A stretch of DNA of 64,000 nucleotides. Origin: Candidatus Woesearchaeota archaeon (lineage in GTDB: Archaea > Nanobdellota > Nanobdellia > SCGC-AAA011-G17 > JACPIM01). The position numbers were made by a program, and so were the translations under genes. The notes beneath the pieces are model-generated. The model did not search any database, was not told the origin of the DNA, and saw nothing but the letters and a program-made list of their open reading frames with translations. The stretch's first letter is position 1. Each line of letters opens with the position of its first letter. This document shows, piece after piece, positions 1 through 64,000 of the stretch. The stretch lies in the NCBI GenBank assembly GCA_043817645.1, contig JBDRGP010000024.1, positions 412-64,411 of the forward strand, given 5' to 3'.

Positions 1-1
1 C

Positions 2-175
2 TTACACTATGATGATTTTGAAAATTTAAGAAGTACGAACGAATATTTTGTTTATAGTGATGGAGAGAGATACAAAGTTTATTTTGAGGAAGAGCCCTTT
101 GGAAACTATTTTGCTGATGATAAGTTGGTTCATAATAAATTGCCGGATCTTGAGCGTGAAGTTGATATTGGTTGA
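2..175 (+). CDS. 3' end of an unidentified protein (partial at window edge)
   Basis: Open frame from window start to TGA at ~173-175 (…YFEEEPFGNYFADDKLVHNKLPDLEREVDIG*). No recognisable motif. Confidence 0.3.
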   Translation, partial: LHYDDFENLRSTNEYFVYSDGERYKVYFEEEPFGNYFADDKLVHNKLPDLEREVDIG

Positions 176-396
176 GATTATTTTTGATTTTGCTCTGGGA
201 CATCTACTATTTTTATAATTTATTAAGGCCAAGAGTCTATCAAGAAAAAAGGATACACTGGAAAGAGGCAATCAGAAAACGTATCTAAAAGGTTCCATAG
301 AACCTTAAATCAATGGTCTGAACATTAGTTAATGTAACGCAGCCTGGCTTTTTAAGGAAAATTTATATACTGAATAATTGACTTTATTTTGAAAAG

Positions 397-1011
397 GTGG
401 GTGTTTTGAGTTTTTTTGGAAAAAAAGGAATTAGTCCTCTAATTGGAGTTGTTTTACTTATTGGATTTACAGTTGCTTTAGCTGCCATGATTATTACTTG
501 GGGTGGAGGATTCTTAAGAGGGACGCAAGAGAATGTTGGAAAGCAGGTTGATGTTGGATTGGAGTGTGCGAGGATTGATTTTAAGGTTCTTGGTGTTGGT
601 TGTGGGGATGATATTTCTGAATATTCCTGTATAGATTCTCAATGTTCTGGCGGTCCGTTTGATGGTACGGGGTGTACTGCTAATGATGAATGTTCTGGTC
701 ATGATTTAACGAGGGTGAGAGTCCTTAGCAATACTGGTGTAGAGATTAAAGGTTTTGTGATCAGGGCCACAGATTATCTTGGTCAAGTGATTGTTAGTGA
801 TGATATTGATGATGTTCTTGTTCCGTTTGGTTCAGTCAATGCTGTTTTTGATGAAGTTGATGGTCTATTAAGGGCTGAGAACCCTACAAAAGTTGAAATG
901 TTTGCTAAGGTTCAAGTTGGAAACCATCCAATAGAGGTATGCGAAGTGGGAAGTGAGAAATTTAATGTGCCAAGTAGCCATGATTGTAGAACCCAAACCC
1001 CGCCACCTTAA
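397..1011 (+). CDS. secreted pilin-like protein with class III signal peptide and Cys-rich C-terminal module
   Basis: GTG start. N-terminus FFGKKG|ISPLIGVVLLIGFTVALAAMI has a short basic stretch followed by a hydrophobic helix typical of archaeal prepilin/archaellin-like signals. Middle part is Cys-rich (CGDDISEYSCIDSQCSGG..GTGCTANDECSG). Confidence 0.5.
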   Translation: MGVLSFFGKKGISPLIGVVLLIGFTVALAAMIITWGGGFLRGTQENVGKQVDVGLECARIDFKVLGVGCGDDISEYSCIDSQCSGGPFDGTGCTANDECSGHDLTRVRVLSNTGVEIKGFVIRATDYLGQVIVSDDIDDVLVPFGSVNAVFDEVDGLLRAENPTKVEMFAKVQVGNHPIEVCEVGSEKFNVPSSHDCRTQTPPP

Positions 1012-1035
1012 TAGTTTATCAAAGGATTTGATAAA

Positions 1036-1092
1036 ATGACACTAATAATAGCTCTTGGTGGAAATGCGGGTTTAAGAGATCATTCTGAATAG
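1036..1092 (+). pseudogene. duplicated 5' fragment of the carbamate kinase gene (encodes MTLIIALGGNAGLRDHSE*)
   Basis: atgacactaataatagctcttggtggaaatgc matches arcC start at 2222 (atgacaataataatagctttgggtggcaacg) at about 27/31 nt. Confidence 0.6.
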
Positions 1093-1105
1093 CAAGGTTT
1101 ATATA
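1093..1105 (+). promoter_or_regulatory. archaeal BRE/TATA promoter (caaggTTTATATA) for the MNT-HEPN operon
   Basis: aaggtttatatact matches the consensus that recurs upstream of many genes in this window. It lies ~37 nt upstream of the ATG at 1142. Confidence 0.5.
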
Positions 1106-1114
1106 CTAAAAAAG

Positions 1115-1144
1115 GGATAATATTATCCTGAAAAAAGGATAATG
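1115..1144 (+). promoter_or_regulatory. putative operator: perfect 14-bp palindrome GGATAATATTATCC plus an extra half-site GGATAAT overlapping the start codon
   Basis: Seen directly between the TATA box and the ATG of the nucleotidyltransferase gene. A position like this is typical of TA autoregulation sites. Confidence 0.4.
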
Positions 1145-1756
1145 TTAACTGCTAAAGAATTAAGAATTGTGGATTTATTTCGAAAGGATCCTTTTGTGAA
1201 TTTTACTATTAGGAAATTGATGAGCCATATTGATACTAGGTCGTATAGTTGGACTTATCAGGCTATAAAAAAGCTACAAAAAGAAAAAATTGTGTTGCTT
1301 ACAAAAAAAGGGCAAGGTCAGTTGTGTAGCATTAATTTAGATGAGCCGAGAAGTATTGTCTATCTTTCATTATTAGAAGAACTTAATGCCTTAGGCAAGA
1401 AAATACCGAACTTGGGTAAATTGATTGGAATAATGCCTGCGGATTTCCATATCTTGATTATAGGAGGGAGTTATGCTGATAACACTTTTACTAAAAAATC
1501 GGATATGGATGTAGTTGTTATAATTGATAAAAAAGAAGAAAAAAAGTGGTTATTGAATAAATTATCGAGTGAGGGGGATTTGATGATACCTCATTTGCAT
1601 GCTTATGTTTTTACTAAGGATGAATTTTTAGAAATGTTGATAAATAAAGAGGCTAATTATGGCAAGGAAATAGAAAGAAAACATTTAATAATTTCAGGAG
1701 CTGAGCTTTATTTTAAGATTTTAAAAGAGGCAATGGAAAGTGGATATAAGCGTTAA
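1142..1756 (+). CDS. minimal nucleotidyltransferase (MNT-type; candidate antitoxin or AMPylating partner of HEPN)
   Basis: Pol-beta-like NTase motif IIGGSYADNTF..KSDMDVVVI (GS..x..D.D). Overlaps the downstream HEPN gene by 17 nt. Confidence 0.7.
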   Translation: MLTAKELRIVDLFRKDPFVNFTIRKLMSHIDTRSYSWTYQAIKKLQKEKIVLLTKKGQGQLCSINLDEPRSIVYLSLLEELNALGKKIPNLGKLIGIMPADFHILIIGGSYADNTFTKKSDMDVVVIIDKKEEKKWLLNKLSSEGDLMIPHLHAYVFTKDEFLEMLINKEANYGKEIERKHLIISGAELYFKILKEAMESGYKR

Positions 1757-2225
1757 GCAATATTTAGAAAGAGCTGAAAATGAGTTAAGAGTTTCAACTA
1801 TCCTTAAAAACCTGTCTGAGTCTAATTCGGAGGAAAAAGCAAATCTGGGCGGGAGAAAGGAAGATACTTTTTACAGCTCGGTTATCTCTCATGCTTATTA
1901 TGCTATATTTTATTCTGCTAAGGCGATACTTTTGAGTAAGAATATTGAAACGGATGCTCCAGAAGTGCACAAAAAGACTTTGGAGGAGTTTAAGAAACAT
2001 TTTGTGGATTCTGGCATTTTGGATTTGGAATTATTAAAGATATATAATGAGATGATTGTGAGAGCAGATGAGCTTCTTGGACTTTATCAGATTGAGAAAA
2101 GTAAAAGAGGGCGATTTGTCTATAAGACTATTCCTCAGGCAAATGTTGAGCCGGCTGAGGAGTCTATTGCTCATGCTAAAAAGTTTGTTAGCCATATTAA
2201 ACAGATTATCGAGGGAGAGGTATGA
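1740..2225 (+). CDS. HEPN domain protein (candidate toxin of the MNT-HEPN pair)
   Basis: HEPN-like helical protein with HAYYAIFYSAKAILL and a conserved R/H region. Its stop overlaps the arcC start (ATGA). Confidence 0.65.
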   Translation: MDISVKQYLERAENELRVSTILKNLSESNSEEKANLGGRKEDTFYSSVISHAYYAIFYSAKAILLSKNIETDAPEVHKKTLEEFKKHFVDSGILDLELLKIYNEMIVRADELLGLYQIEKSKRGRFVYKTIPQANVEPAEESIAHAKKFVSHIKQIIEGEV

Positions 2226-3145
2226 CAATAATAATAGCTTTGGGTGGCAACGTTTTAACTCCAAATGGAAAAAATACCTATAAGGAGTTGCTTTGGAATA
2301 TTAAAAAAGTATCCAAGGTATTGGCGAAATTAGTTAAGAATAACAAATTAGTTATTGTTACTGGTTCTGGACCACAAATAGGCGCATTAATACTACAAAA
2401 TGAGCTGGCAAAAAATAGGGTGCCTCCTATGCCTTTAGATGTTCTTGATGCTGAATTGGAAGGGGAGCTAGGCTATTTATTAGAAGAGCAGTTGAGTAAT
2501 CAATTGAGAGAGAATAAAATTAAGAGACCTATTGCGACTTTAGTTACACAAGTTTTAGTGAATAAAAAAGATAAGGCTTTTAGAAATCCTACAAAACCTA
2601 TAGGTCCTTTTTATACAAAAAAAGAGGCTGAGAAATTAAGAAAAAAAGGATATAAAATCATTAATGATGCTGGAAGAGGTTTTAGAAGAGTAGTTGCATC
2701 ACCTAAACCTGTTAAAGTTATTGAAGCTGAGACTGTTAAGAAATTAGTTAGTATTGGGACTGTTGTTATTACTTGCGGTGGTGGCGGGATTCCTGTTGTT
2801 ACTTCCAGAGGTAAATTGAAAGGTGTTGAGGGTGTTATTGATAAGGATAGAGCTTCTGCTTGTTTAGGTAAGAGTGTTAAGGCATCTACTTTGCTTGTTT
2901 TGACTGGTGTTGATTTTGTTTATTTGAATTATGGCAAGAAGAATCAGAAAAAAATCAAAAAGATGAGTGTGAAAGAGGCTAAGGGATATTTAGAAGAAGG
3001 GCAGTTTGGTGTTGGGAGTATGAAGCCTAAGATTGAGGCTGCGGTTGATTTTTTATTGAGTGGGGGTAAGAGAGTGGTTATTACTAGACCTAGATATGCT
3101 GTGAAGGCTTTGGACGGAAAGTATGGGACTTTGATTGTTAAGTAA
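2222..3145 (+). CDS. arcC: carbamate kinase
   Basis: IIALGGN, TGSGPQIG, PLDVLDAE, NPTKPIGPFY, GRGFRRVVASPKP and ITCGGGGIPVV are all hallmark carbamate kinase (amino-acid kinase family) motifs. Confidence 0.8.
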   Translation: MTIIIALGGNVLTPNGKNTYKELLWNIKKVSKVLAKLVKNNKLVIVTGSGPQIGALILQNELAKNRVPPMPLDVLDAELEGELGYLLEEQLSNQLRENKIKRPIATLVTQVLVNKKDKAFRNPTKPIGPFYTKKEAEKLRKKGYKIINDAGRGFRRVVASPKPVKVIEAETVKKLVSIGTVVITCGGGGIPVVTSRGKLKGVEGVIDKDRASACLGKSVKASTLLVLTGVDFVYLNYGKKNQKKIKKMSVKEAKGYLEEGQFGVGSMKPKIEAAVDFLLSGGKRVVITRPRYAVKALDGKYGTLIVK

Positions 3146-3487
3146 TCAGGGTTTGGATTCTATGATTAATTTATGGTCTTCTGGGTGGATATGCGCTTCC
3201 TCTCCGTCTTTTAGGTTTAGATAATCTGCTATTTTTTTGGGTATTCTTACTGCTAGCGAATTCCCTGTTTTTGTGATTTTAGTTGTTGCGCTCAGTCCCC
3301 ATAACCCTTTTTTTTTGGCTATTTCTTCTATTTTTTTGGTGGTATCGGAGTCAGTAAAGGTCTCCTTACATTTAGTACAGATTTCTGCTGGAAATTCACC
3401 TAGGTATACCCCAAACATATACTCTTTTACTTTCCCCTTTTTTAGGGTACCATTTTCACATATTGGACATCTTGTCATTTTTACCAC
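3146..3487 (-). CDS. Zn-ribbon (CPxC…CxxC) + SpoVT/AbrB-like DNA-binding protein, candidate antitoxin
   Basis: N-terminal CPICENG…CTKC zinc ribbon (YgiT/MqsA-like). C-terminal GNSLAVRIPKKIADYLNLK swapped-hairpin AbrB/MazE-like motif. Paralogs lie at 25518 and 34013. Its start overlaps the stop of an upstream DUF4258-like frame. Confidence 0.6.
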   Translation of the reverse strand: MVKMTRCPICENGTLKKGKVKEYMFGVYLGEFPAEICTKCKETFTDSDTTKKIEEIAKKKGLWGLSATTKITKTGNSLAVRIPKKIADYLNLKDGEEAHIHPEDHKLIIESKP

Positions 3488-3681
3488 TTTGGTTTTACAG
3501 TGATTATAAAATATTCATTATTTATCTTTTTGGTTACTACAGTGAAATAACTATAATGATGTAGTATTTTATTAGGTTTCTGTAATTCCTTTGCTCCTTT
3601 CTTGATTGCTTCCTCAACTTCGTTTACTGATATTCCTCTTTCGATCATTTGCGCTCTAGCCTGTTTGCTGTATTTTGGCAG
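3481..3681 (-). pseudogene. DUF4258-family toxin-like gene lacking a canonical start codon (CTG where the paralog has GTG)
   Basis: Frame encodes LPKYSKQARAQMIERGISVNEVEEAIKKGAKELQKPNKILHHYSYFTVVTKKINNEYFIITVKPKW*, homologous to the 34338..34541 product. The upstream TATA and AGGTGA-6nt spacing are conserved, but the aligned initiator is CTG. An in-frame ATG is only present at 3648. Confidence 0.45.
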
Positions 3682-3710
3682 ATGTAATCACCTGTAATTA
3701 CAGTACTTAC

Positions 3711-3725
3711 TTTAGTATATAAATG
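3711..3725 (-). promoter_or_regulatory. BRE/TATA promoter (minus strand) of the DUF4258/ZnR-AbrB module, followed by an AGGTGA ribosome-binding site at ~3691-3696
   Basis: catttatatactaaa on the minus strand. The architecture is homologous to 34573..34592. Confidence 0.4.
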
Positions 3726-3750
3726 TTTTGTTTTGAGTTACAGTAAGTTT

Positions 3751-3795
3751 ATGTAGGCTTTGGATGGGAAGTATGGAAGTTTGATTGTTAGGTAG
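3751..3795 (+). pseudogene. duplicated 3' fragment of the carbamate kinase gene
   Basis: atgtaggctttggatgggaagtatggaagtttgattgttaggtag matches arcC 3' end 3101..3145 (gtgaaggctttggacggaaagtatgggactttgattgttaagtaa) at about 37/45 nt. Confidence 0.6.
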
Positions 3796-3855
3796 TTTTT
3801 ACTCTTTTGAACGACAAACGAAAGATTTATATGTATGTATATGTATACGTAAATA

Positions 3856-4083
3856 ATGGTAAAATTAGTTTCTTTGTCAAATGATGTGTATGACCTATTG
3901 AAAAGTATGAAAAAAGAAAATGAATCTTTTTCACAGTTACTTAGGAGAAGAATTACTCTGAGAAAGAAAGTGAGCTTACTGGATTTGGCAGGTTCTATTA
4001 AGGATGGTAGTTTTGATAAGGCGATGGTGGCGGTTCTCTCTAAAAGAAATGTGAGATCAAAAGAGATATTGAGGTTTGATTAA
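3856..4083 (+). CDS. vapB: VapB-like antitoxin (small DNA-binding protein upstream of PIN gene)
   Basis: 75-aa basic protein. Overlaps the PIN-domain gene by 8 nt in typical TA arrangement. Confidence 0.5.
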   Translation: MVKLVSLSNDVYDLLKSMKKENESFSQLLRRRITLRKKVSLLDLAGSIKDGSFDKAMVAVLSKRNVRSKEILRFD

Positions 4084-4480
4084 ATTGTATCTATTAGATT
4101 CTGATGTTATTGTTGGTTTCTTGAGGGGTAATACTGGAGCGGTAGAAAAAATAAAGAATTTAGAGGAAAAAAATGCTTCTTTGTGTATCTCTTCAATATC
4201 GATTCATGAATTATTAGAAGGGGCTTATTTATCTTTAAAACCTAAAGAGAATTTGGAAGCGATTAGGGATTTTGTTAATAGGGTGGTTGTTTTGGATTTT
4301 ACTTTTGACTGTGCTAAGATCTCTGGTAAGATATCAGCAGATTTAACTAGGAAGGGTGAAAAGATTGGAGATATTGATGTCTTGTTGTCTTCTATTGCTA
4401 TATGTAATGGTCTTATTTTAGTTACTAGGAATACGAGGCATTTTAGTAAGATTAATATATTAAAATTGCTAGCTTGGTAA
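4076..4480 (+). CDS. vapC: PIN-domain ribonuclease toxin VapC
   Basis: N-terminal LYLLDSDVIVGFL (first PIN Asp) with conserved acidic residues further on (…ILVTRNTRHF). 134 aa. Confidence 0.7.
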   Translation: MIKLYLLDSDVIVGFLRGNTGAVEKIKNLEEKNASLCISSISIHELLEGAYLSLKPKENLEAIRDFVNRVVVLDFTFDCAKISGKISADLTRKGEKIGDIDVLLSSIAICNGLILVTRNTRHFSKINILKLLAW

Positions 4481-4483
4481 TAG

Positions 4484-5870
4484 GTACGTGTTTTGCTAAC
4501 CGAAAATAGAATATACTAGTTATAATTATTAATTTCATGGGGGGAGGAGGAAAGAGGTGCAGATACCCCAAGAATTAAAGGAACTCAGTAAAAGAGACTT
4601 GATAAGGATAATTCTTGATTTGCAGAAGAGGCTTGCAATATATGAGAATGCACATATTCCTTCTTCCAAGAAGAGATTTCCTGAGAGAAAGAAACCATCC
4701 AACAGCAAGATAGGTGCTCCAAAAGGACATCCGGGTACGACAAGAGAAAGGAAAGAGCCAACGGAGAGGATAGATGTAGAAGCAGTTCAGTGTAAGCATT
4801 GCCGTGATTTGCTGGATAAGCCATTTAAGCAAGAGAAGAAGGTAATAGAAGAGATACCAGACCCCCAACCAGTGAGAGTTATTGAATTTCTAATCGATCA
4901 CTATAAATGTCCTTCATGTAATGAAATAACAGTAGCTTCTCACCCAAGCTTACCTAAGGAAGGCACTTTAGGTAATAACTTACAGGCACAAATAGCTTTG
5001 ATGAAATACGAAGATAGACTGCCTCACAGAAAGATAGTACAAACACTAAACAGACAACATGATTTGGATTTAGCACCCAGTACAATACTAGAGGTGACAA
5101 ATAGGGTTGCCAAAAGAGTTGAACCTGAATACAATAAGATAAAACAAACAATAAGAAAGTCTCCTAATGTTTACTCAGATGAAACAGGACACAAAGTACA
5201 AGGGAAGAACTTTTGGTTATGGGGGATTGCAATTAAGATAGCAGTATTATTTGCTATAAGGAAGAAAAGAAGCAAAGAGGTTTTAGAGGAATTGCTTGGA
5301 GATAATTATAAGGGAATAATCTCATGTGATGGTTGGACTACATATTCCAAGTATTCGGATAACATTCAGAGATGTTGGGCGCATATACTGAGAGAAGCAG
5401 AATATTTAGCAGAACAACATGAATCTGCCAAGTTATTTTATCAGGAACTTAGAGAATTATATAACCTGGTAGACAGGGTTACAGAGCAAGATTCTCTAGA
5501 AGCAAGAAAGAGATTATACTTAAAGTGCATTGCTCAAATGGATAGATTAGTTGGAAGGATGGAAGCATATAAGGAATTACGTAAATTTGCAGTGAAGCTG
5601 GAGAATGGCAAGGTACATTTCTTTACTAGGGTTTTGTATCCTTTTGTAGAGGCTACTAATAACATTGCTGAGAGATCATTGAGGGAACCAATTGTACAGA
5701 GAAAGATTATCGGAACCCTAAGGAACGAGAAAGGTATCAGAATAACAGAAGTATTGCTTAGTGTGCTAATGACGTGGAGGATGCGAGGATTAAATACTTA
5801 TGGAGGATGCGAGGATTAAATACTTATGATGAGCTTAGAAGAGCCTTAAGCTCCTAAGCAAAACACGTAC
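4484..5870. mobile_element. IS66-family (ISBst12-like, single-ORF) insertion sequence with 14-bp perfect terminal inverted repeats and 8-bp target-site duplication GGTAATAG
   Basis: Left IR GTACGTGTTTTGCT (4484-4497). Right IR AGCAAAACACGTAC (5857-5870). Flanking direct repeats ggtaatag at 4476-4483 and 5871-5878. An 8-bp TSD is characteristic of IS66. Confidence 0.75.
4557..5819 (+). CDS. IS66-family transposase (TnpC-like)
   Basis: N-terminal leucine zipper. CxxC…CxxC zinc finger (CKHCRD…CPSCN). DDE region SDETGHKV, CDGWTTY, CWAHILRE and TNNIAERSLRE are IS66 signature motifs. Confidence 0.8.
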   Translation: MQIPQELKELSKRDLIRIILDLQKRLAIYENAHIPSSKKRFPERKKPSNSKIGAPKGHPGTTRERKEPTERIDVEAVQCKHCRDLLDKPFKQEKKVIEEIPDPQPVRVIEFLIDHYKCPSCNEITVASHPSLPKEGTLGNNLQAQIALMKYEDRLPHRKIVQTLNRQHDLDLAPSTILEVTNRVAKRVEPEYNKIKQTIRKSPNVYSDETGHKVQGKNFWLWGIAIKIAVLFAIRKKRSKEVLEELLGDNYKGIISCDGWTTYSKYSDNIQRCWAHILREAEYLAEQHESAKLFYQELRELYNLVDRVTEQDSLEARKRLYLKCIAQMDRLVGRMEAYKELRKFAVKLENGKVHFFTRVLYPFVEATNNIAERSLREPIVQRKIIGTLRNEKGIRITEVLLSVLMTWRMRGLNTYGGCED

Positions 5871-5919
5871 GGTAATAGTAAATATTTTTAAAGGTAGAAT
5901 TAACTAATTCTGTATATAC

Positions 5920-6036
5920 GGGAACGTAGTTTAACCCGGCTAGAATGAGTGGCTCCAGATATAAGGGTAAACCCTTATCAACCCAAGATAATCCAGGAGA
6001 GACCACTAGATCCAGGTTCAAATCCTGGCGTTCCCA
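5920..6036 (+). tRNA. tRNA-Trp (anticodon CCA) with a ~43-nt intron at the canonical 37/38 position
   Basis: 7-bp acceptor stem GGGAACG/CGTTCCC. T-arm CCAGG-TTCAAAT-CCTGG. Discriminator A followed by TTTT. Anticodon stem AGTGG/CCACT with loop CTCCAG[intron]A. Hand-folded. Confidence 0.6.
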
Positions 6037-6178
6037 TTTTTTATTCTTGTAGTCACTTGAAGTTGTGATAAGAATTCTTTATTTACTGTTTGGAAAAAAA
6101 AGAAGATACTATTGATATGAAAAGAAAGTGTTTTTATTACTGTTAGTAGTACTCTAACCTCTATTTACTACCACAAGG

Positions 6179-6186
6179 TTTATATA
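6179..6186 (+). promoter_or_regulatory. TATA box (aaggTTTATATAtc) of the surface-protein gene
   Basis: Matches the window consensus. ~55 nt upstream of ATG 6241, which is preceded by a GGGGGT ribosome-binding site. Confidence 0.4.
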
Positions 6187-6240
6187 TCTAATGGTTACTC
6201 CAAAATGATTATTATAATGATTATATCGGGGGTATACCAA

Positions 6241-7875
6241 ATGAAGAATATTGTGTTTGCAATTTTGGCTGTACTTTTGTTAGGATTGTCCTTGGTAACT
6301 GCTACTGGGTTGACTGCAACTAGTGTTGTTATTGAAGGTGTTCCTGGTGGAAGTGCTTACAGTACAACTTTGATTAGAAATGAAGGTACTGTAGATTTGA
6401 CAGATATAGAAATTGTCAAATCAAGAGTTGTTGGTGAGGAAGACTCTTCACAAAAAATAACAAAGGAAGCCTTTACAGTTTCACCAGCAGAGTTTGAACT
6501 TGATGCTGATGAAGAAAGAAGGGTTACAATAAGTGTTGACATTCCTGAGGGACTTACACCGCAGATTTATACTGGGGAATTTATTGTGAGATCCATGGGT
6601 GTTGATGTGCCTTTTGATGTAAGGGTTGTTGTAACTGAGAGTGTAGACATCCCTGAGATGCCATTTGTTTTTCAAGAAATTGAAGTTGATGGTGTTGATG
6701 CTTTGGGATCTGATTCTGTAGTTCATGTTGAGAGATCAAGCACTGTAGATATTAGAGCAGAATTTATGTCTAATGTTAATAGTGATAAAGTTAGAGTGAA
6801 GGCTTGGATAGGCGGATTTGAGTTTGGAGATGTTTCAGACCGAACTGGAATTTTCACTGTTGAGCCTGGTCTTATATACTCTAAGACTCTGCATTTAGAA
6901 ATACCAGAAGATATTGACTTGGATGATGATGAGTTCAGATTGCATGTTGAAATCTTTGATAATGATGGTGTTTCAAGAGAAGAGACTTTCAGGCTTGGGG
7001 TTAGAAAGGAGAGACATAGTTTGAATATTATAGATACTATCTTCTTTCCGAGTAATACTGTTGAAGCTGGAAGATCTTTGAGAACTGAAGTTAGAGTTGA
7101 GAACCTGGGAGAAATGAAGGAGGAAGATGTGCTTGTTAAAGTAAGCATTCCTGAGCTCGGTATAAGTGCTAAGGAATTTATTGACGAGCTAGTTCCTGAG
7201 GAAAATACCTGGGATGATGAGGAAGAGACTTCAGATTCTGTAGACCTTATCTTATTTATTCCAAGCGATGCAGAAACTGGTGAGTATTTGGTAGAGATTG
7301 AAGTTGAGTATAATAGAGGCCATGACACTATTACAGGAACAAGAAGAGTTTTTGTTGAAGGTGTTAGTGGGGTTGGTGTTATAAGCCCTGCTGAGGCTAT
7401 TGTTAGTGTTGATTTGTCCTCTCAGAATATTGCTCAAGGTTCAGAAATACCATATAAGCTAATGTTAGCTAATCTTGGAGATGCTAGAATTGTTTACTCT
7501 ATAGATGTTGCTGGAACAGAAGGATGGGCAACAACTAGAACTAGTGCAGCATTTGTAAGTGTTGATAGCAACCAAGCTGGAGAGATCACTTTGTTCTTAA
7601 TAGCTAATGACGATGCTTCTGTTGGAGCTAAGGCATTTACAGTTAGTATATTGGCTAATGGTGGAGAGGTTAAGCAACTTAATTTGAATGCTAATATCGG
7701 AGAGAAAGGAGTAACAGGAACTGGATTCCAAGAAATACAGAGAGGATTGCTAGTTGGATTTGTTATCTTAGTAGTAGTCTTGATAATCTTGGGATTAGTG
7801 ATAGCTTTCAAGAGAGTTGGAGAAAAACCAAGTTCTGAAGAGCCAGAATCAGTAGAAAGTCAAACTTACTACTAA
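6241..7875 (+). CDS. cell-surface protein with signal peptide, CARDB/DUF11-like beta domains and C-terminal TM anchor
   Basis: MKNIVFAILAVLLLGLSLVTA signal peptide. Repeated VTISVD / VEIEVEY beta-rich segments. C-terminal LVGFVILVVVLIILGLVIAF TM followed by an acidic tail. The ORF track extends the start to 6205. Confidence 0.55.
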   Translation: MKNIVFAILAVLLLGLSLVTATGLTATSVVIEGVPGGSAYSTTLIRNEGTVDLTDIEIVKSRVVGEEDSSQKITKEAFTVSPAEFELDADEERRVTISVDIPEGLTPQIYTGEFIVRSMGVDVPFDVRVVVTESVDIPEMPFVFQEIEVDGVDALGSDSVVHVERSSTVDIRAEFMSNVNSDKVRVKAWIGGFEFGDVSDRTGIFTVEPGLIYSKTLHLEIPEDIDLDDDEFRLHVEIFDNDGVSREETFRLGVRKERHSLNIIDTIFFPSNTVEAGRSLRTEVRVENLGEMKEEDVLVKVSIPELGISAKEFIDELVPEENTWDDEEETSDSVDLILFIPSDAETGEYLVEIEVEYNRGHDTITGTRRVFVEGVSGVGVISPAEAIVSVDLSSQNIAQGSEIPYKLMLANLGDARIVYSIDVAGTEGWATTRTSAAFVSVDSNQAGEITLFLIANDDASVGAKAFTVSILANGGEVKQLNLNANIGEKGVTGTGFQEIQRGLLVGFVILVVVLIILGLVIAFKRVGEKPSSEEPESVESQTYY

Positions 7876-7958
7876 TTCTTTTTTTCTTTTTTTATACAAC
7901 AATCTTTTTATTCTAAGAAAATTGTTTTTATCCTGAATAAGATGGTATCCTGAATAAG

Positions 7959-8459
7959 ATGGTTAATCTATATATGAAATTTCGTGATTGGAATGAATTT
8001 CAGGATAGTAGACCTGGGGTTCCCGGAGGATTACTTCAACTTGGTTTGGAGTTAGAAGTTTGTCAGAGTGATCCTGCTTTGGGTCTTGCGCTACTTCGTT
8101 TTGAAAGAGATTCTCTTAATGCTATGCGTGTTCTTTCGATGTTGGGAAATAGGTTTATTTTTGGTGGATATGTTCATAGAAATGATATTCCTTATTTTGA
8201 CTTTTATGGTCTTAAAAGATTTCCGAAAGGCGCGCTCTTGATTGATGGGGATGTTGGTGACTTTAATGTTCCTATAGGTAAGGAGGATTATGATCTTTTT
8301 TCTATTTGTGAATCTCCTGGCCATTGTTTAATAAGAAGATTGGTAAATACGCTTGATGAGTCATTAGGTAGTGACTCTGGAAACTGGTTAGTGAGGGATA
8401 ATAAGAAAGGTCATTTATTTAGGCGTGAATGTTTAAAATGTTCAGGAAGAGTTAAATAG
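7959..8459 (+). CDS. hypothetical protein (GC-richer than surroundings)
   Basis: 166-aa ORF. No recognised motif. Local GC is elevated. Preceded by a 17-bp tandem duplication. Confidence 0.35.
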   Translation: MVNLYMKFRDWNEFQDSRPGVPGGLLQLGLELEVCQSDPALGLALLRFERDSLNAMRVLSMLGNRFIFGGYVHRNDIPYFDFYGLKRFPKGALLIDGDVGDFNVPIGKEDYDLFSICESPGHCLIRRLVNTLDESLGSDSGNWLVRDNKKGHLFRRECLKCSGRVK

Positions 8460-8479
8460 TAGTTTGGTCTTTTATTAAA

Positions 8480-8716
8480 ATGGGGCGAGGTATGCTACAT
8501 AAGTTATTATTGGTTTTGATTGTAATTATTACGTTGCTTTCATTAGTCACTGTAGTAACTTTATTTGGGCTTTCTGTTACTGGAAGTACTGTTAAGAGCT
8601 TAGATAGTTCTGTGATTACCTTGTCTTTTGTTATTGGAGAGCTGATTATAATTGCTTTGATTGCTTTGATTGTTGGTTTAATTAGGTTTAGAAGGAGGGA
8701 TAGGGGGCTGGTTTAG
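8480..8716 (+). CDS. small membrane protein
   Basis: Two hydrophobic helices with a basic RFRRRDR tail. Confidence 0.3.
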   Translation: MGRGMLHKLLLVLIVIITLLSLVTVVTLFGLSVTGSTVKSLDSSVITLSFVIGELIIIALIALIVGLIRFRRRDRGLV

Positions 8717-8955
8717 TTCCCCTTTATTCCTAGAATTTCTTTTATTTTTTCTCTGTCAAAACCTGTGTATACTTTATCATCTACTTTTAGTACAGGGGTG
8801 TTGGTCTGACCTGATATTTCAAAAAGCTCTTTTTGTCTTTCTAGGTTTCTTGATACTTCTACGAATTCGCATTCTACTCTGTGGTACATTAGTAGGTTTT
8901 TAACCATATCAGAATAAGGATCCCCTGTTTTTGTGTATAATTTTATTTTTGGCAT
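8713..8955 (-). CDS. glutaredoxin/thioredoxin-fold protein with active-site Cys pair replaced (GDPYSD instead of CPYC)
   Basis: KIKLYTKTGDPYSDMVKNLL…TPVLKVDDKVYTGFD matches the glutaredoxin layout but lacks both redox cysteines. Confidence 0.45.
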   Translation of the reverse strand: MPKIKLYTKTGDPYSDMVKNLLMYHRVECEFVEVSRNLERQKELFEISGQTNTPVLKVDDKVYTGFDREKIKEILGIKGN

Positions 8956-8956
8956 T

Positions 8957-9685
8957 TTATTCTGTGTGTTGTTTCCACATCTCGACTGCTTGTCTTCTTG
9001 TTTCTGGTATTGAGACTCCTACATCTAGGTATTTTACTTCTGAGCCTTTTGAGGTCAATAGGTTTTTAAGCCATTCGGATTCATATAACGGTTTTATTTT
9101 TTTTTGGAATTCCAGATTTTCAAATTCACATTTATCTTTTTTGAATCTGCCTGATAATCTTTTGATGACTTCTTCTACGTTATGGATTGTTGGGATGATT
9201 AATAAAGAAGGCGGGTTATCTAATTGAAATCTATTTCCTTCTATTTGCATTATCTCTTCTGGTGTTAGTGAGATATTCTGTTCTTTGGCTTGGACCTGTT
9301 GGTAAACTAATGATGAGACTACAGATCTGCTTTGCAGGATTTTTATTCCTTTTTCTAGTGCTGGTAAAATAACTCTTTTCATTAGTATTAGTCTATCTAG
9401 TGCAAATGAATGTGCTGTGGATAGTGCTGAGTATATCCTTTTGTTGTCTGCTGTTATTTCTCCTCTAATTGATGCACCAATCCAAGCTCTTGTTGGTTCT
9501 GCTGAAATAAGCATATTGTAATCTTCTAATTCGTGAATCTCGGGATGTCTATGGTGTTCTTTCCAGAAGTCTTTTAGGTCTAGAATCTTTGTCCCTTTCT
9601 GTTCTTCATATTCTTTGATAGCTAACTCTATTTCTCCCTTTCCAATTCCGTCTAGACCGTCTATTACGACGAATGTTCCTCTCAT
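8957..9685 (-). CDS. tmk: thymidylate kinase-like P-loop nucleotide kinase
   Basis: FVVIDGLDGIGKGE P-loop in the Tmk position with a DRLILMK region. The lysine/threonine of the canonical GKS/T is altered (GKGE), so the assignment is tentative. Confidence 0.45.
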   Translation of the reverse strand: MRGTFVVIDGLDGIGKGEIELAIKEYEEQKGTKILDLKDFWKEHHRHPEIHELEDYNMLISAEPTRAWIGASIRGEITADNKRIYSALSTAHSFALDRLILMKRVILPALEKGIKILQSRSVVSSLVYQQVQAKEQNISLTPEEIMQIEGNRFQLDNPPSLLIIPTIHNVEEVIKRLSGRFKKDKCEFENLEFQKKIKPLYESEWLKNLLTSKGSEVKYLDVGVSIPETRRQAVEMWKQHTE

Positions 9686-11121
9686 TTTAGTTCTAATGAT
9701 ATATCTTGGGTGTATTTTAACCCGTTTTTTAATGCAATTTCTGCTTTTTGTAGTTCTGCTCCTATGTCCAAAGCGTGACCTATTTCTGAAATTACCTGAG
9801 CGTGAGCTAATTTGGCTATAATTTTCATTGTTGCGTCATCTTCATAAACCTTGATCGGGTTACCTGATAGGTCTTTATGGGTGACTCTTATTTTGCTATC
9901 TATTATTTCTATTCTAAAGTTTCCTTTTGGATCGAATCTCAGAGTGTAAGATTGTCTATATCTTTCTGTTATTTCTTTAGCGTCTGGCCAATTTTTTTCA
10001 TATAAGTGTGCTGAGCCTGAGATTATGGTTAGTGTGCCTAGTTTTAAGGGTGTTTCTTTTGAGATTTCTTTTACTATTATTCCCTGCAATTTTCTTAATG
10101 CTAGTGCATTTCTTGGCCAGGCTTCATACATGTCATTGCTTCTGATGTATGTAGTTAAATGTAGGATATCATCTTGCACTAATGGATGCACAAAATTTAT
10201 GCAGGGTGGTTCGTCTCCTCCAGAATCTTTATCATAATCCCATGTAAAGGCGATTGCTCTTCTTTGGTAAGGTTTTTTTCTTAACGTATCAATGATTTTT
10301 TGAATTTGATCTACTTTGCTTCCATCTTTTAGCTCTGCTTCTCTTAATCTTTGACCGTATGTGTAAGTTACGTCTGGAATTTTTTTACTGGTTGTTACTT
10401 GAGGAATATAGTCTTCTAGTTCTTCTTTTGTGAACTGAAAGTATTCTTCCCATTTTGGGTTGTTAGGATCTTCTTCTTCGATAACAACACTGAGGTTGAT
10501 TAATTCTTTTTGATCCCCGCCATAAGAAGCTTTTTTTACTGTACCGAACCTCATAATATTGTGCAGGAGTTCCAACCAGGCTTTTCCAACTGTTTTTTCT
10601 CTTATTTTGTGAATGCTGGGATCTGTTGGATATTTCTCTGGAGCTTCTATTTTGTTTTCTGGAAAAATTTCTGGAGAGCCATAACTCTCTTTTTTTTCTA
10701 AAGATTTTATTTTTTCAATTACTTCTTCTGATTGTTTTTCTCTCATGTCAATTATCTCAATGTTCTTTCTGAAATTTTCAATTGCTTCTTTTGGAATTTC
10801 TTTATGAATCCTTGCGATTTTTATTCCTTTGATATTATGGTTTTCGTCAATGCCCTTCTCTTTTAGTGTTAGGAGAGATCCTGCTGATTTTGAAAGGTCT
10901 TGACCTATGAGAATTAAATACCTAATGTTTTTATTTGATAAACAATTTCTGATTAAGAAACTTATGCCTCCGTTGAAATAAAGTTGGCCTGCTGCAGCGT
11001 ATAATGAAGGGTCTATTTTTGAAGTAATTACGTTTCTTGGACTCCAGAGTGTTACTATGCCAATATTAGACTCTAAGTTTCCTACAAGAATATTTTCTTT
11101 TTCATAAATAGGCCAATCCAA
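9682..11121 (-). CDS. thyA: thymidylate synthase (ThyA-family) core fused to an N-terminal MtrA-like domain and a C-terminal DUF4346-like domain
   Basis: ThyA motifs RRAIAFTWD, PPCINFVH (catalytic Cys), YIRSNDMYEAWPRNALAL and SGSAHLYEKN. N-terminus DWPIYEKENILVGNLESNIGIVTLWS…NKNIRYLILIGQD resembles the MtrA WP…G.Y / NPNIRFLILCG fold. Confidence 0.6.
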   Translation of the reverse strand: MDWPIYEKENILVGNLESNIGIVTLWSPRNVITSKIDPSLYAAAGQLYFNGGISFLIRNCLSNKNIRYLILIGQDLSKSAGSLLTLKEKGIDENHNIKGIKIARIHKEIPKEAIENFRKNIEIIDMREKQSEEVIEKIKSLEKKESYGSPEIFPENKIEAPEKYPTDPSIHKIREKTVGKAWLELLHNIMRFGTVKKASYGGDQKELINLSVVIEEEDPNNPKWEEYFQFTKEELEDYIPQVTTSKKIPDVTYTYGQRLREAELKDGSKVDQIQKIIDTLRKKPYQRRAIAFTWDYDKDSGGDEPPCINFVHPLVQDDILHLTTYIRSNDMYEAWPRNALALRKLQGIIVKEISKETPLKLGTLTIISGSAHLYEKNWPDAKEITERYRQSYTLRFDPKGNFRIEIIDSKIRVTHKDLSGNPIKVYEDDATMKIIAKLAHAQVISEIGHALDIGAELQKAEIALKNGLKYTQDISLELK

Positions 11122-11197
11122 AAAACCGCCCCCTTTTAATTAGTGAGATTTAAGATTTGTTTATATAAATATCTGTGGGGAAAAATGAATTTTAGGA

Positions 11198-11623
11198 CTA
11201 TTTGATGCCTGTATGTCCCAGGCCGCCTTTCCTATCGGTCTCTTCTAGTTTTTTTGTTTCTTCTATTTCTGCTTTTAAATAGGGTTGAATGATCATTTGG
11301 GCTATCCTGTCATTTTTGTTTATTTTGAAGGGTTCTTCTCCTAAGTTTTTTAGGATGATTTTGACTTCTTCTCTGTATCCTGCGTCTAAAACTCCTCCTA
11401 AGACTGTTATATCTTTTTTTGCTGCCAGACCGGATCTGTCCCATATTAAGCCTACATGATTTTTTGGGATTGCTACCTTTATCCCGGTTTTTATGACTTC
11501 TTTTTTTCCCGCTTCTATTGTTTTTTCTTCTGCGGATCTTAGATCGAATGCTGCATCGTCCTCATGAATGTAACCTGGTAGAGAGATTTCGGGATCTAAT
11601 CTTTGAATTCTGACTTTATTCAT
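11198..11623 (-). CDS. dut: dUTP diphosphatase
   Basis: 141 aa with the dUTPase motifs PGYIHEDDAAFDLRS, GLIWDRSGLA, GVLDAGYRGE and RIAQMII. Confidence 0.7.
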   Translation of the reverse strand: MNKVRIQRLDPEISLPGYIHEDDAAFDLRSAEEKTIEAGKKEVIKTGIKVAIPKNHVGLIWDRSGLAAKKDITVLGGVLDAGYREEVKIILKNLGEEPFKINKNDRIAQMIIQPYLKAEIEETKKLEETDRKGGLGHTGIK

Positions 11624-11638
11624 TTTTTATTTGGTTAC

Positions 11639-12049
11639 TTAAGGTTGGTCTTTTATGATTTTTAAAATAATTCTTCTTTGTTTTGGTCCATCTAACTCTA
11701 CCAGCATTGGAGATTGCCAGGTTCCTAGTTGTAATTGATTGTTTTTAATTGGAATTGTTTCTGAAGGACCTAAAATAGCTGCTTTTATGTGTGCTGCTCC
11801 GTTATTATCTATTCTGTCATGTTTCCAGACTCCTTGTGGAATCAATTTGTCTAGAGCTTTTAGAAAATCGTCTGGAATGTTTGGGTCTGCGTTTTCATTT
11901 ATTATTATTGTTGCTGTGGCGTGCGGTACGAAAATATGGAGAATTCCTTCTACTACATTGGAGTTTTTTATTATTTCTTCTAGTTCATGTGAGATGTCTA
12001 CGCACTCTTCTTTTTTAGAGGTTTTTATTGTGAACTCCATTAAGTTCAA
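11639..12049 (-). CDS. YjbQ/UPF0047 family protein (secondary thiamine-phosphate synthase-like)
   Basis: ILHIFVPHATATIIINENADP and RIDNNGAAHIKAAILGPSETIP are typical YjbQ motifs. Confidence 0.55.
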   Translation of the reverse strand: MNLMEFTIKTSKKEECVDISHELEEIIKNSNVVEGILHIFVPHATATIIINENADPNIPDDFLKALDKLIPQGVWKHDRIDNNGAAHIKAAILGPSETIPIKNNQLQLGTWQSPMLVELDGPKQRRIILKIIKDQP

Positions 12050-12059
12050 ATAGGTCCTA

Positions 12060-12071
12060 GAGGCTTATAAA
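12060..12071 (+). promoter_or_regulatory. putative TATA element (ggCTTATAAAcc) for the 12116 gene
   Basis: ~45 nt upstream of the ATG. Confidence 0.3.
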
Positions 12072-12115
12072 CCTATTCCAAAAGCCTTTTAAATTAGAAA
12101 ACTTAGTAAATTGTT

Positions 12116-12403
12116 ATGGATAAAGTGAGTAAAGAAAAATTAGATAAATACTTCTCGGTTACTCGTAATGCTTTGGATGAGGCTAGGGAATCTCCTGAAA
12201 ATGTTGAGATTAATGATTCTACAAGGAAGCATTTTATAGATACGGTTGAGAGATATCTGAAGGATGCTAAGCATTTTGAAGAAAAAGGTGATTTGGTTAA
12301 TGCTTTTGCTGCTTTGAACTATGCTCATGGATGGTTGGATGCTGGGGCTAAATTGGGTGTTTTTGATGTGAATAACCCTAAGTTGTTTGCTGGTGTTGAT
12401 TAA
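12116..12403 (+). CDS. small conserved archaeal protein (DUF357-like), function unknown
   Basis: 95-aa helical protein with an NAFAALNYAHGWLDAG motif. Confidence 0.4.
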   Translation: MDKVSKEKLDKYFSVTRNALDEARESPENVEINDSTRKHFIDTVERYLKDAKHFEEKGDLVNAFAALNYAHGWLDAGAKLGVFDVNNPKLFAGVD

Positions 12404-12515
12404 GGGTTTGAAATTATTAAACAAAGAAAAAAATTTGTTTATAGTAATATTTCTTAAGGAGTAGTTTGATCGGATAGGTCTATTGTTAAAAATCCTCTTT
12501 TTTGTAAGACATGTT

Positions 12516-12722
12516 TTAAAGCGTCCTTACCTTCCTCTGAAGTGTTCCTTCTTCTTTGTGGAATGGGTATTTCTTGCGCGAATGAGCGCCGCTGCTCCCG
12601 CAGGACAATACTATTGTTTTATCGCTTATCTCTGCTCCAAGACCCATCCGTGCACCAAATCCACTAACTCTCGTTTTGTACTGTTGGGCTACTCTATCAA
12701 CTTTTTCTAAATATCCTGTCAT
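12516..12722 (-). CDS. small hypothetical protein in a locally GC-rich segment
   Basis: MTGYLEKVDRVAQQYKTRVSGFGARMGLGAEISDKTIVLSCGSSG. The GC-rich island could alternatively be a structured RNA. Confidence 0.3.
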   Translation of the reverse strand: MTGYLEKVDRVAQQYKTRVSGFGARMGLGAEISDKTIVLSCGSSGAHSRKKYPFHKEEGTLQRKVRTL

Positions 12723-12815
12723 TTTTTGCCCCCGTATATATCCCATATATAATATATTGTTAGATTGATTTTTTGAAGGATTGGTTTATAAAGTTTTTGT
12801 TCTTATTTTTAATTT

Positions 12816-13280
12816 ATGATTTTGGTAGTTACAGGCAGTGCTGGAGTGGGAAAGACTAGGGTAGCTAGGGCTCTGGCTAAGAAATATGAGTTGAAGTATA
12901 TTGATGTGAATGCTCTTATTAAGAAGAACAAATTATATGATTCTTATGATAGGAAATTTAAGAGTTATGTGGTTGATGTTGGGAAATTAAAAAAGTTTTT
13001 AGTTGATTTAGTAAAGAAAAATAAAAATCTTGTTTTGGATTCTCATTTAAGCCAGTATTTAGATAAAAAGTATGTTGATTTGTGCGTTATTGTGAAATGC
13101 GATATCAAGGTTTTGAAAAAAAGGTTGGAGAAAAGGAGGTATAGCGAGAATAAGATTAGAGAGAATTTAGATGCAGAGATATTTGATACTTGTTTGGTTG
13201 AAGCTACTGAGTTAGGTCATAAGGTTAAGGTAATTAATACTAGTAAAGGATTTAAGTTAGAAAAATTAGGCAGGAATTAA
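12816..13280 (+). CDS. Fap7/adenylate kinase 6-like NTPase
   Basis: MILVVTGSAGVGKTRVA P-loop at the N-terminus. Size and layout match archaeal Fap7 (AK6). Confidence 0.6.
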   Translation: MILVVTGSAGVGKTRVARALAKKYELKYIDVNALIKKNKLYDSYDRKFKSYVVDVGKLKKFLVDLVKKNKNLVLDSHLSQYLDKKYVDLCVIVKCDIKVLKKRLEKRRYSENKIRENLDAEIFDTCLVEATELGHKVKVINTSKGFKLEKLGRN

Positions 13281-13589
13281 AATCTCTTCCTCTTTGGTTA
13301 ATTTATTAACTTCAGAATCAACAACAGACCAATAATAATTAATGAATTTCTCTACTTGTGGGTTTTCTCTATTTAGTTTATACATTTTGGCTTTTCCTAC
13401 ATCTCTTGTATGTACTACTATCTGCCTTACAACGAATTCTTTCCAGATTTCTTTTAGGGCAGTGTAACTAACTTCTGAAAATTTGGCAATATCTTTCATT
13501 GAATAGTCAAATTCAGAATGAAGTATTAAAAAAGTCCATATTCTGTTTTTTACGGTATTTCCTTCTAATTTTAAAAAAGTTGATGCCAT
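13266..13589 (-). CDS. winged-helix transcriptional regulator (paralog of 57747..58073)
   Basis: FLILHSEFDYSMKDIAKFSEVSYTAL…HTRDVGKAKMYKLN aligns with LIEGRDFDYTLTDIAENAGVSWGTL…KTRDIGRAKLYKIN. A TATA box lies at ~13611-13619 on the minus strand (leaderless). Confidence 0.5.
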   Translation of the reverse strand: MASTFLKLEGNTVKNRIWTFLILHSEFDYSMKDIAKFSEVSYTALKEIWKEFVVRQIVVHTRDVGKAKMYKLNRENPQVEKFINYYWSVVDSEVNKLTKEEEILIPA

Positions 13590-13674
13590 ATGTTTTATAA
13601 GAAAATGTTAGTATATAAAGGTTTCTTTTTTGTCCTTTAAGGGTCAGAATAATGGCTCAATATTTATATAGTTA

Positions 13675-14019
13675 ATGGGACTTTTGTTGTTTATGGCGCA
13701 GGTAAAAAGGAGTGAATATATCAAATTAAGCAGAACTTTAATTAGGAAGCTCTATGATGAAACTTGTTTTGGTAAAGGTTCTTTGTACTTTGATAATCTA
13801 AAAAAAGGAATTCCTCCTGAATACGTGGGAAAAGTAGAAAGTGTGCTTAATGCTTTAGTTAAACAGGGGATTTGTGGGAGAAAAAGGAAAGAGCACGGTT
13901 GGAAATATTTTTTAAATATTAAGAGACTTGATAAAATAAAAGAAATAATTAAAGAAAAAGGAGATAAATCAGTAATTCCTATTTTGTCGATATTATTAGA
14001 GGTTGGTGAAAATGATTGA
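13675..14019 (+). CDS. hypothetical protein
   Basis: ORF only. Start may be at the internal MAQVKR. Confidence 0.3.
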   Translation: MGLLLFMAQVKRSEYIKLSRTLIRKLYDETCFGKGSLYFDNLKKGIPPEYVGKVESVLNALVKQGICGRKRKEHGWKYFLNIKRLDKIKEIIKEKGDKSVIPILSILLEVGEND

Positions 14020-14494
14020 CCTAATTGGTTTTGAGTATACTGAAAAAGATAAGTGGGGTTTTTCTAATTTTTTTAGTTTTAAGGACTTTAAGATTGTTAT
14101 TGGCGGTGATGATGGTAAAAATAGAAAGGCTGTTGAGAACAAGAATGTTGATATTCTGATGGGTCTTGAGAATAAATCTGAAAGAGATTTTATGCACTCT
14201 AGAAATTCTGGTTTGAATCAAGTGCTTTGTAACTTAGCTAAGAAAAATGGTGTTGGTATTGGCTTTTGTTTTAGGGATGTTTTGAAAAGTAAGAATAGAG
14301 GTTTGATTTTGGGTAGGATGATGCAGAATGTTAAATTGTGTAGGAAATATAAGGTTAAAATGATGGTTTTTTCTGGTGCCAAGGATGAAAATGAGCTAAA
14401 ATCTGCTAGAGATATTATGAGTTTTGGTATTGTTTTGGGAATGACTGCTGGAGAAGCTAAAAAGGCACTTAGTTTAGAGAAAAGAAAAGGTTAA
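14003..14494 (+). CDS. possible RNase P protein subunit Rpp30-like (Rnp3)
   Basis: Weak similarity pattern (VDIL…GL…LAKKNGVGIGFCF…KVKMMVFSGAKDENEL). Positioned in the Pop5/PsmA/exosome superoperon context. Confidence 0.35.
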   Translation: MVKMIDLIGFEYTEKDKWGFSNFFSFKDFKIVIGGDDGKNRKAVENKNVDILMGLENKSERDFMHSRNSGLNQVLCNLAKKNGVGIGFCFRDVLKSKNRGLILGRMMQNVKLCRKYKVKMMVFSGAKDENELKSARDIMSFGIVLGMTAGEAKKALSLEKRKG

Positions 14495-14533
14495 ATAGTA
14501 AATTGTTTGTATTATCATAGAAAAGTGGTGATT

Positions 14534-17071
14534 ATGAATAAACATAATAGATTGGCTGTAGCTATTGTTTTTGTTTTGATTGTAGTATCTTTTTTTGTTG
14601 ATTTTGATAGTTCTATTACTGGGTTTACTGTTAGTGAAGTTAGTGCTGCTAATGTTGAGCGAGGGGTTGAGGAAATAATAAAAGAAGAAGGAGAAGTTGC
14701 AGTAATTGTTGTTTTGAAGGATGATGAGGGTAATTTTTTTATGAAGGGCAAGGAAGCTGATATTGAAGATGTTAAAGAAGGTTTGAGTGAATATGAATTT
14801 GATGAAGGTCGTGATTTTGAAGACATGGATGCTTTTTCTGGGGAGGTTACTAAAGCTGGATTAAATAAACTAAGAAATAATCCTAATGTTGAGAGAGTTC
14901 AGTTGGATCATGTTTTTGGTGTTACTTTAAGTGATTCTGTTCCTTTGATTAAGGCTGATTCGATACACCAGATAGTTGTTGTGAATAATCTGACGGGAAA
15001 AAATGTTGGTGTTTGTGTCTTAGATACTGGTCTTGATTATGCTCATGCAGATTTAGCTGATAAATATGTTGATGGATATGATTATGTAAACGAAGATAGC
15101 GATCCTATGGATGATCATGGACATGGGACACATGTTTCTGGAATAGTTGCTGGTGTTGCTCCCGAAATCAAGATTTTTGCTATAAAGGTTTTGAATAGTG
15201 GTGGTTCTGGAGTTGAGAGTGATATTGTTGCTGGGATTAATTGGTGTAGGACAAACAAGGCAGTTTACAACATTACTGTTATAACAATGAGTTTGGGTGG
15301 AGGATTGTTTAGCGATTATTGTGATTCAAGTTTTACTGCTTTAGCTAATGCTGTTGATAGTGCGGTTAGCGAAGGTATAACTGTGGTTGCAAGTAGCGGA
15401 AACGATGGGAGTACTACGCAAATAAGCAGTCCTGCCTGTATTCAAAATGTAATTGGAGTTGGGGCAACAGATGATGGAGATGGTATGTGGGGTTCAACTA
15501 ATAGGAATGGTATATTAGATTTATTAGCTCCTGGTGTTGGAATTGTTTCTACTGCTCTTGGTGGAGGAACTATTTCTATGATAGGGACTAGTATGGCTGC
15601 TCCGCACGTTGCTAGTGCAGTTGCTTTAATGCAACAGTTTGAGTTAGAAGATAAAGGTGCTGAGACTACACCTGTCAATATTGAGAGTACCCTTAAAGAT
15701 AATGGTGTTTTGGTTGGTAGCTGGAAAAGAATTGATGTTTTCAGGTCTATTGCAAGTTTGGATGATACTGATACTGTGTTGGTTGTTGAGTCTCCACAAA
15801 ATACGACTTATTCTATTACAAATATTGATTTGAATTATAGTGCGAGTGATGTTTTTTTGGATAAAGTTGTTTATACTTTGGATGGTGGTGTTGAAACTGT
15901 TTTGAGTGGGAATACTACTCTGAGTTTAGATGGTGGCAGTCATTTATTGAATGTTGTTGCTAATGATAGTGGTGGGAATTTTAATTCTGTTTTTATTAAC
16001 TTTTCAATAGATCTACCAGATGTAACTTTAAACTCTCCTGCGGATGATGAGAATGATTTGGATGGGGAAGTTGAGTTTAATTGCAGTGCCAGTTCTGTTA
16101 GTGAGTTAAGTAATGTAAGTTTATATAACAATGCTAGTGGTGTGTGGGCTCTTGAAGAAATTGAAATTGTTAGTGGTACTGAAGCAAATGTTGTGTTTGA
16201 TGTTAATTTTAGTTCTGATTTAGTATTTACTTGGAGTTGTCTGGCTTATAACGTAGATGGTAATTTTGGTTGGGGCGAAAATAGAACTTTAAGAATTGAT
16301 TATAATACTGTTTCGGTTATTGACGGTTATTTTCCAAATAGTACAAATGTGACTATTGATGAGCCTTTGAATCAGACTTTTAATGTTAATTATAGTGATT
16401 CTGATGGTGATAGTTTAAGTGTTAGTTGGTACAAGGATGGTAGTTTAGTTGATAGTGATGATGTTTATGATTTTGTTGGGAGTTATTCAAGTAGTGGTGA
16501 GTTTAATATTACTGTAGATGTTGCTGATGCTGGTTCTGTTGTTAGTAATTATTGGTATTTTGTTGTGAATGGTGTTGAATATTGTGGTGATGGTGTGAAA
16601 AACAGTACTGAGGAATGTGATGGAAGTGATTTTGGTGGTTTGACCTGTGAAGATTATGGTTATACTTCTGGTAGTTTAAGTTGTGATGATTGTGAGATAG
16701 GCACGGGTGGTTGTACAAATTCTACTGATGGTGGTTCTGATGGTGGTTCTGGCGGAGGAGGAAGTCCGACTTCTGAAGAGAGTTCATTGCTTCAAGAGGC
16801 TATTGCCGCCAGGGATTCTGGTGATTCTAGTGGGGATATTGATGATGAATTTGCTGTATTTAGTGAGGAGCAGGAGATAGAGACTGCTGCTTCTGGTGAT
16901 ACTGAAGAAGAGATTGTTGAGGAGGCTGTTGCTACTGAAGAAAAATCTAGGTTTAAGATTGGTGGGATTATTGGGGCTGTGGTTGGCGGTTTGGTTGTTC
17001 TAGTGCTACTTTTCTTCTTTGTTAGGAAGGAATGGCGGGTTATTAAGAGAAATGCTGGAAAAAAACCGTAA
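14534..17071 (+). CDS. secreted subtilisin-like serine protease (S8) with propeptide, Cys-rich module, acidic linker and C-terminal TM anchor
   Basis: Signal peptide RLAVAIVFVLIVVSFF. Catalytic D (VLDTGLDYAHADL), H (HGHGTHVSGIVAG) and S (GTSMAAPHVASAVAL). CGDGVKNSTEECDGSDFGGLTCEDYGY Cys-rich module. C-terminal IGGIIGAVVGGLVVLVLLFFF-RKEWR. Confidence 0.85.
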   Translation: MNKHNRLAVAIVFVLIVVSFFVDFDSSITGFTVSEVSAANVERGVEEIIKEEGEVAVIVVLKDDEGNFFMKGKEADIEDVKEGLSEYEFDEGRDFEDMDAFSGEVTKAGLNKLRNNPNVERVQLDHVFGVTLSDSVPLIKADSIHQIVVVNNLTGKNVGVCVLDTGLDYAHADLADKYVDGYDYVNEDSDPMDDHGHGTHVSGIVAGVAPEIKIFAIKVLNSGGSGVESDIVAGINWCRTNKAVYNITVITMSLGGGLFSDYCDSSFTALANAVDSAVSEGITVVASSGNDGSTTQISSPACIQNVIGVGATDDGDGMWGSTNRNGILDLLAPGVGIVSTALGGGTISMIGTSMAAPHVASAVALMQQFELEDKGAETTPVNIESTLKDNGVLVGSWKRIDVFRSIASLDDTDTVLVVESPQNTTYSITNIDLNYSASDVFLDKVVYTLDGGVETVLSGNTTLSLDGGSHLLNVVANDSGGNFNSVFINFSIDLPDVTLNSPADDENDLDGEVEFNCSASSVSELSNVSLYNNASGVWALEEIEIVSGTEANVVFDVNFSSDLVFTWSCLAYNVDGNFGWGENRTLRIDYNTVSVIDGYFPNSTNVTIDEPLNQTFNVNYSDSDGDSLSVSWYKDGSLVDSDDVYDFVGSYSSSGEFNITVDVADAGSVVSNYWYFVVNGVEYCGDGVKNSTEECDGSDFGGLTCEDYGYTSGSLSCDDCEIGTGGCTNSTDGGSDGGSGGGGSPTSEESSLLQEAIAARDSGDSSGDIDDEFAVFSEEQEIETAASGDTEEEIVEEAVATEEKSRFKIGGIIGAVVGGLVVLVLLFFFVRKEWRVIKRNAGKKP

Positions 17072-17147
17072 ACTTTATAAACTAATATTTTAATAATTAA
17101 GAATTGAGAGAGATAAGAAAATTGGACTTTGGAGAGTCTTATTTCTC

Positions 17148-17468
17148 ATGAGGGTGACTAAGATTAAGTCTTTATTACCAAGTTTAAAGGAAAATAAAAG
17201 ATATGTTTTGTATGAGATTATGTCTAAGAATAAAATAATGGGTAATCATCAAAAAATACTAGAAGAAGAAATAAGAGGGTTTATTGGCGATTTAGGTATT
17301 GCTAGGGCAGGGCTTAAATTTATAAAAAGTAAAGAAAATAAGGGCATTTTGCAGGTTAATCATAAATCCGTGCATGAAGTAAAAACTGCATTGGCTTTGA
17401 TAGATAGGTTTAATGTAAGAACCGTGAAGGTTTCTGGGATGATAAATAAGCTGTTAGGTGCTATGTAA
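17148..17468 (+). CDS. RNase P protein subunit Pop5 (Rnp2)
   Basis: LPSLKENKRYVLYEI…GIARAGLKFI…GILQVNHKSVHEVKTALALI…VRTVKVSGMINKL follows the Pop5 family pattern. It sits immediately upstream of psmA as in the archaeal exosome superoperon. Confidence 0.6.
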   Translation: MRVTKIKSLLPSLKENKRYVLYEIMSKNKIMGNHQKILEEEIRGFIGDLGIARAGLKFIKSKENKGILQVNHKSVHEVKTALALIDRFNVRTVKVSGMINKLLGAM

Positions 17469-17476
17469 AGGAGGTT

Positions 17477-18211
17477 ATGAATATGCAACCACAAATTTCA
17501 CATCAGGCAATGGGTTATGATAGGACTAGTACTATGTTTAGCCCTGATGGAAGATTATTGCAAGTTGAATATGCAAAAAAGACTGTAAAACAAGGAACAA
17601 GTGCTGTTGGTATTGTTTGTAAGGATGGAGTTATTTTAGTTGCTGATAAAAGAGTAGTTGAGAAATTAATTGTTCCCGAGAGTGTTGAGAAAATATTTCA
17701 AGTGGATTCACATATTGCTGCTGCAGCATCTGGAATCGTTAGCGATGGAAGAATTTTAGTTGAAAGAGCGCAGTTAGTTGCACAACAACATAGAGTGACA
17801 TTTGATTCTTCAATAGATGTTCAGAGTATTGTTAAAGATATTTGTAATCTGAAACAGCAGTTTACTCAATTTGGCGGGGCAAGACCATTTGGTGTAAGTA
17901 TACTTTTTGGCGGTATTGATGAGAATGGTAATGGTGGAACTCCCAGGTTATTTTTAACTGATCCTACTGGAATATATTTTGAGTATAAGGCTACAGCTAT
18001 TGGAGAGAATGAAAGTGAGATTAAGGAAACATTAGAGAGGGAGTATAAGGAAGGCATGAGCGTTCAAGATGGCATTAAACTAGCTGTAAAATCTTTAAAG
18101 AAGGCGTTGGATAAGGATTTTGATATTGATAGACTGGATGGCGCTTATGTTATGTCTAAGGATGGTAAATTTACAGTAATCAGTAAAGAAATGTTTTCTA
18201 AAGCTAGGTAA
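17477..18211 (+). CDS. psmA: proteasome alpha subunit
   Basis: GYDRTSTMFSPDGRLLQVEYAKKTVKQGTSAVGI is the canonical alpha-subunit N-terminus. Confidence 0.85.
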   Translation: MNMQPQISHQAMGYDRTSTMFSPDGRLLQVEYAKKTVKQGTSAVGIVCKDGVILVADKRVVEKLIVPESVEKIFQVDSHIAAAASGIVSDGRILVERAQLVAQQHRVTFDSSIDVQSIVKDICNLKQQFTQFGGARPFGVSILFGGIDENGNGGTPRLFLTDPTGIYFEYKATAIGENESEIKETLEREYKEGMSVQDGIKLAVKSLKKALDKDFDIDRLDGAYVMSKDGKFTVISKEMFSKAR

Positions 18212-18213
18212 AA

Positions 18214-18903
18214 ATGGTAGATGTGGATAAGGCAGTTATTGCTAAACTGAAGAAAGAAGGAAAGAACTTTGAGATCTTGGTTGATTGCGATAAAGCTCTA
18301 GAGTTGAGAAAAGGAAAGAGTGTTGGCATGGATGATGTTTTGGCTACTGATGATGTTTTTAAAGATGTGAAGAAAGGTGAAAAAGCTAGTGAGCATGATT
18401 TACAGAGTCTTTTTGGTACGACTGATGTTAGAGAAGTTTCTAAGAAAATAATTCTTGATGGTGTTGTTCAACTTACTAGAGAACATTTAGCTAGAGAAAG
18501 AGAAGAGAAAAGAAAACAGATAGTTAATATTATACACAGGAATGCTATTGATCCTAAGACAGGATTGCCGCATCCGCCACAGAGAATTGAAAATGCTATG
18601 GAAGAAGCTAAAGTACACATTGATGAAAACAAAAGAGCTGAGGATCAGGTTGAAGATATATTAAATAAGATAAAACCGATAATACCTATTAAATTTGAGA
18701 AGAAAAAGCTGCAGGTAATTATTCCTCCTAAGTATGCTGGCCAAACTTTTCATGTTTTTAAGAGTTATGGGGAACATAAAGAAGAATGGTTAGGTGATGG
18801 TAGTTTAAGAGTTAAGATTGAATTGCCTGCTGGTATTGTTGATGAATTCTTTGGAAAATTAAATTCCATATGTCGTGGAGAAGTAGAAAGTAAGGAGTTG
18901 TGA
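18214..18903 (+). CDS. ribosome maturation protein SBDS/Sdo1
   Basis: N-terminal FYSH-like domain (KNFEILVDCDKALELRKG). Size and position downstream of psmA. Confidence 0.7.
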   Translation: MVDVDKAVIAKLKKEGKNFEILVDCDKALELRKGKSVGMDDVLATDDVFKDVKKGEKASEHDLQSLFGTTDVREVSKKIILDGVVQLTREHLAREREEKRKQIVNIIHRNAIDPKTGLPHPPQRIENAMEEAKVHIDENKRAEDQVEDILNKIKPIIPIKFEKKKLQVIIPPKYAGQTFHVFKSYGEHKEEWLGDGSLRVKIELPAGIVDEFFGKLNSICRGEVESKEL

Positions 18904-19625
18904 ACGAAATGGGAAAAATTAATGTACAAGACAAAGATATTGTTGTGCCTGGAGAAGCATTGGCGGAAGGTATGGATTATCTGCCTTCTGGTGGCGCATT
19001 TAGAGATAAGGAAAATATCTATGCTTCACGTGTGGGTATTGTGAGTATTAATGGACGGGTTATTAAGTTAGTTCCATTAAATTTAAGATACATGCCAAGA
19101 AGGGGAGATAGAGTGATTGGCCAAGTTTCTGATGTTGGTCCGAATGCCTGGTATGTGGAGATTGGATTTTATAAAGAAGCTGCTATTACATTAGCTGAGG
19201 GTAGTTCTGAATATATACCAAAGGGCGCTGATTTAACTCAGTATTATGCTCCAGGAGATTATATTATTGCCAGTGTTTCTTCTGTTTCAAAGAATAATAG
19301 TATTAATCTTTCTTTGAAAGGACCTGGCTTGAGAAAGCTTAGTGAAGGTAGGATCTTAACTGTTAATCCTGCAAAAGTTCCTAGGATTATAGGAAAGGAA
19401 GCTAGTATGATATCTTTGATTAAGAACATGACTGATTGCAGAGTTATGGTTGGTCAAAATGGCCTTATTTGGGTTTCTGGTATGGATCCTGAAAAGGAGA
19501 GGATTGCTGTAGAAGCTATTGAGATAATTGATAAGAGGGCACATATCTCAGGATTGACTGATGAAATAAAGAATTTTTTAGAGAAGGGATTAGGAGGTAA
19601 AAGTGGCGTACTCAAAAAGGATTAG
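18900..19625 (+). CDS. rrp4: exosome complex RNA-binding subunit Rrp4 (S1 + KH)
   Basis: DIVVPGEALAEG, RGDRVIGQVSDVGPNAWYVEIG (S1 domain) and VNPAKVPRIIGKEASMISLIKNMTDCRVMVGQNGLIWVSG (KH domain). Confidence 0.7.
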   Translation: MNEMGKINVQDKDIVVPGEALAEGMDYLPSGGAFRDKENIYASRVGIVSINGRVIKLVPLNLRYMPRRGDRVIGQVSDVGPNAWYVEIGFYKEAAITLAEGSSEYIPKGADLTQYYAPGDYIIASVSSVSKNNSINLSLKGPGLRKLSEGRILTVNPAKVPRIIGKEASMISLIKNMTDCRVMVGQNGLIWVSGMDPEKERIAVEAIEIIDKRAHISGLTDEIKNFLEKGLGGKSGVLKKD

Positions 19626-20301
19626 TGGGAGAAAATTTGATGAGCTTAGAGAGATAAAAGCAGAGGTGGGAGTTATACCTCGGGCTGATGGGAGTGCAAG
19701 ATTTCAGATAGGTAAAACTATTGCGCTTGCTGCTGTTTATGGTCCTAAAGCACTATTTCCAAAATTTTTGCAGAAATCTGATACAGGGACTTTGAGATGT
19801 TATTATAATATGATGAGCTTTTCTGGATCTGGTGAAAGAGTAAGACCAGGTCCTAGCAGGAGAAGTAAAGAAATTAGTTATATTACACAGAATGCATTGC
19901 TTCCAGTTTTGGATTTGAAGGAATATCCTAGTGCTGTTGTAGAGATCTATGTCGAATTATTGCAGACAGATGCTGGGACAAGATGTGCTGGAATTACTGC
20001 TGCTGCAATGGCTTTAGCTGATGCTGGTTTTCCTATGAGGGATTTGGTGTCTGCTATTTCTGTGGGATTTGTTGAAGGTAAACTGCTGGTGGATATTGAT
20101 AATGAGGAAGAGCATTATGAAAAAGGGAATACAGATATTCCTATTGCTATGATGCCAAGAACTGGTGAAATTACTTTATTGCAAATGGATGGTTTTGCTA
20201 GTAAGGAAGAGTTGAAAGAAGCTTTGAAAGCTGCGAAAGCTGCATGTATGCAGATTAATAAGGCTCAAATAGAAGCGTTGAAAGCGAGGTACAAAAAATG
20301 A
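19603..20301 (+). CDS. rrp41: exosome complex exonuclease Rrp41 (RNase PH-like)
   Basis: ISGRKFDELREIKAEVGVIPRADGSARFQIGKT…GTRCAGITAAAMALADAG is the RNase PH fold. Confidence 0.8.
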   Translation: MAYSKRISGRKFDELREIKAEVGVIPRADGSARFQIGKTIALAAVYGPKALFPKFLQKSDTGTLRCYYNMMSFSGSGERVRPGPSRRSKEISYITQNALLPVLDLKEYPSAVVEIYVELLQTDAGTRCAGITAAAMALADAGFPMRDLVSAISVGFVEGKLLVDIDNEEEHYEKGNTDIPIAMMPRTGEITLLQMDGFASKEELKEALKAAKAACMQINKAQIEALKARYKK

Positions 20302-21083
20302 AAGATATAGTAGGAACTCATGTTGTGTCTTTATTGGATAAGGATATTCGTTTGGATGGGAGAAAATTAGATGAATTTAGAAAGATTACAGTAGAATATG
20401 GTGTTAGTAGTAAAAGTGCTGAAGGAAGTGCCAGAGTTAAAATCGGGGATACTGAGGTTGTGGCAGGTATTAAGTTTTCTCTTGGTACACCTTATCCAGA
20501 TGAACCTGCTAAAGGAACTATAGTGGTAAATGTTGAGTTATTGCCTTTGAGTTCTCCTGATTTTGAAACTGGACCACCAAATATACAGAGTATTGAATAT
20601 GCTAGAGCTATTGTTGACAGAGGATTAAGGGAAAGTGATGCTCTCGATATGAAGAAACTTTGTATTAAGAAAGGAGAGAAGATGTGGATGATTATGATTG
20701 ATGTTTATAGTGTTAATGATGCTGGTAATTTGGCTGATGCTATTGGTTTGGCTGCTTTAGCAGCTCTTAAGGATGCTAAGTATCCAAAATATGATGAGAA
20801 GAAGGGACTTGTTCTTTATGATGAGAGAACTAAGAAGGGATTGGAATTAAAACAAATACCTATACCTATAACAATAGTTAAAATTAAGGATAAGTTTCTA
20901 GTTGATCCTGCTTCTGATGAAGAAAAAGCAATGGAAGCTAGACTTACAGTTACTACTGTTGAGGATGGGAGAATTTGTGCTATTCAAAAAGGCGGAGAAT
21001 TACCTTTGAGTACTGAGGATGTTGAGAAAATGGTTCAACTAAGTATTGAGAAGGGTAAGGAACTGAGGAAGTTGTTGAAGTAA
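20298..21083 (+). CDS. rrp42: exosome complex subunit Rrp42 (inactive RNase PH-like)
   Basis: [42 protein letters not shown]. Located downstream of rrp41. Confidence 0.8.
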
Positions 21084-21084
21084 A

Positions 21085-21315
21085 ATGGAAAAGAAAATCA
21101 AATTTATTTATACCAAGTACGAGAAAGCTCGTATTGTTGGGGCTAGGGCTTTGCAGTTATCTATGGGTGCTCCGATGCTGATAAAATTTGATAAAAAAGC
21201 TTTGGAGAAGATTAAATACAGTCCTGTAGAGATTGCAAAGAAAGAGTTTGACTCTGGAATTTTACCGATAACTATAAAGAGACCTCTGCCGCCTAAGATG
21301 GTGGAGAATAAGTAA
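21085..21315 (+). CDS. rpoK: DNA-directed RNA polymerase subunit Rpo6 (RpoK/omega)
   Basis: [24 protein letters not shown] and [24 protein letters not shown] are highly conserved Rpo6 motifs. Confidence 0.8.
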
Positions 21316-21361
21316 TACTAGACTAATAAATCTTATATACTCTTTCTTCTTTTTTTCTTTT

Positions 21362-22504
21362 ATGAAGATTGGAAAAATAAAGGCTAAGAAGATTTTGAGT
21401 TCTTTTGGAGATGAAACTATTGAGATTGAGGTGAATAGGAGATTTGTTGGTAGTGCTCCTTTAGGTTTGTCTTATGGGTCTAGAGAAGTGATGCCTTTTC
21501 CTTCTAATGGAATTCCTTTGGGTATTGTGAATAATACTTTGAATAAGGCATTAAGAGGGATTAAGATTGGTGACTTTGGTGATTTGAAACTTGTTGAGGA
21601 TGTTTTATTTGATTTTGATACTAGCGATAGGTTGCATAAATTGGGTGGTAATGTTGTGATTGCTTTGGAGAATGCTTTGTTGAAGGCTAGTGCTGGGAAT
21701 CAAAGTGTTTGGAAGTTTTTAAATTCTCATGCTGATGAAATGCCTATGCCAATTGCTGAATGTATTGGCGGAGGAAAACATATGGGAGATAGTACTGACT
21801 TTCAGGAATTTTTGATTATTCCGCATGCTGAAACATTTTTAGATGCGGCCTATGCGAATCATTATGTCTATAGCAGAATTGCTAAGGATTTGAAACCTAT
21901 TGGGAGAACCTGTACTGGATCATGGGTTACTTCTTTAGATAATTTGAGTATTCTGGATCTTTTGAAAAGAGTTGGTGCGGATGTTTTTGATAAATTTGAT
22001 ATTCAAATGGGTTTGGGCGTGGATGTTGCTGGAAGTCATATTTACTCAGGAGGTTATTATTTTTATAAAAAAGGCAAGTTAGACAGGGAGAAACAAATAA
22101 GATATGTTAATAGTTTGATAACCAAATATGAGTTGGAATATGTCGAGGATCCTTTAGAAGAAAATGATGTTGAGGGATTTGGAAGTATTAAAGGAGATTT
22201 GATTTGTGGTGATGATCTGGTTTCAGGAAGATTGGAAAGACTGCATGAAGTTGCTGGTAAAGTTAATAGTGTGGTCATAATGCCTACCCAGATTGGTTCT
22301 TTATTGAAAGTTAAAGAGATGGTTGATTATTGTAGGGAAAATAATATTGTTCCTATTTTTTCGCATAGGGCTGGGGAAACAATGGATGATACTCTTTGTG
22401 ATTTAGCTGTAGCTTTTAATGTTCCTTATATTAAGTGCGGTATCTTTGGTAAAGAAAGATTAAGAAAAATAAATAGATTAAAGGAAATTGAAAAAGAAAT
22501 TTAA
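21362..22504 (+). CDS. eno: enolase (divergent, short N-terminus)
   Basis: IKAKKILSSFGDETIEIEV (N-terminal strand) and C-terminal FSHRAGETMDDTLCDLAVAFN…IKCG (SHRSGETED-like). Sits in the conserved RpoK-Eno-S2 neighbourhood. Confidence 0.7.
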   Translation: MKIGKIKAKKILSSFGDETIEIEVNRRFVGSAPLGLSYGSREVMPFPSNGIPLGIVNNTLNKALRGIKIGDFGDLKLVEDVLFDFDTSDRLHKLGGNVVIALENALLKASAGNQSVWKFLNSHADEMPMPIAECIGGGKHMGDSTDFQEFLIIPHAETFLDAAYANHYVYSRIAKDLKPIGRTCTGSWVTSLDNLSILDLLKRVGADVFDKFDIQMGLGVDVAGSHIYSGGYYFYKKGKLDREKQIRYVNSLITKYELEYVEDPLEENDVEGFGSIKGDLICGDDLVSGRLERLHEVAGKVNSVVIMPTQIGSLLKVKEMVDYCRENNIVPIFSHRAGETMDDTLCDLAVAFNVPYIKCGIFGKERLRKINRLKEIEKEI

Positions 22505-22770
22505 AATATATCTTCTGATATTTTTCTTAAGGTTCTATCGAATTTTTTATTGTCGTCGTATATCCATCTGGTTCCTTTTTTAGTTGAGATTGTTTTTCCG
22601 CTTGCTTCTAGGTATTCTAGGATTATATTTAAGGTTGGCCGCATAATTTTCTTTGGTATCCTCTCCAAAATTTCATTTTTGCTTAATGGCTTCTTTCTTT
22701 TTTGTAAAAAAACTTCTATCATTAAGATAGTTTTTAGATTTGGATAATGAATTGCTTTTTGTTTGAACAT
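22501..22770 (-). CDS. small winged-helix DNA-binding protein (paralog of 30201..30473)
   Basis: Shared LNIILEYLE.SGK…G.RWIYD motif with the 30201 protein. Confidence 0.4.
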   Translation of the reverse strand: MFKQKAIHYPNLKTILMIEVFLQKRKKPLSKNEILERIPKKIMRPTLNIILEYLEASGKTISTKKGTRWIYDDNKKFDRTLRKISEDIF

Positions 22771-22840
22771 GGTATAAGTTTATATACTCCCTATTTTTCT
22801 TATTTTTTATTAATTTTTGCCGGTATATAAGTTTATATAC
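22771..22840 (+). promoter_or_regulatory. tandemly duplicated BRE/TATA promoter (ggtataAGTTTATATActc ×2, ~52 bp apart) upstream of the GGAGGTGA-GTG start at 22948
   Basis: Two copies of aagtttatatactc at ~22779 and ~22832. A strong ribosome-binding site GGAGGTGA lies at ~22932. Confidence 0.4.
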
Positions 22841-22947
22841 TCTATGATAGTAATGTTACAATTATAAAGTAATTATGAAACTATTTAAAGGACAATTTGC
22901 GTTTTTAGGTTAGGTTTATAACAATAAAATTTGGAGGTGACTTAATA

Positions 22948-23622
22948 GTGCCGGCAATTGGAGCGCAGGACATATACGGTGGTTTATTTACTCCTTTAGG
23001 ATTGACTGTACAGAGAATCATTGAAGCACTACCGTGGATTATCTTTGCGATTGTTGTTCTAATTATTGGTATATTTGTTGCAGTGATTCTTGGACATGCA
23101 TTGAGAATAATCTTGGATAAGTTTAAGATTGATGCGTGGATTAGAAAAGCGCACCTTACTAAAGCAGTAGGGCATACTGATGTACCAGCGTTGTTTGGTG
23201 AGTTATTGAAGTGGTGGATTATAATAATCTTTTTGGAACAAGCAGTTGCATTGTTGAATTTGGGTGCTTTGAGTGAGACTCTTTCTAGGTTTGTTGGGTG
23301 GTTGCCTAACTTGTTAGTTGCTGTTGTTATCTTTTTGGTAGGATTAGCTGCGGCGCACTATGTAGAGATTAGAATCAATGAACATACAAGACTTAAGGGC
23401 ATGAGAATGGCAGCGAAGATATTGAAGTGGATCGTTGTTGTCTTAGTGGCAATACAAGCATTGGACATTATTAGAGTTGATGTTGGCTTGTTTAAGACAG
23501 TCTTTATAGTGTTGATTGGCGCATTAGCAGCTGGAATAGCATTAGCATTAGGTATCGGACTCGGACTTGGACTTAGAAAGCAATCAGAAGGATTAATTAA
23601 AGACCTAAAAAAGAACCTCTAA
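22948..23622 (+). CDS. polytopic membrane protein with repeated TM-helix units (MscS N-terminal-like)
   Basis: GTG start after a ribosome-binding site. Repeated hydrophobic helices with W..II.F / LL.AVVIFLVG patterns. Confidence 0.45.
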   Translation: MPAIGAQDIYGGLFTPLGLTVQRIIEALPWIIFAIVVLIIGIFVAVILGHALRIILDKFKIDAWIRKAHLTKAVGHTDVPALFGELLKWWIIIIFLEQAVALLNLGALSETLSRFVGWLPNLLVAVVIFLVGLAAAHYVEIRINEHTRLKGMRMAAKILKWIVVVLVAIQALDIIRVDVGLFKTVFIVLIGALAAGIALALGIGLGLGLRKQSEGLIKDLKKNL

Positions 23623-23665
23623 ATTAATTTGGGGGGTTTTTATTTTTTTTATTTTATTTATGATT

Positions 23666-24625
23666 TCATTCTGTATCTGGTAGGGTATATTGTAAATGTC
23701 TTACTAGATTTTTATCGAAGAAACCTCCATGTTGTGAAAGCCACTCTGCGTGCTTTATTGCAAGCGGTGTATCTCTAGTTCGAAATGAGTCTGCGTCCAT
23801 TGAATGGATTTCGTCTAGACTTAACCAACTGAATTGTTTTACTTCTCCTTCGAATTCTTGTGAGGGTTGAGCTTGTTCTCGAAATTGATAACCGATGGAT
23901 GCGATATTTGTTATGTGGCCGACGCCTTGCACGTGATTTACATAGATGCCGACTAGGCCGACTCCTATAGGTACGATTCCTCCTTCCTCTTGAACTTCCC
24001 TAGTGACAGTTGTTACTCTGCCTTCGCCGAAATTTACAGTTCCTCCAAGAAGGCTCCATTTCTTGTAATCACTTCTTTCTTCTTTCCCACATTGCATTAA
24101 TAGGAATTTCTCAGTATACGGGTTTATAATTACCATTCCTGTTACCGGCATGCCGACTGACTTTACTTCACTTATTTGATAAGCTTTATCTGTAACAGTT
24201 ACGAAGTCAAATCCTGCACCTTGAGTGTTTTGGAATGAAATGCAAACTGCTTCGTGAAGGTCCGGGGATCTTGTTCCATAGTCTGCTCCTTCTAATATTG
24301 TGTGTTTATTTACCCAAAAGCAATCTTTTTTATTCCTATGAGAATCACAGGACGCGGTTACACTAATATTGGTTATCCATGATCCCTTTCTCGTTTGATT
24401 TTGAAAAACTCCTTGGATTCTTCGGGGTTTAATCCTTACGTTATGCTCTTCTTCGACCATTGATTCAAGACATTCTGGAAACCTTCGTGACCATTTGGCA
24501 GATCCACCTAGCAAAGAAATCCCTTCTGATGTTTCTTTTACTAAGACTTCTCCTCTTTGATTCTCGATGAGGGCACTGCAGACAGTACCTATAACTGGCC
24601 TTTCAGGTTTAGTGGCTGTTTCCAT
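23666..24625 (-). CDS. tandem-NUDIX hydrolase (elevated GC, probable acquired gene)
   Basis: Nudix box GGTVNFGEGRVTTVTREVQEEGGI in the C-terminal half, with a degenerate first Nudix-like half. GC is about 40% versus about 31% nearby. Confidence 0.55.
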   Translation of the reverse strand: METATKPERPVIGTVCSALIENQRGEVLVKETSEGISLLGGSAKWSRRFPECLESMVEEEHNVRIKPRRIQGVFQNQTRKGSWITNISVTASCDSHRNKKDCFWVNKHTILEGADYGTRSPDLHEAVCISFQNTQGAGFDFVTVTDKAYQISEVKSVGMPVTGMVIINPYTEKFLLMQCGKEERSDYKKWSLLGGTVNFGEGRVTTVTREVQEEGGIVPIGVGLVGIYVNHVQGVGHITNIASIGYQFREQAQPSQEFEGEVKQFSWLSLDEIHSMDADSFRTRDTPLAIKHAEWLSQHGGFFDKNLVRHLQYTLPDTE

Positions 24626-24697
24626 ATGATGCTATTTCTTTTAAATGATATAAAAGAATTTCCAAAAAAGAATCTGCATATCCTAATCCTAGTAAGC

Positions 24698-24705
24698 TTT
24701 ATAAA
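24698..24705 (+). promoter_or_regulatory. TATA box (gtaagcTTTATAAAgc) giving a leaderless rps2 transcript
   Basis: Centre lies ~27 nt upstream of ATG 24728. Confidence 0.45.
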
Positions 24706-24727
24706 GCGATTTTGATAAGAGATTTTT

Positions 24728-25330
24728 ATGGCTGAAGAGCAGAATTTATTAGTTGAGTTGGAAAAGTATCTAAAGGCAGGAGTCCATATTGGGACAAAAT
24801 TTAGAACTAAGTATATGGGTAAATTTATCTATAAAATACGGCCTGATGGTTTGTCTGTTTTAAATCTGCAGAGGATTGATGAAAGAATAAGAATAGCTAT
24901 TAATTTTTTGTCTAATTATAAGCCCGAGGATATTTTAGTTGTTGGAAGAAGAGAAAATAGTTGGAAGGCTCTTAAGGCTTTTTCAAAATCTACTGGAATA
25001 AGGGCTGTTACTGGGAGATATCCTCCTGGAATCTTAACAAATCCTGATTTAGAAAATTTTACTGAAGCTAAAGTTTTACTTGTTACTGATCCTTGGCCTG
25101 ATAAAAATGCTGTTAAGGATGCTGTTAAGGTTGGAATACCTGTAGTTGCTTTATGTGATACTAATAATGAGAGTAATTATATTGATTTAGTTATTCCTTG
25201 TAATAATAAAGGAAAAAAGAGTTTAGGATTGTTTTTTTATATTTCAGCTAAAGAGTATCTTTTGAAGAGCAAGATAATTAAAAAGGATTCTGAGTTTAAA
25301 TTTAAATTGGAAGATTTCGTTGAGGAATAA
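24728..25330 (+). CDS. rps2: 30S ribosomal protein S2
   Basis: LKAGVHIGTKFRTKYMGKFIYKIRPDGLSVLNLQ is the canonical archaeal S2 start. Confidence 0.85.
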   Translation: MAEEQNLLVELEKYLKAGVHIGTKFRTKYMGKFIYKIRPDGLSVLNLQRIDERIRIAINFLSNYKPEDILVVGRRENSWKALKAFSKSTGIRAVTGRYPPGILTNPDLENFTEAKVLLVTDPWPDKNAVKDAVKVGIPVVALCDTNNESNYIDLVIPCNNKGKKSLGLFFYISAKEYLLKSKIIKKDSEFKFKLEDFVEE

Positions 25331-25517
25331 TTTAAAACAAGGTATTTAGGGTTTAAAAAACAAAAAGTTTATATAGTCTAATTTACTACATTATTGTAGT
25401 CTTGGTGATAGTATGGTTTATTACACCCAAATAGAACCGACAGATCATTATCTCGAAGATCATTCAAGGAATGTTCCATGTTATTAATGCCAAAAAACTA
25501 TAAGGAGTGAAATAAAA

Positions 25518-25832
25518 ATGAGATGTCCAGAATGTGATTCAAATTTGAGGAAGGTGAAAGTCAAAGTACATGGAGCTGAGAGCAGAGTGATTAGTTATCA
25601 GTGTCCAAAATGCGATTATTTTGAATTCGAACCAATCTCTTCTGGAAAGGTGATTAAAGAGCTAAGAGAAACACCGTTGAAAATAAGGCAGAAAATAATA
25701 AAACTTTCTCAGGACAGGTTAGGTATGTATATTAATAAAGATGTGGCTAGAAGTCTAAACCTTAAGGGTGGAGAAGAGGTTTATGTATCTGTCCCTGATA
25801 AAAAACATCTTGTAGTTGATATCGCTAATTAA
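25518..25832 (+). CDS. Zn-ribbon + SpoVT/AbrB-like protein (orphan paralog of the DUF4258-associated antitoxins)
   Basis: CPECDS…CPKCD zinc ribbon and a C-terminal GMYINKDVARSLNLKGGEEV AbrB-like motif. Confidence 0.5.
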   Translation: MRCPECDSNLRKVKVKVHGAESRVISYQCPKCDYFEFEPISSGKVIKELRETPLKIRQKIIKLSQDRLGMYINKDVARSLNLKGGEEVYVSVPDKKHLVVDIAN

Positions 25833-25873
25833 ATTTGTAGAATTTTGAGTTCAGCAATTGAAACTGATGTTTG

Positions 25874-26137
25874 TTATTCCATATTCTCAAATAGTTTTTT
25901 AGTGTCGTGGATTGAGTCTCCTATGATCTCTGAGGCCTTTCCTAAAGGGATTTTCTTTTGTTTATGGAGGTGATGGGCTATTGATATTCTTAGGTGTTTA
26001 TTGTTGTTTAAAAGGCTTCTAATAGCGTCTCTTAGGAATTCTGATAGGGAATCATAGTGTCCTATATGTGTGACCGCGTCTAATTTTAGCTTTAGATCAT
26101 TTGGAACTGTGAAACTTAGGGTGTTTGATTTTGCCAT
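25874..26137 (-). CDS. ribbon-helix-helix (CopG-like) DNA-binding protein
   Basis: N-terminal LSFTVPNDLKLKLDAVTHIGHYDSLSEFLRDAIRSLL RHH pattern. Confidence 0.4.
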   Translation of the reverse strand: MAKSNTLSFTVPNDLKLKLDAVTHIGHYDSLSEFLRDAIRSLLNNNKHLRISIAHHLHKQKKIPLGKASEIIGDSIHDTKKLFENME

Positions 26138-26285
26138 TGTTGTGATAATGTTGGGGTAATACTATATAAGGTTTATTGTGTTTTAATTGTGTTTAAGATT
26201 AGTATTGTTTGATATTGTTATGGTAATACTGTGGTAATAGTGCTATTTTTGTGTGGAAGTTTGATTAAATTAGTTTATGGTAAGC

Positions 26286-26294
26286 TTTATATAG
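26286..26294 (+). promoter_or_regulatory. TATA box (taagCTTTATATAgt) for the 26333 gene
   Basis: ~40-70 nt upstream of the candidate starts. Confidence 0.35.
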
Positions 26295-26332
26295 TTTAAA
26301 GGAGTGAAAAAAAGAAAAAATACTATTGGCGA

Positions 26333-27466
26333 GTGATAATATTGACAGAATTAAATTTGGTTATAATGGCTCAGAGGTATATTGCGGCTATACTCTTCTT
26401 AGTTGTAGCTATCTTCTGGAGTAAGTTAAAGAGAGCTGGTGTTGGAAGCTTATTTAAGAATGTACTTGTGGTTAATTTGATCTTGTTTTTGGGTTTTCCG
26501 TTTATTATTTCCGTGTTTCCTGGAATTCCAGAGAAGATTAGTTTGTTAATAGAAGTAATGGGAGTATTTATTTTTTCATTATTGCTTTTTTTAGTAGCTT
26601 TTAGGGATTTTAGATTTGAAGACACAACGAGGAAAAAACAACTATCTGAATTAATGGAGAAACCAAAACATCCAATTGTACTTGAATTTGCAAGGAAAAT
26701 TGTGGAGCCAGAGATAAATCTTGTGAAGATGGAGCGGAGAAAACTAAGCAGATTTGAGAAGGGTGTTCATGAAACTGTAAGAAAAAAAGAAGATGAGATT
26801 GAGAAAAAGATAAGGGAGCATAATAAGAGAGAAGATGAGGTAAGAAAAAAAGAAGAGGAGATTAGTAAAGAGATTAGGGAATTGAAAGAGCAGAAGAGAC
26901 TTCTTGCAAAGGAAAAGAAACAACTTCATAAATTAAAGGATGATTTAGAAGATAAGGAAGAGGAGATTTCTGTTGAAAAAGCTAGGATCAAGAAATACAA
27001 AGATAAAGATAAAAAGAAAATGAAGGAATTGAGAGAAGAGAAATTACGACTTCAGAAAGAATTGGAAAAAATAGAAAATGAGAGATTTAGTATAGCTAAG
27101 AAGAAAAAGAAGTTAGAAAAAATTGAAAACAAAGAGCAAGAGATTGAGGAGAAGATGAGCGGATTAAAAGGTAAGGAGAAGGAGTATAAGGATAGATTAA
27201 ATGTGCTAGTGGATAGAGAGGAAAGTTTGCATGATGAGAAAGATGAGTTTGCTATTCGGAGAAGAAAGTTTGAGATAGAAAAAGAAAAATTAGAGAATAA
27301 TCTTGAGAAGTATAAAAGAAAAAGAGAAGATTTACTGATGCAAGAGGAAGCTCAACAAGAAGAAAAAGAAAGATTAGAGAAATGGGCAAAGACTTTAGCT
27401 AAGAAAGAAAATGAATTAGAAAAGGAAACTGGTGAGTTATTAAAGAAGAAGAGGGAGGATATGTAA
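26333..27466 (+). CDS. membrane-anchored long coiled-coil protein (K/E-rich)
   Basis: Three N-terminal TM helices followed by ~250 aa of heptad-like KEEL/EKK repeats. True start may be MAQRY at ~26366. Confidence 0.45.
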   Translation: MIILTELNLVIMAQRYIAAILFLVVAIFWSKLKRAGVGSLFKNVLVVNLILFLGFPFIISVFPGIPEKISLLIEVMGVFIFSLLLFLVAFRDFRFEDTTRKKQLSELMEKPKHPIVLEFARKIVEPEINLVKMERRKLSRFEKGVHETVRKKEDEIEKKIREHNKREDEVRKKEEEISKEIRELKEQKRLLAKEKKQLHKLKDDLEDKEEEISVEKARIKKYKDKDKKKMKELREEKLRLQKELEKIENERFSIAKKKKKLEKIENKEQEIEEKMSGLKGKEKEYKDRLNVLVDREESLHDEKDEFAIRRRKFEIEKEKLENNLEKYKRKREDLLMQEEAQQEEKERLEKWAKTLAKKENELEKETGELLKKKREDM

Positions 27467-27467
27467 G

Positions 27468-27770
27468 ATGGTTCTTGATGTTATGATTGCGATTTTTGCT
27501 TTTTTGAGCTTTGTATTGTTGATTTATTCCGTTATAATCTTGATTAGAAGAAGAGAGTATGAGTCTAATCGAGTTTTAAAGGGATATAATGTTCTTATTT
27601 TTGGATTGTTTTTGCTTTCACTTGTAGTTTTGGTTAAGGGAGTGGGTTATGTTTATTTGATTTTTGTGGAAGAGGGATTAATCTATTTTGATGTTATATC
27701 GACGTTGATACTATTGCCTCTTGTTGCTGCTTCTTTTTTAGTAGGTATGTCTATTTTTAGATCTCTTTGA
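27468..27770 (+). CDS. small membrane protein
   Basis: Three hydrophobic helices. Start overlaps the upstream stop (ATGTAAGATGG). Confidence 0.35.
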   Translation: MVLDVMIAIFAFLSFVLLIYSVIILIRRREYESNRVLKGYNVLIFGLFLLSLVVLVKGVGYVYLIFVEEGLIYFDVISTLILLPLVAASFLVGMSIFRSL

Positions 27771-27964
27771 TTTCTTTTTTTTACCAGCTCTATTGTAGCC
27801 TTTCATAAATCCTTCTTCTTGTGGTGAGATTTCGTCGTCATGCTCTAGTTCTTCTACTGCTTCATCGTCATATATATCATTGGTTTCATTATACACTTCT
27901 TCATAAGGATCTGACATAGTTTTTTTGGGCTATTTTTTTGTTTAAAAATATTTCCTTTAGCAAA

Positions 27965-27973
27965 GTATATAAA
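27965..27973 (+). promoter_or_regulatory. TATA box (aaaGTATATAAAtg) giving a leaderless corA transcript
   Basis: Centre lies ~27 nt upstream of ATG 27997. Confidence 0.4.
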
Positions 27974-27996
27974 TGAAATCTAGCCTTTTTTAGGTT

Positions 27997-28938
27997 ATGA
28001 TTAGGGTAATGAGCTACTCTAATGGGAAATCAAAAGAGGTTGATATTTCCAGTTTTAAGCTGACTAAGGATTTACATTGGATACACGGTTATAATGCTAC
28101 TTTGAAGGATTTGCATACATTGCAGGATAAAACAAAGATTCCTCTTTATGACTTAAAACATGTATTGGATATGCATGAGAGGTCTAGAATTGAGAATAAA
28201 AGCAAGTATTCTCTTTTAATTTTCAGAGGGCTTGTAACAGATGCTGGAAATAAGAGAGTTACTTCTCCTATTGAATTTATTTTTAGCAAGAATTTTGTGA
28301 TTACGTTAACTTTAGAGGATAATAAAAATATCTCCAAGGTTTTTGAAGAGGCTGATTTAAATTACTGGAAGGCGGTTTCTAAAGCTGATTTTGGTCCTTT
28401 GGTGTATAATATCTTTAAAGCTTTATTGAGGGATTATAGTGATTATTTGGAAGAGGTTGATGAGGATGTAAATACTTTGGAAGATGTTGCTTATCGTGCT
28501 AGAGATAAAGATATGCAGGAATTGCACATATTAAAAAGAGAGATTATGTTCCTTAGAAAATCATTAAGTAATAATAAGGATGTGTTTCTTTCTTTAAATG
28601 AAGGAAAAGTTTCTTTTTTGAAGCAGAATGATATGTTTCATGAATTGATTGTGGAGATGGATCAATTAGTTGGCACTGGGGAAATGATAAGAGATAGAAT
28701 TACAGGTGTGACTGATATTTATTTTACTGCTGTTTCTAATAAATTAAATGAGGTTATGAAGAGTTTTGCTGTTATAGCTAGTTTGTTGTTAATACCTATG
28801 CTGGTTAGTGGTATTTACGGGATGAATATTGTATTGCCTTTCCAACAGCATCCCCGTGCTTTTGTTATTGTGATTGGTATTATGGTGGCTTCTGTAGCAG
28901 CTATGATTGCTTTTTTTAAGAATAAGGGCTGGGTATAG
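27997..28938 (+). CDS. corA: CorA-family Mg2+/Co2+ transporter
   Basis: C-terminal two TM helices with the GIYGMN signature (SGIYGMNIVLPF). Confidence 0.8.
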   Translation: MIRVMSYSNGKSKEVDISSFKLTKDLHWIHGYNATLKDLHTLQDKTKIPLYDLKHVLDMHERSRIENKSKYSLLIFRGLVTDAGNKRVTSPIEFIFSKNFVITLTLEDNKNISKVFEEADLNYWKAVSKADFGPLVYNIFKALLRDYSDYLEEVDEDVNTLEDVAYRARDKDMQELHILKREIMFLRKSLSNNKDVFLSLNEGKVSFLKQNDMFHELIVEMDQLVGTGEMIRDRITGVTDIYFTAVSNKLNEVMKSFAVIASLLLIPMLVSGIYGMNIVLPFQQHPRAFVIVIGIMVASVAAMIAFFKNKGWV

Positions 28939-28987
28939 ATTTTTTTGTTGGGATAATCTTTTAAATAATAGCTGATTTATTTAAGGT

Positions 28988-29833
28988 ATGAATAGAAAAA
29001 CAGGAGATTTTGAAGAGGGTTTTGACAAGGCAAATAAGCTTATTGATATTGGGTTTGATTCTGAGTTTGGTCCTGGTGATCTGCCTATTGAGACTAGAGG
29101 AAGAAAATTAAATGGGGTGATTGCTCCTAGCTGTTTGGATGAGTTTTCTAGTGCTGCTTTGGCTTGGGCTTATAAAGAGGTTGCTGAGTCTGTCATAGCT
29201 GATGTTTATATTGTTCTTGGTAGGGATGATAATAAAAGAAATAAATTTAGTACTTTTCTTTTTTCTGATTGGGACACTTCTTTTGGGACTGTTAAAGTGG
29301 ATGTTGAGTTCGGTAGGAAATTAATTAAGGGTTTTCCTAAATTGAGAAATTCTTTTGAGGCCTTTCAAGGAAATAACTTTGTAGATATACAGCTGCCTTT
29401 TTTACAATATGCTAATAAAACGGTTTTAGGGAAAATAAAGTTTGTTCCTATTTTAGTTGGAGATGTCTCTTATGAGGAGATTTGCGGGTTTGCAGATGCT
29501 GTGAGTGATACCGGTAAGAATGTTTGTGTTATAGCAAGTTCTAATTTAACTTATTATGGAAAAGAATATGAAAATGTTCCTTTTTTGCACGGAATAAAGG
29601 AAAATATTTATGCGAGAGATAAAGGCCTTTTGGGTTTTGTTAATAATCTTGATGTTAAGGGGTTTTTAGAAAGTTCTAAAAAAGGTGGAGTATTTGATAG
29701 AAATGTTATTGGGGTTTTTATGGAGATTATGAGAGGATTGGGTTGTAAGAAAGGCAGAGTATTAAATTATTATACTTCTGGAGATCTTGAAGGATATGGG
29801 AAAGCTATTGGTTTTGGGGTCGTTGCGTTTTAA
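28988..29833 (+). CDS. Memo-like (AmmeMemoRadiSam system protein B family) protein with degenerate metal-binding residues
   Basis: Matches the Memo layout (…VYIVLGRDD…DWDTSFGTVKVDVEFG…VDIQLPFLQ…KFVPILVGD…VCVIASSNLTYYG). The HAGY, SHH and EHS ligands are replaced by PSCL, RDD and NNF. Confidence 0.45.
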   Translation: MNRKTGDFEEGFDKANKLIDIGFDSEFGPGDLPIETRGRKLNGVIAPSCLDEFSSAALAWAYKEVAESVIADVYIVLGRDDNKRNKFSTFLFSDWDTSFGTVKVDVEFGRKLIKGFPKLRNSFEAFQGNNFVDIQLPFLQYANKTVLGKIKFVPILVGDVSYEEICGFADAVSDTGKNVCVIASSNLTYYGKEYENVPFLHGIKENIYARDKGLLGFVNNLDVKGFLESSKKGGVFDRNVIGVFMEIMRGLGCKKGRVLNYYTSGDLEGYGKAIGFGVVAF

Positions 29834-29834
29834 A

Positions 29835-30134
29835 ATGGTGAATATTAAAGAAAAAATTATTAAAAAATTTAAAATTAAAGATATTGAGGTATGTGATACG
29901 TTTTGGAAAAGACTTAGAGGTATGATGTTTTCCAGGGCTAGAAATCTGGTTATTGTTTTGGATGGAGAAAGTAGACTAAATTCTATGATACACATGTTTT
30001 TTGTTTTTTATCCTATTGATGTTTACTGGTTGGATAAGGATTTCAATGTTGTGGATAAAAGAATTAACTTAAAACCTTTTAGAATGGCTATTCCAAAAGA
30101 GAAAGCCAAGTATGTTGTTGAATTAAAGAGATAG
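29835..30134 (+). CDS. DUF192 family protein
   Basis: CDTFWKRLRGMMF…YPIDVYWLDKDFNVVD…MAIPKEKAKYVVE is typical DUF192 (COG1430). Confidence 0.55.
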   Translation: MVNIKEKIIKKFKIKDIEVCDTFWKRLRGMMFSRARNLVIVLDGESRLNSMIHMFFVFYPIDVYWLDKDFNVVDKRINLKPFRMAIPKEKAKYVVELKR

Positions 30135-30157
30135 TTTTTATTAATGAAACCGTAAAG

Positions 30158-30165
30158 TTTATATA
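30158..30165 (+). promoter_or_regulatory. BRE/TATA promoter (cgtAAAGTTTATATActa) of the wHTH/RelE-like operon
   Basis: Consensus match ~36 nt upstream of the 30201 start. Confidence 0.45.
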
Positions 30166-30200
30166 CTAATCAATATTCAATAAGTATAAGTTAATAACTA

Positions 30201-30473
30201 ATGGTGATGAAAATGCAAGAATTGGAACACTCTCCAACACTCAACACAGTAATCATGGTAGAAGAAACTCTAAAATGTATGGATGAAAGTGTTATTAGTG
30301 TTGCTGAACTCAAACGGAGGCTTCCAAGACAGGTTAATCATAACACTCTTAAAATTATTCTCGAATACCTTGAACTCAGTAATAAGATTGTTGTTACAAT
30401 AAGGGGTATTACATGGATACACAACCCTAATCCCAATCTACAAAAAGCACTTGCAAGAGGACTTGAATTATGA
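30201..30473 (+). CDS. small winged-helix protein, candidate antitoxin partner of the downstream RelE-like gene
   Basis: Paralog of 22501..22770 (LKIILEYLELSNKI…GITWIHN). Overlaps the downstream gene by 4 nt. Confidence 0.45.
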   Translation: MVMKMQELEHSPTLNTVIMVEETLKCMDESVISVAELKRRLPRQVNHNTLKIILEYLELSNKIVVTIRGITWIHNPNPNLQKALARGLEL

Positions 30474-30823
30474 AAATAATACGGATAAAGTTGTCTCCAG
30501 AGGCAGAAGAAGTGTATGAGTATCTTAACAAAGAAGCTCCGAATTCAAAAACTGAGCGCATGATTCTCAAGGCAATAAACCAGAAAGTTGAGTTGATTAA
30601 ATTAAATCCTCATTATGGCGACTCTGTTGGCAAAAAATTATTTCCAGAAGAATACAAAAAGAAATATGGAATTACAAATCTTTTTCGTGTTGAGCTTCCT
30701 GCGTTCTGGAGAATGTTATATACATTAACAGGTGAAGAGAGTGAGGTAGAAATAATTGCGTTCGTTCTTGACGTCATCGATCACAAAGAGTATGACAAAA
30801 AATTTAGGTATAAAGAAAAATAA
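30470..30823 (+). CDS. RelE/ParE-superfamily toxin-like protein
   Basis: 117 aa with NLFRVELPAFWRMLYTL…EVEIIAFVLDVIDHKEYDKKF (RelE-like beta-sheet core + C-terminal basic/aromatic region). Confidence 0.45.
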   Translation: MKIIRIKLSPEAEEVYEYLNKEAPNSKTERMILKAINQKVELIKLNPHYGDSVGKKLFPEEYKKKYGITNLFRVELPAFWRMLYTLTGEESEVEIIAFVLDVIDHKEYDKKFRYKEK

Positions 30824-30894
30824 TGGATACCAAGCGTATTGCCCGCCTTGCAGAATAGTGTTGATAAGTTCGAATTTGAACAAATATGGCAGGG

Positions 30895-31239
30895 TTAATG
30901 TTTAAGATTCTTAATGGCAACTACTGCAATAAGAACTAGAAGTATCCATTGTAAATAAACAAATAGTTCTTTTAGCACTTCAAAAGCTGGTTGTAGGACA
31001 GAAATGTAATTTAGTATTGCGTTGTTTGCTTCTAAGAGGAATGTGACTATTGATGAGCCTACAAGCACTAGGATAAATATGTCAATAAGAGATGTGAATG
31101 AATTAACCGAGCTTTTGTTTTTTATGAAGCTTAAAAGAAAGTCATTTAGTAAAGGCACTATCTTTGTTATGGCGATATGGGCTGCTACTAATAGAAAAAT
31201 TATCTTTAATATGATTGAAATCCAGATTTCTGCACCCAT
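30895..31239 (-). CDS. small membrane protein
   Basis: Three hydrophobic helices. Confidence 0.3.
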   Translation of the reverse strand: MGAEIWISIILKIIFLLVAAHIAITKIVPLLNDFLLSFIKNKSSVNSFTSLIDIFILVLVGSSIVTFLLEANNAILNYISVLQPAFEVLKELFVYLQWILLVLIAVVAIKNLKH

Positions 31240-31334
31240 TTTTTACCTCTTTTTTATTATAATAGAGCTAATGCCCCTATTTAAATCTTTTTGGGTCAGG
31301 AAAGTTTTAAAAATACGTAAACATATACTTTTTT

Positions 31335-32450
31335 ATGCTTAAATTGCTTGGAAGAGGAAAAAAGAGTGTGAGATCCGCGAGTTTATTTTCTCCGTATAGG
31401 AATATCTTTGGGAATATTAAGAGTGAGAGAGAGGTTAGAAGAGAAATTAAGAAGCAAGTATCTCCTTCTGTTTTTAGTTTTGGAAATAAGGTGGAGGGAT
31501 CAATAAAATTGGAAGGTGTGGAAAAAAGGTTTGGAAAGAAGGTTGTTTTGAAGAATCTTAGTTTTGAGATTCCCAAAGGCAAGATTTTTGGGATTATTGG
31601 TGTTAGTGGAAGTGGTAAGACTACTTTATTGAGACTCGTTGTTGGATATTATAAACCTACAAAAGGGCTGGTTACTTTTAATCAAAAAGATCTGCAGAAA
31701 CAAATTCTTCAGGCAGCTAGGCATTTTGGATTTGCGTCACAAGAAAATTCTTTTTATGAGGATCTTACTACTGAAGAAAATGTAAGATTTTTTGGGAAGC
31801 TTTATGGTTTGAAGAAAGAGATTCTTAATTCAAGAGTGGAAGAGGTTCTTAAGGTTGTGGGACTTTATGAGGATGGAAGAGTTTTGGCAAAGAATTTGTC
31901 TGGTGGGATGAAAAGGAGATTGGATCTTGCGTGTGCTCTTGTTAATGATCCAAGCGTATTGATCTTGGATGAGCCTACTGAAGATCTAGATCCTATTTTG
32001 AGAAGAGACTTGCTTGAGCTTATAAAAAGAATAAATGGGATGGGAACTACAGTAATATTTACTACACACTTACTGAACGAAGCAGAGTATCTATGTCATG
32101 AGGTCGCTATTTTATCTAAGCAGGGTATTTTGACTATTGGGACTCCTGATGATCTGCGGAGGATGTATAAAAAAGGTGAGGAAATTCATCTTGTTTTAGA
32201 AGATACTAGTAACTACAAGAGGTATTTGAGAAAGTTAGAGGGATTTAAGACTGTTGTTGTTAATGGGAAATTGGTTGTTTATGTTCCTGTTAGAGAGCAG
32301 GCTCCTAAGTTACTGAGAAGGATTTTGTCTATGGCTGAAAAAAATAGAGATAAGATTGTATATACTGACATAAGAAAGCCATCTTTAGGAGAGATTTTTA
32401 CACAGATGATCCAGGATGTTAAAGAAAAAAATGGTAAAAAAAGAGGGTAA
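31335..32450 (+). CDS. ABC transporter ATP-binding protein
   Basis: Walker A GVSGSGKTTLL, Q-loop, signature LSGGMKRRLDLA, Walker B LILDEPTEDLD and H-loop TTHLL. Has a ~60-aa N-terminal extension. Confidence 0.8.
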   Translation: MLKLLGRGKKSVRSASLFSPYRNIFGNIKSEREVRREIKKQVSPSVFSFGNKVEGSIKLEGVEKRFGKKVVLKNLSFEIPKGKIFGIIGVSGSGKTTLLRLVVGYYKPTKGLVTFNQKDLQKQILQAARHFGFASQENSFYEDLTTEENVRFFGKLYGLKKEILNSRVEEVLKVVGLYEDGRVLAKNLSGGMKRRLDLACALVNDPSVLILDEPTEDLDPILRRDLLELIKRINGMGTTVIFTTHLLNEAEYLCHEVAILSKQGILTIGTPDDLRRMYKKGEEIHLVLEDTSNYKRYLRKLEGFKTVVVNGKLVVYVPVREQAPKLLRRILSMAEKNRDKIVYTDIRKPSLGEIFTQMIQDVKEKNGKKRG

Positions 32451-34011
32451 AAAAGTTCATAGGCCTTTGAGATTAGGGTTTTTTGAGCTATTGGTAACTA
32501 TTATTAGGAAGAATATTAAACTGATTATTCGGAGCAGGAGTTCTTCTTTGATAGTTTTACTCGGGCCTTTGTTGATCATTGCTCTTGTTGGTACAGCCTA
32601 TAATACTTCAAATATTTATGATATTAGGGTTGGTGCTTATTCAGAATCTTATAGTGAGTTAGCAGAATCTATTTTGGATGAGCTGGGAAGTAAACAATTC
32701 ACTGTGGTTAGGCTTGAAAGTGTGGAAGAATGTACTTCTAGTTTGAAATCTGCTGAGATCCATGTTTGCGCCATTATCCCTCCGAATTTAGAGACTGGTT
32801 CTAGCGAGTCTATGGAATTTTTGGTTGATCAGTCCAGGGTAAATTTAGTGTGGATTATTATTGATGCGGTTTCATCAAAGGTAAGCTCTAAGACAACTGA
32901 ATTAAGTTTACAGATGACTAATTCAATTTTGAATGCTTTGACTAATAGTCTGGAAAAAATAAAATTAAATGAAGAGAAAATTGGTGAGGCTGAAAGTGCT
33001 AATACTGATGTTGAGGGGAGTGTTCAAGAGGCTACTTCTGCGTTGTCTGAGATTAATTTTGATTTGGTTGGAGAGGTGGATTTAGGTAAAATAAGTCAAA
33101 AACTTGATGATATTATAGAGGCAAATAATTTGAGTTCTAGCACTTTTGATCCTGTAAAAACTGTTATATCTAAGATAAAAAATAATACTGAGAGTGTCGG
33201 GGAGAGTTTAGAAGAGTCTGTTATGGGTTCACTTGAGAAACTTGGTGAAGCTAGCTCTAATTTGGAGACAAGTTCTGCGTCTATTTCAGATGTTGCGTCT
33301 ACTATAGAAGACATTAAGGGAGAGATTGAATTGGCTACTGGTAGAAGTGCTGAGTCTATTGTTACACCTATAAAGACTAAAATAACTCCTGTTGTGGCTG
33401 AGAAAACTCATTTGAGCTTTTTGTTTCCTACTTTAATTGTTTTAGTTGTGATGCTAATGGCTTTGATTCTGAGTAGTAGTCTTGTTGTGAAGGAAAAAAG
33501 GAGTCCTGCCTTATTTAGGAATTATATATCTCCTGTTAGGGATACCATCTTCCTTTTAGGTCACTTTTTGACTAGTTTTATTATTTTGATTTTGCAGCTG
33601 GTTGTTGTGTTTGGGGTTGCTGTGATATTCTTTAAAGGGGCCTTGATTAGTGTTTTATGGAAAGTTGTTATTGTTTTATTGCCTATTGTGGCTGTGTTTA
33701 TTTTGATTGGTATGTTCTTAGGTTATGTATTTAGGACTCCGGAGACTTCTATGTTGGCAACGATAAGTGTTGCTAGTCTGTTTTTGTTTTTTTCTAGTAC
33801 AATATTGCCTTTGGAGACTTTACCTCAAAGTTTGAAAAAAATAGCAGATTTTAATCCTTTTGTTTTAAGTGAGAGCATGTTGAAGAAGATTATGTTGTTT
33901 AAAGTTGAGCTCGGAAGTGTTTCTGAGCCGATACTTGCGCTTTTGACGTATTGTTTATTGTTCGCTGTTCTTGTTTATTTTGTTCAGAAGTATAGTAAAT
34001 TGCGGGCTTAG
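32416..34011 (+). CDS. ABC-2 type permease with large extracytoplasmic loop (YhgE/Pip-like)
   Basis: N-terminal TM, ~300-aa Ser/Glu-rich loop, and C-terminal 5-TM ABC-2 domain. Overlaps the ATPase gene. Confidence 0.6.
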   Translation: MLKKKMVKKEGKKVHRPLRLGFFELLVTIIRKNIKLIIRSRSSSLIVLLGPLLIIALVGTAYNTSNIYDIRVGAYSESYSELAESILDELGSKQFTVVRLESVEECTSSLKSAEIHVCAIIPPNLETGSSESMEFLVDQSRVNLVWIIIDAVSSKVSSKTTELSLQMTNSILNALTNSLEKIKLNEEKIGEAESANTDVEGSVQEATSALSEINFDLVGEVDLGKISQKLDDIIEANNLSSSTFDPVKTVISKIKNNTESVGESLEESVMGSLEKLGEASSNLETSSASISDVASTIEDIKGEIELATGRSAESIVTPIKTKITPVVAEKTHLSFLFPTLIVLVVMLMALILSSSLVVKEKRSPALFRNYISPVRDTIFLLGHFLTSFIILILQLVVVFGVAVIFFKGALISVLWKVVIVLLPIVAVFILIGMFLGYVFRTPETSMLATISVASLFLFFSSTILPLETLPQSLKKIADFNPFVLSESMLKKIMLFKVELGSVSEPILALLTYCLLFAVLVYFVQKYSKLRA

Positions 34012-34012
34012 T

Positions 34013-34336
34013 TTAAACTTCAATTAGGATTTCTTTGTTGCTTTTTGGGATTAATTTAACTATCTCTTCTTTTTTTAAATCTACGAACTTTGCTATCTCT
34101 TTTGGTATTCTAATTGCCAAGCTATTTCCAACCATTGCTACTTTTGTTTTTTTAGCCATCCCAAATAAACCTAACTCTTTAGATTTTTTTTGAATTCTTT
34201 CTGCAGAAATTTCGTCATAAAAAACTTCATTACATTTGGTACACACTAAAGCAGGAAATTTGCCTAAAGAGACCCCTAATTCTTTATGTTCAACTTCCTT
34301 TTTTTTCAATTCTCCATTACATGTGATACATTTCAT
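34013..34336 (-). CDS. Zn-ribbon + SpoVT/AbrB-like antitoxin-like protein
   Basis: CITCNG…CTKCNE zinc ribbon with a C-terminal GNSLAIRIPKEIAKFVDLK AbrB motif. ATG at 34336 lies 1 nt after the toxin stop (TAAAATG). The ORF track extends it to 34372. Confidence 0.6.
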   Translation of the reverse strand: MKCITCNGELKKKEVEHKELGVSLGKFPALVCTKCNEVFYDEISAERIQKKSKELGLFGMAKKTKVAMVGNSLAIRIPKEIAKFVDLKKEEIVKLIPKSNKEILIEV

Positions 34337-34337
34337 T

Positions 34338-34541
34338 TTAATCCTCCAGATAAACTGTGATGATAAATACACTTGAATCTTTTTTCGAAAATACTACTTC
34401 TATGCCAAAAGCTCTTGCGTGCCATTTTTCTGTATTTTTTTCTTTCCATTTCATACCCTTTGTGATAACGGATTTTACTTCGTCTTTTTCTATCCCTAGT
34501 CCATCCATCTTTTCCAGGGCATGTTTTTTAAATATAAACAC
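34338..34541 (-). CDS. DUF4258-family toxin-like protein
   Basis: GTG start 6 nt after AGGTGA. FKKHALEKMDGLGIEKDEVKSVITKG…VFIITVYLED matches DUF4258 (…KHA.ERM.ERGIS..EV…vITVY). Confidence 0.55.
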   Translation of the reverse strand: MFIFKKHALEKMDGLGIEKDEVKSVITKGMKWKEKNTEKWHARAFGIEVVFSKKDSSVFIITVYLED

Positions 34542-34572
34542 TAGTATTCACCTGTAATTATTGGTATATCTA

Positions 34573-34592
34573 ATGATATATAAAGTTTTCGG
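34573..34592 (-). promoter_or_regulatory. BRE/TATA promoter (minus strand ccgaAAACTTTATATAtcat) of the DUF4258/ZnR-AbrB operon
   Basis: Homologous to the 3711..3725 element. Followed by an AGGTGA ribosome-binding site. Confidence 0.45.
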
Positions 34593-34809
34593 AAATCTGG
34601 ATAAGGGTTATTTGACGAACCTAAGCTCGGGCTTTGATTAGTTGGATAGTATTTTGGATTTGGAAGTTCAAAAGTCTGCCGAAAAATTTTTATAGAATGT
34701 GTTGTCCAATATAACTAGGATATCTAAAAGAGGACAATTAAAATATCTTTTGTGGATAATTCTTGTGGTTATAATAGTGCTCATAATCTGGTTGTTAGTA
34801 AAATAAACA

Positions 34810-35097
34810 ATGAAGGAAGATATTGAGAAAATAATAGAAAGGATAGTTATAATAGTTTTAGTAGTATTTGGTTTGTATATATCCTACCAAATAATAAAAA
34901 GAATTCTTGGGGGATCTTTAACTGCGGAAGATATTATTATCTCACTTTTGATATTCAACTTAGGTTGTGTTTTTACTATTGGATTTGCTTTAGCTAAGCT
35001 AAACTCGGGTTTAGCCAAATTAAAATCTGATCATAATCATCTAAGGAATCAATTTAGAAGTTTAGCTGATGATTTTAAGAGGTATGTTAAAAAATAA
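34810..35097 (+). CDS. small membrane protein
   Basis: Two TM helices with a basic amphipathic tail. Confidence 0.3.
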   Translation: MKEDIEKIIERIVIIVLVVFGLYISYQIIKRILGGSLTAEDIIISLLIFNLGCVFTIGFALAKLNSGLAKLKSDHNHLRNQFRSLADDFKRYVKK

Positions 35098-35171
35098 TCT
35101 GTTTTTTTAGTGGTTGAAACTATTTGAGATTAGCAATACTTTTTTAAATATAATTATTTCATTCTAAATAT

Positions 35172-36419
35172 ATGAAAAATAAAGTTGAAATCATGGCTCC
35201 AGCTGGCTCTTTTGAGTGTTTATCAGCTGCGATTAAGGCAGGAGCAGGCTCTGTGTACTTTGGAGTAGGACAATTGAATATGAGGGCTAGAGCGGCGAAT
35301 AATTTTACTTTGAAAGATTTAAAGAAGGTTTCTAAGATATGTAAGGAAAAAGGGGTTAAGACTTATCTGACGTTAAATATTGTGATGTATGATGAAGATC
35401 TTGGTGCTGGTAAAGATGTGTGTGATGCTGTTAAAAAAGCTGGAATAGATGCTATTATTGCTAGTGATATTTCTGTAATTGAATATGCTAATTCTATTGG
35501 AATGGAAGTACATCTTTCTACACAAGTAAATGTTTCTAATACTGAGGCTGTTAGATTTTATGCTAAGTATGCAGATGTTATTGTTTTAGCTAGAGAATTA
35601 ACTTTAAAACAAATTAAGGATATTTGTAATAAAATTAAAAAAGAAAAGATTAAAGGTCCTAGTGGTGGGCTAGTTAAGATAGAAATATTTGTGCACGGAG
35701 CTCTTTGTGTTTCTATTGCAGGAAAATGTTATATGAGTTTGGCCAATTATAACGAATCTGCTAACAGGGGGTTGTGTTTACAAACTTGTAGAAGAAAATA
35801 TAGGGTTTTTGATGATGAAACTGGAGATGAATTGGTTATTGATAATAATCATGTTATGTCTCCCAAGGATTTGTGTACTATAGGTTTTATTGATAGGTTA
35901 ATTGATTCCGGTGTTAGTATTTTTAAGATAGAGGGCAGAGGAAGAGCTGCCGATTATGTTTATACTGTTACAAAAGTTTATTCTGAAGCTGTTGAAAGTT
36001 TTTATAAAAAAAGTTATAGTAAAGATAAAATTAAGAGGTGGATTAAGGAATTAGAAACTGTTTATAATCGGGGATTTTGGCATGGTGGTTATTATTTAGG
36101 GAAAAAATTAGGTGAGTGGAGTGGGGTTTATGGTTCTAGAGCGACAAAAGAAAAGGTTTTTGTTGGTGTTGTGGATAATTATTTTTCTAAAAATAAAGTT
36201 TGTGAGTTTAAGATTCAGACTGGGGAAGTAAAAGTTGGTGATGAGATTATTATTACTGGTGCTACTACTGGTGTTGTTAAGGATAAGGTAGGAAGTATGC
36301 GTGTTGATGATAAAGATGTAGGGATTGCTAAAAAAGGGGATTTTGTAACGATTCCTATAAAAGAGAGGCTTAGAGAAAAGGATAAGCTTTTTATACTGGT
36401 GGATAGGGTTGAAAAATAA
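35172..36419 (+). CDS. peptidase U32 family protein (RlhA/TrhP-like RNA hydroxylation enzyme family)
   Basis: N-terminal VEIMAPAGSFECLSAAIKAGAGSVYFG and a conserved Cys cluster CVSIAGKCYMS…CLQTCRRKY. Confidence 0.8.
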   Translation: MKNKVEIMAPAGSFECLSAAIKAGAGSVYFGVGQLNMRARAANNFTLKDLKKVSKICKEKGVKTYLTLNIVMYDEDLGAGKDVCDAVKKAGIDAIIASDISVIEYANSIGMEVHLSTQVNVSNTEAVRFYAKYADVIVLARELTLKQIKDICNKIKKEKIKGPSGGLVKIEIFVHGALCVSIAGKCYMSLANYNESANRGLCLQTCRRKYRVFDDETGDELVIDNNHVMSPKDLCTIGFIDRLIDSGVSIFKIEGRGRAADYVYTVTKVYSEAVESFYKKSYSKDKIKRWIKELETVYNRGFWHGGYYLGKKLGEWSGVYGSRATKEKVFVGVVDNYFSKNKVCEFKIQTGEVKVGDEIIITGATTGVVKDKVGSMRVDDKDVGIAKKGDFVTIPIKERLREKDKLFILVDRVEK

Positions 36420-36643
36420 TGCCTAAAATAGTTATTAATAGGGAAGAATGTATTGGTTGTGCTCTTTGTGAGAGTTATGATTCTAAGCACTTTAAGAGAA
36501 ACGATGATGATGGCAAGATGGACTTGGTTGGAGGGACTAAAGAAGGGGAAACTACTGTTTTAGAGGTTTCTAAAGAAGATTTGGAGAAGATTAAGGAGGC
36601 TATGGAGGACTGTCCTATTAAGGCTATAAGAATTGAGGAATAA
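36419..36643 (+). CDS. 4Fe-4S single-cluster ferredoxin
   Basis: CIGCALCE…CP motif. 74 aa. Overlaps the U32 gene stop (TAATG). Confidence 0.6.
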   Translation: MPKIVINREECIGCALCESYDSKHFKRNDDDGKMDLVGGTKEGETTVLEVSKEDLEKIKEAMEDCPIKAIRIEE

Positions 36644-36705
36644 CTTTTTCTAGGAAAATATTATAAACGGATAAATTGTTTTTAAATGTAGGAAGTTGGT
36701 GATAA

Positions 36706-38031
36706 GTGGGAATTAAATTAATGGCTTTAGGTGGATATAATGAAGTAGGTAGGAATATGACTGCTATTGATGTTGATGGCGAGATTGTTATTTTTGATAT
36801 AGGGTTGTACATTCCAGCTGTTATTGAATATGAAGAAGTGCAAGAAACTTTAACTAATGACCAGATGAGAAGAATAAAAGCTATACCTGATGATAGGGTG
36901 TTGCGTAAAAGAAGAGATGATGTTAAGGCTATTTTGATTGGACACGCGCATTTAGATCATTTGGGAGGAATTCCTTACGTTGCTAATACTTATAGTGGGG
37001 CCCCTATCATTGGAACTCCTTTTACAATTAAAGTTTTAGAGAAAATACTCAAGGATAAAAATAGAAAGGTTCGGAATGAAAGAATTGTTTTAGATGCTGG
37101 CGAGAAGATTAAGGTTTCTGAGAATCTTGAAGTGGAATTTATTAATGCTACACATTCAACTGTTAATTGTGTGTTTATGGTTGTGCATACTAAACACGGG
37201 CAAGTTGTTTATTCTTTAGATTTTAAGTTGGATAATAATCCTGTTATTGGAAGAAAACCTAATTATGAAAAATTAAAATCTTTAGGGAATGTACGGGCCC
37301 TTATTCTGGATAGTTTGTATGCTAGAGAAGATGTTAAGACGCCAAGTGAGAAGGTTGCTAGAGAGATGCTTAAAGATGTTTTATTAGGAACTGATAATCA
37401 TGGAAGGGCTATTGTTGTGACTACGTTTTCTTCACATATTGCTAGATTAAAAACTATAATTGAGATGGGCCAGAAATTAGGGAGGAAGATTGTTTTTTTA
37501 GGTAGGAGCTTAAATAGGTATGTAGGAGCTGCTGAAGAAGCGGGCATAGTTAAGTTCTCAGATAAAGTTGAGATTGTAGGTTATGCAAATAAAATAAGAA
37601 AAAAGTTAACTCAGATAAATAAACAAGGGACGCATAAATACCTTATTGTTTGTACTGGAAATCAAGCTGAACCTGGAAGTGTTTTGACTAAAATGGCTAA
37701 TGGAAAGTTTCATTTTGATTTTAATTATGAGGATCACATTATTTTTTCTTGCAGGGTTATACCTGTTGAAGACAATATCAACCAAAGGGAGAAATTAGAG
37801 AATAAATTGAAGAGTTTAGGTTGTAGGATTTTTACTGATATCCATGTTAGTGGTCATAGTGGTAGAGAGGATGATAGAGATTTGATTAATTTGTTAAATC
37901 CCAAAAAGATTATTCCTGCTCATGGTGGAAGAAGTATTACTAAACCTGGAGAAGAATTGGCCGAGGCTATGGGTTATAAACTTGGAAAGGATGTTTTTAT
38001 ATTAAAGGATGGAGATGTTATTGATTTATAG
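36706..38031 (+). CDS. rnj: RNase J-like beta-CASP metallo-beta-lactamase ribonuclease
   Basis: MBL motif ILIGHAHLDHLGGIPY, followed by beta-CASP motifs (DFKLDNNP…, HVSGHSGRED). Confidence 0.8.
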   Translation: MGIKLMALGGYNEVGRNMTAIDVDGEIVIFDIGLYIPAVIEYEEVQETLTNDQMRRIKAIPDDRVLRKRRDDVKAILIGHAHLDHLGGIPYVANTYSGAPIIGTPFTIKVLEKILKDKNRKVRNERIVLDAGEKIKVSENLEVEFINATHSTVNCVFMVVHTKHGQVVYSLDFKLDNNPVIGRKPNYEKLKSLGNVRALILDSLYAREDVKTPSEKVAREMLKDVLLGTDNHGRAIVVTTFSSHIARLKTIIEMGQKLGRKIVFLGRSLNRYVGAAEEAGIVKFSDKVEIVGYANKIRKKLTQINKQGTHKYLIVCTGNQAEPGSVLTKMANGKFHFDFNYEDHIIFSCRVIPVEDNINQREKLENKLKSLGCRIFTDIHVSGHSGREDDRDLINLLNPKKIIPAHGGRSITKPGEELAEAMGYKLGKDVFILKDGDVIDL

Positions 38032-38034
38032 TTT

Positions 38035-38493
38035 TTATTTTCTTTTGCGTTTTTTTGATATTTTCTTGATTTTAAGCCTTCTTTCAATTTTTTTTCCTTC
38101 AGATTGGAAACCAAATTCTCTTCCTATGCTGTAAATGTAGTATGATGCTAGTAGGAAAAAGAAGAATGTTGCAAAGATAAAAAAGAATTCTATTACGATT
38201 AACCATGGAAGATCAATGAGTTTTCCTACTATTCTTATAGATGCAAAGGCTATAACAGCAATTGAGCATGCTAAGAAGTTATTGGTAAATACTCTTAAGT
38301 TTGATCTTGGGGATAAGCTATACTTTGCTAATAAGGTCCATATGATTGATAATATTCCTACGCTCACTGCAATGAAACCCAATATAAGTTCGACTGCATC
38401 TATTACATTTGTTATTATATAGAAAGCTGAAATGACTACGAGAATTCCAAAAAGATATTTTATTAGGTTGATGATTTTGTTTTCTTCTGGCAT
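38035..38493 (-). CDS. membrane protein
   Basis: Four hydrophobic helices with a basic C-terminal tail. Confidence 0.35.
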   Translation of the reverse strand: MPEENKIINLIKYLFGILVVISAFYIITNVIDAVELILGFIAVSVGILSIIWTLLAKYSLSPRSNLRVFTNNFLACSIAVIAFASIRIVGKLIDLPWLIVIEFFFIFATFFFFLLASYYIYSIGREFGFQSEGKKIERRLKIKKISKKRKRK

Positions 38494-39044
38494 TATAGAT
38501 CAAGCCTCATATCACAAAATTGACTTAATTCGTTTATTAAATCCTCGTTACCCTTTTTCTGTAGCGAAACGATTATACCGCGAACCTTCCAAGCTCTCAT
38601 CTTTCCTGAAAGGAAATGGATAAATCTTGCTACTGTTCTTGTGTCATTATACATTAAGAGCGTGGTTAAGCTATCAAAGAAGAGAAATTTTTCTTTTCCT
38701 GGTAAGGCTGTGACTGCTTGATCCATTGCTAAGGAGATATCGCTTAGATTTTCAGGGGTTCCTATAAAGAGGCAGTCTTTTGTTTTCTTAGTTTTTCCTC
38801 CTGATGTTTCTGTTATTGCGTCTATAAAGATAATCAGCTTAACATCAATTTTTGCTTTTTTGAAAGAATCTTTTATTTGAATAAATGGTTTATTTAAGGT
38901 AACATAGGCTCCGGGAATTTTTATTTCCTGGGTTAAATACTTTATAAGTTTTAGGTTGATTTCTTCATATTTTTTAGCTGGAACCACTGCGATAACTACG
39001 GACTCTTTCATATCCTTTAATTGGTTGATACCCTCTTTTCCCAT
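38493..39044 (-). CDS. RecA/KaiC-superfamily-like protein lacking a P-loop (degenerate)
   Basis: Alternating beta/alpha pattern (VVIAVVP…LIIFID…FIGTPEN) resembles the two adjacent KaiC-like genes but has no Walker A. Confidence 0.35.
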   Translation of the reverse strand: MGKEGINQLKDMKESVVIAVVPAKKYEEINLKLIKYLTQEIKIPGAYVTLNKPFIQIKDSFKKAKIDVKLIIFIDAITETSGGKTKKTKDCLFIGTPENLSDISLAMDQAVTALPGKEKFLFFDSLTTLLMYNDTRTVARFIHFLSGKMRAWKVRGIIVSLQKKGNEDLINELSQFCDMRLDL

Positions 39045-39145
39045 GCTTTTTTAGGGGGTTATGTGATATTTAAAGGTTTCTTAGCTAAATTTGGCTGTTT
39101 TAGACTTTAGTAAGCTTTTTATATTAAAACTAAAATCTAAATATT

Positions 39146-39853
39146 ATGGACTTGGATAAAACAGGGATACCTGGTTTGGATGAAATTTTAAAAGGAGGTT
39201 TGCGGAGGAATTCTTCCATTCTTGTTAAGGGATCTCCTGGTTCTGGAAAAACTATTCTGGCTTTACAATTTATTTATGCAGGTGCGAAAAAAGGCGAGCC
39301 TGGTGTTTTTATAACTGCTGAAGAGGATTTGGATGATCTTAGAGCTCATGCAAAAACTTTAGGAATGGGCTTGGAGGACTATGAAAAGAAAAAGTTGATA
39401 TTTTTAGTGAAGCAACCGGTTACATTAAAAAAATTAATTTCAATTGCTACGCCTTTGGATTTAATTTTAAAAGGAAAAGTGAAAAGGGTGGTTATGGATT
39501 CTTTGACCATTTTTAGATACAGTACTGATGATGAGATGTCTTATAGGAAAGAGATATTAAATTTAATTGAGAATATGAAAAAAGTTTTGTTCATGGCAAC
39601 TGCAGAAGAGAAAAAAACCGGATTGAATAATCTTGGCGCAACAGCAGAGGATTATCTTTTTGATGGGGTAATCAGATTGATAAAAATAAGGAGGGAGAAT
39701 AATTTTGAAAGATGCATCTTTGTTGAGAAAGCAAGAGGGCAGGATCATATGATAGACATTTATCCTTTTACGATTACAAATAAGGGTTTAGTGGTACACC
39801 CTAAAGAAATTCCTTTTTCTTTGATGGAGTCAGAATATAAGGGGAGAAAATGA
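39146..39853 (+). CDS. KaiC-like (RecA superfamily) ATPase
   Basis: GIPGLDEIL…SILVKGSPGSGKT Walker A. Walker B VVMDSL. Confidence 0.7.
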   Translation: MDLDKTGIPGLDEILKGGLRRNSSILVKGSPGSGKTILALQFIYAGAKKGEPGVFITAEEDLDDLRAHAKTLGMGLEDYEKKKLIFLVKQPVTLKKLISIATPLDLILKGKVKRVVMDSLTIFRYSTDDEMSYRKEILNLIENMKKVLFMATAEEKKTGLNNLGATAEDYLFDGVIRLIKIRRENNFERCIFVEKARGQDHMIDIYPFTITNKGLVVHPKEIPFSLMESEYKGRK

Positions 39854-40545
39854 AGATAGTTAGGGTTTCTTCTGGAATTCCTGGGTTAGACAAGCTAGTA
39901 CAGTCTGGGTTCAAGAAGAACTCTATGAATTTGATTGCTGGAGAGCCTGGGGCTGGGAAAACCATTTTTGGTATTCAATTTTTAGTGGAGGGCTGTAGAA
40001 AGGGTGAGGCTGGTGTGTATATTACTTTTGAAGAGAAAAAACAGAAATTATATGAGAATATGGCTACTTTTGGATGGGATCTTGAGAAATATGAAAAACA
40101 GGGATTGTTTAGATTTTTGGAGTATACTCCTGAGCAGGTTAAAAAACTTTTAGTTGAGGGTGGTGGCGTGGTAGATGCTTTAGTTGAAAAAATTAAGGCT
40201 AAAAGGATTGTTATTGACTCTATAAGCTCTTTTTCCTTGTTGTATGAGGACGAGTTAACAAAAAAAGAAGCTGCCTTGTCTTTGTTTGATTTAATTGAGA
40301 AGTGGAATTGTACTGCGGTTTTGACTTCTCAATCGTTAAGTGCTGATCATGAGAGCATTATAGATGCTGCTTTGGAATTTGAGGTAGATAGCATCATAAT
40401 ATTGTATCATTCAAAAAAACAAGGCGAGAGAGTAAGAGCTATGGAAATTTTAAAAATGCGTGGGACTAAGATTCCCTCTAAGACATTTGGACTTAAATTT
40501 AGTGATGAAGGTATTTCTATTACTAGTGATACTGTGAAATTGTAA
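39850..40545 (+). CDS. KaiC-like (RecA superfamily) ATPase
   Basis: GIPGLDKLV…NLIAGEPGAGKT Walker A. Walker B IVIDSI. Confidence 0.7.
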   Translation: MKIVRVSSGIPGLDKLVQSGFKKNSMNLIAGEPGAGKTIFGIQFLVEGCRKGEAGVYITFEEKKQKLYENMATFGWDLEKYEKQGLFRFLEYTPEQVKKLLVEGGGVVDALVEKIKAKRIVIDSISSFSLLYEDELTKKEAALSLFDLIEKWNCTAVLTSQSLSADHESIIDAALEFEVDSIIILYHSKKQGERVRAMEILKMRGTKIPSKTFGLKFSDEGISITSDTVKL

Positions 40546-40592
40546 GAACTAGTTAATTCTTAAAAAAATATAAAAAAAGAAAAATAAAAAAT

Positions 40593-41075
40593 TTATTCTA
40601 TTCTTGCTGTTAGGTCACCAGTTACTGTATGACTTAGAGTTTGTCCTGTTAGAGTGTATGTCAAACTTGAGATACCTTTAAATCTAGTACCTTGTGCAGT
40701 AGTATCGTCTACACTTGGGCAGTTCCATGTGAATGTCGCTGCATTGCCTTCAGCAATGCTTGTGGGGTTACCTGCAGCAGCAATGCATAACGGTCCAGTA
40801 GCTGTATTTTCATTTACTGTGAATATAACAGAGTTTGCAGTCGCACCAACGCCGTTTCTTACGATAATTGTAAGATCATCACTGGTAGAGACTACGTTAT
40901 CAATTTTAAAGTCATCACATGCAAATCCTGGAGCTAATGTACAACTTTGTGGTAAAAATTTACCTGGACTCAATACACCAAAGTAAGCTAATGCTCCGAT
41001 AGCGATCAATACTACCAAGATAGCCCAGCCATAGGTCATCAAGAACTCCATAGCGGCTTGTCCTTTTTCTTTCAT
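40593..41075 (-). CDS. type IV pilin (archaeal class III signal peptide, Q+1/E+5)
   Basis: MKEKG|QAAMEFLMTYGWAILVVLIAIGALAYFGV, then CTLAPGFACDDFKID. Paralog of 50960 and 41646. Confidence 0.75.
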   Translation of the reverse strand: MKEKGQAAMEFLMTYGWAILVVLIAIGALAYFGVLSPGKFLPQSCTLAPGFACDDFKIDNVVSTSDDLTIIVRNGVGATANSVIFTVNENTATGPLCIAAAGNPTSIAEGNAATFTWNCPSVDDTTAQGTRFKGISSLTYTLTGQTLSHTVTGDLTARIE

Positions 41076-41325
41076 TTAATCACCTCTCCTTTAGTTATTA
41101 TGAATATATCTTGTTTTTAATGGGCGATTAGTAGTATTTAAAGATTGCTAATTTGAAGTGGTTATGTAAGGTATGAGGAATATGCTTATTTGGGCTAATG
41201 GAGGATAATCACGTATTGGAATAGTGAAAAGCAGTATATTTAGAGTGTTGGAGGGATTTATTAGGTAGGTTTTTGAATTTTTGTTTTGGTAATCTTTTTA
41301 AACAAGGAGGTATTAGATAATTTGA

Positions 41326-41642
41326 TGAAAAAGTTTAGAAATAAAAAGTCTAAAGTTAGTTTTATTAAGTTTAGGATAATATTTATTGTAGTCTTATTGG
41401 TGTGGATAGTTGGTTTGGATGCTTTGATTTTGGATACTCTTAGTGAAAGGGAAGAGATGATAAATTATAACCCAAAGTTTCAAAATTCTATTACTGGAAG
41501 TTTTGGAATGAATGTTGCTTCACCGACACGTGAACAAGCCCTTCCTCATTTAATTATATTTGATTTGATTATAGCGGTGTCTTTTCTTATGAGTTATATC
41601 TCATGGGAGTATAGAAAAAAGAAGGTAATAAAAAAGAGGTAA
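41326..41642 (+). CDS. small pilin-associated membrane protein (paralog of 51682..52005)
   Basis: Shared motifs NYNPKFQNSITGSFG / HLIIFDLIIAVSFLMSYISWE versus NNNPAFYNIITGHVTGY / PLFILDTIIILLFSMSYYNWE. Immediately upstream of a pilin gene. Confidence 0.4.
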
Positions 41643-41645
41643 TAT

Positions 41646-42320
41646 ATGAAAAAGGGCCAGGCGGCAACGGAATTTTTAATGGTTTATGGTTGGGCACTTT
41701 TAGGTATTTTGGTTTCTGTTGGTGCCTTGATTTATTTTGGGGTTTCTCCTCAAAAATATTTGCCAAATACCTGCTATATGTCAAATAATCTTGAGTGTGT
41801 TGAGTATGGGGTTTATACACCTTCAGATGTGGAACTTACGGAGAGAGAAATCCTCATTATTGTTAAAAATGTTCTTGAAAGAGGGAATATGCAAAACGTA
41901 GTTATGCAACTTTATGGAACGGATGGCAGTGTGTGTAATATGGGTCCTGTTTCTGGGGATATAGCTAGTGGTGAATCAGTGCTTTTTTATTCGAGTATAG
42001 TTGATACTGATTGTAATTTTGATGTGGGTGAAAAAGTTGATTTAGGGATTGGTGTTAGTTTTGATTTAGAAGGAGGCACAAGGGAACATTCTGTAACTGG
42101 TAGACTAAGAGGGAAAGCAGTAGCTATGCCTGAAGGATCTGGAGGAATGGGTGGTGATGGTGGTGATGGTGATGATGGCGGTCCTGGAGATATTGTGATA
42201 ACAGAAGATATTTGTGATGATGGGATAGATAATGATGTTGATGGTGATACTGATTGTGCTGATAGTGATTGTGTTGAGGTTCCATCCTGTGTAGTGCCTC
42301 TGCCACCACCAAAGCTTTGA
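41646..42320 (+). CDS. type IV pilin with C-terminal Gly/Asp- and Cys-rich extension
   Basis: MKKG|QAATEFLMVYGWALLGILVSVGALIYFGV. C-terminus GGMGGDGGDGDDGGPGDIVITEDICDDGIDNDVDGDTDCADSDC is an Asp-rich Ca-binding-like Cys motif. Confidence 0.7.
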   Translation: MKKGQAATEFLMVYGWALLGILVSVGALIYFGVSPQKYLPNTCYMSNNLECVEYGVYTPSDVELTEREILIIVKNVLERGNMQNVVMQLYGTDGSVCNMGPVSGDIASGESVLFYSSIVDTDCNFDVGEKVDLGIGVSFDLEGGTREHSVTGRLRGKAVAMPEGSGGMGGDGGDGDDGGPGDIVITEDICDDGIDNDVDGDTDCADSDCVEVPSCVVPLPPPKL

Positions 42321-42400
42321 GGGTTTGGTTAAGTGAACTATATTTTTTTTAAATTTTATAAAACGTAAACTATATATAATCTCTTGAATTGTAAAAAGTT

Positions 42401-43483
42401 ATGAGGGGTGGTCAAATTAGTTTTGAGTATATTGCGATATTTGGTTTAGTTCTCCTTCTTACTGTTCCACTTTTTTATATTGGTCTTTCAAGGTCTAAAG
42501 AGAATATAAGACATGAGCAAGTGACTGATACTGTGGATTCGATTGTTAAAAATGCGGACGAGGTTTATTCTCTTGGGTTAGGGAGCAAGGATTTTGTTTG
42601 GGTAAACACTCCTACAGGAATTACTTCTGCTTATGTTGATGGGAAAACTTTTGTGATAACCCTGTCTATTTTTGGTGCTAATAGCGAGTATATTGCTATT
42701 TCTAAAGCAAACTTAACAGTGACACAGGATTTTTTAGACAAAATCATTCTAGCTGGAAGATATAAGGTTAAGGTAGAGACTTATTTAAATTCTAGTAGTG
42801 GCAATGCGATGGTTTTGCTTGGCGGATATTGTGGTGATGGTATTTGTAGTAGTTCTGAGAACTCTGATACTTGTTTAAGTGATTGTGAGGATTATTGTGG
42901 TGATGGTATTTGTAATTATCCTGGTACTCCCCCTAATGAAGAGGGATGTTTAGCTGATTATTGTTCTGATTGTATTGGAAGTCAAGCGGATTGTGATGAT
43001 GGTGATGTTTGTGAAGAAACTCCTGGGACAGGTCTTGGAACATGTGTTGCTGGAGCTCCTGTGTGTGGCGATGGTGAATGTCAAGGTGAACCGTATATAG
43101 AAAATTGCCAGAATTGTAAACTGGATTGCCAAGAGCCCCTTGGATGGTATTGTTGTTATGATGCTGGGATAGATAGTTGGTATAGTGCATCCCAATGTGG
43201 TATACCTCCTACAGTAACTAGTTGTCCTGATTGGTGCGTTTATATTGGAAACAGAGACGGTTCTGGTTATAACACCGGGGTTTGCGCTCTGAACATAAAC
43301 AAATGCGGCGGTTGGACCGGGGGGGCCCATGTGGAAATAGATGAAATGGATGTCGATGAAACTGGTGGTGGTGATGGTTGTGGAGACGAGCCTTTCCCTC
43401 CGGGTGATGGAGAGTGCGATGGAGATGAATATTGTTGGGCTGGAGAACCAGCTAATACCTGTTGCTGTATTATTCTTGGTTAA
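42401..43483 (+). CDS. prepilin-like protein with large Cys-rich C-terminal domain
   Basis: MRGG|QISFEYIAIFGLVLLLTVPLFYIG class III signal. Repeated YCGDGIC…C..DCEDYCGDGICN modules and many more Cys. Confidence 0.6.
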   Translation: MRGGQISFEYIAIFGLVLLLTVPLFYIGLSRSKENIRHEQVTDTVDSIVKNADEVYSLGLGSKDFVWVNTPTGITSAYVDGKTFVITLSIFGANSEYIAISKANLTVTQDFLDKIILAGRYKVKVETYLNSSSGNAMVLLGGYCGDGICSSSENSDTCLSDCEDYCGDGICNYPGTPPNEEGCLADYCSDCIGSQADCDDGDVCEETPGTGLGTCVAGAPVCGDGECQGEPYIENCQNCKLDCQEPLGWYCCYDAGIDSWYSASQCGIPPTVTSCPDWCVYIGNRDGSGYNTGVCALNINKCGGWTGGAHVEIDEMDVDETGGGDGCGDEPFPPGDGECDGDEYCWAGEPANTCCCIILG

Positions 43484-43485
43484 AA

Positions 43486-43863
43486 ATGAAAAAAGCTCAG
43501 ATAAGTATAGAGTGGTTATTCGCGATTGGTACACTTTTTTTGGTTTTTTTATTAGTCCTTGGCTTTTCATTTGATAAAAAAATTGAGGTCATGAAAACAG
43601 AAAAATATATTGGGCTAAGAGGGGAGTGTTTAAAATTATCAGAGATAATTGTGTCAACTTTCTTGAGTGGGAATGGAACTGAAATTCAAACCCAGATATC
43701 CTACAATGCTTCTATTGATCCTAACAATCAGCTAATTACAATTGAAGACGTAGACTTGGTAACGTGTACAATTCCGATTAATAGGACTTCAAATGTGGAT
43801 TTGGAAGAAGGTTTGGTAATCTTGAGTAATGTTGGAGACTATGTTGATTTAGAAAATGGGTAA
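43486..43863 (+). CDS. minor prepilin-like protein
   Basis: MKKA|QISIEWLFAIGTLFLVFLLVLGF. Confidence 0.5.
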   Translation: MKKAQISIEWLFAIGTLFLVFLLVLGFSFDKKIEVMKTEKYIGLRGECLKLSEIIVSTFLSGNGTEIQTQISYNASIDPNNQLITIEDVDLVTCTIPINRTSNVDLEEGLVILSNVGDYVDLENG

Positions 43864-44347
43864 GGGGCAAATAGTATCCTTGGATTTAATTCTGTCTATT
43901 GTGGTTTTCATTCTTTTAATCGGAGGGATAATTGCTTTTTGGAATATTTATATTTTGAGATTTAATGCCAATATTAAGCAAGAAGAACTTGCTTTGAAGG
44001 CCACTAAAATAACTGATTTATTTGTGGAGAGTCAGGGTGTTCCTACTGGGTGGAATGAAACAAATGTTCAGGTAATTGGGTTAGTTGATAGGGACAGGAG
44101 GTTAAGTTCAAATAAACTGGCTTCGTTGTTGAATGTAACTTATGCTCAAATTAAAACTTCTTTGAATATTGATGCGAATGAGTTTTATTTTAGGGTGGTT
44201 GACTTGAATGGTGCCTTGGTTAAGGCTAAAGGAAACTTTGTTGAGGTAGGTAATTCCTCTTTAGATGTTGAACAGGTCATTGAGATGAGGAGGTTTGCTC
44301 TTTATGGTAACCAAAAGGTTGTCCTTGAGTTTTCGATTTGGGAATAA
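43856..44347 (+). CDS. minor prepilin-like protein
   Basis: MGKG|QIVSLDLILSIVVFILLIGGIIAFW. Confidence 0.5.
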   Translation: MGKGQIVSLDLILSIVVFILLIGGIIAFWNIYILRFNANIKQEELALKATKITDLFVESQGVPTGWNETNVQVIGLVDRDRRLSSNKLASLLNVTYAQIKTSLNIDANEFYFRVVDLNGALVKAKGNFVEVGNSSLDVEQVIEMRRFALYGNQKVVLEFSIWE

Positions 44348-44351
44348 AGGC

Positions 44352-44729
44352 ATGATTTTCTTATTGGATAGCGTTATTGCACTTTTTATAGTTTTTATAA
44401 TTCTTGCTATATCGATATTCTTTTTAAGCAGGTCGGAACAATCTCCTGTAAGTGAATTGCAAGCAAGCAGAATTGCTAATGATGTCTTTGCCATTTTGGA
44501 TTATAGGGGCCTTTTAGGAAATTTTGATGCGAATGAAATAACTTCTGAACTAAATGCTATACTGCCTGTAGGTTATGTAGTTGAGTATAAGATCGAATGT
44601 CCTAATAGAGTTTATGACTCGAGGGGAAGTTCGACTTTTTCTGAAGAGTCTGCGTTTTCGGGTGAGAGAGTTTTTGTCGATACTAAATTTAATAAGTGTA
44701 TTGCGAGGTATTGGGTATGGCTAAGTTAG
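44352..44729 (+). CDS. pilin-like / pilus-associated membrane protein
   Basis: MIFLLDSVIALFIVFIILAISIFFL N-terminal helix. Sits within the minor-pilin gene run. Confidence 0.35.
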   Translation: MIFLLDSVIALFIVFIILAISIFFLSRSEQSPVSELQASRIANDVFAILDYRGLLGNFDANEITSELNAILPVGYVVEYKIECPNRVYDSRGSSTFSEESAFSGERVFVDTKFNKCIARYWVWLS

Positions 44730-45532
44730 GGGTTTTCTACACAATAGGATTTTTTATTGTGATACTAGTTTTCTTTAGCTTCGTGGTTATAATAAATAGA
44801 AATTTTATTTCGACAAGTGAAAGACTGGAAGAGGATTTGGGATATGAGCAAATAAGAAATCTTGATTTGTCTATTCAAAAGGGTTTTAAAGATATTTTTA
44901 CAATGCTTTCAGGAATTTCTGTGAGTAAGGGAACTAATTCAGTTACTTTTACTGAAATTTTGCCTAACCCTTCTGATTCAAATTTTAAAAGTAATATCTC
45001 GCAGTATAAAACTTTTCTTGAGAGTAATTATCCTGTAATTTTTGAGGTTGAAGAAATAAATGGTAATTTGCCTTTGATTATTCAGCCATATGGCATTGAA
45101 TTAGGTCATCTGAGTTATGGGGGTGCGGAAATGAACTTAACTTGGAAACAAGTAAATTTTGATGGGTTTGTTGTTACAATACAGGCTGATGTGGTATTGA
45201 ATTCTGGTTCTTGTGATACTAGTGGTAGTTCTAGTAGTCCTTATTTGAATTTAAATGCTTATGGCTCTTCTGGAAGTTGTACAGTTACGGATAATTCGCA
45301 TGTTGAGATCTTTGATACGCAATTACCTCCGAATCTTCAAGTTACTTTGGATTTGGATGAGGCTTCGCAGGTGTTGACTGTAGTTGCTAGTGAGACAGTA
45401 ACAGCGGCAGTAAGCGTAGAAGGCTTAACTGATATGGCTGATGACACTATAGTTACTTTGCCTGAGGAGGTTTTGAGTTATAACTTTGGTGATCTTAATT
45501 TTATTAAAAACGGGACTATACGGCTTTTGTAG
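44717..45532 (+). CDS. pilus-associated membrane-anchored protein
   Basis: MAKLGVFYTIGFFIVILVFFSFVVII N-terminal anchor with a Ser/Thr-rich beta-rich ectodomain. Confidence 0.35.
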   Translation: MAKLGVFYTIGFFIVILVFFSFVVIINRNFISTSERLEEDLGYEQIRNLDLSIQKGFKDIFTMLSGISVSKGTNSVTFTEILPNPSDSNFKSNISQYKTFLESNYPVIFEVEEINGNLPLIIQPYGIELGHLSYGGAEMNLTWKQVNFDGFVVTIQADVVLNSGSCDTSGSSSSPYLNLNAYGSSGSCTVTDNSHVEIFDTQLPPNLQVTLDLDEASQVLTVVASETVTAAVSVEGLTDMADDTIVTLPEEVLSYNFGDLNFIKNGTIRLL

Positions 45533-45767
45533 TTATTCTTTAGTTAAAGAAGGATTTATATATCACTATAACTCATAAATGTGTAGATGATAAAGGTATT
45601 GAGATGCTTACATTGTAATCATGAGTGGGCTAGGAGACTAAATAAAAATCCTGTTCTGTGTCCTAGATGTAAATCACGAAATTGGAGTAAAAAACCACAG
45701 ATAAAATATAGACCAAAAAATTATACGGGAGGGTATAGAAGAAGTTAACAGAAAAGAGAGGTTTGAC

Positions 45768-47603
45768 TTGGGCGATATGGCTAAAATAAAAAAGGGGGTG
45801 GAAAAAGGCACTCCTATGGATACTGAATTAGCAGAGATTGATAAGAGATTAGCTAGGCTTAGTGGAAAAGAGGAACCCGAAGTTTCGAGTTTTGAGGAAA
45901 AGAAGAAAACTAAGACCTTTAAGAAAAAAATAGAAGATAAAAAAAACAAGGTAGTTGGAACAAGGACGAAGTTAAAGCCTAAAAAGGTTTTAAAGAAAGT
46001 TCGGTCTTTAGACTTTGAATTAGCTGATATTGATAGGAGATTAGCTGTGCTTGATGGAAGAGAGGAACCTGAAGTTTCGAGTTTTGAGGAAAAGAAGAAA
46101 ACTAAGACTTTTAAGAAAAAAATAGAAGATAAAAAAAGTAAGGTGATTGGGACGAAAGTGAAGTTAAAGCCTGAGCTATTGAAAGTTAAAGCCGGGCAAA
46201 AAGATTTGTTGAAAGAGCCTAAAAAGGTTTTAAAGAAAGTTAGGTCTTTACCTAAAGAAAAATTTACTTCTTTGGATAGGGAAAAGAAAGAGGATATTTC
46301 CTTTAAGGATGAGATTAGGACTAAAAAGGAAGTTTTAAAGAAAGATGTGGCTACTAGTCTAAAAAAGAAAAGGGAAGTTTCTATTCCAAAAAAGAAAAAA
46401 ATATCTAAGAAGAGTTTTTTAGGGTTTAAGAAAAAAAGTGATAAAGCTTCTACTCTTAAGTCTCTTTCTTTAAGTGAAAAAAAGAAAGATTTGTTGAAAA
46501 AGAAGATTCCAAAGAAAAAAACTTCTGTTGTGAGTTCTGGAATGCTCAAAAAGAAAATGGAATCTAAGTTGGGCAGAGATATTTCTAAACCTGTTGAGAT
46601 AGGAGAAGAAAAAGCTGAAGAGGAAAGTGGTAAATCAAAAACACTTCTAAAAAAAGTTAAGGATAAAAAATCAAAATTACGTTTTCCTTTGGAGAAGAAA
46701 AAAGAAGAGGGTCCTACAGAGAAAGTTTCTAAAAAAGAAGAACCTAAGGGAGTAGAGGGGAAGGAAGAAAAACTAGTAAAAAAAACTGAAGAAAACACCC
46801 AAGAGGAAAAAGATGAAAAGAAGATTGGTAAAAAACCTTTAAAAAAATCTTCTGATTTAAAGATTACTACCTTTTTTGATAAATTAGTTGATGATGTTGA
46901 AAAGAGAGGCGCTGTGGGACTATCAGAGATAGCTGAGACTTATAAAATAGATAAAAAAACAGCGCAAGAATGGGCTGAGATATTGAAGGATAATGATCTT
47001 GTTGATTTTAATATTCCTCCTTTTGGTGAGCCAGAACTTAGGAAGAAGCGTTTAAAGTTAGAAAAGGGTGAGAAGGGAGAAAAGGTAGAAGATAAAGAGA
47101 AGACAAAAAAGGAAAAACCTAAGAAGAAATTAATTAAAAAATTTCTTTTAGGAGGTAGCAAAAAATATGTTGTAATGGGGATATTGGGTTTAGTTGTGAT
47201 TATCTCCATTGCTAGTTTTTTTATATTTTCGGGGCGAAGTGGAGAAAGGACTTTTGCGGTTCCTTTTATTGAAGGAACTCAAGAAGAAGAACAAGTGAGA
47301 GAGATAATAGATAAAGAGGATGTTTTATTGGCATTTTCTGGAAATGGATCGTATGATTGTAGAAGCGAAGATGGAAGTACTCGATATCTTATTAAGAACG
47401 TGTTTATAAAAATAGAAGAGTTGGATGGTTCATCAAAGGTAGTGATAAAAAATGATAAGATATATACTTTTAATGTTAATACTGGGTTATGGGTTGAGTC
47501 TGAATTAAGAGAGGGAATTGCTGTTCCTGGGTCCGGAGTTTATCCTAAAACTGTATTAGAATGTCAAGGAGAGGAGATAGATGAGAGCGAATTTGATACC
47601 TAA
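45768..47603 (+). CDS. Lys-rich repeat protein with HTH-like segment, single TM and C-terminal extracytoplasmic domain (pilus-locus specific, function unknown)
   Basis: ~470 aa K/E-rich low-complexity region containing a ~190-200-bp internal tandem duplication (45820-46010 vs 46020-46205). Then AVGLSEIAETYKIDKKTAQEWAEIL, the TM segment YVVMGILGLVVIISIASFFIF, and a ~115-aa C-terminal domain. Confidence 0.5.
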   Translation: MGDMAKIKKGVEKGTPMDTELAEIDKRLARLSGKEEPEVSSFEEKKKTKTFKKKIEDKKNKVVGTRTKLKPKKVLKKVRSLDFELADIDRRLAVLDGREEPEVSSFEEKKKTKTFKKKIEDKKSKVIGTKVKLKPELLKVKAGQKDLLKEPKKVLKKVRSLPKEKFTSLDREKKEDISFKDEIRTKKEVLKKDVATSLKKKREVSIPKKKKISKKSFLGFKKKSDKASTLKSLSLSEKKKDLLKKKIPKKKTSVVSSGMLKKKMESKLGRDISKPVEIGEEKAEEESGKSKTLLKKVKDKKSKLRFPLEKKKEEGPTEKVSKKEEPKGVEGKEEKLVKKTEENTQEEKDEKKIGKKPLKKSSDLKITTFFDKLVDDVEKRGAVGLSEIAETYKIDKKTAQEWAEILKDNDLVDFNIPPFGEPELRKKRLKLEKGEKGEKVEDKEKTKKEKPKKKLIKKFLLGGSKKYVVMGILGLVVIISIASFFIFSGRSGERTFAVPFIEGTQEEEQVREIIDKEDVLLAFSGNGSYDCRSEDGSTRYLIKNVFIKIEELDGSSKVVIKNDKIYTFNVNTGLWVESELREGIAVPGSGVYPKTVLECQGEEIDESEFDT

Positions 47604-47609
47604 TTCAAA

Positions 47610-49067
47610 ATGGCAATAATAGATACTTATACTGTTACATCTGAAGGAGTGAACGTTGTAGTAAACATTGGAAAGAGTGAATCTGGATTGAATTATTCTA
47701 TTAAGATACCTGAGGTTGGTAAGCCTACATCTGTTCTTTTGTTGGAATTAAAGAAAAGGCTTATTACAGAGGTGACTATTGGCACTTCAGAGATTCTTGA
47801 TCCGAAAGTAATGATACAGATTAAGGAGAGGTTTACTGGCAGCTGTCATAAAATATTAGACAAGCTTATGCCGGGATTACTAACTGAAACTAAGGATTTT
47901 TTGACTGGAACATTAATGCATGATATGTTGGGTTTGGGTCAAATTGAATTTTTATTGGAGGATGTTTCTTTAGAGGAGATTGTAATTAATTCTTCAACTG
48001 AGCCTGTGAGAGTTTATCATAAGAAATATGGTTGGTTGGAAACGAATATAACGGTCGTTAGTGAAGCTCAGATATTAAACTATGCTAATATTATTGCTAG
48101 AAGGGTTGGTAGACAGATTACAACTCTAAGTCCTTTATTGGATGCACATCTTGTTACAGGAGATAGAAGTAATGCTGTTTTGTATCCTATTTCTCATAAG
48201 GGAAATACTATAACAATAAGAAAATTTGCACGTGATCCTTGGACTGTTACAGATCTTATTAAAAATAATACTTGTACAGCTAAAATATTTGCATTATTAT
48301 GGCTTGCGATACAGTATGAGCTGAATATCTTAATCAGTGGAGGTACTGGGAGCGGTAAAACTAGCTTTTTGAATGTAATTATGCCTTTTATACCTTCAAA
48401 CCATAGAATACTTTCTATAGAGGATACTAGGGAATTGCAGTTGCCTAAGTTTCTTTATTGGGCGCCATTGACTGTGAGGCCACCGAATCCTGAAGGAAAA
48501 GGAGAGGTGACTATGTTGGATCTTCTTATTAATTCCTTAAGGATGAGACCAGATAGGATTATCTTAGGAGAGATAAGAAAGCAGGAACAGGCGCAAGTGT
48601 TGTTTGAAGCAATGCATACAGGGCATAGTGTATATGCTACTGTGCATGCTGATTCAATAAGTGAAACGATTAGAAGGCTGGTTAATCCACCTATAAGTGT
48701 GCCTCAAAATCTTCTTACAGCGGTTAATCTAAATGTTGTGATGTTTAGGGATAGAAGAAAAGGAATAAGAAGGGTTTATCAAATTGGAGAATATGTTGAG
48801 AGTGAGGAAGGGAAGACTATAAGACCTAATATACTCTATAGATGGAGGCCTACGGATGATACGATTGTTCCACATGTTGCGAGTCTAAGGCTGTATGATG
48901 ATCTGAGTATGCATACTGGATTAAGCCAACAGGAGCTTCTTGATGATCTTGCTAAAAGAGAAAAGATTTTGAACTGGATGGTTAGAAAAAATATACGAAA
49001 AGTGGATGATGTTGGAGAGGTGATACATAGATATTATATTGATCCAGATAGTATTTTTAAAAAATGA
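47610..49067 (+). CDS. FlaI/ArlI–TadA-family type IV pilus assembly ATPase
   Basis: Walker A ILISGGTGSGKTSFLN, Asp box, Walker B DRIILGEIRKQE and His box HTGHSVYATVHA. Confidence 0.85.
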   Translation: MAIIDTYTVTSEGVNVVVNIGKSESGLNYSIKIPEVGKPTSVLLLELKKRLITEVTIGTSEILDPKVMIQIKERFTGSCHKILDKLMPGLLTETKDFLTGTLMHDMLGLGQIEFLLEDVSLEEIVINSSTEPVRVYHKKYGWLETNITVVSEAQILNYANIIARRVGRQITTLSPLLDAHLVTGDRSNAVLYPISHKGNTITIRKFARDPWTVTDLIKNNTCTAKIFALLWLAIQYELNILISGGTGSGKTSFLNVIMPFIPSNHRILSIEDTRELQLPKFLYWAPLTVRPPNPEGKGEVTMLDLLINSLRMRPDRIILGEIRKQEQAQVLFEAMHTGHSVYATVHADSISETIRRLVNPPISVPQNLLTAVNLNVVMFRDRRKGIRRVYQIGEYVESEEGKTIRPNILYRWRPTDDTIVPHVASLRLYDDLSMHTGLSQQELLDDLAKREKILNWMVRKNIRKVDDVGEVIHRYYIDPDSIFKK

Positions 49068-49957
49068 AAAATAAAGTTCCTTTATCTATAGTTCCGGTTA
49101 AATTATTAAGAAAAATTTCACAGATTTTTTCAGGTCTTGGGGGTAAACTGGAAAGAAGTTTTCCTTCTTTAAAATTAAATTTAGAGCAGGCTGGAATGGA
49201 TTTTACTCCTCAAGAATATATAGCGATGTGTATGACTTCTTCGCTTATCTCTTTTGTTTTTCTTAATATAATATTCAATATTAATTTATTTGTTTTAAAA
49301 ATCGAAAATCCTCCCTTGTTGTCTTTGCTTATTTCTGTTCCGTTAGTTCTTTTTATTCTTATTCAACAATTATTATATCCCAAACTAAGGGCTGGAAGAA
49401 AAATAAAGGATATTGAGAAGAATTTATTACCGGCGTTGCAGGATATGCTGGTTCAATTAACTTCTGGTGTACCTTTGTTTATGATTCTAGTTAATCTTTC
49501 GGAGCAAAGTTATGGTGAAGTTTCTAAAGAATTTGCTGGAACTGTTAAGAAGATAAGCGCCGGTATCGCTCAGGTTAGTGTTTTGGATGAATTGGCAAGT
49601 AAAAATCCTTCTCTTTATTTTAGAAGAGCTATTTGGCAGCTGGTTAACGGTATGAAAACGGGTTCTGATACTGCTATGGTTGTGAAAGAAATTATTTCTG
49701 CTTTATCTGAAGAGCAATTAATCCAAATACAGCGTTATGGTGGGCAGTTAAATCCTTTAGCTATGTTTTATATGTTGGTTACAGTAATTATGCCTTCTTT
49801 GGGGATGACTTTTTTGATTATTATTTCATCATTTATTTCGACATCAGAGTTTATTACTAAGCTTATTTTTTGGGGGTTGTACGGATTTGTTTTCTTTTTC
49901 CAGATTATGTTTTTAGGTATTATTAAAACAAAGAGGCCGACATTATTGGAGAGGTAA
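49064..49957 (+). CDS. TadC/FlaJ-like polytopic membrane platform protein (first of two)
   Basis: T2SSF-like domain layout (cytoplasmic domain flanked by TM helices). Start overlaps the ATPase gene stop. Confidence 0.6.
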   Translation: MKNKVPLSIVPVKLLRKISQIFSGLGGKLERSFPSLKLNLEQAGMDFTPQEYIAMCMTSSLISFVFLNIIFNINLFVLKIENPPLLSLLISVPLVLFILIQQLLYPKLRAGRKIKDIEKNLLPALQDMLVQLTSGVPLFMILVNLSEQSYGEVSKEFAGTVKKISAGIAQVSVLDELASKNPSLYFRRAIWQLVNGMKTGSDTAMVVKEIISALSEEQLIQIQRYGGQLNPLAMFYMLVTVIMPSLGMTFLIIISSFISTSEFITKLIFWGLYGFVFFFQIMFLGIIKTKRPTLLER

Positions 49958-50926
49958 ATGTATAGACTCATTACACGTTTAATTCCGGGCAGGATTCGAG
50001 AACATTTGTATAGTACTCTCGCTTATTCAAGAGTAAAGGTAAATAAGCAAAAGTTTTTGGGGTTTGTTTTAATTTCTAGTTTGGGATTGGCTTTAGGGCT
50101 CTCTTTGCTTATATCGAGATTATTTCATATAAGTTTTTTTGTTACTTTAGGTTTATCGATAATTGTTTTGGAGCTTGGTATTTATTTTTCTTTTTCTTTG
50201 AAGGCTGATGCTACTGCTAAATTTGTCGAGAGTATTTTGCCGGATGCTCTGCAATTAATGTCTTCTAATTTGAGGGCTGGTTTGACGACTGATAAGGCTT
50301 TATTGCTGTCGGCAAGACCGGAATTTGGGGTTTTAAGCGAGGAAATAAATGAAATTGGAAAAAAAATTGCTTTGGGCGAGGATATTGGGAAATCTATGAC
50401 TGAGATGACTGGAAAATTTAAGTCTGAGAGATTGAAAAAGACCTTTTTGTTGATTGTTTCTGGTTTAAGATCTGGTGGGCAGCTTACTGACCTTTTGGAT
50501 CAAACTGCTGACAATTTGCGTCAGGAAAGATTTTTGGATGAAAAAATAAGAACAAATGTGTTAATGTATGTTATTTTTATCTTTGCAGCGATTGGATTTG
50601 GAGCGCCAATACTCTTTGGGCTATCTTCTTTTTTAATAAGTGTTTTAGAAACGAATCTATCTATGGTTGAAATACCCCAAACAAGTGCTATTCCTATAAC
50701 TTTTTCACAGATTAATGTATCTTCCTCATTTATAATAACTTTTGCTATTATTAGTCTGTTAACAAGTTCTGTATTGGGTTCTTTGGTACTTGGTTTAATA
50801 AGTAGGGGTAAAGAAAAATTCGGGCTTAAATTTATACCTCTCTTGGTAGTTTTTACGTTGGGTATGTTTTTCTTATCTAGGTTTTTAATTGGTTCTTTAT
50901 TAGGAGGGTTATTTGGTTTGGAGTGA
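49958..50926 (+). CDS. TadC/FlaJ-like polytopic membrane platform protein (second of two)
   Basis: Second T2SSF-like unit (LQLMSSNLRAGLTTDKALL…). Split arrangement resembles EpdJ/EpdK and TadB/TadC. Confidence 0.6.
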   Translation: MYRLITRLIPGRIREHLYSTLAYSRVKVNKQKFLGFVLISSLGLALGLSLLISRLFHISFFVTLGLSIIVLELGIYFSFSLKADATAKFVESILPDALQLMSSNLRAGLTTDKALLLSARPEFGVLSEEINEIGKKIALGEDIGKSMTEMTGKFKSERLKKTFLLIVSGLRSGGQLTDLLDQTADNLRQERFLDEKIRTNVLMYVIFIFAAIGFGAPILFGLSSFLISVLETNLSMVEIPQTSAIPITFSQINVSSSFIITFAIISLLTSSVLGSLVLGLISRGKEKFGLKFIPLLVVFTLGMFFLSRFLIGSLLGGLFGLE

Positions 50927-50959
50927 TATTATTAACTTTTATAATGTTTTAGTTTAGTC

Positions 50960-51706
50960 TTATGGTTGAGATGGTGCTGGTGCTACTCCACAGCAACCTG
51001 GTGGGCCTCCACATTCTTCACATGATTTCATTATGCAGCCCTCTAATAATGAGAAGTCATTTTCGTCTATACAACCGTCAGGACTACAGTCAAAATTGGT
51101 AGCATAGCAAGAATCTCCTGGAGAGTAACATTTTCCAGAGCAACTACCAAATATCCCAAATTCTAATATATCAATCCATCCGTCACCATTCAAATCAAAA
51201 CAAGGGTTGCACTCTTCTCCTCCACTACCAGCAGTAGCACCCCCTGCTGAGGCTTCTACTTTTGCTGTTATTTTACCGCTTACTGAATGTGAGATTCCTC
51301 CTCCTTCTTCAACATACGTTATGGTGATATCTCCACTAAACTTACTGCTTGAAGTTGCTTCTGAGCAGCTCGTTAGAATTATGCCATCGCTTCCTCCTAA
51401 GATGCTTCCAGCGCTCCATTCGTCGTTACTGTCTGCTTCTGTACTGGATGTACAAGATGTTACTTGTACGTTTACGTTATTTAGAGTTTTTCCTAGACCA
51501 TTTCTTAAAACTAAATATAAACCCCCAGTATCTTCTATTTTGAAATCTTCGCAGCTAAAACCTGGAGCTAGGATGCAACTAGAGGATAAAAAAACTACTG
51601 AATTTAAAACTCCAAAGTATGCTAAAGAGCCAATAGTAACAAGAACAGCTAAAATCGCCCAGCCATAAGTCATTACGAATTCTAATGCTGCTTGGCCCTT
51701 TGCCAT
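50960..51706 (-). CDS. type IV pilin with C-terminal dockerin-like and Cys-rich extension
   Basis: MAKG|QAALEFVMTYGWAILAVLVTIGSLAYFGV…CILAPGFSCEDFKIED, paralogous to 40593. C-terminus has DLNGDGWIDILEFGIF and SPDGCIDENDFSLLEG (two dockerin-type Ca-binding repeats) plus CEECGGPPGCCG. Confidence 0.7.
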   Translation of the reverse strand: MAKGQAALEFVMTYGWAILAVLVTIGSLAYFGVLNSVVFLSSSCILAPGFSCEDFKIEDTGGLYLVLRNGLGKTLNNVNVQVTSCTSSTEADSNDEWSAGSILGGSDGIILTSCSEATSSSKFSGDITITYVEEGGGISHSVSGKITAKVEASAGGATAGSGGEECNPCFDLNGDGWIDILEFGIFGSCSGKCYSPGDSCYATNFDCSPDGCIDENDFSLLEGCIMKSCEECGGPPGCCGVAPAPSQP

Positions 51707-52005
51707 GATTTCGTCTCCCAATTATAATAACTCATACTAAATAGTAATATAATTATGGTATCAAGAATGAAGAGTGGTAAGTAGGCGTCGTTATAGGAAT
51801 TTGCAGCGATGACATATCCTGTTACATGTCCGGTTATGATGTTGTAAAATGCTGGGTTATTATTAAATGTGCTCAAAACAAGAAAATTTAAGGTTGATAT
51901 CCATACAAAAAGGAATAGAATAAAAGCTATTCTTGAGGTTTTCATGTGCATATAACTCTTTTTTTTGTATATAACTATTATTGTCCCTTGCAAGGTTTTA
52001 GACAA
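51682..52005 (-). CDS. small pilin-associated membrane protein (paralog of 41326..41642)
   Basis: Two TM helices and motifs shared with the 41326 product. Immediately upstream of the dockerin pilin. Confidence 0.4.
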   Translation of the reverse strand: MSKTLQGTIIVIYKKKSYMHMKTSRIAFILFLFVWISTLNFLVLSTFNNNPAFYNIITGHVTGYVIAANSYNDAYLPLFILDTIIILLFSMSYYNWETKSWQRAKQH

Positions 52006-52008
52006 CTA

Positions 52009-54351
52009 TCAAAACTCTAGTAAATCTGTACAGCAACAATATGCTCCGGTTTCATCAAAACTTTCAAGATTTTTTACATTTAGTCCTGCGAGGAATTTGG
52101 TTTGTCCATCTTTTAAGATTTCGGTAGTATCATTTACAATTCCGCTTGTGCTATTTAAAAGGATTTTTATTGAACCAGCTCCGTCTATGTCTATTAGTCT
52201 AATGTCAATATTGTCTACTGTAATTTCATCACTAGTGTCCATGAAAAATTTATTTGCAGACTGACTTTTAAATTCTGTTGCTGTTTCTGCGCTGGTTAGG
52301 GATAGTTCGTTGTCTAGTATGTTAATTGTTAAAGGAGAATTAACACTTGTTGTGTCTATATTTATTATACTGTCAAATGCATAATAATACCTTAAGCTGC
52401 CTGAAGTGGCTTCCATATATACGTTAGAGTTGTAAGTATCGTCAGAGGAACTTAAGCTGGTTTCTATGCTTGGACCTGTAGCATATAGCATTAGTCCTTC
52501 GTGGTAATTATAAGTTTCTCCTCCAAAGGACACTTTATGGTCTATTAGGGTAGGGATGCTAGAGTGGGATAATTCTGCACTAAAGAAGTCTGTGTCTGCC
52601 AGGTTGCTACCTAAGGGTATTTCATCTGTTGTAGTAGTATCAAGTTCTGTGATTTCTTCAGTTACATTGCTTTGTTCTATTGAAGTTCTTGTTATTTGTA
52701 GTAAACTGCTTGCAATATCTGTTGCACCAATAGTGTCTTTTACTTTTGCTTCATCACCTACAATTAAAAGCATATTTTGGAATTTTCCTTCTTTTATGAA
52801 CGGGGAGGGGTAATCTGAGAAATCTACACCTCCTGATGAGGAGTTTAGTACTTCTGGTTCATTATTTACTATTTTAATATAGGTGCCTTCTAGACTATGC
52901 TGATCGAAATTCTTTAGAAAATCTGTTGCCATTTTTGTGTCTTCTGCTGTTGTACCTGCTACTAAGAGGGCGGTGTTTCTGCCATTTTTGGCGTATTTTA
53001 TCATTGCTTCTCCTGGTTTTAGTGGCCAGTTACTGCATGTAGGAAATCCGTTGAATTCTTCTACTAAGGGATCAGCACATGGACCTCCTACAAAGATGAG
53101 ACTGTTATCTTCTTTAAATTTTACTTCGTTCGATAGTATCGGAGAGGGCATTTGTTCTCCAAGGACTGTTGTTCCTGCTTCTTGTACTTTTGTTACTTCT
53201 GAGGCTGTTTTTGTTATGTCTACTTTTGCTTTTACTTGATCAGCAGGAATTTCCAATTCAACTTTGTCTACTGCATTATTTGTTTTTGGGTCTTTGATTA
53301 CTATGCCATACAAAGAACGGTGATCTTCGTCTTTTGTTCCGATGTTAGTTGAAACCCAAACTAAATCTGCGTCTTCTGCTGTTCCTGATGAAGCGCCGAA
53401 ACCTGTGATATCTGCATCTGCTGTATGTTTTAGGTTTATAGTGATATCATCAGCACCTTCTGTTGCAGCAGCTCCTTCAAAAGCTAATATGTCCAAAACA
53501 AGGTTTAGGTTATTTGCTGTGCCAAAATCTCCTCTTAGATCTATTTGAATGTCTGTACCTTGGGTGTTTTCGTAGTCAATATCTGCTATGTTGATATCAT
53601 CATTTGCCGTATCCATTGCTAAATAGCCTGCTAAAGTTTTTACGTTACTTACACCCTCATAGTAAATTGCCGCATCGGAGTTAGTGTTGTTGTAGATTAT
53701 CCAAATATTATCTGTTTCTGCACCATCTGCACTGCCTGCTGCTACGTCGTAGTCTGCTGTATCTAATTTTAAGCCGGTTGTGTCGTCAACAGAATGTATT
53801 AAAATAGCGTCTTTGTTGCTCCAAGAAGAGTTAAAAGAAGATAGGTCTACTGTTGTTTTTTGTATATTGTATGTTCCATAATCTGATACAGTTAGCTCTA
53901 TGAATTTTATACAAATAATATTATCTGGAAAACAAAATGATCCTCCTGTGCCTTTAGCTTTAACACCGATGGCGTCTATATCTGTAGCAATGAATCTATT
54001 TTTAATTCCTAATAGTGGGCCTGTGTGGGAGGTTTCGTCATTGGTGTCCAGTAGATTTGTAGCTGCTTCTGTTTTAATATTTTTTATTATCCATTCCCAT
54101 TCAACGTCTTCTTCATCTTCTCCTATGAATGGGTCTGTGTCTTTGTAAGTTGTTACTGCTTCTGAGCCTATGATTAAGACTGCCTGTCCTGCAAGCGTAC
54201 AATCGTTTCCTCCTTCGATTAGAGAGTCTGAACAAGTATCTGTGCATATCCCTGAAGTGTAACCTGAATCAAGGCAGACTGTGTTGCAATCCTGAGAAAG
54301 TACTAATGGGATTATAAGGATTATTGCTAAAATAAAAAGTACATGCTTCAT
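52009..54351 (-). CDS. large secreted protein with Cys-rich N-terminal module and Ser/Thr/Asp-rich beta domains (candidate adhesin or pilus-associated surface protein)
   Basis: Signal peptide MKHVLFILAIILIIPLVLS followed by QDCNTVCLDSGYTSGICTDTCSDS. 780 aa. Co-directional with and immediately upstream of the small membrane protein and dockerin pilin. Confidence 0.55.
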   Translation of the reverse strand: MKHVLFILAIILIIPLVLSQDCNTVCLDSGYTSGICTDTCSDSLIEGGNDCTLAGQAVLIIGSEAVTTYKDTDPFIGEDEEDVEWEWIIKNIKTEAATNLLDTNDETSHTGPLLGIKNRFIATDIDAIGVKAKGTGGSFCFPDNIICIKFIELTVSDYGTYNIQKTTVDLSSFNSSWSNKDAILIHSVDDTTGLKLDTADYDVAAGSADGAETDNIWIIYNNTNSDAAIYYEGVSNVKTLAGYLAMDTANDDINIADIDYENTQGTDIQIDLRGDFGTANNLNLVLDILAFEGAAATEGADDITINLKHTADADITGFGASSGTAEDADLVWVSTNIGTKDEDHRSLYGIVIKDPKTNNAVDKVELEIPADQVKAKVDITKTASEVTKVQEAGTTVLGEQMPSPILSNEVKFKEDNSLIFVGGPCADPLVEEFNGFPTCSNWPLKPGEAMIKYAKNGRNTALLVAGTTAEDTKMATDFLKNFDQHSLEGTYIKIVNNEPEVLNSSSGGVDFSDYPSPFIKEGKFQNMLLIVGDEAKVKDTIGATDIASSLLQITRTSIEQSNVTEEITELDTTTTDEIPLGSNLADTDFFSAELSHSSIPTLIDHKVSFGGETYNYHEGLMLYATGPSIETSLSSSDDTYNSNVYMEATSGSLRYYYAFDSIINIDTTSVNSPLTINILDNELSLTSAETATEFKSQSANKFFMDTSDEITVDNIDIRLIDIDGAGSIKILLNSTSGIVNDTTEILKDGQTKFLAGLNVKNLESFDETGAYCCCTDLLEF

Positions 54352-54487
54352 TTTTACCTCTTTTCTTACATAAACTCGGGATATCTAATCTTATTAATTT
54401 TTCTATGTGGTTTTTATGGATTTTGTTGGAAAGATTAACCCCTTTTACAGCATAATCAGTCTATTTCTTGTAATTGGAGTATTTCAC

Positions 54488-54495
54488 TATATAAA
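54488..54495 (+). promoter_or_regulatory. TATA box (cacTATATAAAtag) upstream of mre11
   Basis: ~36 nt upstream of ATG 54531. Confidence 0.4.
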
Positions 54496-54530
54496 TAGTT
54501 ATAATTTCTTTATGAGTGGGAATAAGAGCT

Positions 54531-55715
54531 ATGAAATTCGCTCATTTAGCAGACTGTCATATTGGTGGCTGGAGGGAGGAAGAGTTGAAAAAGCTTAGTA
54601 TAAAGAGCTTTAGAAAGGCTGTAGAGGTTGCTATTGATGAAAATGTTGGATTTGTGCTTATCTCTGGGGATTTGTTTAATACAAGCTTGCCTGGAATTGA
54701 GCTTATTAAGGAGACTGCTAGTATATTGAATAAGTTGAAGGAGAGGGATATTAGTGCTTATATTATTCCTGGAAGTCATGATTATTCTCCTAGCGGAAAA
54801 ACCATGTTGGATGTTCTTGAGAAAGCTGGTTTGGTTCATAATGTTATGAGATTTAAAGAGGGCAAGTTGGTTTTTACTGAGGATAAAACCGGTGTTAAGA
54901 TAACTGGGTTGTATGGTAGGAGAAGTGGTTTGGAAAAATTGGATTATGAGTCTTTGGATAAGAAAGATTTGGAAAAAGAGAAGGGATTTAAGATTTTTAT
55001 GTTTCATACTACTTTAGAAGAATTTAAACCAAAAGATCTTGAGAAAGTTGAAGGCGAGAGTTATACAAGTATGCCTAAAGGATTTAATTATTACGCTGGT
55101 GGGCATGTCCACTATTTATTCGATGTTAAAAAAGATGATTTTGGGTTGATTGTTTTTCCTGGACCTACGTTTCCGAATAATTTCAAGGAATTGGAAGAAT
55201 TGAAACAAGGACAGGTTTGTATTGTTGATGATAAGTTAGATTTACGAAGAATCAGTATTAAGTTTAAGGATGTTGAGAGTTTTTCTATTGATGTTACTGA
55301 TAAACATGCTGATGAAGTTCAAAAGTATATTGAAGAAGAAATAAGTAAAAGAAAAATTAAAGATAAGATTGTTACTTTAAGAGTTTTTGGTCAGTTAAAA
55401 AGTGGGAAGGTTTCTGATATAAACTTTAGAGATATAATTGATGGGTTGGATTGTTATGTGTGTATTAGGAATATAAACAAATTAACTACTAAAGAGTTTG
55501 AAGAGATTTCTGTTTCTGGTGGGAGTGCGGATGAAATTGAAGAAGCTGTTATTAAAGAGCATTTAGGACAATTTGAAATTAAAAATGAGGAGGAATTAAC
55601 TAAGAGGTTAATGGAAGTTTTTTCTGAAGAGAAACATGAAGGTGAAAGAAATATTGATTTTGAGAAAAGGGTAATTGAGAATGTTATGAAGGTTTTGAAA
55701 GATGAAAATAAATAA
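54531..55715 (+). CDS. mre11: DNA double-strand break repair nuclease Mre11
   Basis: MKFAHLADCHIGGW (motif I), VLISGDLFN (motif II), GSHD and GGHVH phosphoesterase motifs. The ORF track offers an upstream GTG at 54516. Confidence 0.85.
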   Translation: MKFAHLADCHIGGWREEELKKLSIKSFRKAVEVAIDENVGFVLISGDLFNTSLPGIELIKETASILNKLKERDISAYIIPGSHDYSPSGKTMLDVLEKAGLVHNVMRFKEGKLVFTEDKTGVKITGLYGRRSGLEKLDYESLDKKDLEKEKGFKIFMFHTTLEEFKPKDLEKVEGESYTSMPKGFNYYAGGHVHYLFDVKKDDFGLIVFPGPTFPNNFKELEELKQGQVCIVDDKLDLRRISIKFKDVESFSIDVTDKHADEVQKYIEEEISKRKIKDKIVTLRVFGQLKSGKVSDINFRDIIDGLDCYVCIRNINKLTTKEFEEISVSGGSADEIEEAVIKEHLGQFEIKNEEELTKRLMEVFSEEKHEGERNIDFEKRVIENVMKVLKDENK

Positions 55716-57750
55716 AATAACTTTGAGCAACATTAGGAGCTATAAGAGTCAGGAAATTGAGTTTCCTCTGGGAACTGTTTTGTTAAGTGGTGAGGTTGGT
55801 AGTGGGAAGAGTAGTGTTTTGTTGGCTTTGGATTTTGCTTTATTTGGTTTGAGGACTGGAAGTTTGCCTGGTGGTAGTTTGTTGAGAAAAGGGGAGAATA
55901 AAGGTTTTGTTGAGTTGTTATTTGAATTGGGTGGTAGGAATGTAAGGATTAGAAGGAATTTAAAGAAACAAGGAGATTCTATTGTTCAGGAACCTGGTTT
56001 TATTGAAATAGATTCTGAAAGAGAGGATTTGAGCCCTATTGAGTTGAAAGAGAGGGTTTTGAGTTTATTGAAATATCCTAAAGATTTGTTGATGAAGAGC
56101 AAGAGTTTGATTTATAGATACACAGTTTATACTCCGCAGGAAGAAATGAAGAGCATTCTTTTAGGAAATAAAGATTATAGACTTGAAACTTTGAGAAAGG
56201 TTTTTGGGGTTGATAAATACAAGAGGATGAAGGATAATACTATAATTTATGTTAATCATCTTAAGGGGATTAGAAAAGAATTGGCTGGAAGAATTGCTGA
56301 TCTTGATGAAAAAATTTTAATGAAGAAGGAAGTTGATGGTTCTATTTCAGAAGTTAAAAATAAAATTTTGGAAGTTGATGAAAAGATTAAGGATTTTAAA
56401 AATTTGCTTGAGACCAGGGATAAGGAGATTTCTTTGGTTGAAGAAAATATCAATCTGTTTAAGGAATTACAAAAACAAGTTGAAGTTAGTTTATTTGAAT
56501 TAAAAAGCAAGAGTTCGCTTAAGGAAAGAAATGTAAAAGAGATAAAAGAGTCTTTGGAGAAAATTTCTGAGTTAATTATTAAGGAAGAAGTTTTTGTGGA
56601 TGAAAAAATAATAATTGCTAAGGAGAAAGATTTGAGGCTAGTTGAAGAGAAATTAAGTGATTGGAATGCGAAAATTGGAGGGCTTAAGAATAAAATTGGA
56701 AACTCTGAGGAAATTAAAAGTAAAATAAAGACTATGGATTTTTGTCCCTTATGTAAGCAAAAGGTCACAAAAGAGCATATTAGGGATGTGGTTGCTGGGG
56801 AGGATGAGAAGATAAAAAAAGCTCAGGAATCTTTGGATTTAACTGAGAAAGAAATTGAAAAATATAATTCTGATGTTAAATTCTTGAAAGAAGAGATTGA
56901 AAATTGGAAAAAACAGATTTCTTTAGCTGAAACTTATAAACTGAAGAAAAAAATTTTGAGGGAGAAGGAAGACTCTGTGGAGAGATTACAAAAAGAAAAC
57001 TTGCTTTTGGATAAGGAGGTAGTTGAGTTAAAGGAGAATCAGAGAAAATTAAGTGAGAAGATAAAAGGTCTCGGAGATGTAAAAGAGAAGTATGATGTCT
57101 TGATTAAAGAAAAAAATAAATTGAATGAAGAATATATGAGACTTGAGGTTGAGAAAGGCGGTTTTGTTGCTGAGTTGAATTCTTTTTCTAAAAGATTGGA
57201 GGAGTTGAAGAAAGAAATTTTGGATAAGAGTGAGAATAAGAAAGATTTGTTGTATTGGACTAGGATTCAGGATTGGTTAATTGACTATTTTGTTAATTTG
57301 ATGGATGTTATTGAGAAAAAAGTTCTTTTGAAGGTGCATACTGATTTTGATAGTTTGTTTCAGGATTGGTTTAATATGCTGATTGATAATGAGATGATTA
57401 AGGTTGATTTGGATGAAGAATTTACTCCTGTTGTAGAGCAGAATGGGCATGTTATTGATTATAGTTATTTGAGTGGTGGAGAGAAAACAGCTGCTGCTCT
57501 TGCTTATAGACTGGCTTTAAATCAGGTAATTAATGATTTGGTAGGTGTGATTGAGACTAAGGATTTGATTATATTGGATGAGCCTACAGATGGGTTTTCA
57601 GATGAGCAGTTAGATAGGCTTAGAGATGTTATAAAGGAGTTAAATGTTAATCAGACTATTTTAGTTAGTCATGAGAGCAAGATTGAGAGCTTTGTGGATA
57701 GTGTTATTAGGATTGCTAAAAAAGAGCATGTTAGCGAGGTTATGGTTTAG
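55702..57750 (+). CDS. rad50: DNA double-strand break repair ATPase Rad50 (compact, 682 aa)
   Basis: N-terminal Walker A LLSGEVGSGKSSVL. Central coiled coil with zinc hook FCPLCKQ. Signature LSGGEK and Walker B LIILDEPTDG. Start overlaps the mre11 stop. Confidence 0.85.
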   Translation: MKINKITLSNIRSYKSQEIEFPLGTVLLSGEVGSGKSSVLLALDFALFGLRTGSLPGGSLLRKGENKGFVELLFELGGRNVRIRRNLKKQGDSIVQEPGFIEIDSEREDLSPIELKERVLSLLKYPKDLLMKSKSLIYRYTVYTPQEEMKSILLGNKDYRLETLRKVFGVDKYKRMKDNTIIYVNHLKGIRKELAGRIADLDEKILMKKEVDGSISEVKNKILEVDEKIKDFKNLLETRDKEISLVEENINLFKELQKQVEVSLFELKSKSSLKERNVKEIKESLEKISELIIKEEVFVDEKIIIAKEKDLRLVEEKLSDWNAKIGGLKNKIGNSEEIKSKIKTMDFCPLCKQKVTKEHIRDVVAGEDEKIKKAQESLDLTEKEIEKYNSDVKFLKEEIENWKKQISLAETYKLKKKILREKEDSVERLQKENLLLDKEVVELKENQRKLSEKIKGLGDVKEKYDVLIKEKNKLNEEYMRLEVEKGGFVAELNSFSKRLEELKKEILDKSENKKDLLYWTRIQDWLIDYFVNLMDVIEKKVLLKVHTDFDSLFQDWFNMLIDNEMIKVDLDEEFTPVVEQNGHVIDYSYLSGGEKTAAALAYRLALNQVINDLVGVIETKDLIILDEPTDGFSDEQLDRLRDVIKELNVNQTILVSHESKIESFVDSVIRIAKKEHVSEVMV

Positions 57751-58073
57751 GCTACAGCTGTAATAACTTTCTTTTCCTGATGCTTTTTTAATGCGTTTAG
57801 GATTATGTAGTCATAAAGGTCTATTAGTTTTTTAGCTATTTGATTTTCTATGTTTATTTTGTATAATTTTGCTCTGCCTATGTCCCTTGTTTTAATTACT
57901 ATGTTTCGCTTTATTAGTCTAGGGAAGATTGTGTGTAAAGTGCCCCAACTTACTCCTGCGTTTTCTGCTATGTCCGTTAAAGTGTAATCGAAGTCTCTTC
58001 CTTCAATTAGGTATTGTAAGACTTTCATAGTTGAGGAGTCTCCTACTACTTCTAAAAAAATTGATTTTTCCAT
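57747..58073 (-). CDS. winged-helix transcriptional regulator (paralog of 13266..13589)
   Basis: See 13266. A TATA box at ~58093-58102 gives a leaderless transcript. Stop overlaps the rad50 stop region. Confidence 0.5.
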   Translation of the reverse strand: MEKSIFLEVVGDSSTMKVLQYLIEGRDFDYTLTDIAENAGVSWGTLHTIFPRLIKRNIVIKTRDIGRAKLYKINIENQIAKKLIDLYDYIILNALKKHQEKKVITAVA

Positions 58074-58177
58074 GTGTTTTTAGAAGATTATAGTATATAT
58101 AAATCTTTTCTTTTTGTACATTGATATACAGTGAGGTTAGGTTAGTTTTATATACCTTGGTGTTTTTAGGGCCTTTT

Positions 58178-58456
58178 ATGGAAAAAGAGGTAATTCAAGT
58201 GATGGTGCATATTCTTGCTAAGCTAACCAGAATGGAAAAAATTGGAAGTGCACATACAGAAATAACTAATTTGTCTAAAGGGTTACCGATACACTTTAGA
58301 TCTAATAAAAAGGGCAAGAAGATAATACAAAGAGCAATTAAGGAGCTGTTTGATAGAGATTATTTATTACAAAAACCCTCTACAGGAGAAATTCATGTTT
58401 CTTTGAATCCTAAAAAGTTTAGTGAAATAGGAGAGTTTATTTTTAGATTTAGATGA
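58178..58456 (+). CDS. hypothetical small protein
   Basis: ORF only (MEKEVIQVMVHILAKLTRMEKIG…). The ORF track extends it to 58121. Confidence 0.25.
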   Translation: MEKEVIQVMVHILAKLTRMEKIGSAHTEITNLSKGLPIHFRSNKKGKKIIQRAIKELFDRDYLLQKPSTGEIHVSLNPKKFSEIGEFIFRFR

Positions 58457-58538
58457 GAGCATGTTAGTGAGGTTATAGGTTAGTATTTGCTATATCTCAC
58501 AGAAATCTTTAAATATTCTCTGCTTGTAGTTGTAGAGC

Positions 58539-59945
58539 ATGAAATATGGGATTTTAGTGTTATTCTTGGTATTATTGCTTCCTATACAGGTCTATGCTGC
58601 TGGAATTAAGGTTACAGTTACAAAGGAGCAGGATGTTGTTGAGCCGGGAGGGGCTGCTTTTTTTAGTATAAAGATAACAAATAAGCAGATTAGAGAAGAT
58701 ACTTTTCAGTTAAAAGCGAATACCTTTTTGATAGCTCCATTTTCTGATGATGTTGAAAGTGTGTTTTTTTTACCTAAAAGTACTGTTACTATCCCCACAA
58801 ACCAAGAAGAAATAGTCACTGCTAAGGTTGTTTTTGCAGATACTGTCAGGACTGATAGAACTTATGTTATTCCTATTGAAGTTATTTCTTTAACAAATTC
58901 TAAAGTTAGAGAAACTTTGGAGCCTACGATATATGTTATAAGTCCTAAAGAGGTTGTGAATATAGGTATTGAGGATATTGGCACTGTTATTCCTGGTAGA
59001 GAAAACTTAATTAAGATAGTTCTGAGAAATAATGCTAATGTTGATCTTACGAATATTGATATTTTTTACACTAGTTCTGTGTTTAGTCTTGAGGAAAAAG
59101 TAAGTTTAAATGCTTTTGAGGAAAAAGAAGTTGAATTGAATTTGCAATTAGATCCCTTGATTGAGGAGGGAGAATATTCTTTAGCTGTGAGATTGTATGA
59201 GGGTGATAAGATGAGAGGAAGTGATAGTTTTGATTTCTTTGTTGGTGAAAATCCTGATATAACTGAAAGAGAGAAAGTTGATCGTGGATTTTTGAGTTAT
59301 AGAGTTGAGGTTGTTCGGGAAAATGAAGGTAATACTGAGATTGAAAGGACTGTTAAGTATCCGATAGGTTCTTTTCAAAAATTATTCACAAAAACAAATC
59401 CTGAAGGGGCCCTTGTTGAAGATGGAAAGTTTTATGAATGGACTTTTAAAATTCCTCCCGGAGATATAGTTCGTATTGAGATAGAGACGGATTATAAGTT
59501 GCCTTTTTTTATTGTTTTAGCTATTCTGATTTTAATTGGAATAATTTTGTATGTGAGGAAGAAGGATCTTAAGCTGGTTAAAGAAGTGTTTAAGATAAAA
59601 GCTGATGAAAGTGGTGTTGGTGAAGTTAAGGTTTTACTGCACTTGAAAAATAAAAGCTCTAGGGAAATTTATAATATTAAAATTTTAGATTTTCTTCCTA
59701 AGTATATGCATGCTGATGTTGATTATGGGACTTTAAAACCTTCTAAGATTCAGGAAGGAACTACTGGTAGAAGGATTGTGTGGGAGGTTTCTAAATTAGA
59801 TCCTGGTGAAGAGAGAATAATTTCTTATAAAGTTAAATCTAGATTAAAATTGGTTGGTGCTCATGATCTTCCTTCTGGAACTGTTCAATATTTTGGAAAG
59901 AAAAAAAGAGTGGTTAATGTTGAGTCTAATAAGGTTAAGTTTTGA
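58539..59945 (+). CDS. surface protein with signal peptide, CARDB-like beta domains, a TM segment and C-terminal domain
   Basis: MKYGILVLFLVLLLPIQVYA signal peptide. ENLIKIVLRNNANVDLTNIDIFYTS CARDB-like segment. TM FFIVLAILILIGIILYV at ~aa 320. Confidence 0.5.
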   Translation: MKYGILVLFLVLLLPIQVYAAGIKVTVTKEQDVVEPGGAAFFSIKITNKQIREDTFQLKANTFLIAPFSDDVESVFFLPKSTVTIPTNQEEIVTAKVVFADTVRTDRTYVIPIEVISLTNSKVRETLEPTIYVISPKEVVNIGIEDIGTVIPGRENLIKIVLRNNANVDLTNIDIFYTSSVFSLEEKVSLNAFEEKEVELNLQLDPLIEEGEYSLAVRLYEGDKMRGSDSFDFFVGENPDITEREKVDRGFLSYRVEVVRENEGNTEIERTVKYPIGSFQKLFTKTNPEGALVEDGKFYEWTFKIPPGDIVRIEIETDYKLPFFIVLAILILIGIILYVRKKDLKLVKEVFKIKADESGVGEVKVLLHLKNKSSREIYNIKILDFLPKYMHADVDYGTLKPSKIQEGTTGRRIVWEVSKLDPGEERIISYKVKSRLKLVGAHDLPSGTVQYFGKKKRVVNVESNKVKF

Positions 59946-60011
59946 TTGAATTTTTATCTTTGGGAAATTTGTTACTCGTAGTAGTGAGTTAGATTTTTAA
60001 ATGAGATATTC

Positions 60012-60440
60012 TTGTCTAAGAACAAAGTGGTTAGTCATAAATTAATGCCTTTTGAGAAACAGGATAAACTAGAGGAAGGTTTAGTTAGAATAGATGATGG
60101 AAGCTATGTAGGTATGTCTAATTACTATGATAAAATTGGAAGACATTTGAAAACAGATACTGAATGTGTTTTTAGAGATTTAGATGAAACCGAAGCTGAA
60201 AGAGCGACAAGCGATTGTTTTATTGCTACTGCAGTTTATGGGGATGTTAATGCTCCCGAGGTTCAGGCTTTGAGGCAGTTTAGAAACAATGTCTTAAGTG
60301 AAAGTAGACTTGGAAGAATGGTAATAAATTTGTATTATGGTGGTCTTGGCAGAAGAATTGCAGATACTGTAAAACAAAGAATGCCTTCCGCAATTCCAGT
60401 TATTAAGAGAGGGCTGGATTATTTGATTAGGGAAGATTAA
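60012..60440 (+). CDS. hypothetical protein carrying a CFIATAVYG…EVQALRQFRNNVL motif
   Basis: The motif resembles a widespread CFIATAAYG-type conserved segment (recalled from memory, not verified). Confidence 0.35.
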   Translation: MSKNKVVSHKLMPFEKQDKLEEGLVRIDDGSYVGMSNYYDKIGRHLKTDTECVFRDLDETEAERATSDCFIATAVYGDVNAPEVQALRQFRNNVLSESRLGRMVINLYYGGLGRRIADTVKQRMPSAIPVIKRGLDYLIRED

Positions 60441-60582
60441 AAAACCTCTTTTCATTCACCTTCAAATTCTAATAAACAAAAAACATTATAGTCTTTTAAT
60501 TTTTCTTTGCCTTTCAAGTCTGGTAGATTGATATCTATTCTCTAAAATACACATTCCAGACGACGCATACGTGACAAACGCG

Positions 60583-60592
60583 CGCAGCCTAT
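60583..60592 (+). promoter_or_regulatory. TATA box (cagCCTATATAAAgtg) for the 60620 gene
   Basis: ~30 nt upstream of ATG 60620. Preceded by an unusually GC-rich stretch (cgcatacgtgacaaacgcgcgcag). Confidence 0.35.
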
Positions 60593-60619
60593 ATAAAGTG
60601 ATAAGAATTGGTATTAAGG

Positions 60620-61531
60620 ATGAGAAGAAATGACGAAAATTATGTGTTGAGGAAAAAGGAGCCAAACCATATCGAAATGAGAAATAAAGTAGAAAGCTTT
60701 CTTAAAAAAGGGTTTTCTATGGAAAGGATAGCAGAAAGGCTTTCTGTTCCGATTGGTACGAAATGGATTAAAGGAAGTGTAAGATGGTATAGATCTTGTC
60801 TTGTGGCTAAAGAGAATCAAAAGAAAGCAATAGAGAAACATCCCGACCTTTATAGCCGGGCTGGAAAAATTGCGCAGAAAAAGCATCCTTGGCTGGGTAA
60901 AGAATTGGGGAAAAAATATGGGCCTATACAGGGAAAAATAAATGCGAGAAGACTGAGGGGAAACTCAAAATATTTTTCAAAGATGGCTAGAAGGTTGCAG
61001 GAAATAAGCCCCGAACATTCAAGAATTAATATGAAGAAAGCACATAAAACCATGGAGAAAAATGGGACGTTCTATAAGCATCAAAGAGAGGCCGCATTAA
61101 AATGTATAGAGAAAAATCCTAATCATCTAGATGAGATGACTAAGAAGGCATTAGAAAGTAGAAGAAAGAATTATCCTTATGAATTTATGGGTTGTCTGTT
61201 TGATTCAAATGAGGAGAGAGAAACGTGTAAACTTTTTGTTAAAAATAAATTAATTACTAAACCTGTAGAGGGGAAAAATATACATACTAAGGTGAGTACA
61301 TGTTATGTTGATTTTTTTATAAAAAGAAAACTTTTTGTTGAGTTTCATCCTATTTGGAGCATTAAAGGTCATAAAGAAGAAACAGCTGAAGATTATTATA
61401 AAGCGAGAAGGAAACTTTTAGATGAAAATGGTTATAGGGATCATCCATTGGTTGTAATAAATAATTTTAAGGATGTTGATAGTAAAATAAATGAGATCAG
61501 AGCGTTACTCTCCTTCAAATTGGAGAAGTGA
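60620..61531 (+). CDS. basic protein with C-terminal DUF559/Vsr-like (PD-(D/E)xK) endonuclease-type domain
   Basis: C-terminal CYVDFFIKRKLFVEFHPIW…H…EDYYKARRKLLDENGYRDHPLVVINNF matches the DUF559 pattern (VDF…KL.VE.DG…H…D..R…L…GY.V.RF.N). N-terminus is a Lys/Arg-rich helical region. Confidence 0.4.
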   Translation: MRRNDENYVLRKKEPNHIEMRNKVESFLKKGFSMERIAERLSVPIGTKWIKGSVRWYRSCLVAKENQKKAIEKHPDLYSRAGKIAQKKHPWLGKELGKKYGPIQGKINARRLRGNSKYFSKMARRLQEISPEHSRINMKKAHKTMEKNGTFYKHQREAALKCIEKNPNHLDEMTKKALESRRKNYPYEFMGCLFDSNEERETCKLFVKNKLITKPVEGKNIHTKVSTCYVDFFIKRKLFVEFHPIWSIKGHKEETAEDYYKARRKLLDENGYRDHPLVVINNFKDVDSKINEIRALLSFKLEK

Positions 61532-62035
61532 AAAAACTTTATAACCTTTGTTTTCTAGCCTTTCTCTTCCTTTTAGATCAGTTAATTCTACTAAAAATGC
61601 ACATTCGGCTAATTTTCCTTGGAGACTCTTTATTAATTCACATGCGGCTAAGCAACTCCCCGCAGTAGCAATCAGATCGTCTATAAGTAAAACAATTTGT
61701 CCTGGAATTATTGAGTCATTATGTATTTCTAAAGCGTCTTTACCGTATTCTAATTCGTATTCTTGTTTTGTTGTAGCTGCTGGTAATTTTCCTGGTTTTC
61801 TTAATAATACGAGACCAGTGTTTAGTTTATGTGCTAGTATTGATCCAAAAATAAAACCTCTGCTTTCGATTCCTGCGACTATGTCAATATTTTTGTCTTT
61901 GTATCTTTCATAGAAAATATTTATTACTTTGTTGAAAGTTTCAGGATGTTTTATTAAGGTTGTTATGTCTCTGAACATTACTCCTTTTTTTGGCCAATCT
62001 GGAATTGTTCTAATTTTTGCTTTTAGTTCTTCCAT
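61505..62035 (-). CDS. apt: adenine phosphoribosyltransferase
   Basis: IRTIPDWPKKGVMFRDITTL, GIESRGFIFG and VLLIDDLIATAGS (PRPP-binding motif). Confidence 0.8.
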   Translation of the reverse strand: MEELKAKIRTIPDWPKKGVMFRDITTLIKHPETFNKVINIFYERYKDKNIDIVAGIESRGFIFGSILAHKLNTGLVLLRKPGKLPAATTKQEYELEYGKDALEIHNDSIIPGQIVLLIDDLIATAGSCLAACELIKSLQGKLAECAFLVELTDLKGRERLENKGYKVFSLLQFEGE

Positions 62036-62399
62036 GTCTAATTCTCTTTAGGGATATCTGTGTAGCAAGACCTGCTGTGCCATACATAAGAAAATATGTG
62101 GGGATGCCTAGTTCATCTTCAAGCCGGTCTGGTAAGACTGTTACTGTGGCTGTTGCTACTGCTTCTGAAGGCATTTTGAACACGATGCCTACGAGGTTAT
62201 CTTGGAGGCTTCTGTGTGGAAAATACTTGTCATATGTGTTTGCAAATCCGCTAACGTAAAGTGCAACAATTGCGGGCCATACTACACCATAGACTATACT
62301 GATGAGTGCCCCTGCATAATTTTTTGGGGAATACCACGTTCTTCTATTTTGTATGGGTGCATAGTGAAGTCTTGTATGATCTTGTACTGTGGGGGTCAT
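62010..62399 (-). CDS. hypothetical protein between MTAP and APRT genes
   Basis: 129-aa ORF overlapping the apt start by ~26 nt and the upstream MTAP stop by 4 nt. No recognised motif. Confidence 0.3.
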   Translation of the reverse strand: MTPTVQDHTRLHYAPIQNRRTWYSPKNYAGALISIVYGVVWPAIVALYVSGFANTYDKYFPHRSLQDNLVGIVFKMPSEAVATATVTVLPDRLEDELGIPTYFLMYGTAGLATQISLKRIRHGRTKSKN

Positions 62400-63181
62400 A
62401 ATATTTCCTCTTGTATTTTGTTTTTACATTCACAATCTAATTTTTTAATTTTTGGTAGGCTTTCTAAAATAAGAGTTTTTACTTTTTCTACATTATTGTT
62501 CATTACCCTCATTATTTCTTCAAAAGTTACGGGTTTTCGGTCTTCTAAAAAACAATCGAAGTCTGTTGACATTGCAATAGTTGCATAACATATTCTTGCT
62601 TCGTTTGCTAGATTTACTTCTGGTACACTAGACATGTTTATTACATCTGCTCCCCAGGAACGAAACATATGGGATTCTGCTTTTGTTGAAAATCTAGGTC
62701 CTTCTATTGTGATTACTGTTCCTTTTCTGTGATGGGATAGGTTTAATTGAGATGCTGTTGAAAATAATATGTTTCTTAAATCTGGGCAAAAAGGTTCTGC
62801 GCAAGGCAGGTGAATTACTTTATCTCTATCAAAAAAACTTGTTTGTCTTTTTTTGGTATGGTCTATGAACTGGTCTGGGAAAACTAAATCTCCTGGTTTG
62901 ATATTTTCTCTTAGTGAGCCTACTGCAGTTGTGGCTAGGATATGTGTACAGCTTAGTTTTTTTAATGCATAGATATTCGGTTTGTATGGGACATTTGATG
63001 GGATAATATTGTGATTTTTTGAATGTCTGCTGATTATTGCTACAGGAACCTCTTTAATTGTGCCTTGGATTACTGGAGATGAGGTTTGGCCATAAGGGGT
63101 TGCTATATTGAGTTCTTGATAGTTTTGTAGAAGATTTGGGTTATCCATGCCGGAGCCTCCTATTATTCCTATTTTTATCAT
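62396..63181 (-). CDS. mtnP: 5'-methylthioadenosine/purine nucleoside phosphorylase (PNP/MTAP family)
   Basis: MIKIGIIGGSGMD, TPYGQTSSPVIQG, ISRHSKNH and GADVINMSSVPEVNLANEARICYATIAMSTDFD are MTAP-type motifs. Confidence 0.8.
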   Translation of the reverse strand: MIKIGIIGGSGMDNPNLLQNYQELNIATPYGQTSSPVIQGTIKEVPVAIISRHSKNHNIIPSNVPYKPNIYALKKLSCTHILATTAVGSLRENIKPGDLVFPDQFIDHTKKRQTSFFDRDKVIHLPCAEPFCPDLRNILFSTASQLNLSHHRKGTVITIEGPRFSTKAESHMFRSWGADVINMSSVPEVNLANEARICYATIAMSTDFDCFLEDRKPVTFEEIMRVMNNNVEKVKTLILESLPKIKKLDCECKNKIQEEIL

Positions 63182-63223
63182 ACTTGTTGCTTTTTGGGGA
63201 TGTTTATATCTTTTTTTGTGGTT

Positions 63224-63528
63224 TAACCTCAGTATTTGAGAAAGTAAGCTGATTTTTATGGGAGAGAGGGCTTTTTATGAGAATTTGGGGTTTAATGCCC
63301 ACTGATTTTTCAAAAAATTTATCAAAAATCGAGATTTTATGTCACAATTCGATAGAAATAACAAAACATTAGAGAAATCCAACTAGAACCTTTCTATAAT
63401 TTGATAGAAAGAACCATTACGTTGGAGGATCTTCATAATCCACTCTATAGAGGACTACAGCGAATAATTTAGCTGTTATTATTGGCTTTTCAGATAATCT
63501 GCCATAAATAGCTAGAGAAACACAAATA
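63224..63528. repeat. copy 1 of a ~305-bp tandem direct repeat
   Basis: aacctcagtatttgagaaagtaagctgattttta…gctagagaaacacaaata recurs at 63568..63870 with about 95% identity. Confidence 0.8.
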
Positions 63529-63567
63529 CAAAAACTTTTGCCCACTTCGGCACTTTCTCAACTACTG

Positions 63568-63870
63568 AACCTCAGTATTTGAGAAAGTAAGCTGATTTTT
63601 AGGGAAGAGAAGGCTTTTTATGAGAATTTGGGTTTTAATGCCCACTAATTTTTCAAAAAATTTATCAAAAATCGAGATTTTATGTCACAATTCGATAGAA
63701 ATAACAAAACATTAGAGAAATCCAACTAGAACCTTTCTATAACTAATAAAAAGAACCATTACGTTGGAGGATCTTCATAAGCCACCCTATAGAGGACTAC
63801 AGCGAATAATTTAGCTGTTATTATTGGCTTTTCAGATAATCTGCCATAAATAGCTAGAGAAACACAAATA
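63568..63870. repeat. copy 2 of a ~305-bp tandem direct repeat (39-bp spacer between copies)
   Basis: See copy 1. Differences are a few substitutions and small indels. Confidence 0.8.
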
Positions 63871-64000
63871 TTTACTAGAATCCATAAATTATACAAGCAG
63901 ACTGTAAATAAGAAGTAAAATAGTCTTATGAGATAATTCTTAGATGTTGTTTTGGCTTTAAAATCGTGATCCATATTTCTATAAGAAGTTTCAATTCCCC

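Follow-up and report, generated by a model that had tools for sequence, protein, structure and literature searches.

A candidate toxin-first toxin–antitoxin family, pairing DUF4258 proteins with zinc-ribbon/AbrB antitoxins, in three modules of a woesearchaeotal genome

A small gene pair recurs in the genome of a Candidatus Woesearchaeota archaeon, which raises the question of whether the DUF4258 protein encoded by its first gene is a toxin and the zinc-ribbon/AbrB protein encoded by its second gene the cognate antitoxin. The window, that is, the whole 64,000-nt stretch of DNA analysed (assembly GCA_043817645.1, contig JBDRGP010000024.1), holds three related pairs: copy 1 (3146-3725, minus strand), copy 2 (34013-34592, minus strand) and copy 3 (near 25518, plus strand). 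Copies 1 and 2 had been described in the original prediction, which was made from the sequence alone, as two operons of like architecture, and both were found at these positions and on the minus strand. Each comprises an archaeal TATA box, phased operator-like repeats, a GGTGA ribosome-binding site, a DUF4258 gene (66-67 aa) and a gene for a Zn ribbon joined to a MazE/AbrB domain (107-110 aa); the individual features are collected in Table 1. Based on the sequence comparisons and structure models presented below, the pairs are probably type II toxin–antitoxin (TA) operons, specific to DPANN archaea and with the toxin gene first, in which a DUF4258 RNase of the BECR fold is combined with a chimeric Zn-ribbon/AbrB antitoxin.

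Table 1. Positions of the features of the three modules within the 64,000-nt window (T, toxin; A, antitoxin)
Module	Feature	Position	Strand	Basis or remark
Copy 2	Promoter, archaeal TATA box TTTATATA	34577..34584	-	read from sequence
Copy 2	Operator-like repeats TATATC / GATATAC / TAATTAC / TGAATAC, 10-nt period	34544..34580	-	between TATA box and start codon
Copy 2	Ribosome-binding site AGGTGA, 6 nt 5' of toxin GTG	34548..34553	-	
Copy 2	Candidate toxin T2, DUF4258 protein, 67 aa, GTG start, intact-looking	34338..34541	-	Pfam, AF2, Foldseek
Copy 2	Ribosome-binding site GGAGG of A2	34343-34347	-	
Copy 2	Candidate antitoxin A2, 107 aa, ATG start, N-terminal Zn ribbon and C-terminal MazE/AbrB swapped hairpin	34013..34336	-	
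Copy 1	Promoter, TATA box TTTATATA	3716..3723	-	
Copy 1	Operator-like repeats GTAAGTAC / GTAATTAC / GTGATTAC, 9-10-nt period	3684..3710	-	third repeat overlaps ribosome-binding site AGGTGA at 3688-3693
Copy 1	Candidate toxin T1, DUF4258 protein, 66 aa from CTG start	3481..3681	-	
Copy 1	Candidate antitoxin A1, 110 aa, Zn ribbon and MazE/AbrB, ATG start 2 nt past toxin stop codon	3146..3478	-	
Copy 3	Promoter region: TATA box 25368-25375, inverted repeat ACTACA-N4-TGTAGT 25385-25400, GGTGA 25404-25408	25368..25408	+	
Copy 3	Remnant of partner (toxin-like) gene	25413..25503	+	DNA alignment
Copy 3	Candidate antitoxin A3, 104 aa, Zn ribbon and AbrB-like, intact	25518..25832	+	

The domain identities that had been predicted were confirmed in copies 1 and 2 by matches above curated HMM cut-offs, and the HMM searches did not place the partners in unrelated families. 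The PF14076 match of T2 covers profile positions 1-70 of 71 and scores 30.8 bits (cut-off 25); NCBI labels T2 a DUF4258 domain-containing protein. For A2 and A1, the scores were 21.4 and 25.9 with TIGR03831 YgiT_finger (cut-off 20.2) and 25.8 and 29.7 with PF04014 MazE_antitoxin (cut-off 24.7). The Zn ribbon of A2 carries four Cys residues, C3, C6, C32 and C35, whose columns are invariant or near-invariant across the antitoxin alignment. In the AF2 model of A2 (pLDDT 90.7), residues 1-60 match the N-domain of MqsA (3GA8, and 3HI2, its complex with MqsR; TMt 0.62-0.70), and the C-terminus matches MazE (1UB4_C, rmsd 1.4 Å), AbrB-type VapB and SpoVT. The zinc finger 8YOZ was also among the fold matches, and a literature search that followed it up yielded papers on zeolites only. 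The full-length MqsA model TIGR03830 gave 17.6 and 15.2 bits against a cut-off of 61.8, over its N-terminal part only; since these scores are below the cut-off and the C-terminus is of the MazE/AbrB type, the antitoxin is not a member of the MqsA family and has just the N-domain in common with it.

Among the closest known systems is MqsR/MqsA (E. coli YgiU/YgiT), in which the toxin also comes first and has a BECR/RelE-like fold, and a structured antitoxin also joins an N-terminal four-Cys Zn domain (TIGR03831, 3GA8, 3HI2) to a separate C-terminal DNA-binding domain. Here, however, that second domain is a MazE/AbrB swapped hairpin, whereas MqsA has an XRE helix-turn-helix; the toxin is a DUF4258 protein, with no MqsR match (PF15723) in the Pfam scan at E up to 1 and no MqsR in the top 50 fold matches; and the host is an archaeon with a TATA-box promoter. 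MazE/MazF and AbrB-type VapB/VapC share the fold of the DNA-binding domain and PF04014, and palindromic-operator autoregulation is the expected mode. MazE and VapB carry the AbrB domain at the N-terminus and bind the toxin with a disordered C-terminal tail, whereas here the AbrB domain is C-terminal and a folded zinc ribbon is the putative toxin binder; moreover, MazF and PIN toxins are unrelated to the DUF4258 toxin. DUF4258 (PF14076/Ntox49) toxins with YgiT/MqsA-like partners belong to the same toxin family, but here the partner adds an AbrB domain, and the order is toxin to antitoxin instead of antitoxin to toxin, which is the order catalogued for the whole DUF4258 family (PMC11980606). The DUF4258 partners recorded elsewhere differ, e.g., HicB in Synechocystis.

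The pairing itself was examined in 80 related DPANN loci (families 1 and 2, to which copies 1 and 2 belong) from about 70 genomes, 77 of which had testable upstream DNA. A DUF4258 gene lies directly 5' of the antitoxin gene in 73 of these 77 loci, and decayed remnants of one are found in two more; a gene pair recurring in the same order is far beyond chance, and the operon is conserved in related genomes. The two subfamilies pair strictly, with 39 T2/A2 loci, 30 T1/A1 loci and no mixed locus, and the genomic neighbourhoods vary across loci. Within the window, the toxins of copies 1 and 2 share 33% identity and the antitoxins 44%, whereas identity to their orthologues elsewhere reaches 79-85%. 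Because of this low mutual identity, the high orthologue identity, the perfect co-segregation and the differing operator motifs, the comparison identifies copies 1 and 2 as old paralogues and not as products of local diversification, and the idea of an actively diversifying module is not supported. The genes do not overlap in the window, either: the predicted overlap of 1-4 nt is replaced by a gap, of 1 nt in copy 2 and of 2 nt in copy 1, and in relatives a 4-nt ATGA overlap is the most frequent junction (32 of 65 loci).

A model of T2 suggests what kind of toxin this might be. In the AF2 model (pLDDT 96.1), the best PDB matches found by Foldseek are the toxins RelE, YoeB, HP0894, YafQ and ParE (TMq 0.6-0.7, E-values 1e-3 to 1e-2), and the CdiA-CT tRNase 5I4Q is also among the matches; a search of PDB with the toxin sequence returned no match at E up to 10. 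The toxin is thus predicted to adopt a RelE/YoeB-like (BECR) fold. RelBE and YefM-YoeB provide the closest solved toxin folds, but there is no sequence similarity to them, the toxin here is shorter, and their antitoxins, unrelated to the one described here, are encoded ahead of the toxin. DUF4258 has been catalogued as a TA toxin of the BECR/RelE superfamily, with its activity listed as 'Unknown' without references and with DUF4258-MqsA fusions and TA pairs on record (PMC11980606). By profile and topology, DUF4258 (= Ntox49) has also been placed in the colicin-like branch of BECR proteins, in which the active-site His follows a semi-conserved Lys in the pre-alpha helix and the characterised members are mostly tRNases (bioRxiv 10.64898/2026.08.28.747851).

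Among the alternatives, the one that survives best accepts a genuine TA system but takes the toxin to be a RelE/YoeB-type mRNA interferase that depends on the ribosome, instead of a colicin-like tRNase. The top structural matches (RelE, YoeB, YafQ and HP0894), the filing of DUF4258 in the RelE/ParE superfamily by Gerdes 2025 (PMC11980606) and a short N-terminal strand that precedes the first helix in the model, as in RelE-like topology, are all consistent with it. We nevertheless consider it unlikely: besides the colicin-like grouping of DUF4258 (bioRxiv 10.64898/2026.08.28.747851) and the match to 5I4Q, T2 has a Lys6-His7 motif at the start of its first helix (residues 6-15), i.e., at the colicin-like active-site position in the pre-alpha helix, and it lacks the C-terminal extension that bears the catalytic residues of RelE and YoeB.

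The start codons of the two genes differ in a consistent manner. In nearly all related loci, GGTGA is spaced 4-7 nt from the start codon of the toxin gene, which among 64 loci is ATG in 6, GTG in 19, TTG in 19, ATT in 14, CTG in 4 and ATA or ATC in 2, counts that overstate the number of independent events because related loci share ancestry; the ATT-start group looks like one clade. The antitoxin gene begins with ATG in 62 of 65 loci. In 13 loci, there is no ATG, GTG or TTG ahead of the Lys-His motif, and this stretch shows synonymous codon variation while the amino acids are kept. Similarly, T1 has no ATG, GTG or TTG ahead of its Lys-His position and an in-frame TGA two codons 5' of the CTG; its DUF4258 score is 31.2 bits from the CTG (positions 1-69 of 71) and 23.3 for the 55-aa form from an internal ATG. 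Owing to this non-ATG bias, the toxin genes are often missed by gene callers.

A second alternative is that the non-ATG starts are an illusion of annotation, the internal ATG being used, the products truncated and many of the toxin genes dead. Initiation at ATT or CTG is seldom seen in the archaea that have been characterised, the JGI and ENA callers take the internal ATG of copy 1 (55 aa), and only 29 toxin clusters stand against at least 155 antitoxin clusters. This reading is improbable, since the codon at the fixed GGTGA spacing is always a cognate or near-cognate start, codon changes in the stretch ahead of the ATG are synonymous (TAC/TAT, AGC/AGT, AAG/AAA and CAT/CAC) and preserve the amino acids, the next ATG in five loci (L014, L015, L020, L024 and L036) lies about 30 codons in and would remove both helices, and the NCBI pipeline independently called the CTG start, giving the same 66-aa form of T1 (MFH1592291.1).

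Each subfamily also has its own repeats between the TATA box and the ribosome-binding site. The TATA box of copy 2 recurs in 36 related T2-type loci, where its distance to the ribosome-binding site is also the same. The frequency of GATATC (at most one mismatch) in T2 loci is 1.67 per 40-nt operator window, versus 0.11 in control windows; two or more copies are present in 24 of 36 loci, with 25 of 26 pairs spaced at 10 nt. In T1 loci, the same motif is near background (0.14 per window), with no locus having two copies. Conversely, the frequency of GTAMTTAC (at most one mismatch) per operator window is 1.46 in T1 loci, where the spacing is 9-10 nt, as against 0.08 in T2 loci and 0.0 in controls. 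The subfamily-specific repeats are thus at least 15-fold enriched over control windows, a figure to be read with the fact that they are short AT-rich palindromes in a genome of 34% GC and that some loci have one clear copy only. These putative operator repeats may be bound by the antitoxin.

The state of the three modules differs, and only copy 2 looks functional. In T1, Lys-Gln replaces Lys-His; the His is present in 27 of 28 usable T1 loci (window counted), the window being the sole exception, and because Gln replaces this near-invariant His, the copy 1 toxin is probably inactive. The neighbours of copy 1 are a VapBC pair, an IS66 transposase gene and a tRNA gene. In copy 3, the antitoxin gene at 25518 was indeed found as predicted, but it is not a clean orphan: upstream of it lies a partner remnant that retains the N-terminal 24 codons (25413-25487) and, in another frame, the C-terminal 'FHVINAKKL*' (25474-25503). 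The DNA alignment indicates a frameshifting internal deletion of 118 nt that removed the middle of the gene. Intact partners of 69-70 aa are present in two family-3 loci (L081 and L082), a further intact partner lies at 2278-2484 of L089, a whole or partial partner lies upstream in 64 of 72 related family-3 metagenome loci, and the TATA box and inverted repeat of copy 3 are also kept in three of the relatives (L084, L085 and L089). In general, decay is asymmetric: the toxin gene is lost or broken while the antitoxin gene is intact in copies 1 and 3 of the window and in about one quarter of family-3 loci.

A3 is 26% identical to A2, and it was retrieved by a profile built from the A1/A2 family in a search within the window (E=1.7e-6, positions 1-107); hhalign aligned A3 with A1/A2 end to end over 102 columns (96.5% probability, E=7.6e-10). 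Its PF04014 score of 16.4 is under the cut-off of 24.7, and the NCBIfam AbrB match is also sub-threshold. By these profile comparisons, A3 is a distant full-length homologue of A1 and A2. The family-3 partner had no meaningful match in Pfam, and its hhalign match to the T1/T2 alignment is weak though colinear (52 columns, 13% probability, P=0.002), which is suggestive of a remote DUF4258 homologue. A PDB profile search with the family-3 antitoxin gave chance zinc-finger matches only. The 25518 gene adjoins that of ribosomal protein S2. The possibility that it is a conserved housekeeping gene was considered and rejected, as the relatives in L081 and L082 have other neighbours and their own upstream partner. 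S2 also lies near a module in 2 of the 80 family-1/2 loci (L016 and L047), where the antitoxins are of the A1/A2 type and not relatives of the 25518 gene.

The third and least probable alternative, that the two genes encode a transcription factor and a small co-regulator that is not toxic, DUF4258 having lost its RNase activity in this lineage and acting only as a co-repressor or sensor, would fit the 'Unknown' activity of the catalogue (PMC11980606), the conserved His already missing from one window copy, the chromosomal location of modules not found on viral contigs or in PADLOC and the conservation of the family-3 antitoxin (67-82% identity across the best 120 clusters), which resembles that of a housekeeping regulator, but it is opposed by the Lys-His motif and BECR fold kept in nearly all T1/T2 members, by decay of the small gene with the regulator spared, which is the classic pattern of a costly toxin, by weak starts confined to the first gene, and by multiple non-mixing paralogues per genome with variable neighbourhoods, which are typical of TA systems.

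Taken as a TA system, the module may work as follows. The toxin would be a DUF4258-family RNase with a minimal BECR fold of about 67 aa, its predicted catalytic His following a Lys where the first helix begins. By analogy with MqsA, to whose toxin-binding N-domain it is homologous, the four-Cys Zn ribbon may bind and block the toxin, and the MazE/AbrB swapped-hairpin domain may dimerise and bind the palindromic repeats of 10-bp period, repressing the operon. The toxin:antitoxin ratio would be set at translation, by a weak toxin start against an antitoxin ATG that is often ATGA-coupled. The three copies in the window would then each represent a different paralogous family with an operator of its own. 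The original view of a TA family in two to three copies is thus backed by HMMs, predicted folds, pairing across the genomes compared and toxin-specific decay. A broader proposal, which we put forward tentatively and which may well prove wrong, is that DPANN archaea possess a set, particular to their lineage, of at least three non-cross-reacting TA families in which an MqsA-type ribbon was rewired to AbrB, with toxin dosage fixed by near-cognate starts, including ATT and CTG, at a fixed GGTGA spacing.

None of these findings overturns current understanding. DUF4258 is among the last sizeable BECR toxin families without experimental data, and the compact archaeal version, with a 67-aa toxin, a 107-aa structured antitoxin and a defined promoter, would be a tractable test case. 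The antitoxin suggests that the MqsA zinc ribbon can be swapped onto another DNA-binding domain, in support of the idea that antitoxins are put together from exchangeable modules for toxin binding and DNA binding. The start-codon bias suggests a translational answer to the problem that toxin-first operons must still keep the antitoxin in excess, and three paralogous modules within 35 kb, at differing stages of decay, may offer a snapshot of TA turnover in genome-reduced DPANN symbionts. If the broader proposal is true, the antitoxin architecture of these families would be an undescribed one, with an operator code of its own, and the families would also provide a natural comparative data set in which routine archaeal ATT/CTG initiation throttles the translation of a toxic gene.

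The fusion of a Zn ribbon to AbrB had been regarded as uncommon, which holds for the literature but not for its abundance. Literature searches for the YgiT-type zinc finger/TTHA0897 found nothing, those for MqsA with AbrB and zinc in archaea returned general TA reviews only, and those for toxin–antitoxin in Woesearchaeota returned other topics only, the latter two judged by title. At 90% identity, however, the A1/A2 family comprises at least 155 clusters and family 3 at least 770, and clustering at 50% identity leaves about 62 full-length representatives among the best 150. None of five tested proteins matched any PADLOC family, and scans of viral contigs with both antitoxin profiles yielded no relatives; because both scans were empty, a viral or defence-island origin is without support, and nothing points to a role in defence or in mobile elements. 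Elsewhere in the window, a weak match to the toxin HMM (E=0.05) at 47328-47429, where the opposite strand carries a 611-aa ORF that encloses it, was taken as chance. Stand-alone relatives of the antitoxin that consist of the Zn ribbon only also occur.

The paired operons at 3146-3725 (copy 1) and 34013-34592 (copy 2) share the architecture originally claimed for them, in a window that belongs to a Candidatus Woesearchaeota MAG and has a GC content of 34%. In copy 2, the toxin T2 scores 30.8 bits against Pfam DUF4258 (cut-off 25), and the antitoxin A2 scores 21.4 bits against NCBIfam YgiT_finger over residues 3-42 (cut-off 20.2) and 25.8 bits against Pfam MazE_antitoxin over residues 67-105 (cut-off 24.7). 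The layout of copy 1 matches that of copy 2, and its antitoxin A1 also exceeds both cut-offs (25.9 and 29.7 bits, respectively). The 1-4-nt gene overlap that had been described is absent; the genes lie 1-2 nt apart in the window copies, with a 1-nt spacer in copy 2, which looks intact from its sequence.

Coordinates of module features, neighbours of copy 1 and divergent toxin-like ORFs (window positions unless a related locus is named)
Feature	Position	Strand	Basis
Copy 2 TATA box, TTTATATA	34577-34584	-	sequence
Copy 2 short repeats, 10-nt period	34544-34580	-	sequence
Copy 2 AGGTGA	34548-34553	-	sequence
Copy 2 toxin T2 ORF, GTG start, 67 aa	34338-34541	-	Pfam DUF4258
Copy 2 antitoxin A2 ORF, ATG start, 107 aa, own GGAGG	34013-34336	-	YgiT_finger + MazE_antitoxin
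VapB/VapC (PIN) pair adjoining copy 1	3856-4083, 4076-4480		
IS66-family transposase near copy 1	4557-5819		
tRNA near copy 1, 117 nt	5920-6036		Rfam, 51 bits
Divergent DUF4258-like ORF, locus L049	2755-2979		
Divergent DUF4258-like ORF, locus L064	1900-2166		
Divergent DUF4258-like ORF, locus L073	2265-2486		
Divergent DUF4258-like ORF, locus L077	2752-2964		
Divergent DUF4258-like ORF, locus L078	486-698		

The toxin model, built from a 24-sequence alignment (pLDDT 96.1), consists of a strand, two helices and four strands. Every one of its top PDB matches is a toxin of the RelE/YoeB/HP0894/YafQ/ParE type (TMq 0.6-0.7, E ~1e-3 to 1e-2), and a CdiA-CT tRNase is found among the lower-ranked fold matches. 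In the antitoxin model, built from 37 aligned sequences (pLDDT 90.7), the MqsA N-terminal domain, in its free and its MqsR-bound form (3GA8, 3GN5, 3HI2; TMt 0.62-0.70), fits onto residues 1-60, and MazE (1UB4_C, rmsd 1.4 Å), AbrB-type VapB and SpoVT fit onto the last 45 residues; residues C3, C6, C32 and C35 are invariant or nearly so. As modelled, the antitoxin is a chimera that joins the toxin-binding module of MqsA to a DNA-binding one of MazE/AbrB type. Since its helix-turn-helix domain is replaced, it falls short of the full-length MqsA family model (15-18 bits versus 61.8).

DUF4258 has been listed among the BECR-fold type II toxins with activity 'unknown' and no references, and 17 DUF4258-MqsA fusions have been recorded (Gerdes 2025, PMC11980606). 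A 2026 preprint moved DUF4258/Ntox49 to the colicin-like BECR branch, in which most characterised members are tRNases and a semi-conserved Lys precedes the active-site His of the pre-alpha helix (bioRxiv 10.64898/2026.08.28.747851). Other surveys place DUF4258 with other partners, such as HicB in Synechocystis, and on haloarchaeal viruses. The literature on YgiT-type zinc fingers, MqsA/AbrB and Woesearchaeota TA systems, as searched, yielded no account of an antitoxin that combines a zinc ribbon with AbrB. The antitoxin, toxin and third-copy proteins each have a 100% identical NCBI entry. The public names of the window proteins give domains only ('DUF4258 domain-containing protein', 'AbrB/MazE/SpoVT family DNA-binding domain-containing protein'), and 'YgiT-type zinc finger protein' is used for some homologues. 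The parts are all known; what is new is the combination of a DUF4258 toxin, an MqsA-N + AbrB antitoxin, toxin-first order, weak toxin starts and subfamily-specific operators. We infer an RNA target and a division of labour between the antitoxin domains.

Among species-representative genomes, 164 related loci were found and 80 were fetched, nearly all labelled Woesearchaeota, Nanoarchaeota, Nanoarchaeia or 'uncultured Methanosarcinales', with one Aenigmatarchaeota. A DUF4258-like ORF lies directly upstream of the antitoxin in 72 of the 80; three others run off the contig end (one still with a toxin C-terminus), two hold frameshifted remnants and three have no toxin. Toxins divide into a T1 type, resembling the copy 1 toxin (3481-3681), and a T2 type, resembling the copy 2 toxin (34338-34541), antitoxins divide likewise, and the pairing is perfect (39 T2/A2, 30 T1/A1, 0 mixed). 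Judged by sequence, these loci quite probably form a genuine type II TA family, DPANN-specific as far as sampled, whose modules are active or decaying. The original suggestion of an actively diversifying module finds no support: between copies 1 and 2, identity is only 33% for the toxins and 44% for the antitoxins, versus up to 79-85% with orthologues elsewhere. Since the window copies are closer to those orthologues and several MAGs carry both types, copies 1 and 2 belong to old paralogous families.

An exhaustive profile search for antitoxin relatives, with E up to 1e-3, gave 602 representatives at the 50% identity level. Both domains are present in approximately 62 of the top 150, and many other relatives are either fragments or 60-100-aa proteins with the zinc ribbon alone. 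At five loci, the toxin's place ahead of the Zn-ribbon/AbrB gene is taken by another divergent DUF4258-like subfamily ('ISKHAKEKMD...YRIKTVF'), which scores only 22-26 bits to T1/T2. In two of these loci, L077 and L078, a pair of toxin-like ORFs lies ~0.5-0.8 kb apart, so that tandem modules may be present.

When upstream regions were aligned on the start codon, a conserved plan emerged: TTTAWATA, two to three short palindromic repeats, GGTGA(T), and the start codon 4-7 nt further on. Motifs were counted per 40-nt window, with windows 110 nt upstream as controls. In T2 loci, a GATATC-like repeat occurs 1.67 times per window versus 0.11 in controls, with at least two copies in 24 of 36 loci and a spacing of exactly 10 nt in 25 of 26 adjacent pairs; its T1 counterpart is GTAMTTAC (1.46 versus 0.0; spacing 9-10 nt). 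Cross-subfamily counts are near background (GATATC-like in T1, 0.14; GTAMTTAC in T2, 0.08), and no T1 or T2 locus contains two copies of the other subfamily's motif. Because these operator-like sequences change with the antitoxin subfamily and sit where an archaeal repressor would block initiation, they match the prediction of autoregulation by the AbrB domain, which would bind them.

Of 64 scorable loci, only 6 have ATG as the toxin start at the fixed distance from GGTGA (GTG 19, TTG 19, ATT 14, CTG 4, ATA/ATC 2), whereas the antitoxin begins with ATG in 62 of 65, and at 32 loci this codon forms an ATGA overlap with the toxin stop. From the upstream in-frame stop to the Lys-His motif, ATG, GTG and TTG are all lacking in thirteen loci, window copy 1 among them; the codons in between retain Tyr-Ser-Lys-His-Ala-Leu-Glu-Lys through synonymous changes, and five of these loci have no nearby internal ATG. 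The NCBI annotation independently starts the copy 1 toxin at CTG; JGI and ENA call a shortened 55-aa form. We read these weak starts as a putative translational throttle on the toxin, with the caveat that the loci are related and that those with ATT may all belong to one clade. Owing to their ATT, CTG and TTG starts, such toxins may be systematically missed or truncated by gene callers. Missed calls may contribute to the gap between 29 protein-database clusters for the T2 toxin and 155 for its antitoxin, though these counts come from searches that do not compare directly.

The Lys-His position falls within helix 6-15 of the toxin model. The window T1 has Lys-Gln there, with His in all other usable T1 sequences (27 loci). 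Because Gln replaces His at the predicted active-site position of colicin-like BECR RNases, the copy 1 toxin is probably catalytically dead; its antitoxin is intact. The adjoining stretch 3856-6036 (VapBC, IS66 transposase, tRNA) resembles a small mobile or TA islet beside a tRNA gene. This tRNA probably carries an intron, since Rfam detects it and ARAGORN gives no call. Neighbours of related modules are mostly variable; the sole clear conserved neighbourhood is a carbamate kinase gene convergent with T1/A1 in the window (2222-3145) and in the related locus L080 (3397-4287; kinases 53% identical), which hints at vertical inheritance of the T1/A1 copy in part of the lineage.

The gene at 25518-25832 (A3) is indeed a third copy, distantly homologous to A1/A2 over its full length (hhalign 96.5%, E=7.6e-10, 102 columns), but it is not the simple orphan that had been proposed: the first 24 codons and an out-of-frame C-terminal 'HVINAKKL' of its partner remain upstream after a 118-nt deletion. 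The A3 family comprises at least 770 clusters and has no Pfam annotation. A 69-70 aa gene, whole or partial, lies directly upstream in 64 of 72 metagenome loci of this family 3, whose upstream element, ACTACA-N4-TGTAGT, differs from those of T1 and T2. The partner, a possible remote relative of DUF4258, aligns colinearly with T1/T2 at only 13% hhalign probability (P=0.002). In approximately a quarter of family-3 loci, it shows similar truncation, in-frame deletion or total loss with the antitoxin kept. In L138 (2346-2492), L087/L088 (2319-2441) and L091 (1286-1429), the partner has independently lost in-frame segments or its N- or C-terminal part beside an intact antitoxin, which parallels the window's deletion. 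Two small window ORFs at 30201-30823 (+; 90 and 117 aa, 4-nt overlap) have a TA-like layout and no Pfam match. Convergent with A3 is a lone, antitoxin-like 87-aa gene (25874-26137, -) that matches UPF0175 weakly, at 18.8 bits and under the cut-off, and has no visible partner. At L082/L083 (3378-6074), a replication factor C-like gene with intein and LAGLIDADG domains adjoins the family-3 module.

Follow-up and report, generated by a model that had tools for sequence, protein, structure and literature searches.

The Candidatus Woesearchaeota (DPANN) DNA analyzed here, a stretch of 64 kb (hereafter the window) from a tiny archaeon of the symbiont type, carries between positions 40593 and 54351 a type IV pilus gene cluster that is, by its gene content, an Epd-type ('system 1') archaeal locus, and two of its subunits bear C-terminal add-on modules, apart from which the cluster is standard. 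We regard it as reasonably probable that these two subunits are modular pilins whose tails are held outside the fiber, where they would serve as adhesive or docking heads, and the tailed pilins are therefore put forward as candidate attachment devices. Its products are a single PilB/FlaI-family ATPase, a pair of single-domain TadB/TadC-like platform proteins, three pilins that are paralogs of one another, a Cys-rich prepilin of 360 aa, and four small proteins resembling prepilins; all of the genes named in a preliminary description of this DNA were found at their positions.

The assignment to the Epd type, already proposed in the preliminary description as an Epd/Tad-like locus, stands because the KG/Q processing motif (the slash marking the predicted cut) with Glu at mature position +5, a single assembly ATPase and two separate platform genes are published hallmarks of this type. 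The ATPase (47610..49067, + strand) has a T2SSE domain (E = 3.7e-37) and scores 278 bits against the FlaI model, under the equivalog cut-off of 550, with a further match to the TadA model (1.7e-53). The two platform proteins (49064..49957 and 49958..50926, both + strand) each have a single T2SSF domain (1.6e-11 and 8.2e-19, respectively), which agrees with the FlaI-like ATPase and split TadC-like platform originally described. Eight proteins of the locus have a class-III-signal-type N-terminus, five of them with both Gln+1 and Glu+5 (KG/QAAMEF, KG/QAATEF, KG/QAALEF, GG/QISFEY, and KA/QISIEW). Two checks proposed at the outset came back negative: the short Pfam Class_IIIsignal model gave no significant match to the prepilin N-termini (E = 0.23 at best), and a search of the whole window for a prepilin peptidase turned up no A24 match and no plausible gene with a GxGDxK motif.

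The gene order of the locus is the same on a contig from another, unrelated metagenome (L002). Four small ORFs between 43486 and 45532, described earlier as minor prepilins and all on the + strand, have Gly at position −1 followed by a hydrophobic N-terminus, the first of them being written MKKA/QISIEW, and one-for-one counterparts in L002: minor prepilin 1 (43486..43863; 134-aa counterpart) and the minor prepilin-like proteins 2 (MGKG/QIVSLD, 43856..44347; 177-aa counterpart; weak match to DUF7287, E = 0.0045), 3 (GNKG/MIFLLD, 44295..44729; 142-aa counterpart beginning KKG/FVFTLD), and 4 (MAKLG/VFYTIG, 44717..45532; 271-aa counterpart). A Lys-rich membrane protein of 611 aa (45768..47603, + strand), with a tandem repeat of 192 bp in its gene at 45824-46172, likewise has a Lys-rich counterpart of 431 aa in L002, its position being conserved.

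Pilin 1 (160 aa, 40593..41075, − strand; MKEKG/QAAMEF) is a plain, untailed, major-type pilin; in L002 the one untailed pilin stands at this divergent position too. Pilin 2 (224 aa, 41646..42320, + strand) consists of a core, a Gly/Asp-rich linker of ~30 aa and one acidic double-disulfide repeat, and pilin 3 (248 aa, 50960..51706, − strand; ATG start at MAKGQ, the program-called ORF extending to 51721) of a core (residues 1 to ~150) joined by an Ala/Gly/Ser linker to a dockerin-like module stapled by cysteines; both linkers are Gly-rich and flexible. The three are paralogous, with pairwise identities of 30-44%, and the N-terminal signature Q-A-A-x-E(+5)-F attributed to them is indeed invariant at mature positions +1, +2, +3, +5 and +6. 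The disulfide loop described with it as C..PGF.C is conserved only in part: the Cys-x7-Cys pair is invariant in all three pilins whereas PGF occurs in two, the loop of pilin 2 reading CYMSNNLEC. Searches returned 62 pilin homologs, mostly of 140-160 aa, three of which are named UPF0333 by JGI. AlphaFold2 predicts for pilin 3 a helix (residues 5-30) and a beta-sandwich, with a pLDDT by 10-residue block of 83-95 over most of the core. Over their N-terminal assembly helices the three pilins are near-identical, and each is predicted to continue into a beta-sandwich core.

The tail of pilin 3 (residues 164-248) has 12 cysteines, and its module (residues ~166-238, nt 50993-51211) contains two tandem putative Ca-binding loop-helix repeats with canonical 12-residue EF-hand/dockerin loops, DLNGDGWIDILE and DCSPDGCIDEND, which are spaced 35 residues apart, have Asp/Asn at loop positions 1, 3, 5, 9, and 12, and follow a pattern with no further match in the six reading frames of the window. 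The preliminary description had called this tail dockerin-like and suggested a Dockerin_1 search, in which pilin 3 fell under the Pfam threshold (PF00404; cut-off 22.9 bits): the full protein reached 12.6 bits and the isolated tail 16.0 bits, and EF-hand models did about as well. We nevertheless retain the name because of evidence at the level of the family. An exhaustive phmmer search with the tail gave 117 matches at E ≤ 1e-3, the best two non-self ones containing 8 and 6 Pfam Dockerin_1 domains (5.8e-70 and 2.3e-55), and 18 single-copy modules align with it essentially without gaps at 37-52% identity and have 10 invariant cysteines in common, all 10 of which are kept in pilin 3; by these alignments the tail belongs to a conserved, unannotated family. 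Compared with true dockerin modules by hhalign, the family reached a probability of 93.4% (E = 2.5e-7, 72 columns), and the top match of its profile in the PDB was the dockerin 2y3n_B (E = 5.4e-4). AlphaFold2 prediction from the family alignment gave a confident dockerin-type fold (pLDDT 79.4, pTM 0.70) with helices in the dockerin positions, and the best structural matches obtained by two methods were almost all dockerins. Profile and predicted fold together argue that the tail is a true relative of dockerin, the plug module of cellulosomes, namely a two-loop domain of the dockerin superfamily.

Both fusions are singletons among known proteins and come from a metagenome-assembled genome, as would be expected if the tails were assembly chimeras, frameshifted read-through or decaying pseudogene sequence. 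None of the 116 non-self relatives of the pilin 3 tail has a pilin N-terminus, so that this fusion is without comparative support beyond the present population. Yet the ORFs run without interruption, the pilin 3 tail retains the complete cysteine set of its family, the third-position GC of both tails (0.15-0.26) equals that of host genes, and a JGI contig from a separate assembly matches at 100% identity across 2872 bp that take in the small membrane-protein gene and pilin 3 together with its tail. Since an independent assembly is identical and the tail has a host-like third-position GC, the joining of core and tail in pilin 3 is genuine and no assembly chimera; an artefactual origin of the tails is extremely improbable and effectively refuted already.

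The Asp/Gly-rich motif reported at the end of pilin 2, CDDGIDNDVDGDTDCADSDC, is present at residues 186-215 (nt 42201-42290) and corresponds to a known repeat type, the "acidic double-disulfide repeat" NF033662 of NCBIfam, matching profile positions 3-32 of 32 with E = 4.1e-8. As only one copy is present, the score stays at 32.8 bits, under the whole-protein cut-off of 41; from this match we read the tail of pilin 2 as one such repeat. The search with pilin 2 found only two other homologs, both untailed. The first gene of the operon encodes the large prepilin (360 aa, 42401..43483, + strand; MRGG/QISFEY), in which the repeated CGDGIC modules noted before were recovered as CGDG[IE]C in three places (residues 144, 166, and 222; nt 42830, 42896, and 43064). 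It has 30 cysteines within its last 220 residues and ends in TCCCIILG. Its N-terminal 85 aa are 47% identical (E = 3e-24) to those of the 506-aa first operon gene of L002, whereas the C-terminal parts are wholly unlike. Judged by this comparison, it is a third modular prepilin, with a C-terminal part that differs completely between related genomes.

Modularity is a trait of the pilin family. Homologs in other DPANN archaea carry a C-terminal lectin-like Laminin_G_3 domain (6e-30 and 1e-28), a Gp38-like adhesin domain (2e-9), CBM_4_9-like domains (weak, under cut-off) or further Cys-rich tails, and the pilins of loci L004 and L005 reach at least 543 and 406 aa. Because these relatives carry other modules at their C-termini, we interpret the pilins of the locus as archaeal modular pilins.

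Docking to a cohesin partner found no support in this DNA. The preliminary description had proposed that dockerin-bearing fibers dock cohesin-like partners or bind a host or surface, but a Pfam search of every ORF in the window detected no cohesin domain. The gene directly upstream of pilin 3 and its small membrane protein, on the same strand, encodes an S-layer-like secreted protein (780 aa, 52009..54351, − strand; S_layer_C 3e-14; C-terminus CCCTDLLEF) that is homologous (E = 5e-26) to an S-layer-like gene adjoining three tailed pilins in locus L001; a PDB sequence search with it returned only an S-layer protein (E = 0.096). The tails might accordingly be structural decorations, that is, Ca2+- and disulfide-stabilized small acidic knots that coat or cross-link the fiber or tie it to the S-layer, for stability or charge, and that are neither ligand-binding heads nor in need of a cohesin-type partner. 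Besides the lack of a cohesin in the window and the S-layer-like gene next to tailed pilin genes in two genomes, this would fit the very acidic composition of both tails (15 and 17 Asp+Glu versus 2 and 1 Lys+Arg). It would also fit the closest relatives of the pilin 3 tail, which have degenerate Ca loops, often with Gly/Ser at loop position 9, yet strictly invariant cysteines, suggesting that the scaffold is conserved rather than a binding face. We nonetheless consider a purely decorative role unlikely, since the same pilin family carries recognizable binding modules (Laminin_G_3, CBM-like, and Gp38-like adhesin) at the same position, an argument for binding as the general use of this C-terminal site.

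Each of the two tailed pilin genes is preceded by a gene for a small membrane protein, while plain pilin 1 has no such partner. Protein A (118 aa, 41286..41642, + strand) ends 4 nt before pilin 2 and has hydrophobic stretches at both ends, which we read as two membrane helices; its paralog B (51682..52005, − strand; 107 aa as the program-called ORF, 89 aa from MHMKTSR) runs at its 3' end 25 nt into the beginning of pilin 3. The two are 38% identical (E = 2e-15). In L004 and L005 too, tailed pilins have a homolog upstream, L003 shows the same arrangement, and with the small two-helix membrane protein gene as query, such a gene was found to precede every tailed pilin recovered. It is probably a dedicated accessory factor. 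The same partnership could mean that the tailed proteins are no filament subunits at all, their class III signal and helix serving instead as a membrane anchor or short stalk that presents the modules, as proposed for the Sulfolobus bindosome sugar-binding proteins. Surface proteins outside pili are known to bear class III signals, an example being the prepilin-like bindosome subunits of archaea (PMC4371748), and the ATPase of the locus also matches the bindosome BasE model (4e-43), although far under its cut-off. Such a stalk is distinctly improbable, however, given that the tailed pilins retain the entire globular core, are 30-60% identical to untailed pilins and preserve the two Cys pairs as well as the invariant residues of the helix, and that the core of pilin 3 is closer to the sole L002 pilin (60% identity) than pilin 1 is (47%).

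If the tailed proteins are filament subunits with external heads, as we favor, a prepilin peptidase from another part of the genome would cut after Lys-Gly to leave Gln+1 and Glu+5, and the ATPase and platform would polymerize pilin 1 as the bulk subunit. Pilins 2 and 3 would use the shared helix to enter this filament, or would build alternative ones, the small membrane protein upstream of each probably acting as the dedicated factor for the tailed subunits. Their Ca2+-loaded, disulfide-stabilized modules would be held on the exterior of the fiber and may work there as heads that adhere to or dock with a protein or surface ligand. The N-terminal processing, the display of the modules on fibers and an episymbiotic role are what we infer from these genes. 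A bolder version, which we deem quite improbable, would make the pilus a mobile scaffold for a cohesin-dockerin-type lock, in which the stapled dockerin of pilin 3 engages a cohesin-like domain on the host cell surface or on the cell's own S-layer-like protein of the same operon, and the small membrane protein would be an accessory factor not recognized before, dedicated to modular pilins and dealing with their bulky tails during membrane insertion or assembly. If true, such a lock would constitute a defined protein-protein mechanism of episymbiont attachment.

The system 1 type IV filament has been reported in DPANN (bioRxiv 10.64898/2026.04.22.720090), and in Methanococcus the Epd system has EppA substrates with Gln+1 and Glu+5 and comprises EpdL plus EpdJ/EpdK (PMC4371748). 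Like that of Methanococcus maripaludis, the Woesearchaeota locus groups many pilin genes in one operon-like cluster, with a predicted cut after (K/R)G that leaves Gln+1 and Glu+5, and has a single PilB-type ATPase alongside a PilC/TadBC-like platform split over two genes, as in EpdJ/EpdK. It differs in having no EppA-type peptidase in the cluster or window, in its additional conserved genes (those for a Lys-rich membrane protein, for KaiC-like ATPases on the flanks, and for small membrane proteins), and in the C-terminal modules of two pilins. Moreover, whereas the main Epd pilin is described as being without a globular C-terminal domain (bioRxiv 10.64898/2026.04.22.720090), the abundant-type Woesearchaeota pilins have at least 160 aa and a full predicted beta-sandwich globular domain.

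Non-cellulosomal dockerin-like modules occur in archaea and bacteria according to Peer et al. 2009, as cited in PMC9012536. The pilin 3 tail resembles dockerins in its two tandem loop-helix repeats with canonical D-x-[NS]-x-D-G-x-I-D-x-x-[DE] loops, its module size of ~60-70 residues, its profile-level homology and its predicted three-helix fold. Unlike classical dockerins, it misses the Pfam gathering score and carries, besides two cysteines of its own, ten that are invariant in the family and could form up to five disulfides, and unlike those of enzymes or scaffoldins it sits on a pilin, with no cohesin in the window. The pilin 2 motif shares the four cysteines and Asp-rich spacing of NF033662 but is present in one copy only, placed at the end of a pilin.

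Relevant to bacteria is the entry IPR002105, which we take to be the dockerin type I repeat. The bacterial survey lists two proteins with IPR012902 followed by two IPR002105 entries (PMC8179133). The modular-pilin design itself is already established in bacteria, where Streptococcus sanguinis PilB carries a vWA module and PilC a lectin module (Raynaud et al. 2021, PMC8179133). The predicted Woesearchaeota modules are very small (30-75 aa) and Cys-rich compared with these; their carriers are major-type pilin paralogs and not obvious minor pilins, and the signal is of the archaeal class III type (Gln+1, no N-methyl-Phe motif). The architecture is nevertheless the same, with an N-terminal pilin module whose core aligns here with pilins of about 150 aa, a short linker and a grafted extra module that is not peculiar to pili, and lectin-like PF13385 modules recur in bacterial and DPANN pilins alike.

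The three paralogous pilins of the window align across their first ~150 residues, with Gln+1, Ala+2, Ala+3, Glu+5, Phe+6, a Tyr-Gly-Trp motif and one Cys-x7-Cys pair conserved without exception. The preliminary description was thus right about their common QAAxEF N-terminus, whereas the PGF that it placed in the Cys loop occurs in only two of the three. At E<=1e-3 we found 62 pilin homologues, mostly of 140-160 aa; the few that are named belong to Woesearchaeota or Nanoarchaeia, and three are labelled UPF0333 by JGI. The AlphaFold2 model of pilin 3 contains a helix (residues 5-30) and, after it, a beta-sandwich, most of the core being predicted at high confidence. A fold search with the full-length model recovered just generic Ig-like sandwiches and one archaellin (E ~1e-2) and is uninformative on pilin subtype. 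Another open reading frame with an archaeal Pilin_N-type N-terminus (E 8e-5, slightly under the cut-off) lies far from the main locus (397-1011, plus strand).

The window stems from a metagenome-assembled genome of Candidatus Woesearchaeota. Its open reading frames between 40593 and 54351 match exactly those listed previously. The first in locus order is the plain pilin 1 (40593-41075, minus strand). It is followed on the plus strand by small membrane protein A (41286-41642), directly upstream of the tailed pilin 2 (41646-42320), and then, in order, by the genes of the Cys-rich 360-aa prepilin, the four small prepilin-like proteins, the Lys-rich membrane protein, the secretion ATPase and the two platform proteins. 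The minus strand carries the second tailed pilin, pilin 3 (50960-51706), whose product is 100% identical to the NCBI protein ABIB47_03250 (encoded on a contig of 69.7 kb), a second small membrane protein (B, 51682-52005) upstream of it, and a 780-aa S-layer-like protein (52009-54351; Pfam S_layer_C, 3e-14). The ATPase has a Pfam T2SSE domain (3.7e-37) and the platform genes one T2SSF domain each (1.6e-11 and 8.2e-19). Since FlaI is the top NCBIfam model for the ATPase (278 bits) but lies well under its equivalog cut-off, the term "FlaI-like" is apt. The window locus shares with the Methanococcus Epd pilus both of its hallmarks, namely the Lys/Arg-Gly↓Gln processing motif with Glu+5 and a single ATPase accompanied by two platform genes (PMC4371748). 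Such pili, reported in methanogens, Thermococcales and DPANN, have been named archaeal "system 1" in a 2026 preprint (bioRxiv 10.64898/2026.04.22.720090). The metagenome contig L002 has the same gene order around an untailed, 60% identical pilin: a large prepilin, four small prepilin-like genes, a Lys-rich protein, the ATPase and two platform genes. KaiC-like and DUF7504 genes neighbour this cluster. From the published Epd hallmarks and this conserved order, we conclude that the window carries a system-1 pilus cluster of the ordinary archaeal kind. The identity of the four small prepilin-like genes, previously called minor prepilins, is supported by their Gly(-1)/hydrophobic N-termini and their one-to-one synteny with L002, though they gave no significant profile match. 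We detected no prepilin peptidase among the other open reading frames of the 64-kb window.

Several observations concern the surroundings of this machinery. The gene of the 611-aa Lys-rich membrane protein (45768-47603, plus strand), whose L002 counterpart likewise precedes the ATPase, contains a tandem duplication of 192 bp at 45824-46172 (1.8 copies, 87% match), and a 374-aa open reading frame on the opposite strand (45674-46798) looks like its low-complexity shadow. Two KaiC-like ATPase genes and a DUF7504/KaiC-like gene (38493-40545) flank the pilus locus, with similar genes flanking related loci (L002, 11445-15882; L003, 990-1544). Being reminiscent of the KaiC-like FlaH of the archaellum, they may be part of the pilus system. 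Elsewhere in the window, a 479-aa protein (9682-11121, minus strand), encoded next to thymidylate kinase and dUTPase genes, combines MtrA-like, thymidylate synthase and pterin-binding DUF4346 domains in an unusual fusion, and mobile or defence-type genes occur upstream at 1142-2225, 4076-4480 and 4557-5819 (a nucleotidyltransferase/HEPN pair, a PIN-domain protein and an IS66-family transposase).

The C-terminal extension of pilin 3 (residues 164-248) had been described as dockerin-like, with a Pfam search proposed as a check. With a cut-off of 22.9 bits, Dockerin_1 reaches 12.6 on the protein and 16.0 on the isolated tail; EF-hand models come out at a similar level, also below threshold, so that the Pfam/NCBIfam scan is not decisive alone. 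A word-indexed homology search with the tail alone returned no match, not even to itself, while local phmmer confirmed that the query was sound. Exhaustive phmmer against 1.84 billion representative proteins recovered 117 relatives at E<=1e-3. The two best non-self matches (2.8e-27 and 7.5e-23, summed over repeats) carry eight and six bona fide Pfam Dockerin_1 domains (5.8e-70 and 2.3e-55, respectively). The modules of a second group occur in single copy, align with the tail nearly gap-free at 37-52% identity, and have in common with it ten invariant cysteines and the Asp and Asn at loop positions. The "CxxC/CC cluster" previously set apart from the dockerin-like repeats belongs to this conserved module. 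Nine members of the group scanned against Pfam, as full-length proteins or isolated modules, gave no significant match. Comparison of this Cys-rich family with true dockerin modules by hhalign yields a probability of 93.4% (E 2.5e-7), the 72 aligned columns spanning both repeats. Against all PDB sequences, the family profile has a dockerin as its top match (2y3n_B, E 5.4e-4), with calmodulins next (E 0.008-0.045); as a control, a profile of true dockerin modules matches dozens of solved dockerins. In the AlphaFold2 model of full-length pilin 3, computed from the pilin-homologue alignment, the tail is unstructured (pLDDT <50) because no homologue in that alignment covered it, whereas with its own family alignment it is modelled with a pLDDT of 79.4 and a pTM of 0.70 and contains helices at 17-26, 36-40 and 52-61. 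Structural searches with the tail gave modest absolute statistics, as expected for a domain of only 60 residues. Since the family-level sequence, profile and fold evidence agree, the dockerin-like claim is borne out, though not by the Pfam threshold, and we conclude that the tail belongs to the dockerin superfamily as a divergent form stapled by cysteines, in a branch that is unannotated and missed by current Pfam models. The ~75-residue modules of this branch (among them P0066, P0070, P0072, P0074, P0078, P0079 and P0085) follow the cysteine pattern C-x2-C ... GC-x3-C ... C ... C ... GC-x4-C-x2-C-x2-C. Their hosts are mostly metagenome proteins that also bear Cys-rich "CxDGxFCNGxExC" repeats, and one relative comes from Phycisphaerae. 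The two loops of the pilin 3 tail, DLNGDGWIDILE and DCSPDGCIDEND, are fully canonical, more so than in its closest relatives, and are the only such loops in the six frames of the window. Within the family, the cysteines are invariant and the Ca loops are not, which leaves room for another reading, in which the tails are decorations that stabilise or carry charge and not binding heads.

An artefactual origin of the tails is effectively excluded. Across the pilin 3 fusion, 2872 bp are 100% identical in L006, a JGI contig from a separate assembly, and the third-position GC of the tails is like that of the host genes. Both argue against recent horizontal transfer or chimeric assembly, which we reject; the fusion is real.

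Pilin 2 also carries the acidic Cys-rich extension attributed to it: residues 186-215, preceded by a ~30-residue Gly/Asp linker, match the acidic double-disulfide repeat NF033662 of NCBIfam over 30 of 32 profile positions (E 4e-8), with a score below the whole-protein cut-off because only a single repeat copy is present. Pilin 2, a divergent protein, has just two further homologues, neither of them tailed. A pilin of L003 (290-865) contains an acidic insertion within its core (DTNLDGDTADATDCAD) that resembles the DGDTDCADSDC motif of the pilin 2 tail. The repeated CGDG modules noticed in the 360-aa prepilin are three CGDG[IE]C units, and 30 cysteines occur within its C-terminal 220 residues. 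Over its first 85 residues, this prepilin shares 47% identity (E 3e-24) with the product of the first gene of the L002 operon, the C-terminal part of which is entirely different and has a weak, sub-threshold match to a bacterial Ig domain (Big_7, E 0.0033). The 360-aa protein is another modular prepilin, the third, in which a conserved carrier bears a head that varies; when searched against PDB sequences for a hidden cohesin or any known fold, it gave nothing useful. Three secreted proteins have a tri-cysteine motif a few residues before their C-terminus, namely this prepilin (NTCCCIILG, 43457-43483), the S-layer-like protein (GAYCCCTDLLEF, 52009-52044) and an L002 protein (DTCCCVP, 8262-8290). 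The motif could be a sorting, lipidation or cross-linking signal.

Each of the two small membrane protein genes either directly adjoins a tailed pilin gene at its start or overlaps it there. Proteins A and B are paralogous (38% identity, E 2e-15), hydrophobic at both ends, and match no Pfam family. Their alignment, searched against genome and metagenome collections, recovered four loci, one of which (L006) comes from the same population as the window. In the other three, a homologue lies directly upstream of a pilin with an extension of about 20 residues in L003 (homologue at 78-329), at least 390 in L004 (264-524) and ~250 in L005 (26-271). The small membrane protein is therefore linked to extended pilins wherever found (five of five distinct instances), often overlapping them, and is absent at pilin 1, at the untailed pilin of L002 and at three tailed pilins of another DPANN contig (L001), so that it is not universal.

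The preliminary observation is confirmed, and its structural reading, an Epd/Tad-like locus whose major-type pilins bear dockerin-like and acidic Cys-rich extensions, is supported. The functional reading put forward with it, cohesin docking and host attachment, is speculative. From established type IV filament biology, a prepilin peptidase encoded elsewhere would cut after Lys-Gly, and the ATPase and split platform would polymerise the subunits via their shared N-terminal helix. As this helix is nearly identical in all three pilins, the tailed paralogues plausibly co-polymerise with pilin 1 or replace it. By analogy with bindosomes, the tailed proteins may alternatively be surface-anchored and not polymerised, a possibility against which the retention of the full pilin core argues. 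If polymerised, they would expose their small modules on flexible linkers of 15-30 residues at the fibre surface or tip, where these modules, Ca2+-loaded and disulfide-locked, might attach to a protein or to some surface. In none of the open reading frames of the 64-kb window did we find a cohesin, and a PDB sequence search with the S-layer-like protein for a hidden cohesin or a known fold gave nothing cohesin-like or otherwise useful. According to one published account (PMC9012536), archaea commonly have dockerin-like modules outside cellulosomes, with no obvious scaffoldin, so a dockerin fold alone does not imply a cohesin partner. The locus supplies small, expressible candidate adhesive parts on pilin cores, a 75-residue dockerin-type module and a 30-residue acidic repeat, which could serve as baits in a partner search. 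To our knowledge, how DPANN archaea recognise and grip other cells is largely obscure, with pili suspected and defined adhesive parts not assigned.

Real extra modules occur in about 10 of the 62 pilin homologues. They include Laminin_G_3 lectin-like domains (6e-30 and 1e-28), a Gp38-like glycine-rich adhesin domain (2e-9), CBM_4_9-like domains (3e-5 to 3e-3, under the cut-off) and short Cys-rich tails. In L001, three CBM-like-tailed pilins in tandem precede an S-layer-like gene homologous to that of the window (E 5e-26). S-layer-like genes thus adjoin tailed pilin genes in two DPANN genomes (window, 52009-54351, minus strand; L001, 7070-9073), and the two proteins have their halves swapped (residues 57-494 correspond to 285-667 in L001, and 504-759 to 34-271). 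None of the 116 non-self relatives of the pilin 3 tail has a class III N-terminus, and EF-type loops are absent from all 61 non-self pilin homologues; on these searches, the pilin-dockerin-like fusion has no known counterpart. Fused pilins are not mentioned in the 2016 archaeal census. What is new here is the existence of archaeal modular pilins with a cysteine-stapled dockerin-superfamily module missed by standard models. We take IPR002105 to be the dockerin type I repeat. Two proteins in the dataset of Raynaud et al. have the pilin signature IPR012902 followed by two IPR002105 entries (PMC8179133). The bacterial modular pilins of that study, more than 1,200 proteins in 264 architectures, have the same design as the window pilin family, a functional module grafted on a pilin carrier (PMC8179133). 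The bacterial strategy is thus also found in an archaeal pilin family, in which lectin-like, CBM-like, Gp38-like and dockerin-like modules swap at the same C-terminal slot. This extends a known modular design both to another domain of life and to a further module, while leaving the view of type IV pili unchanged.
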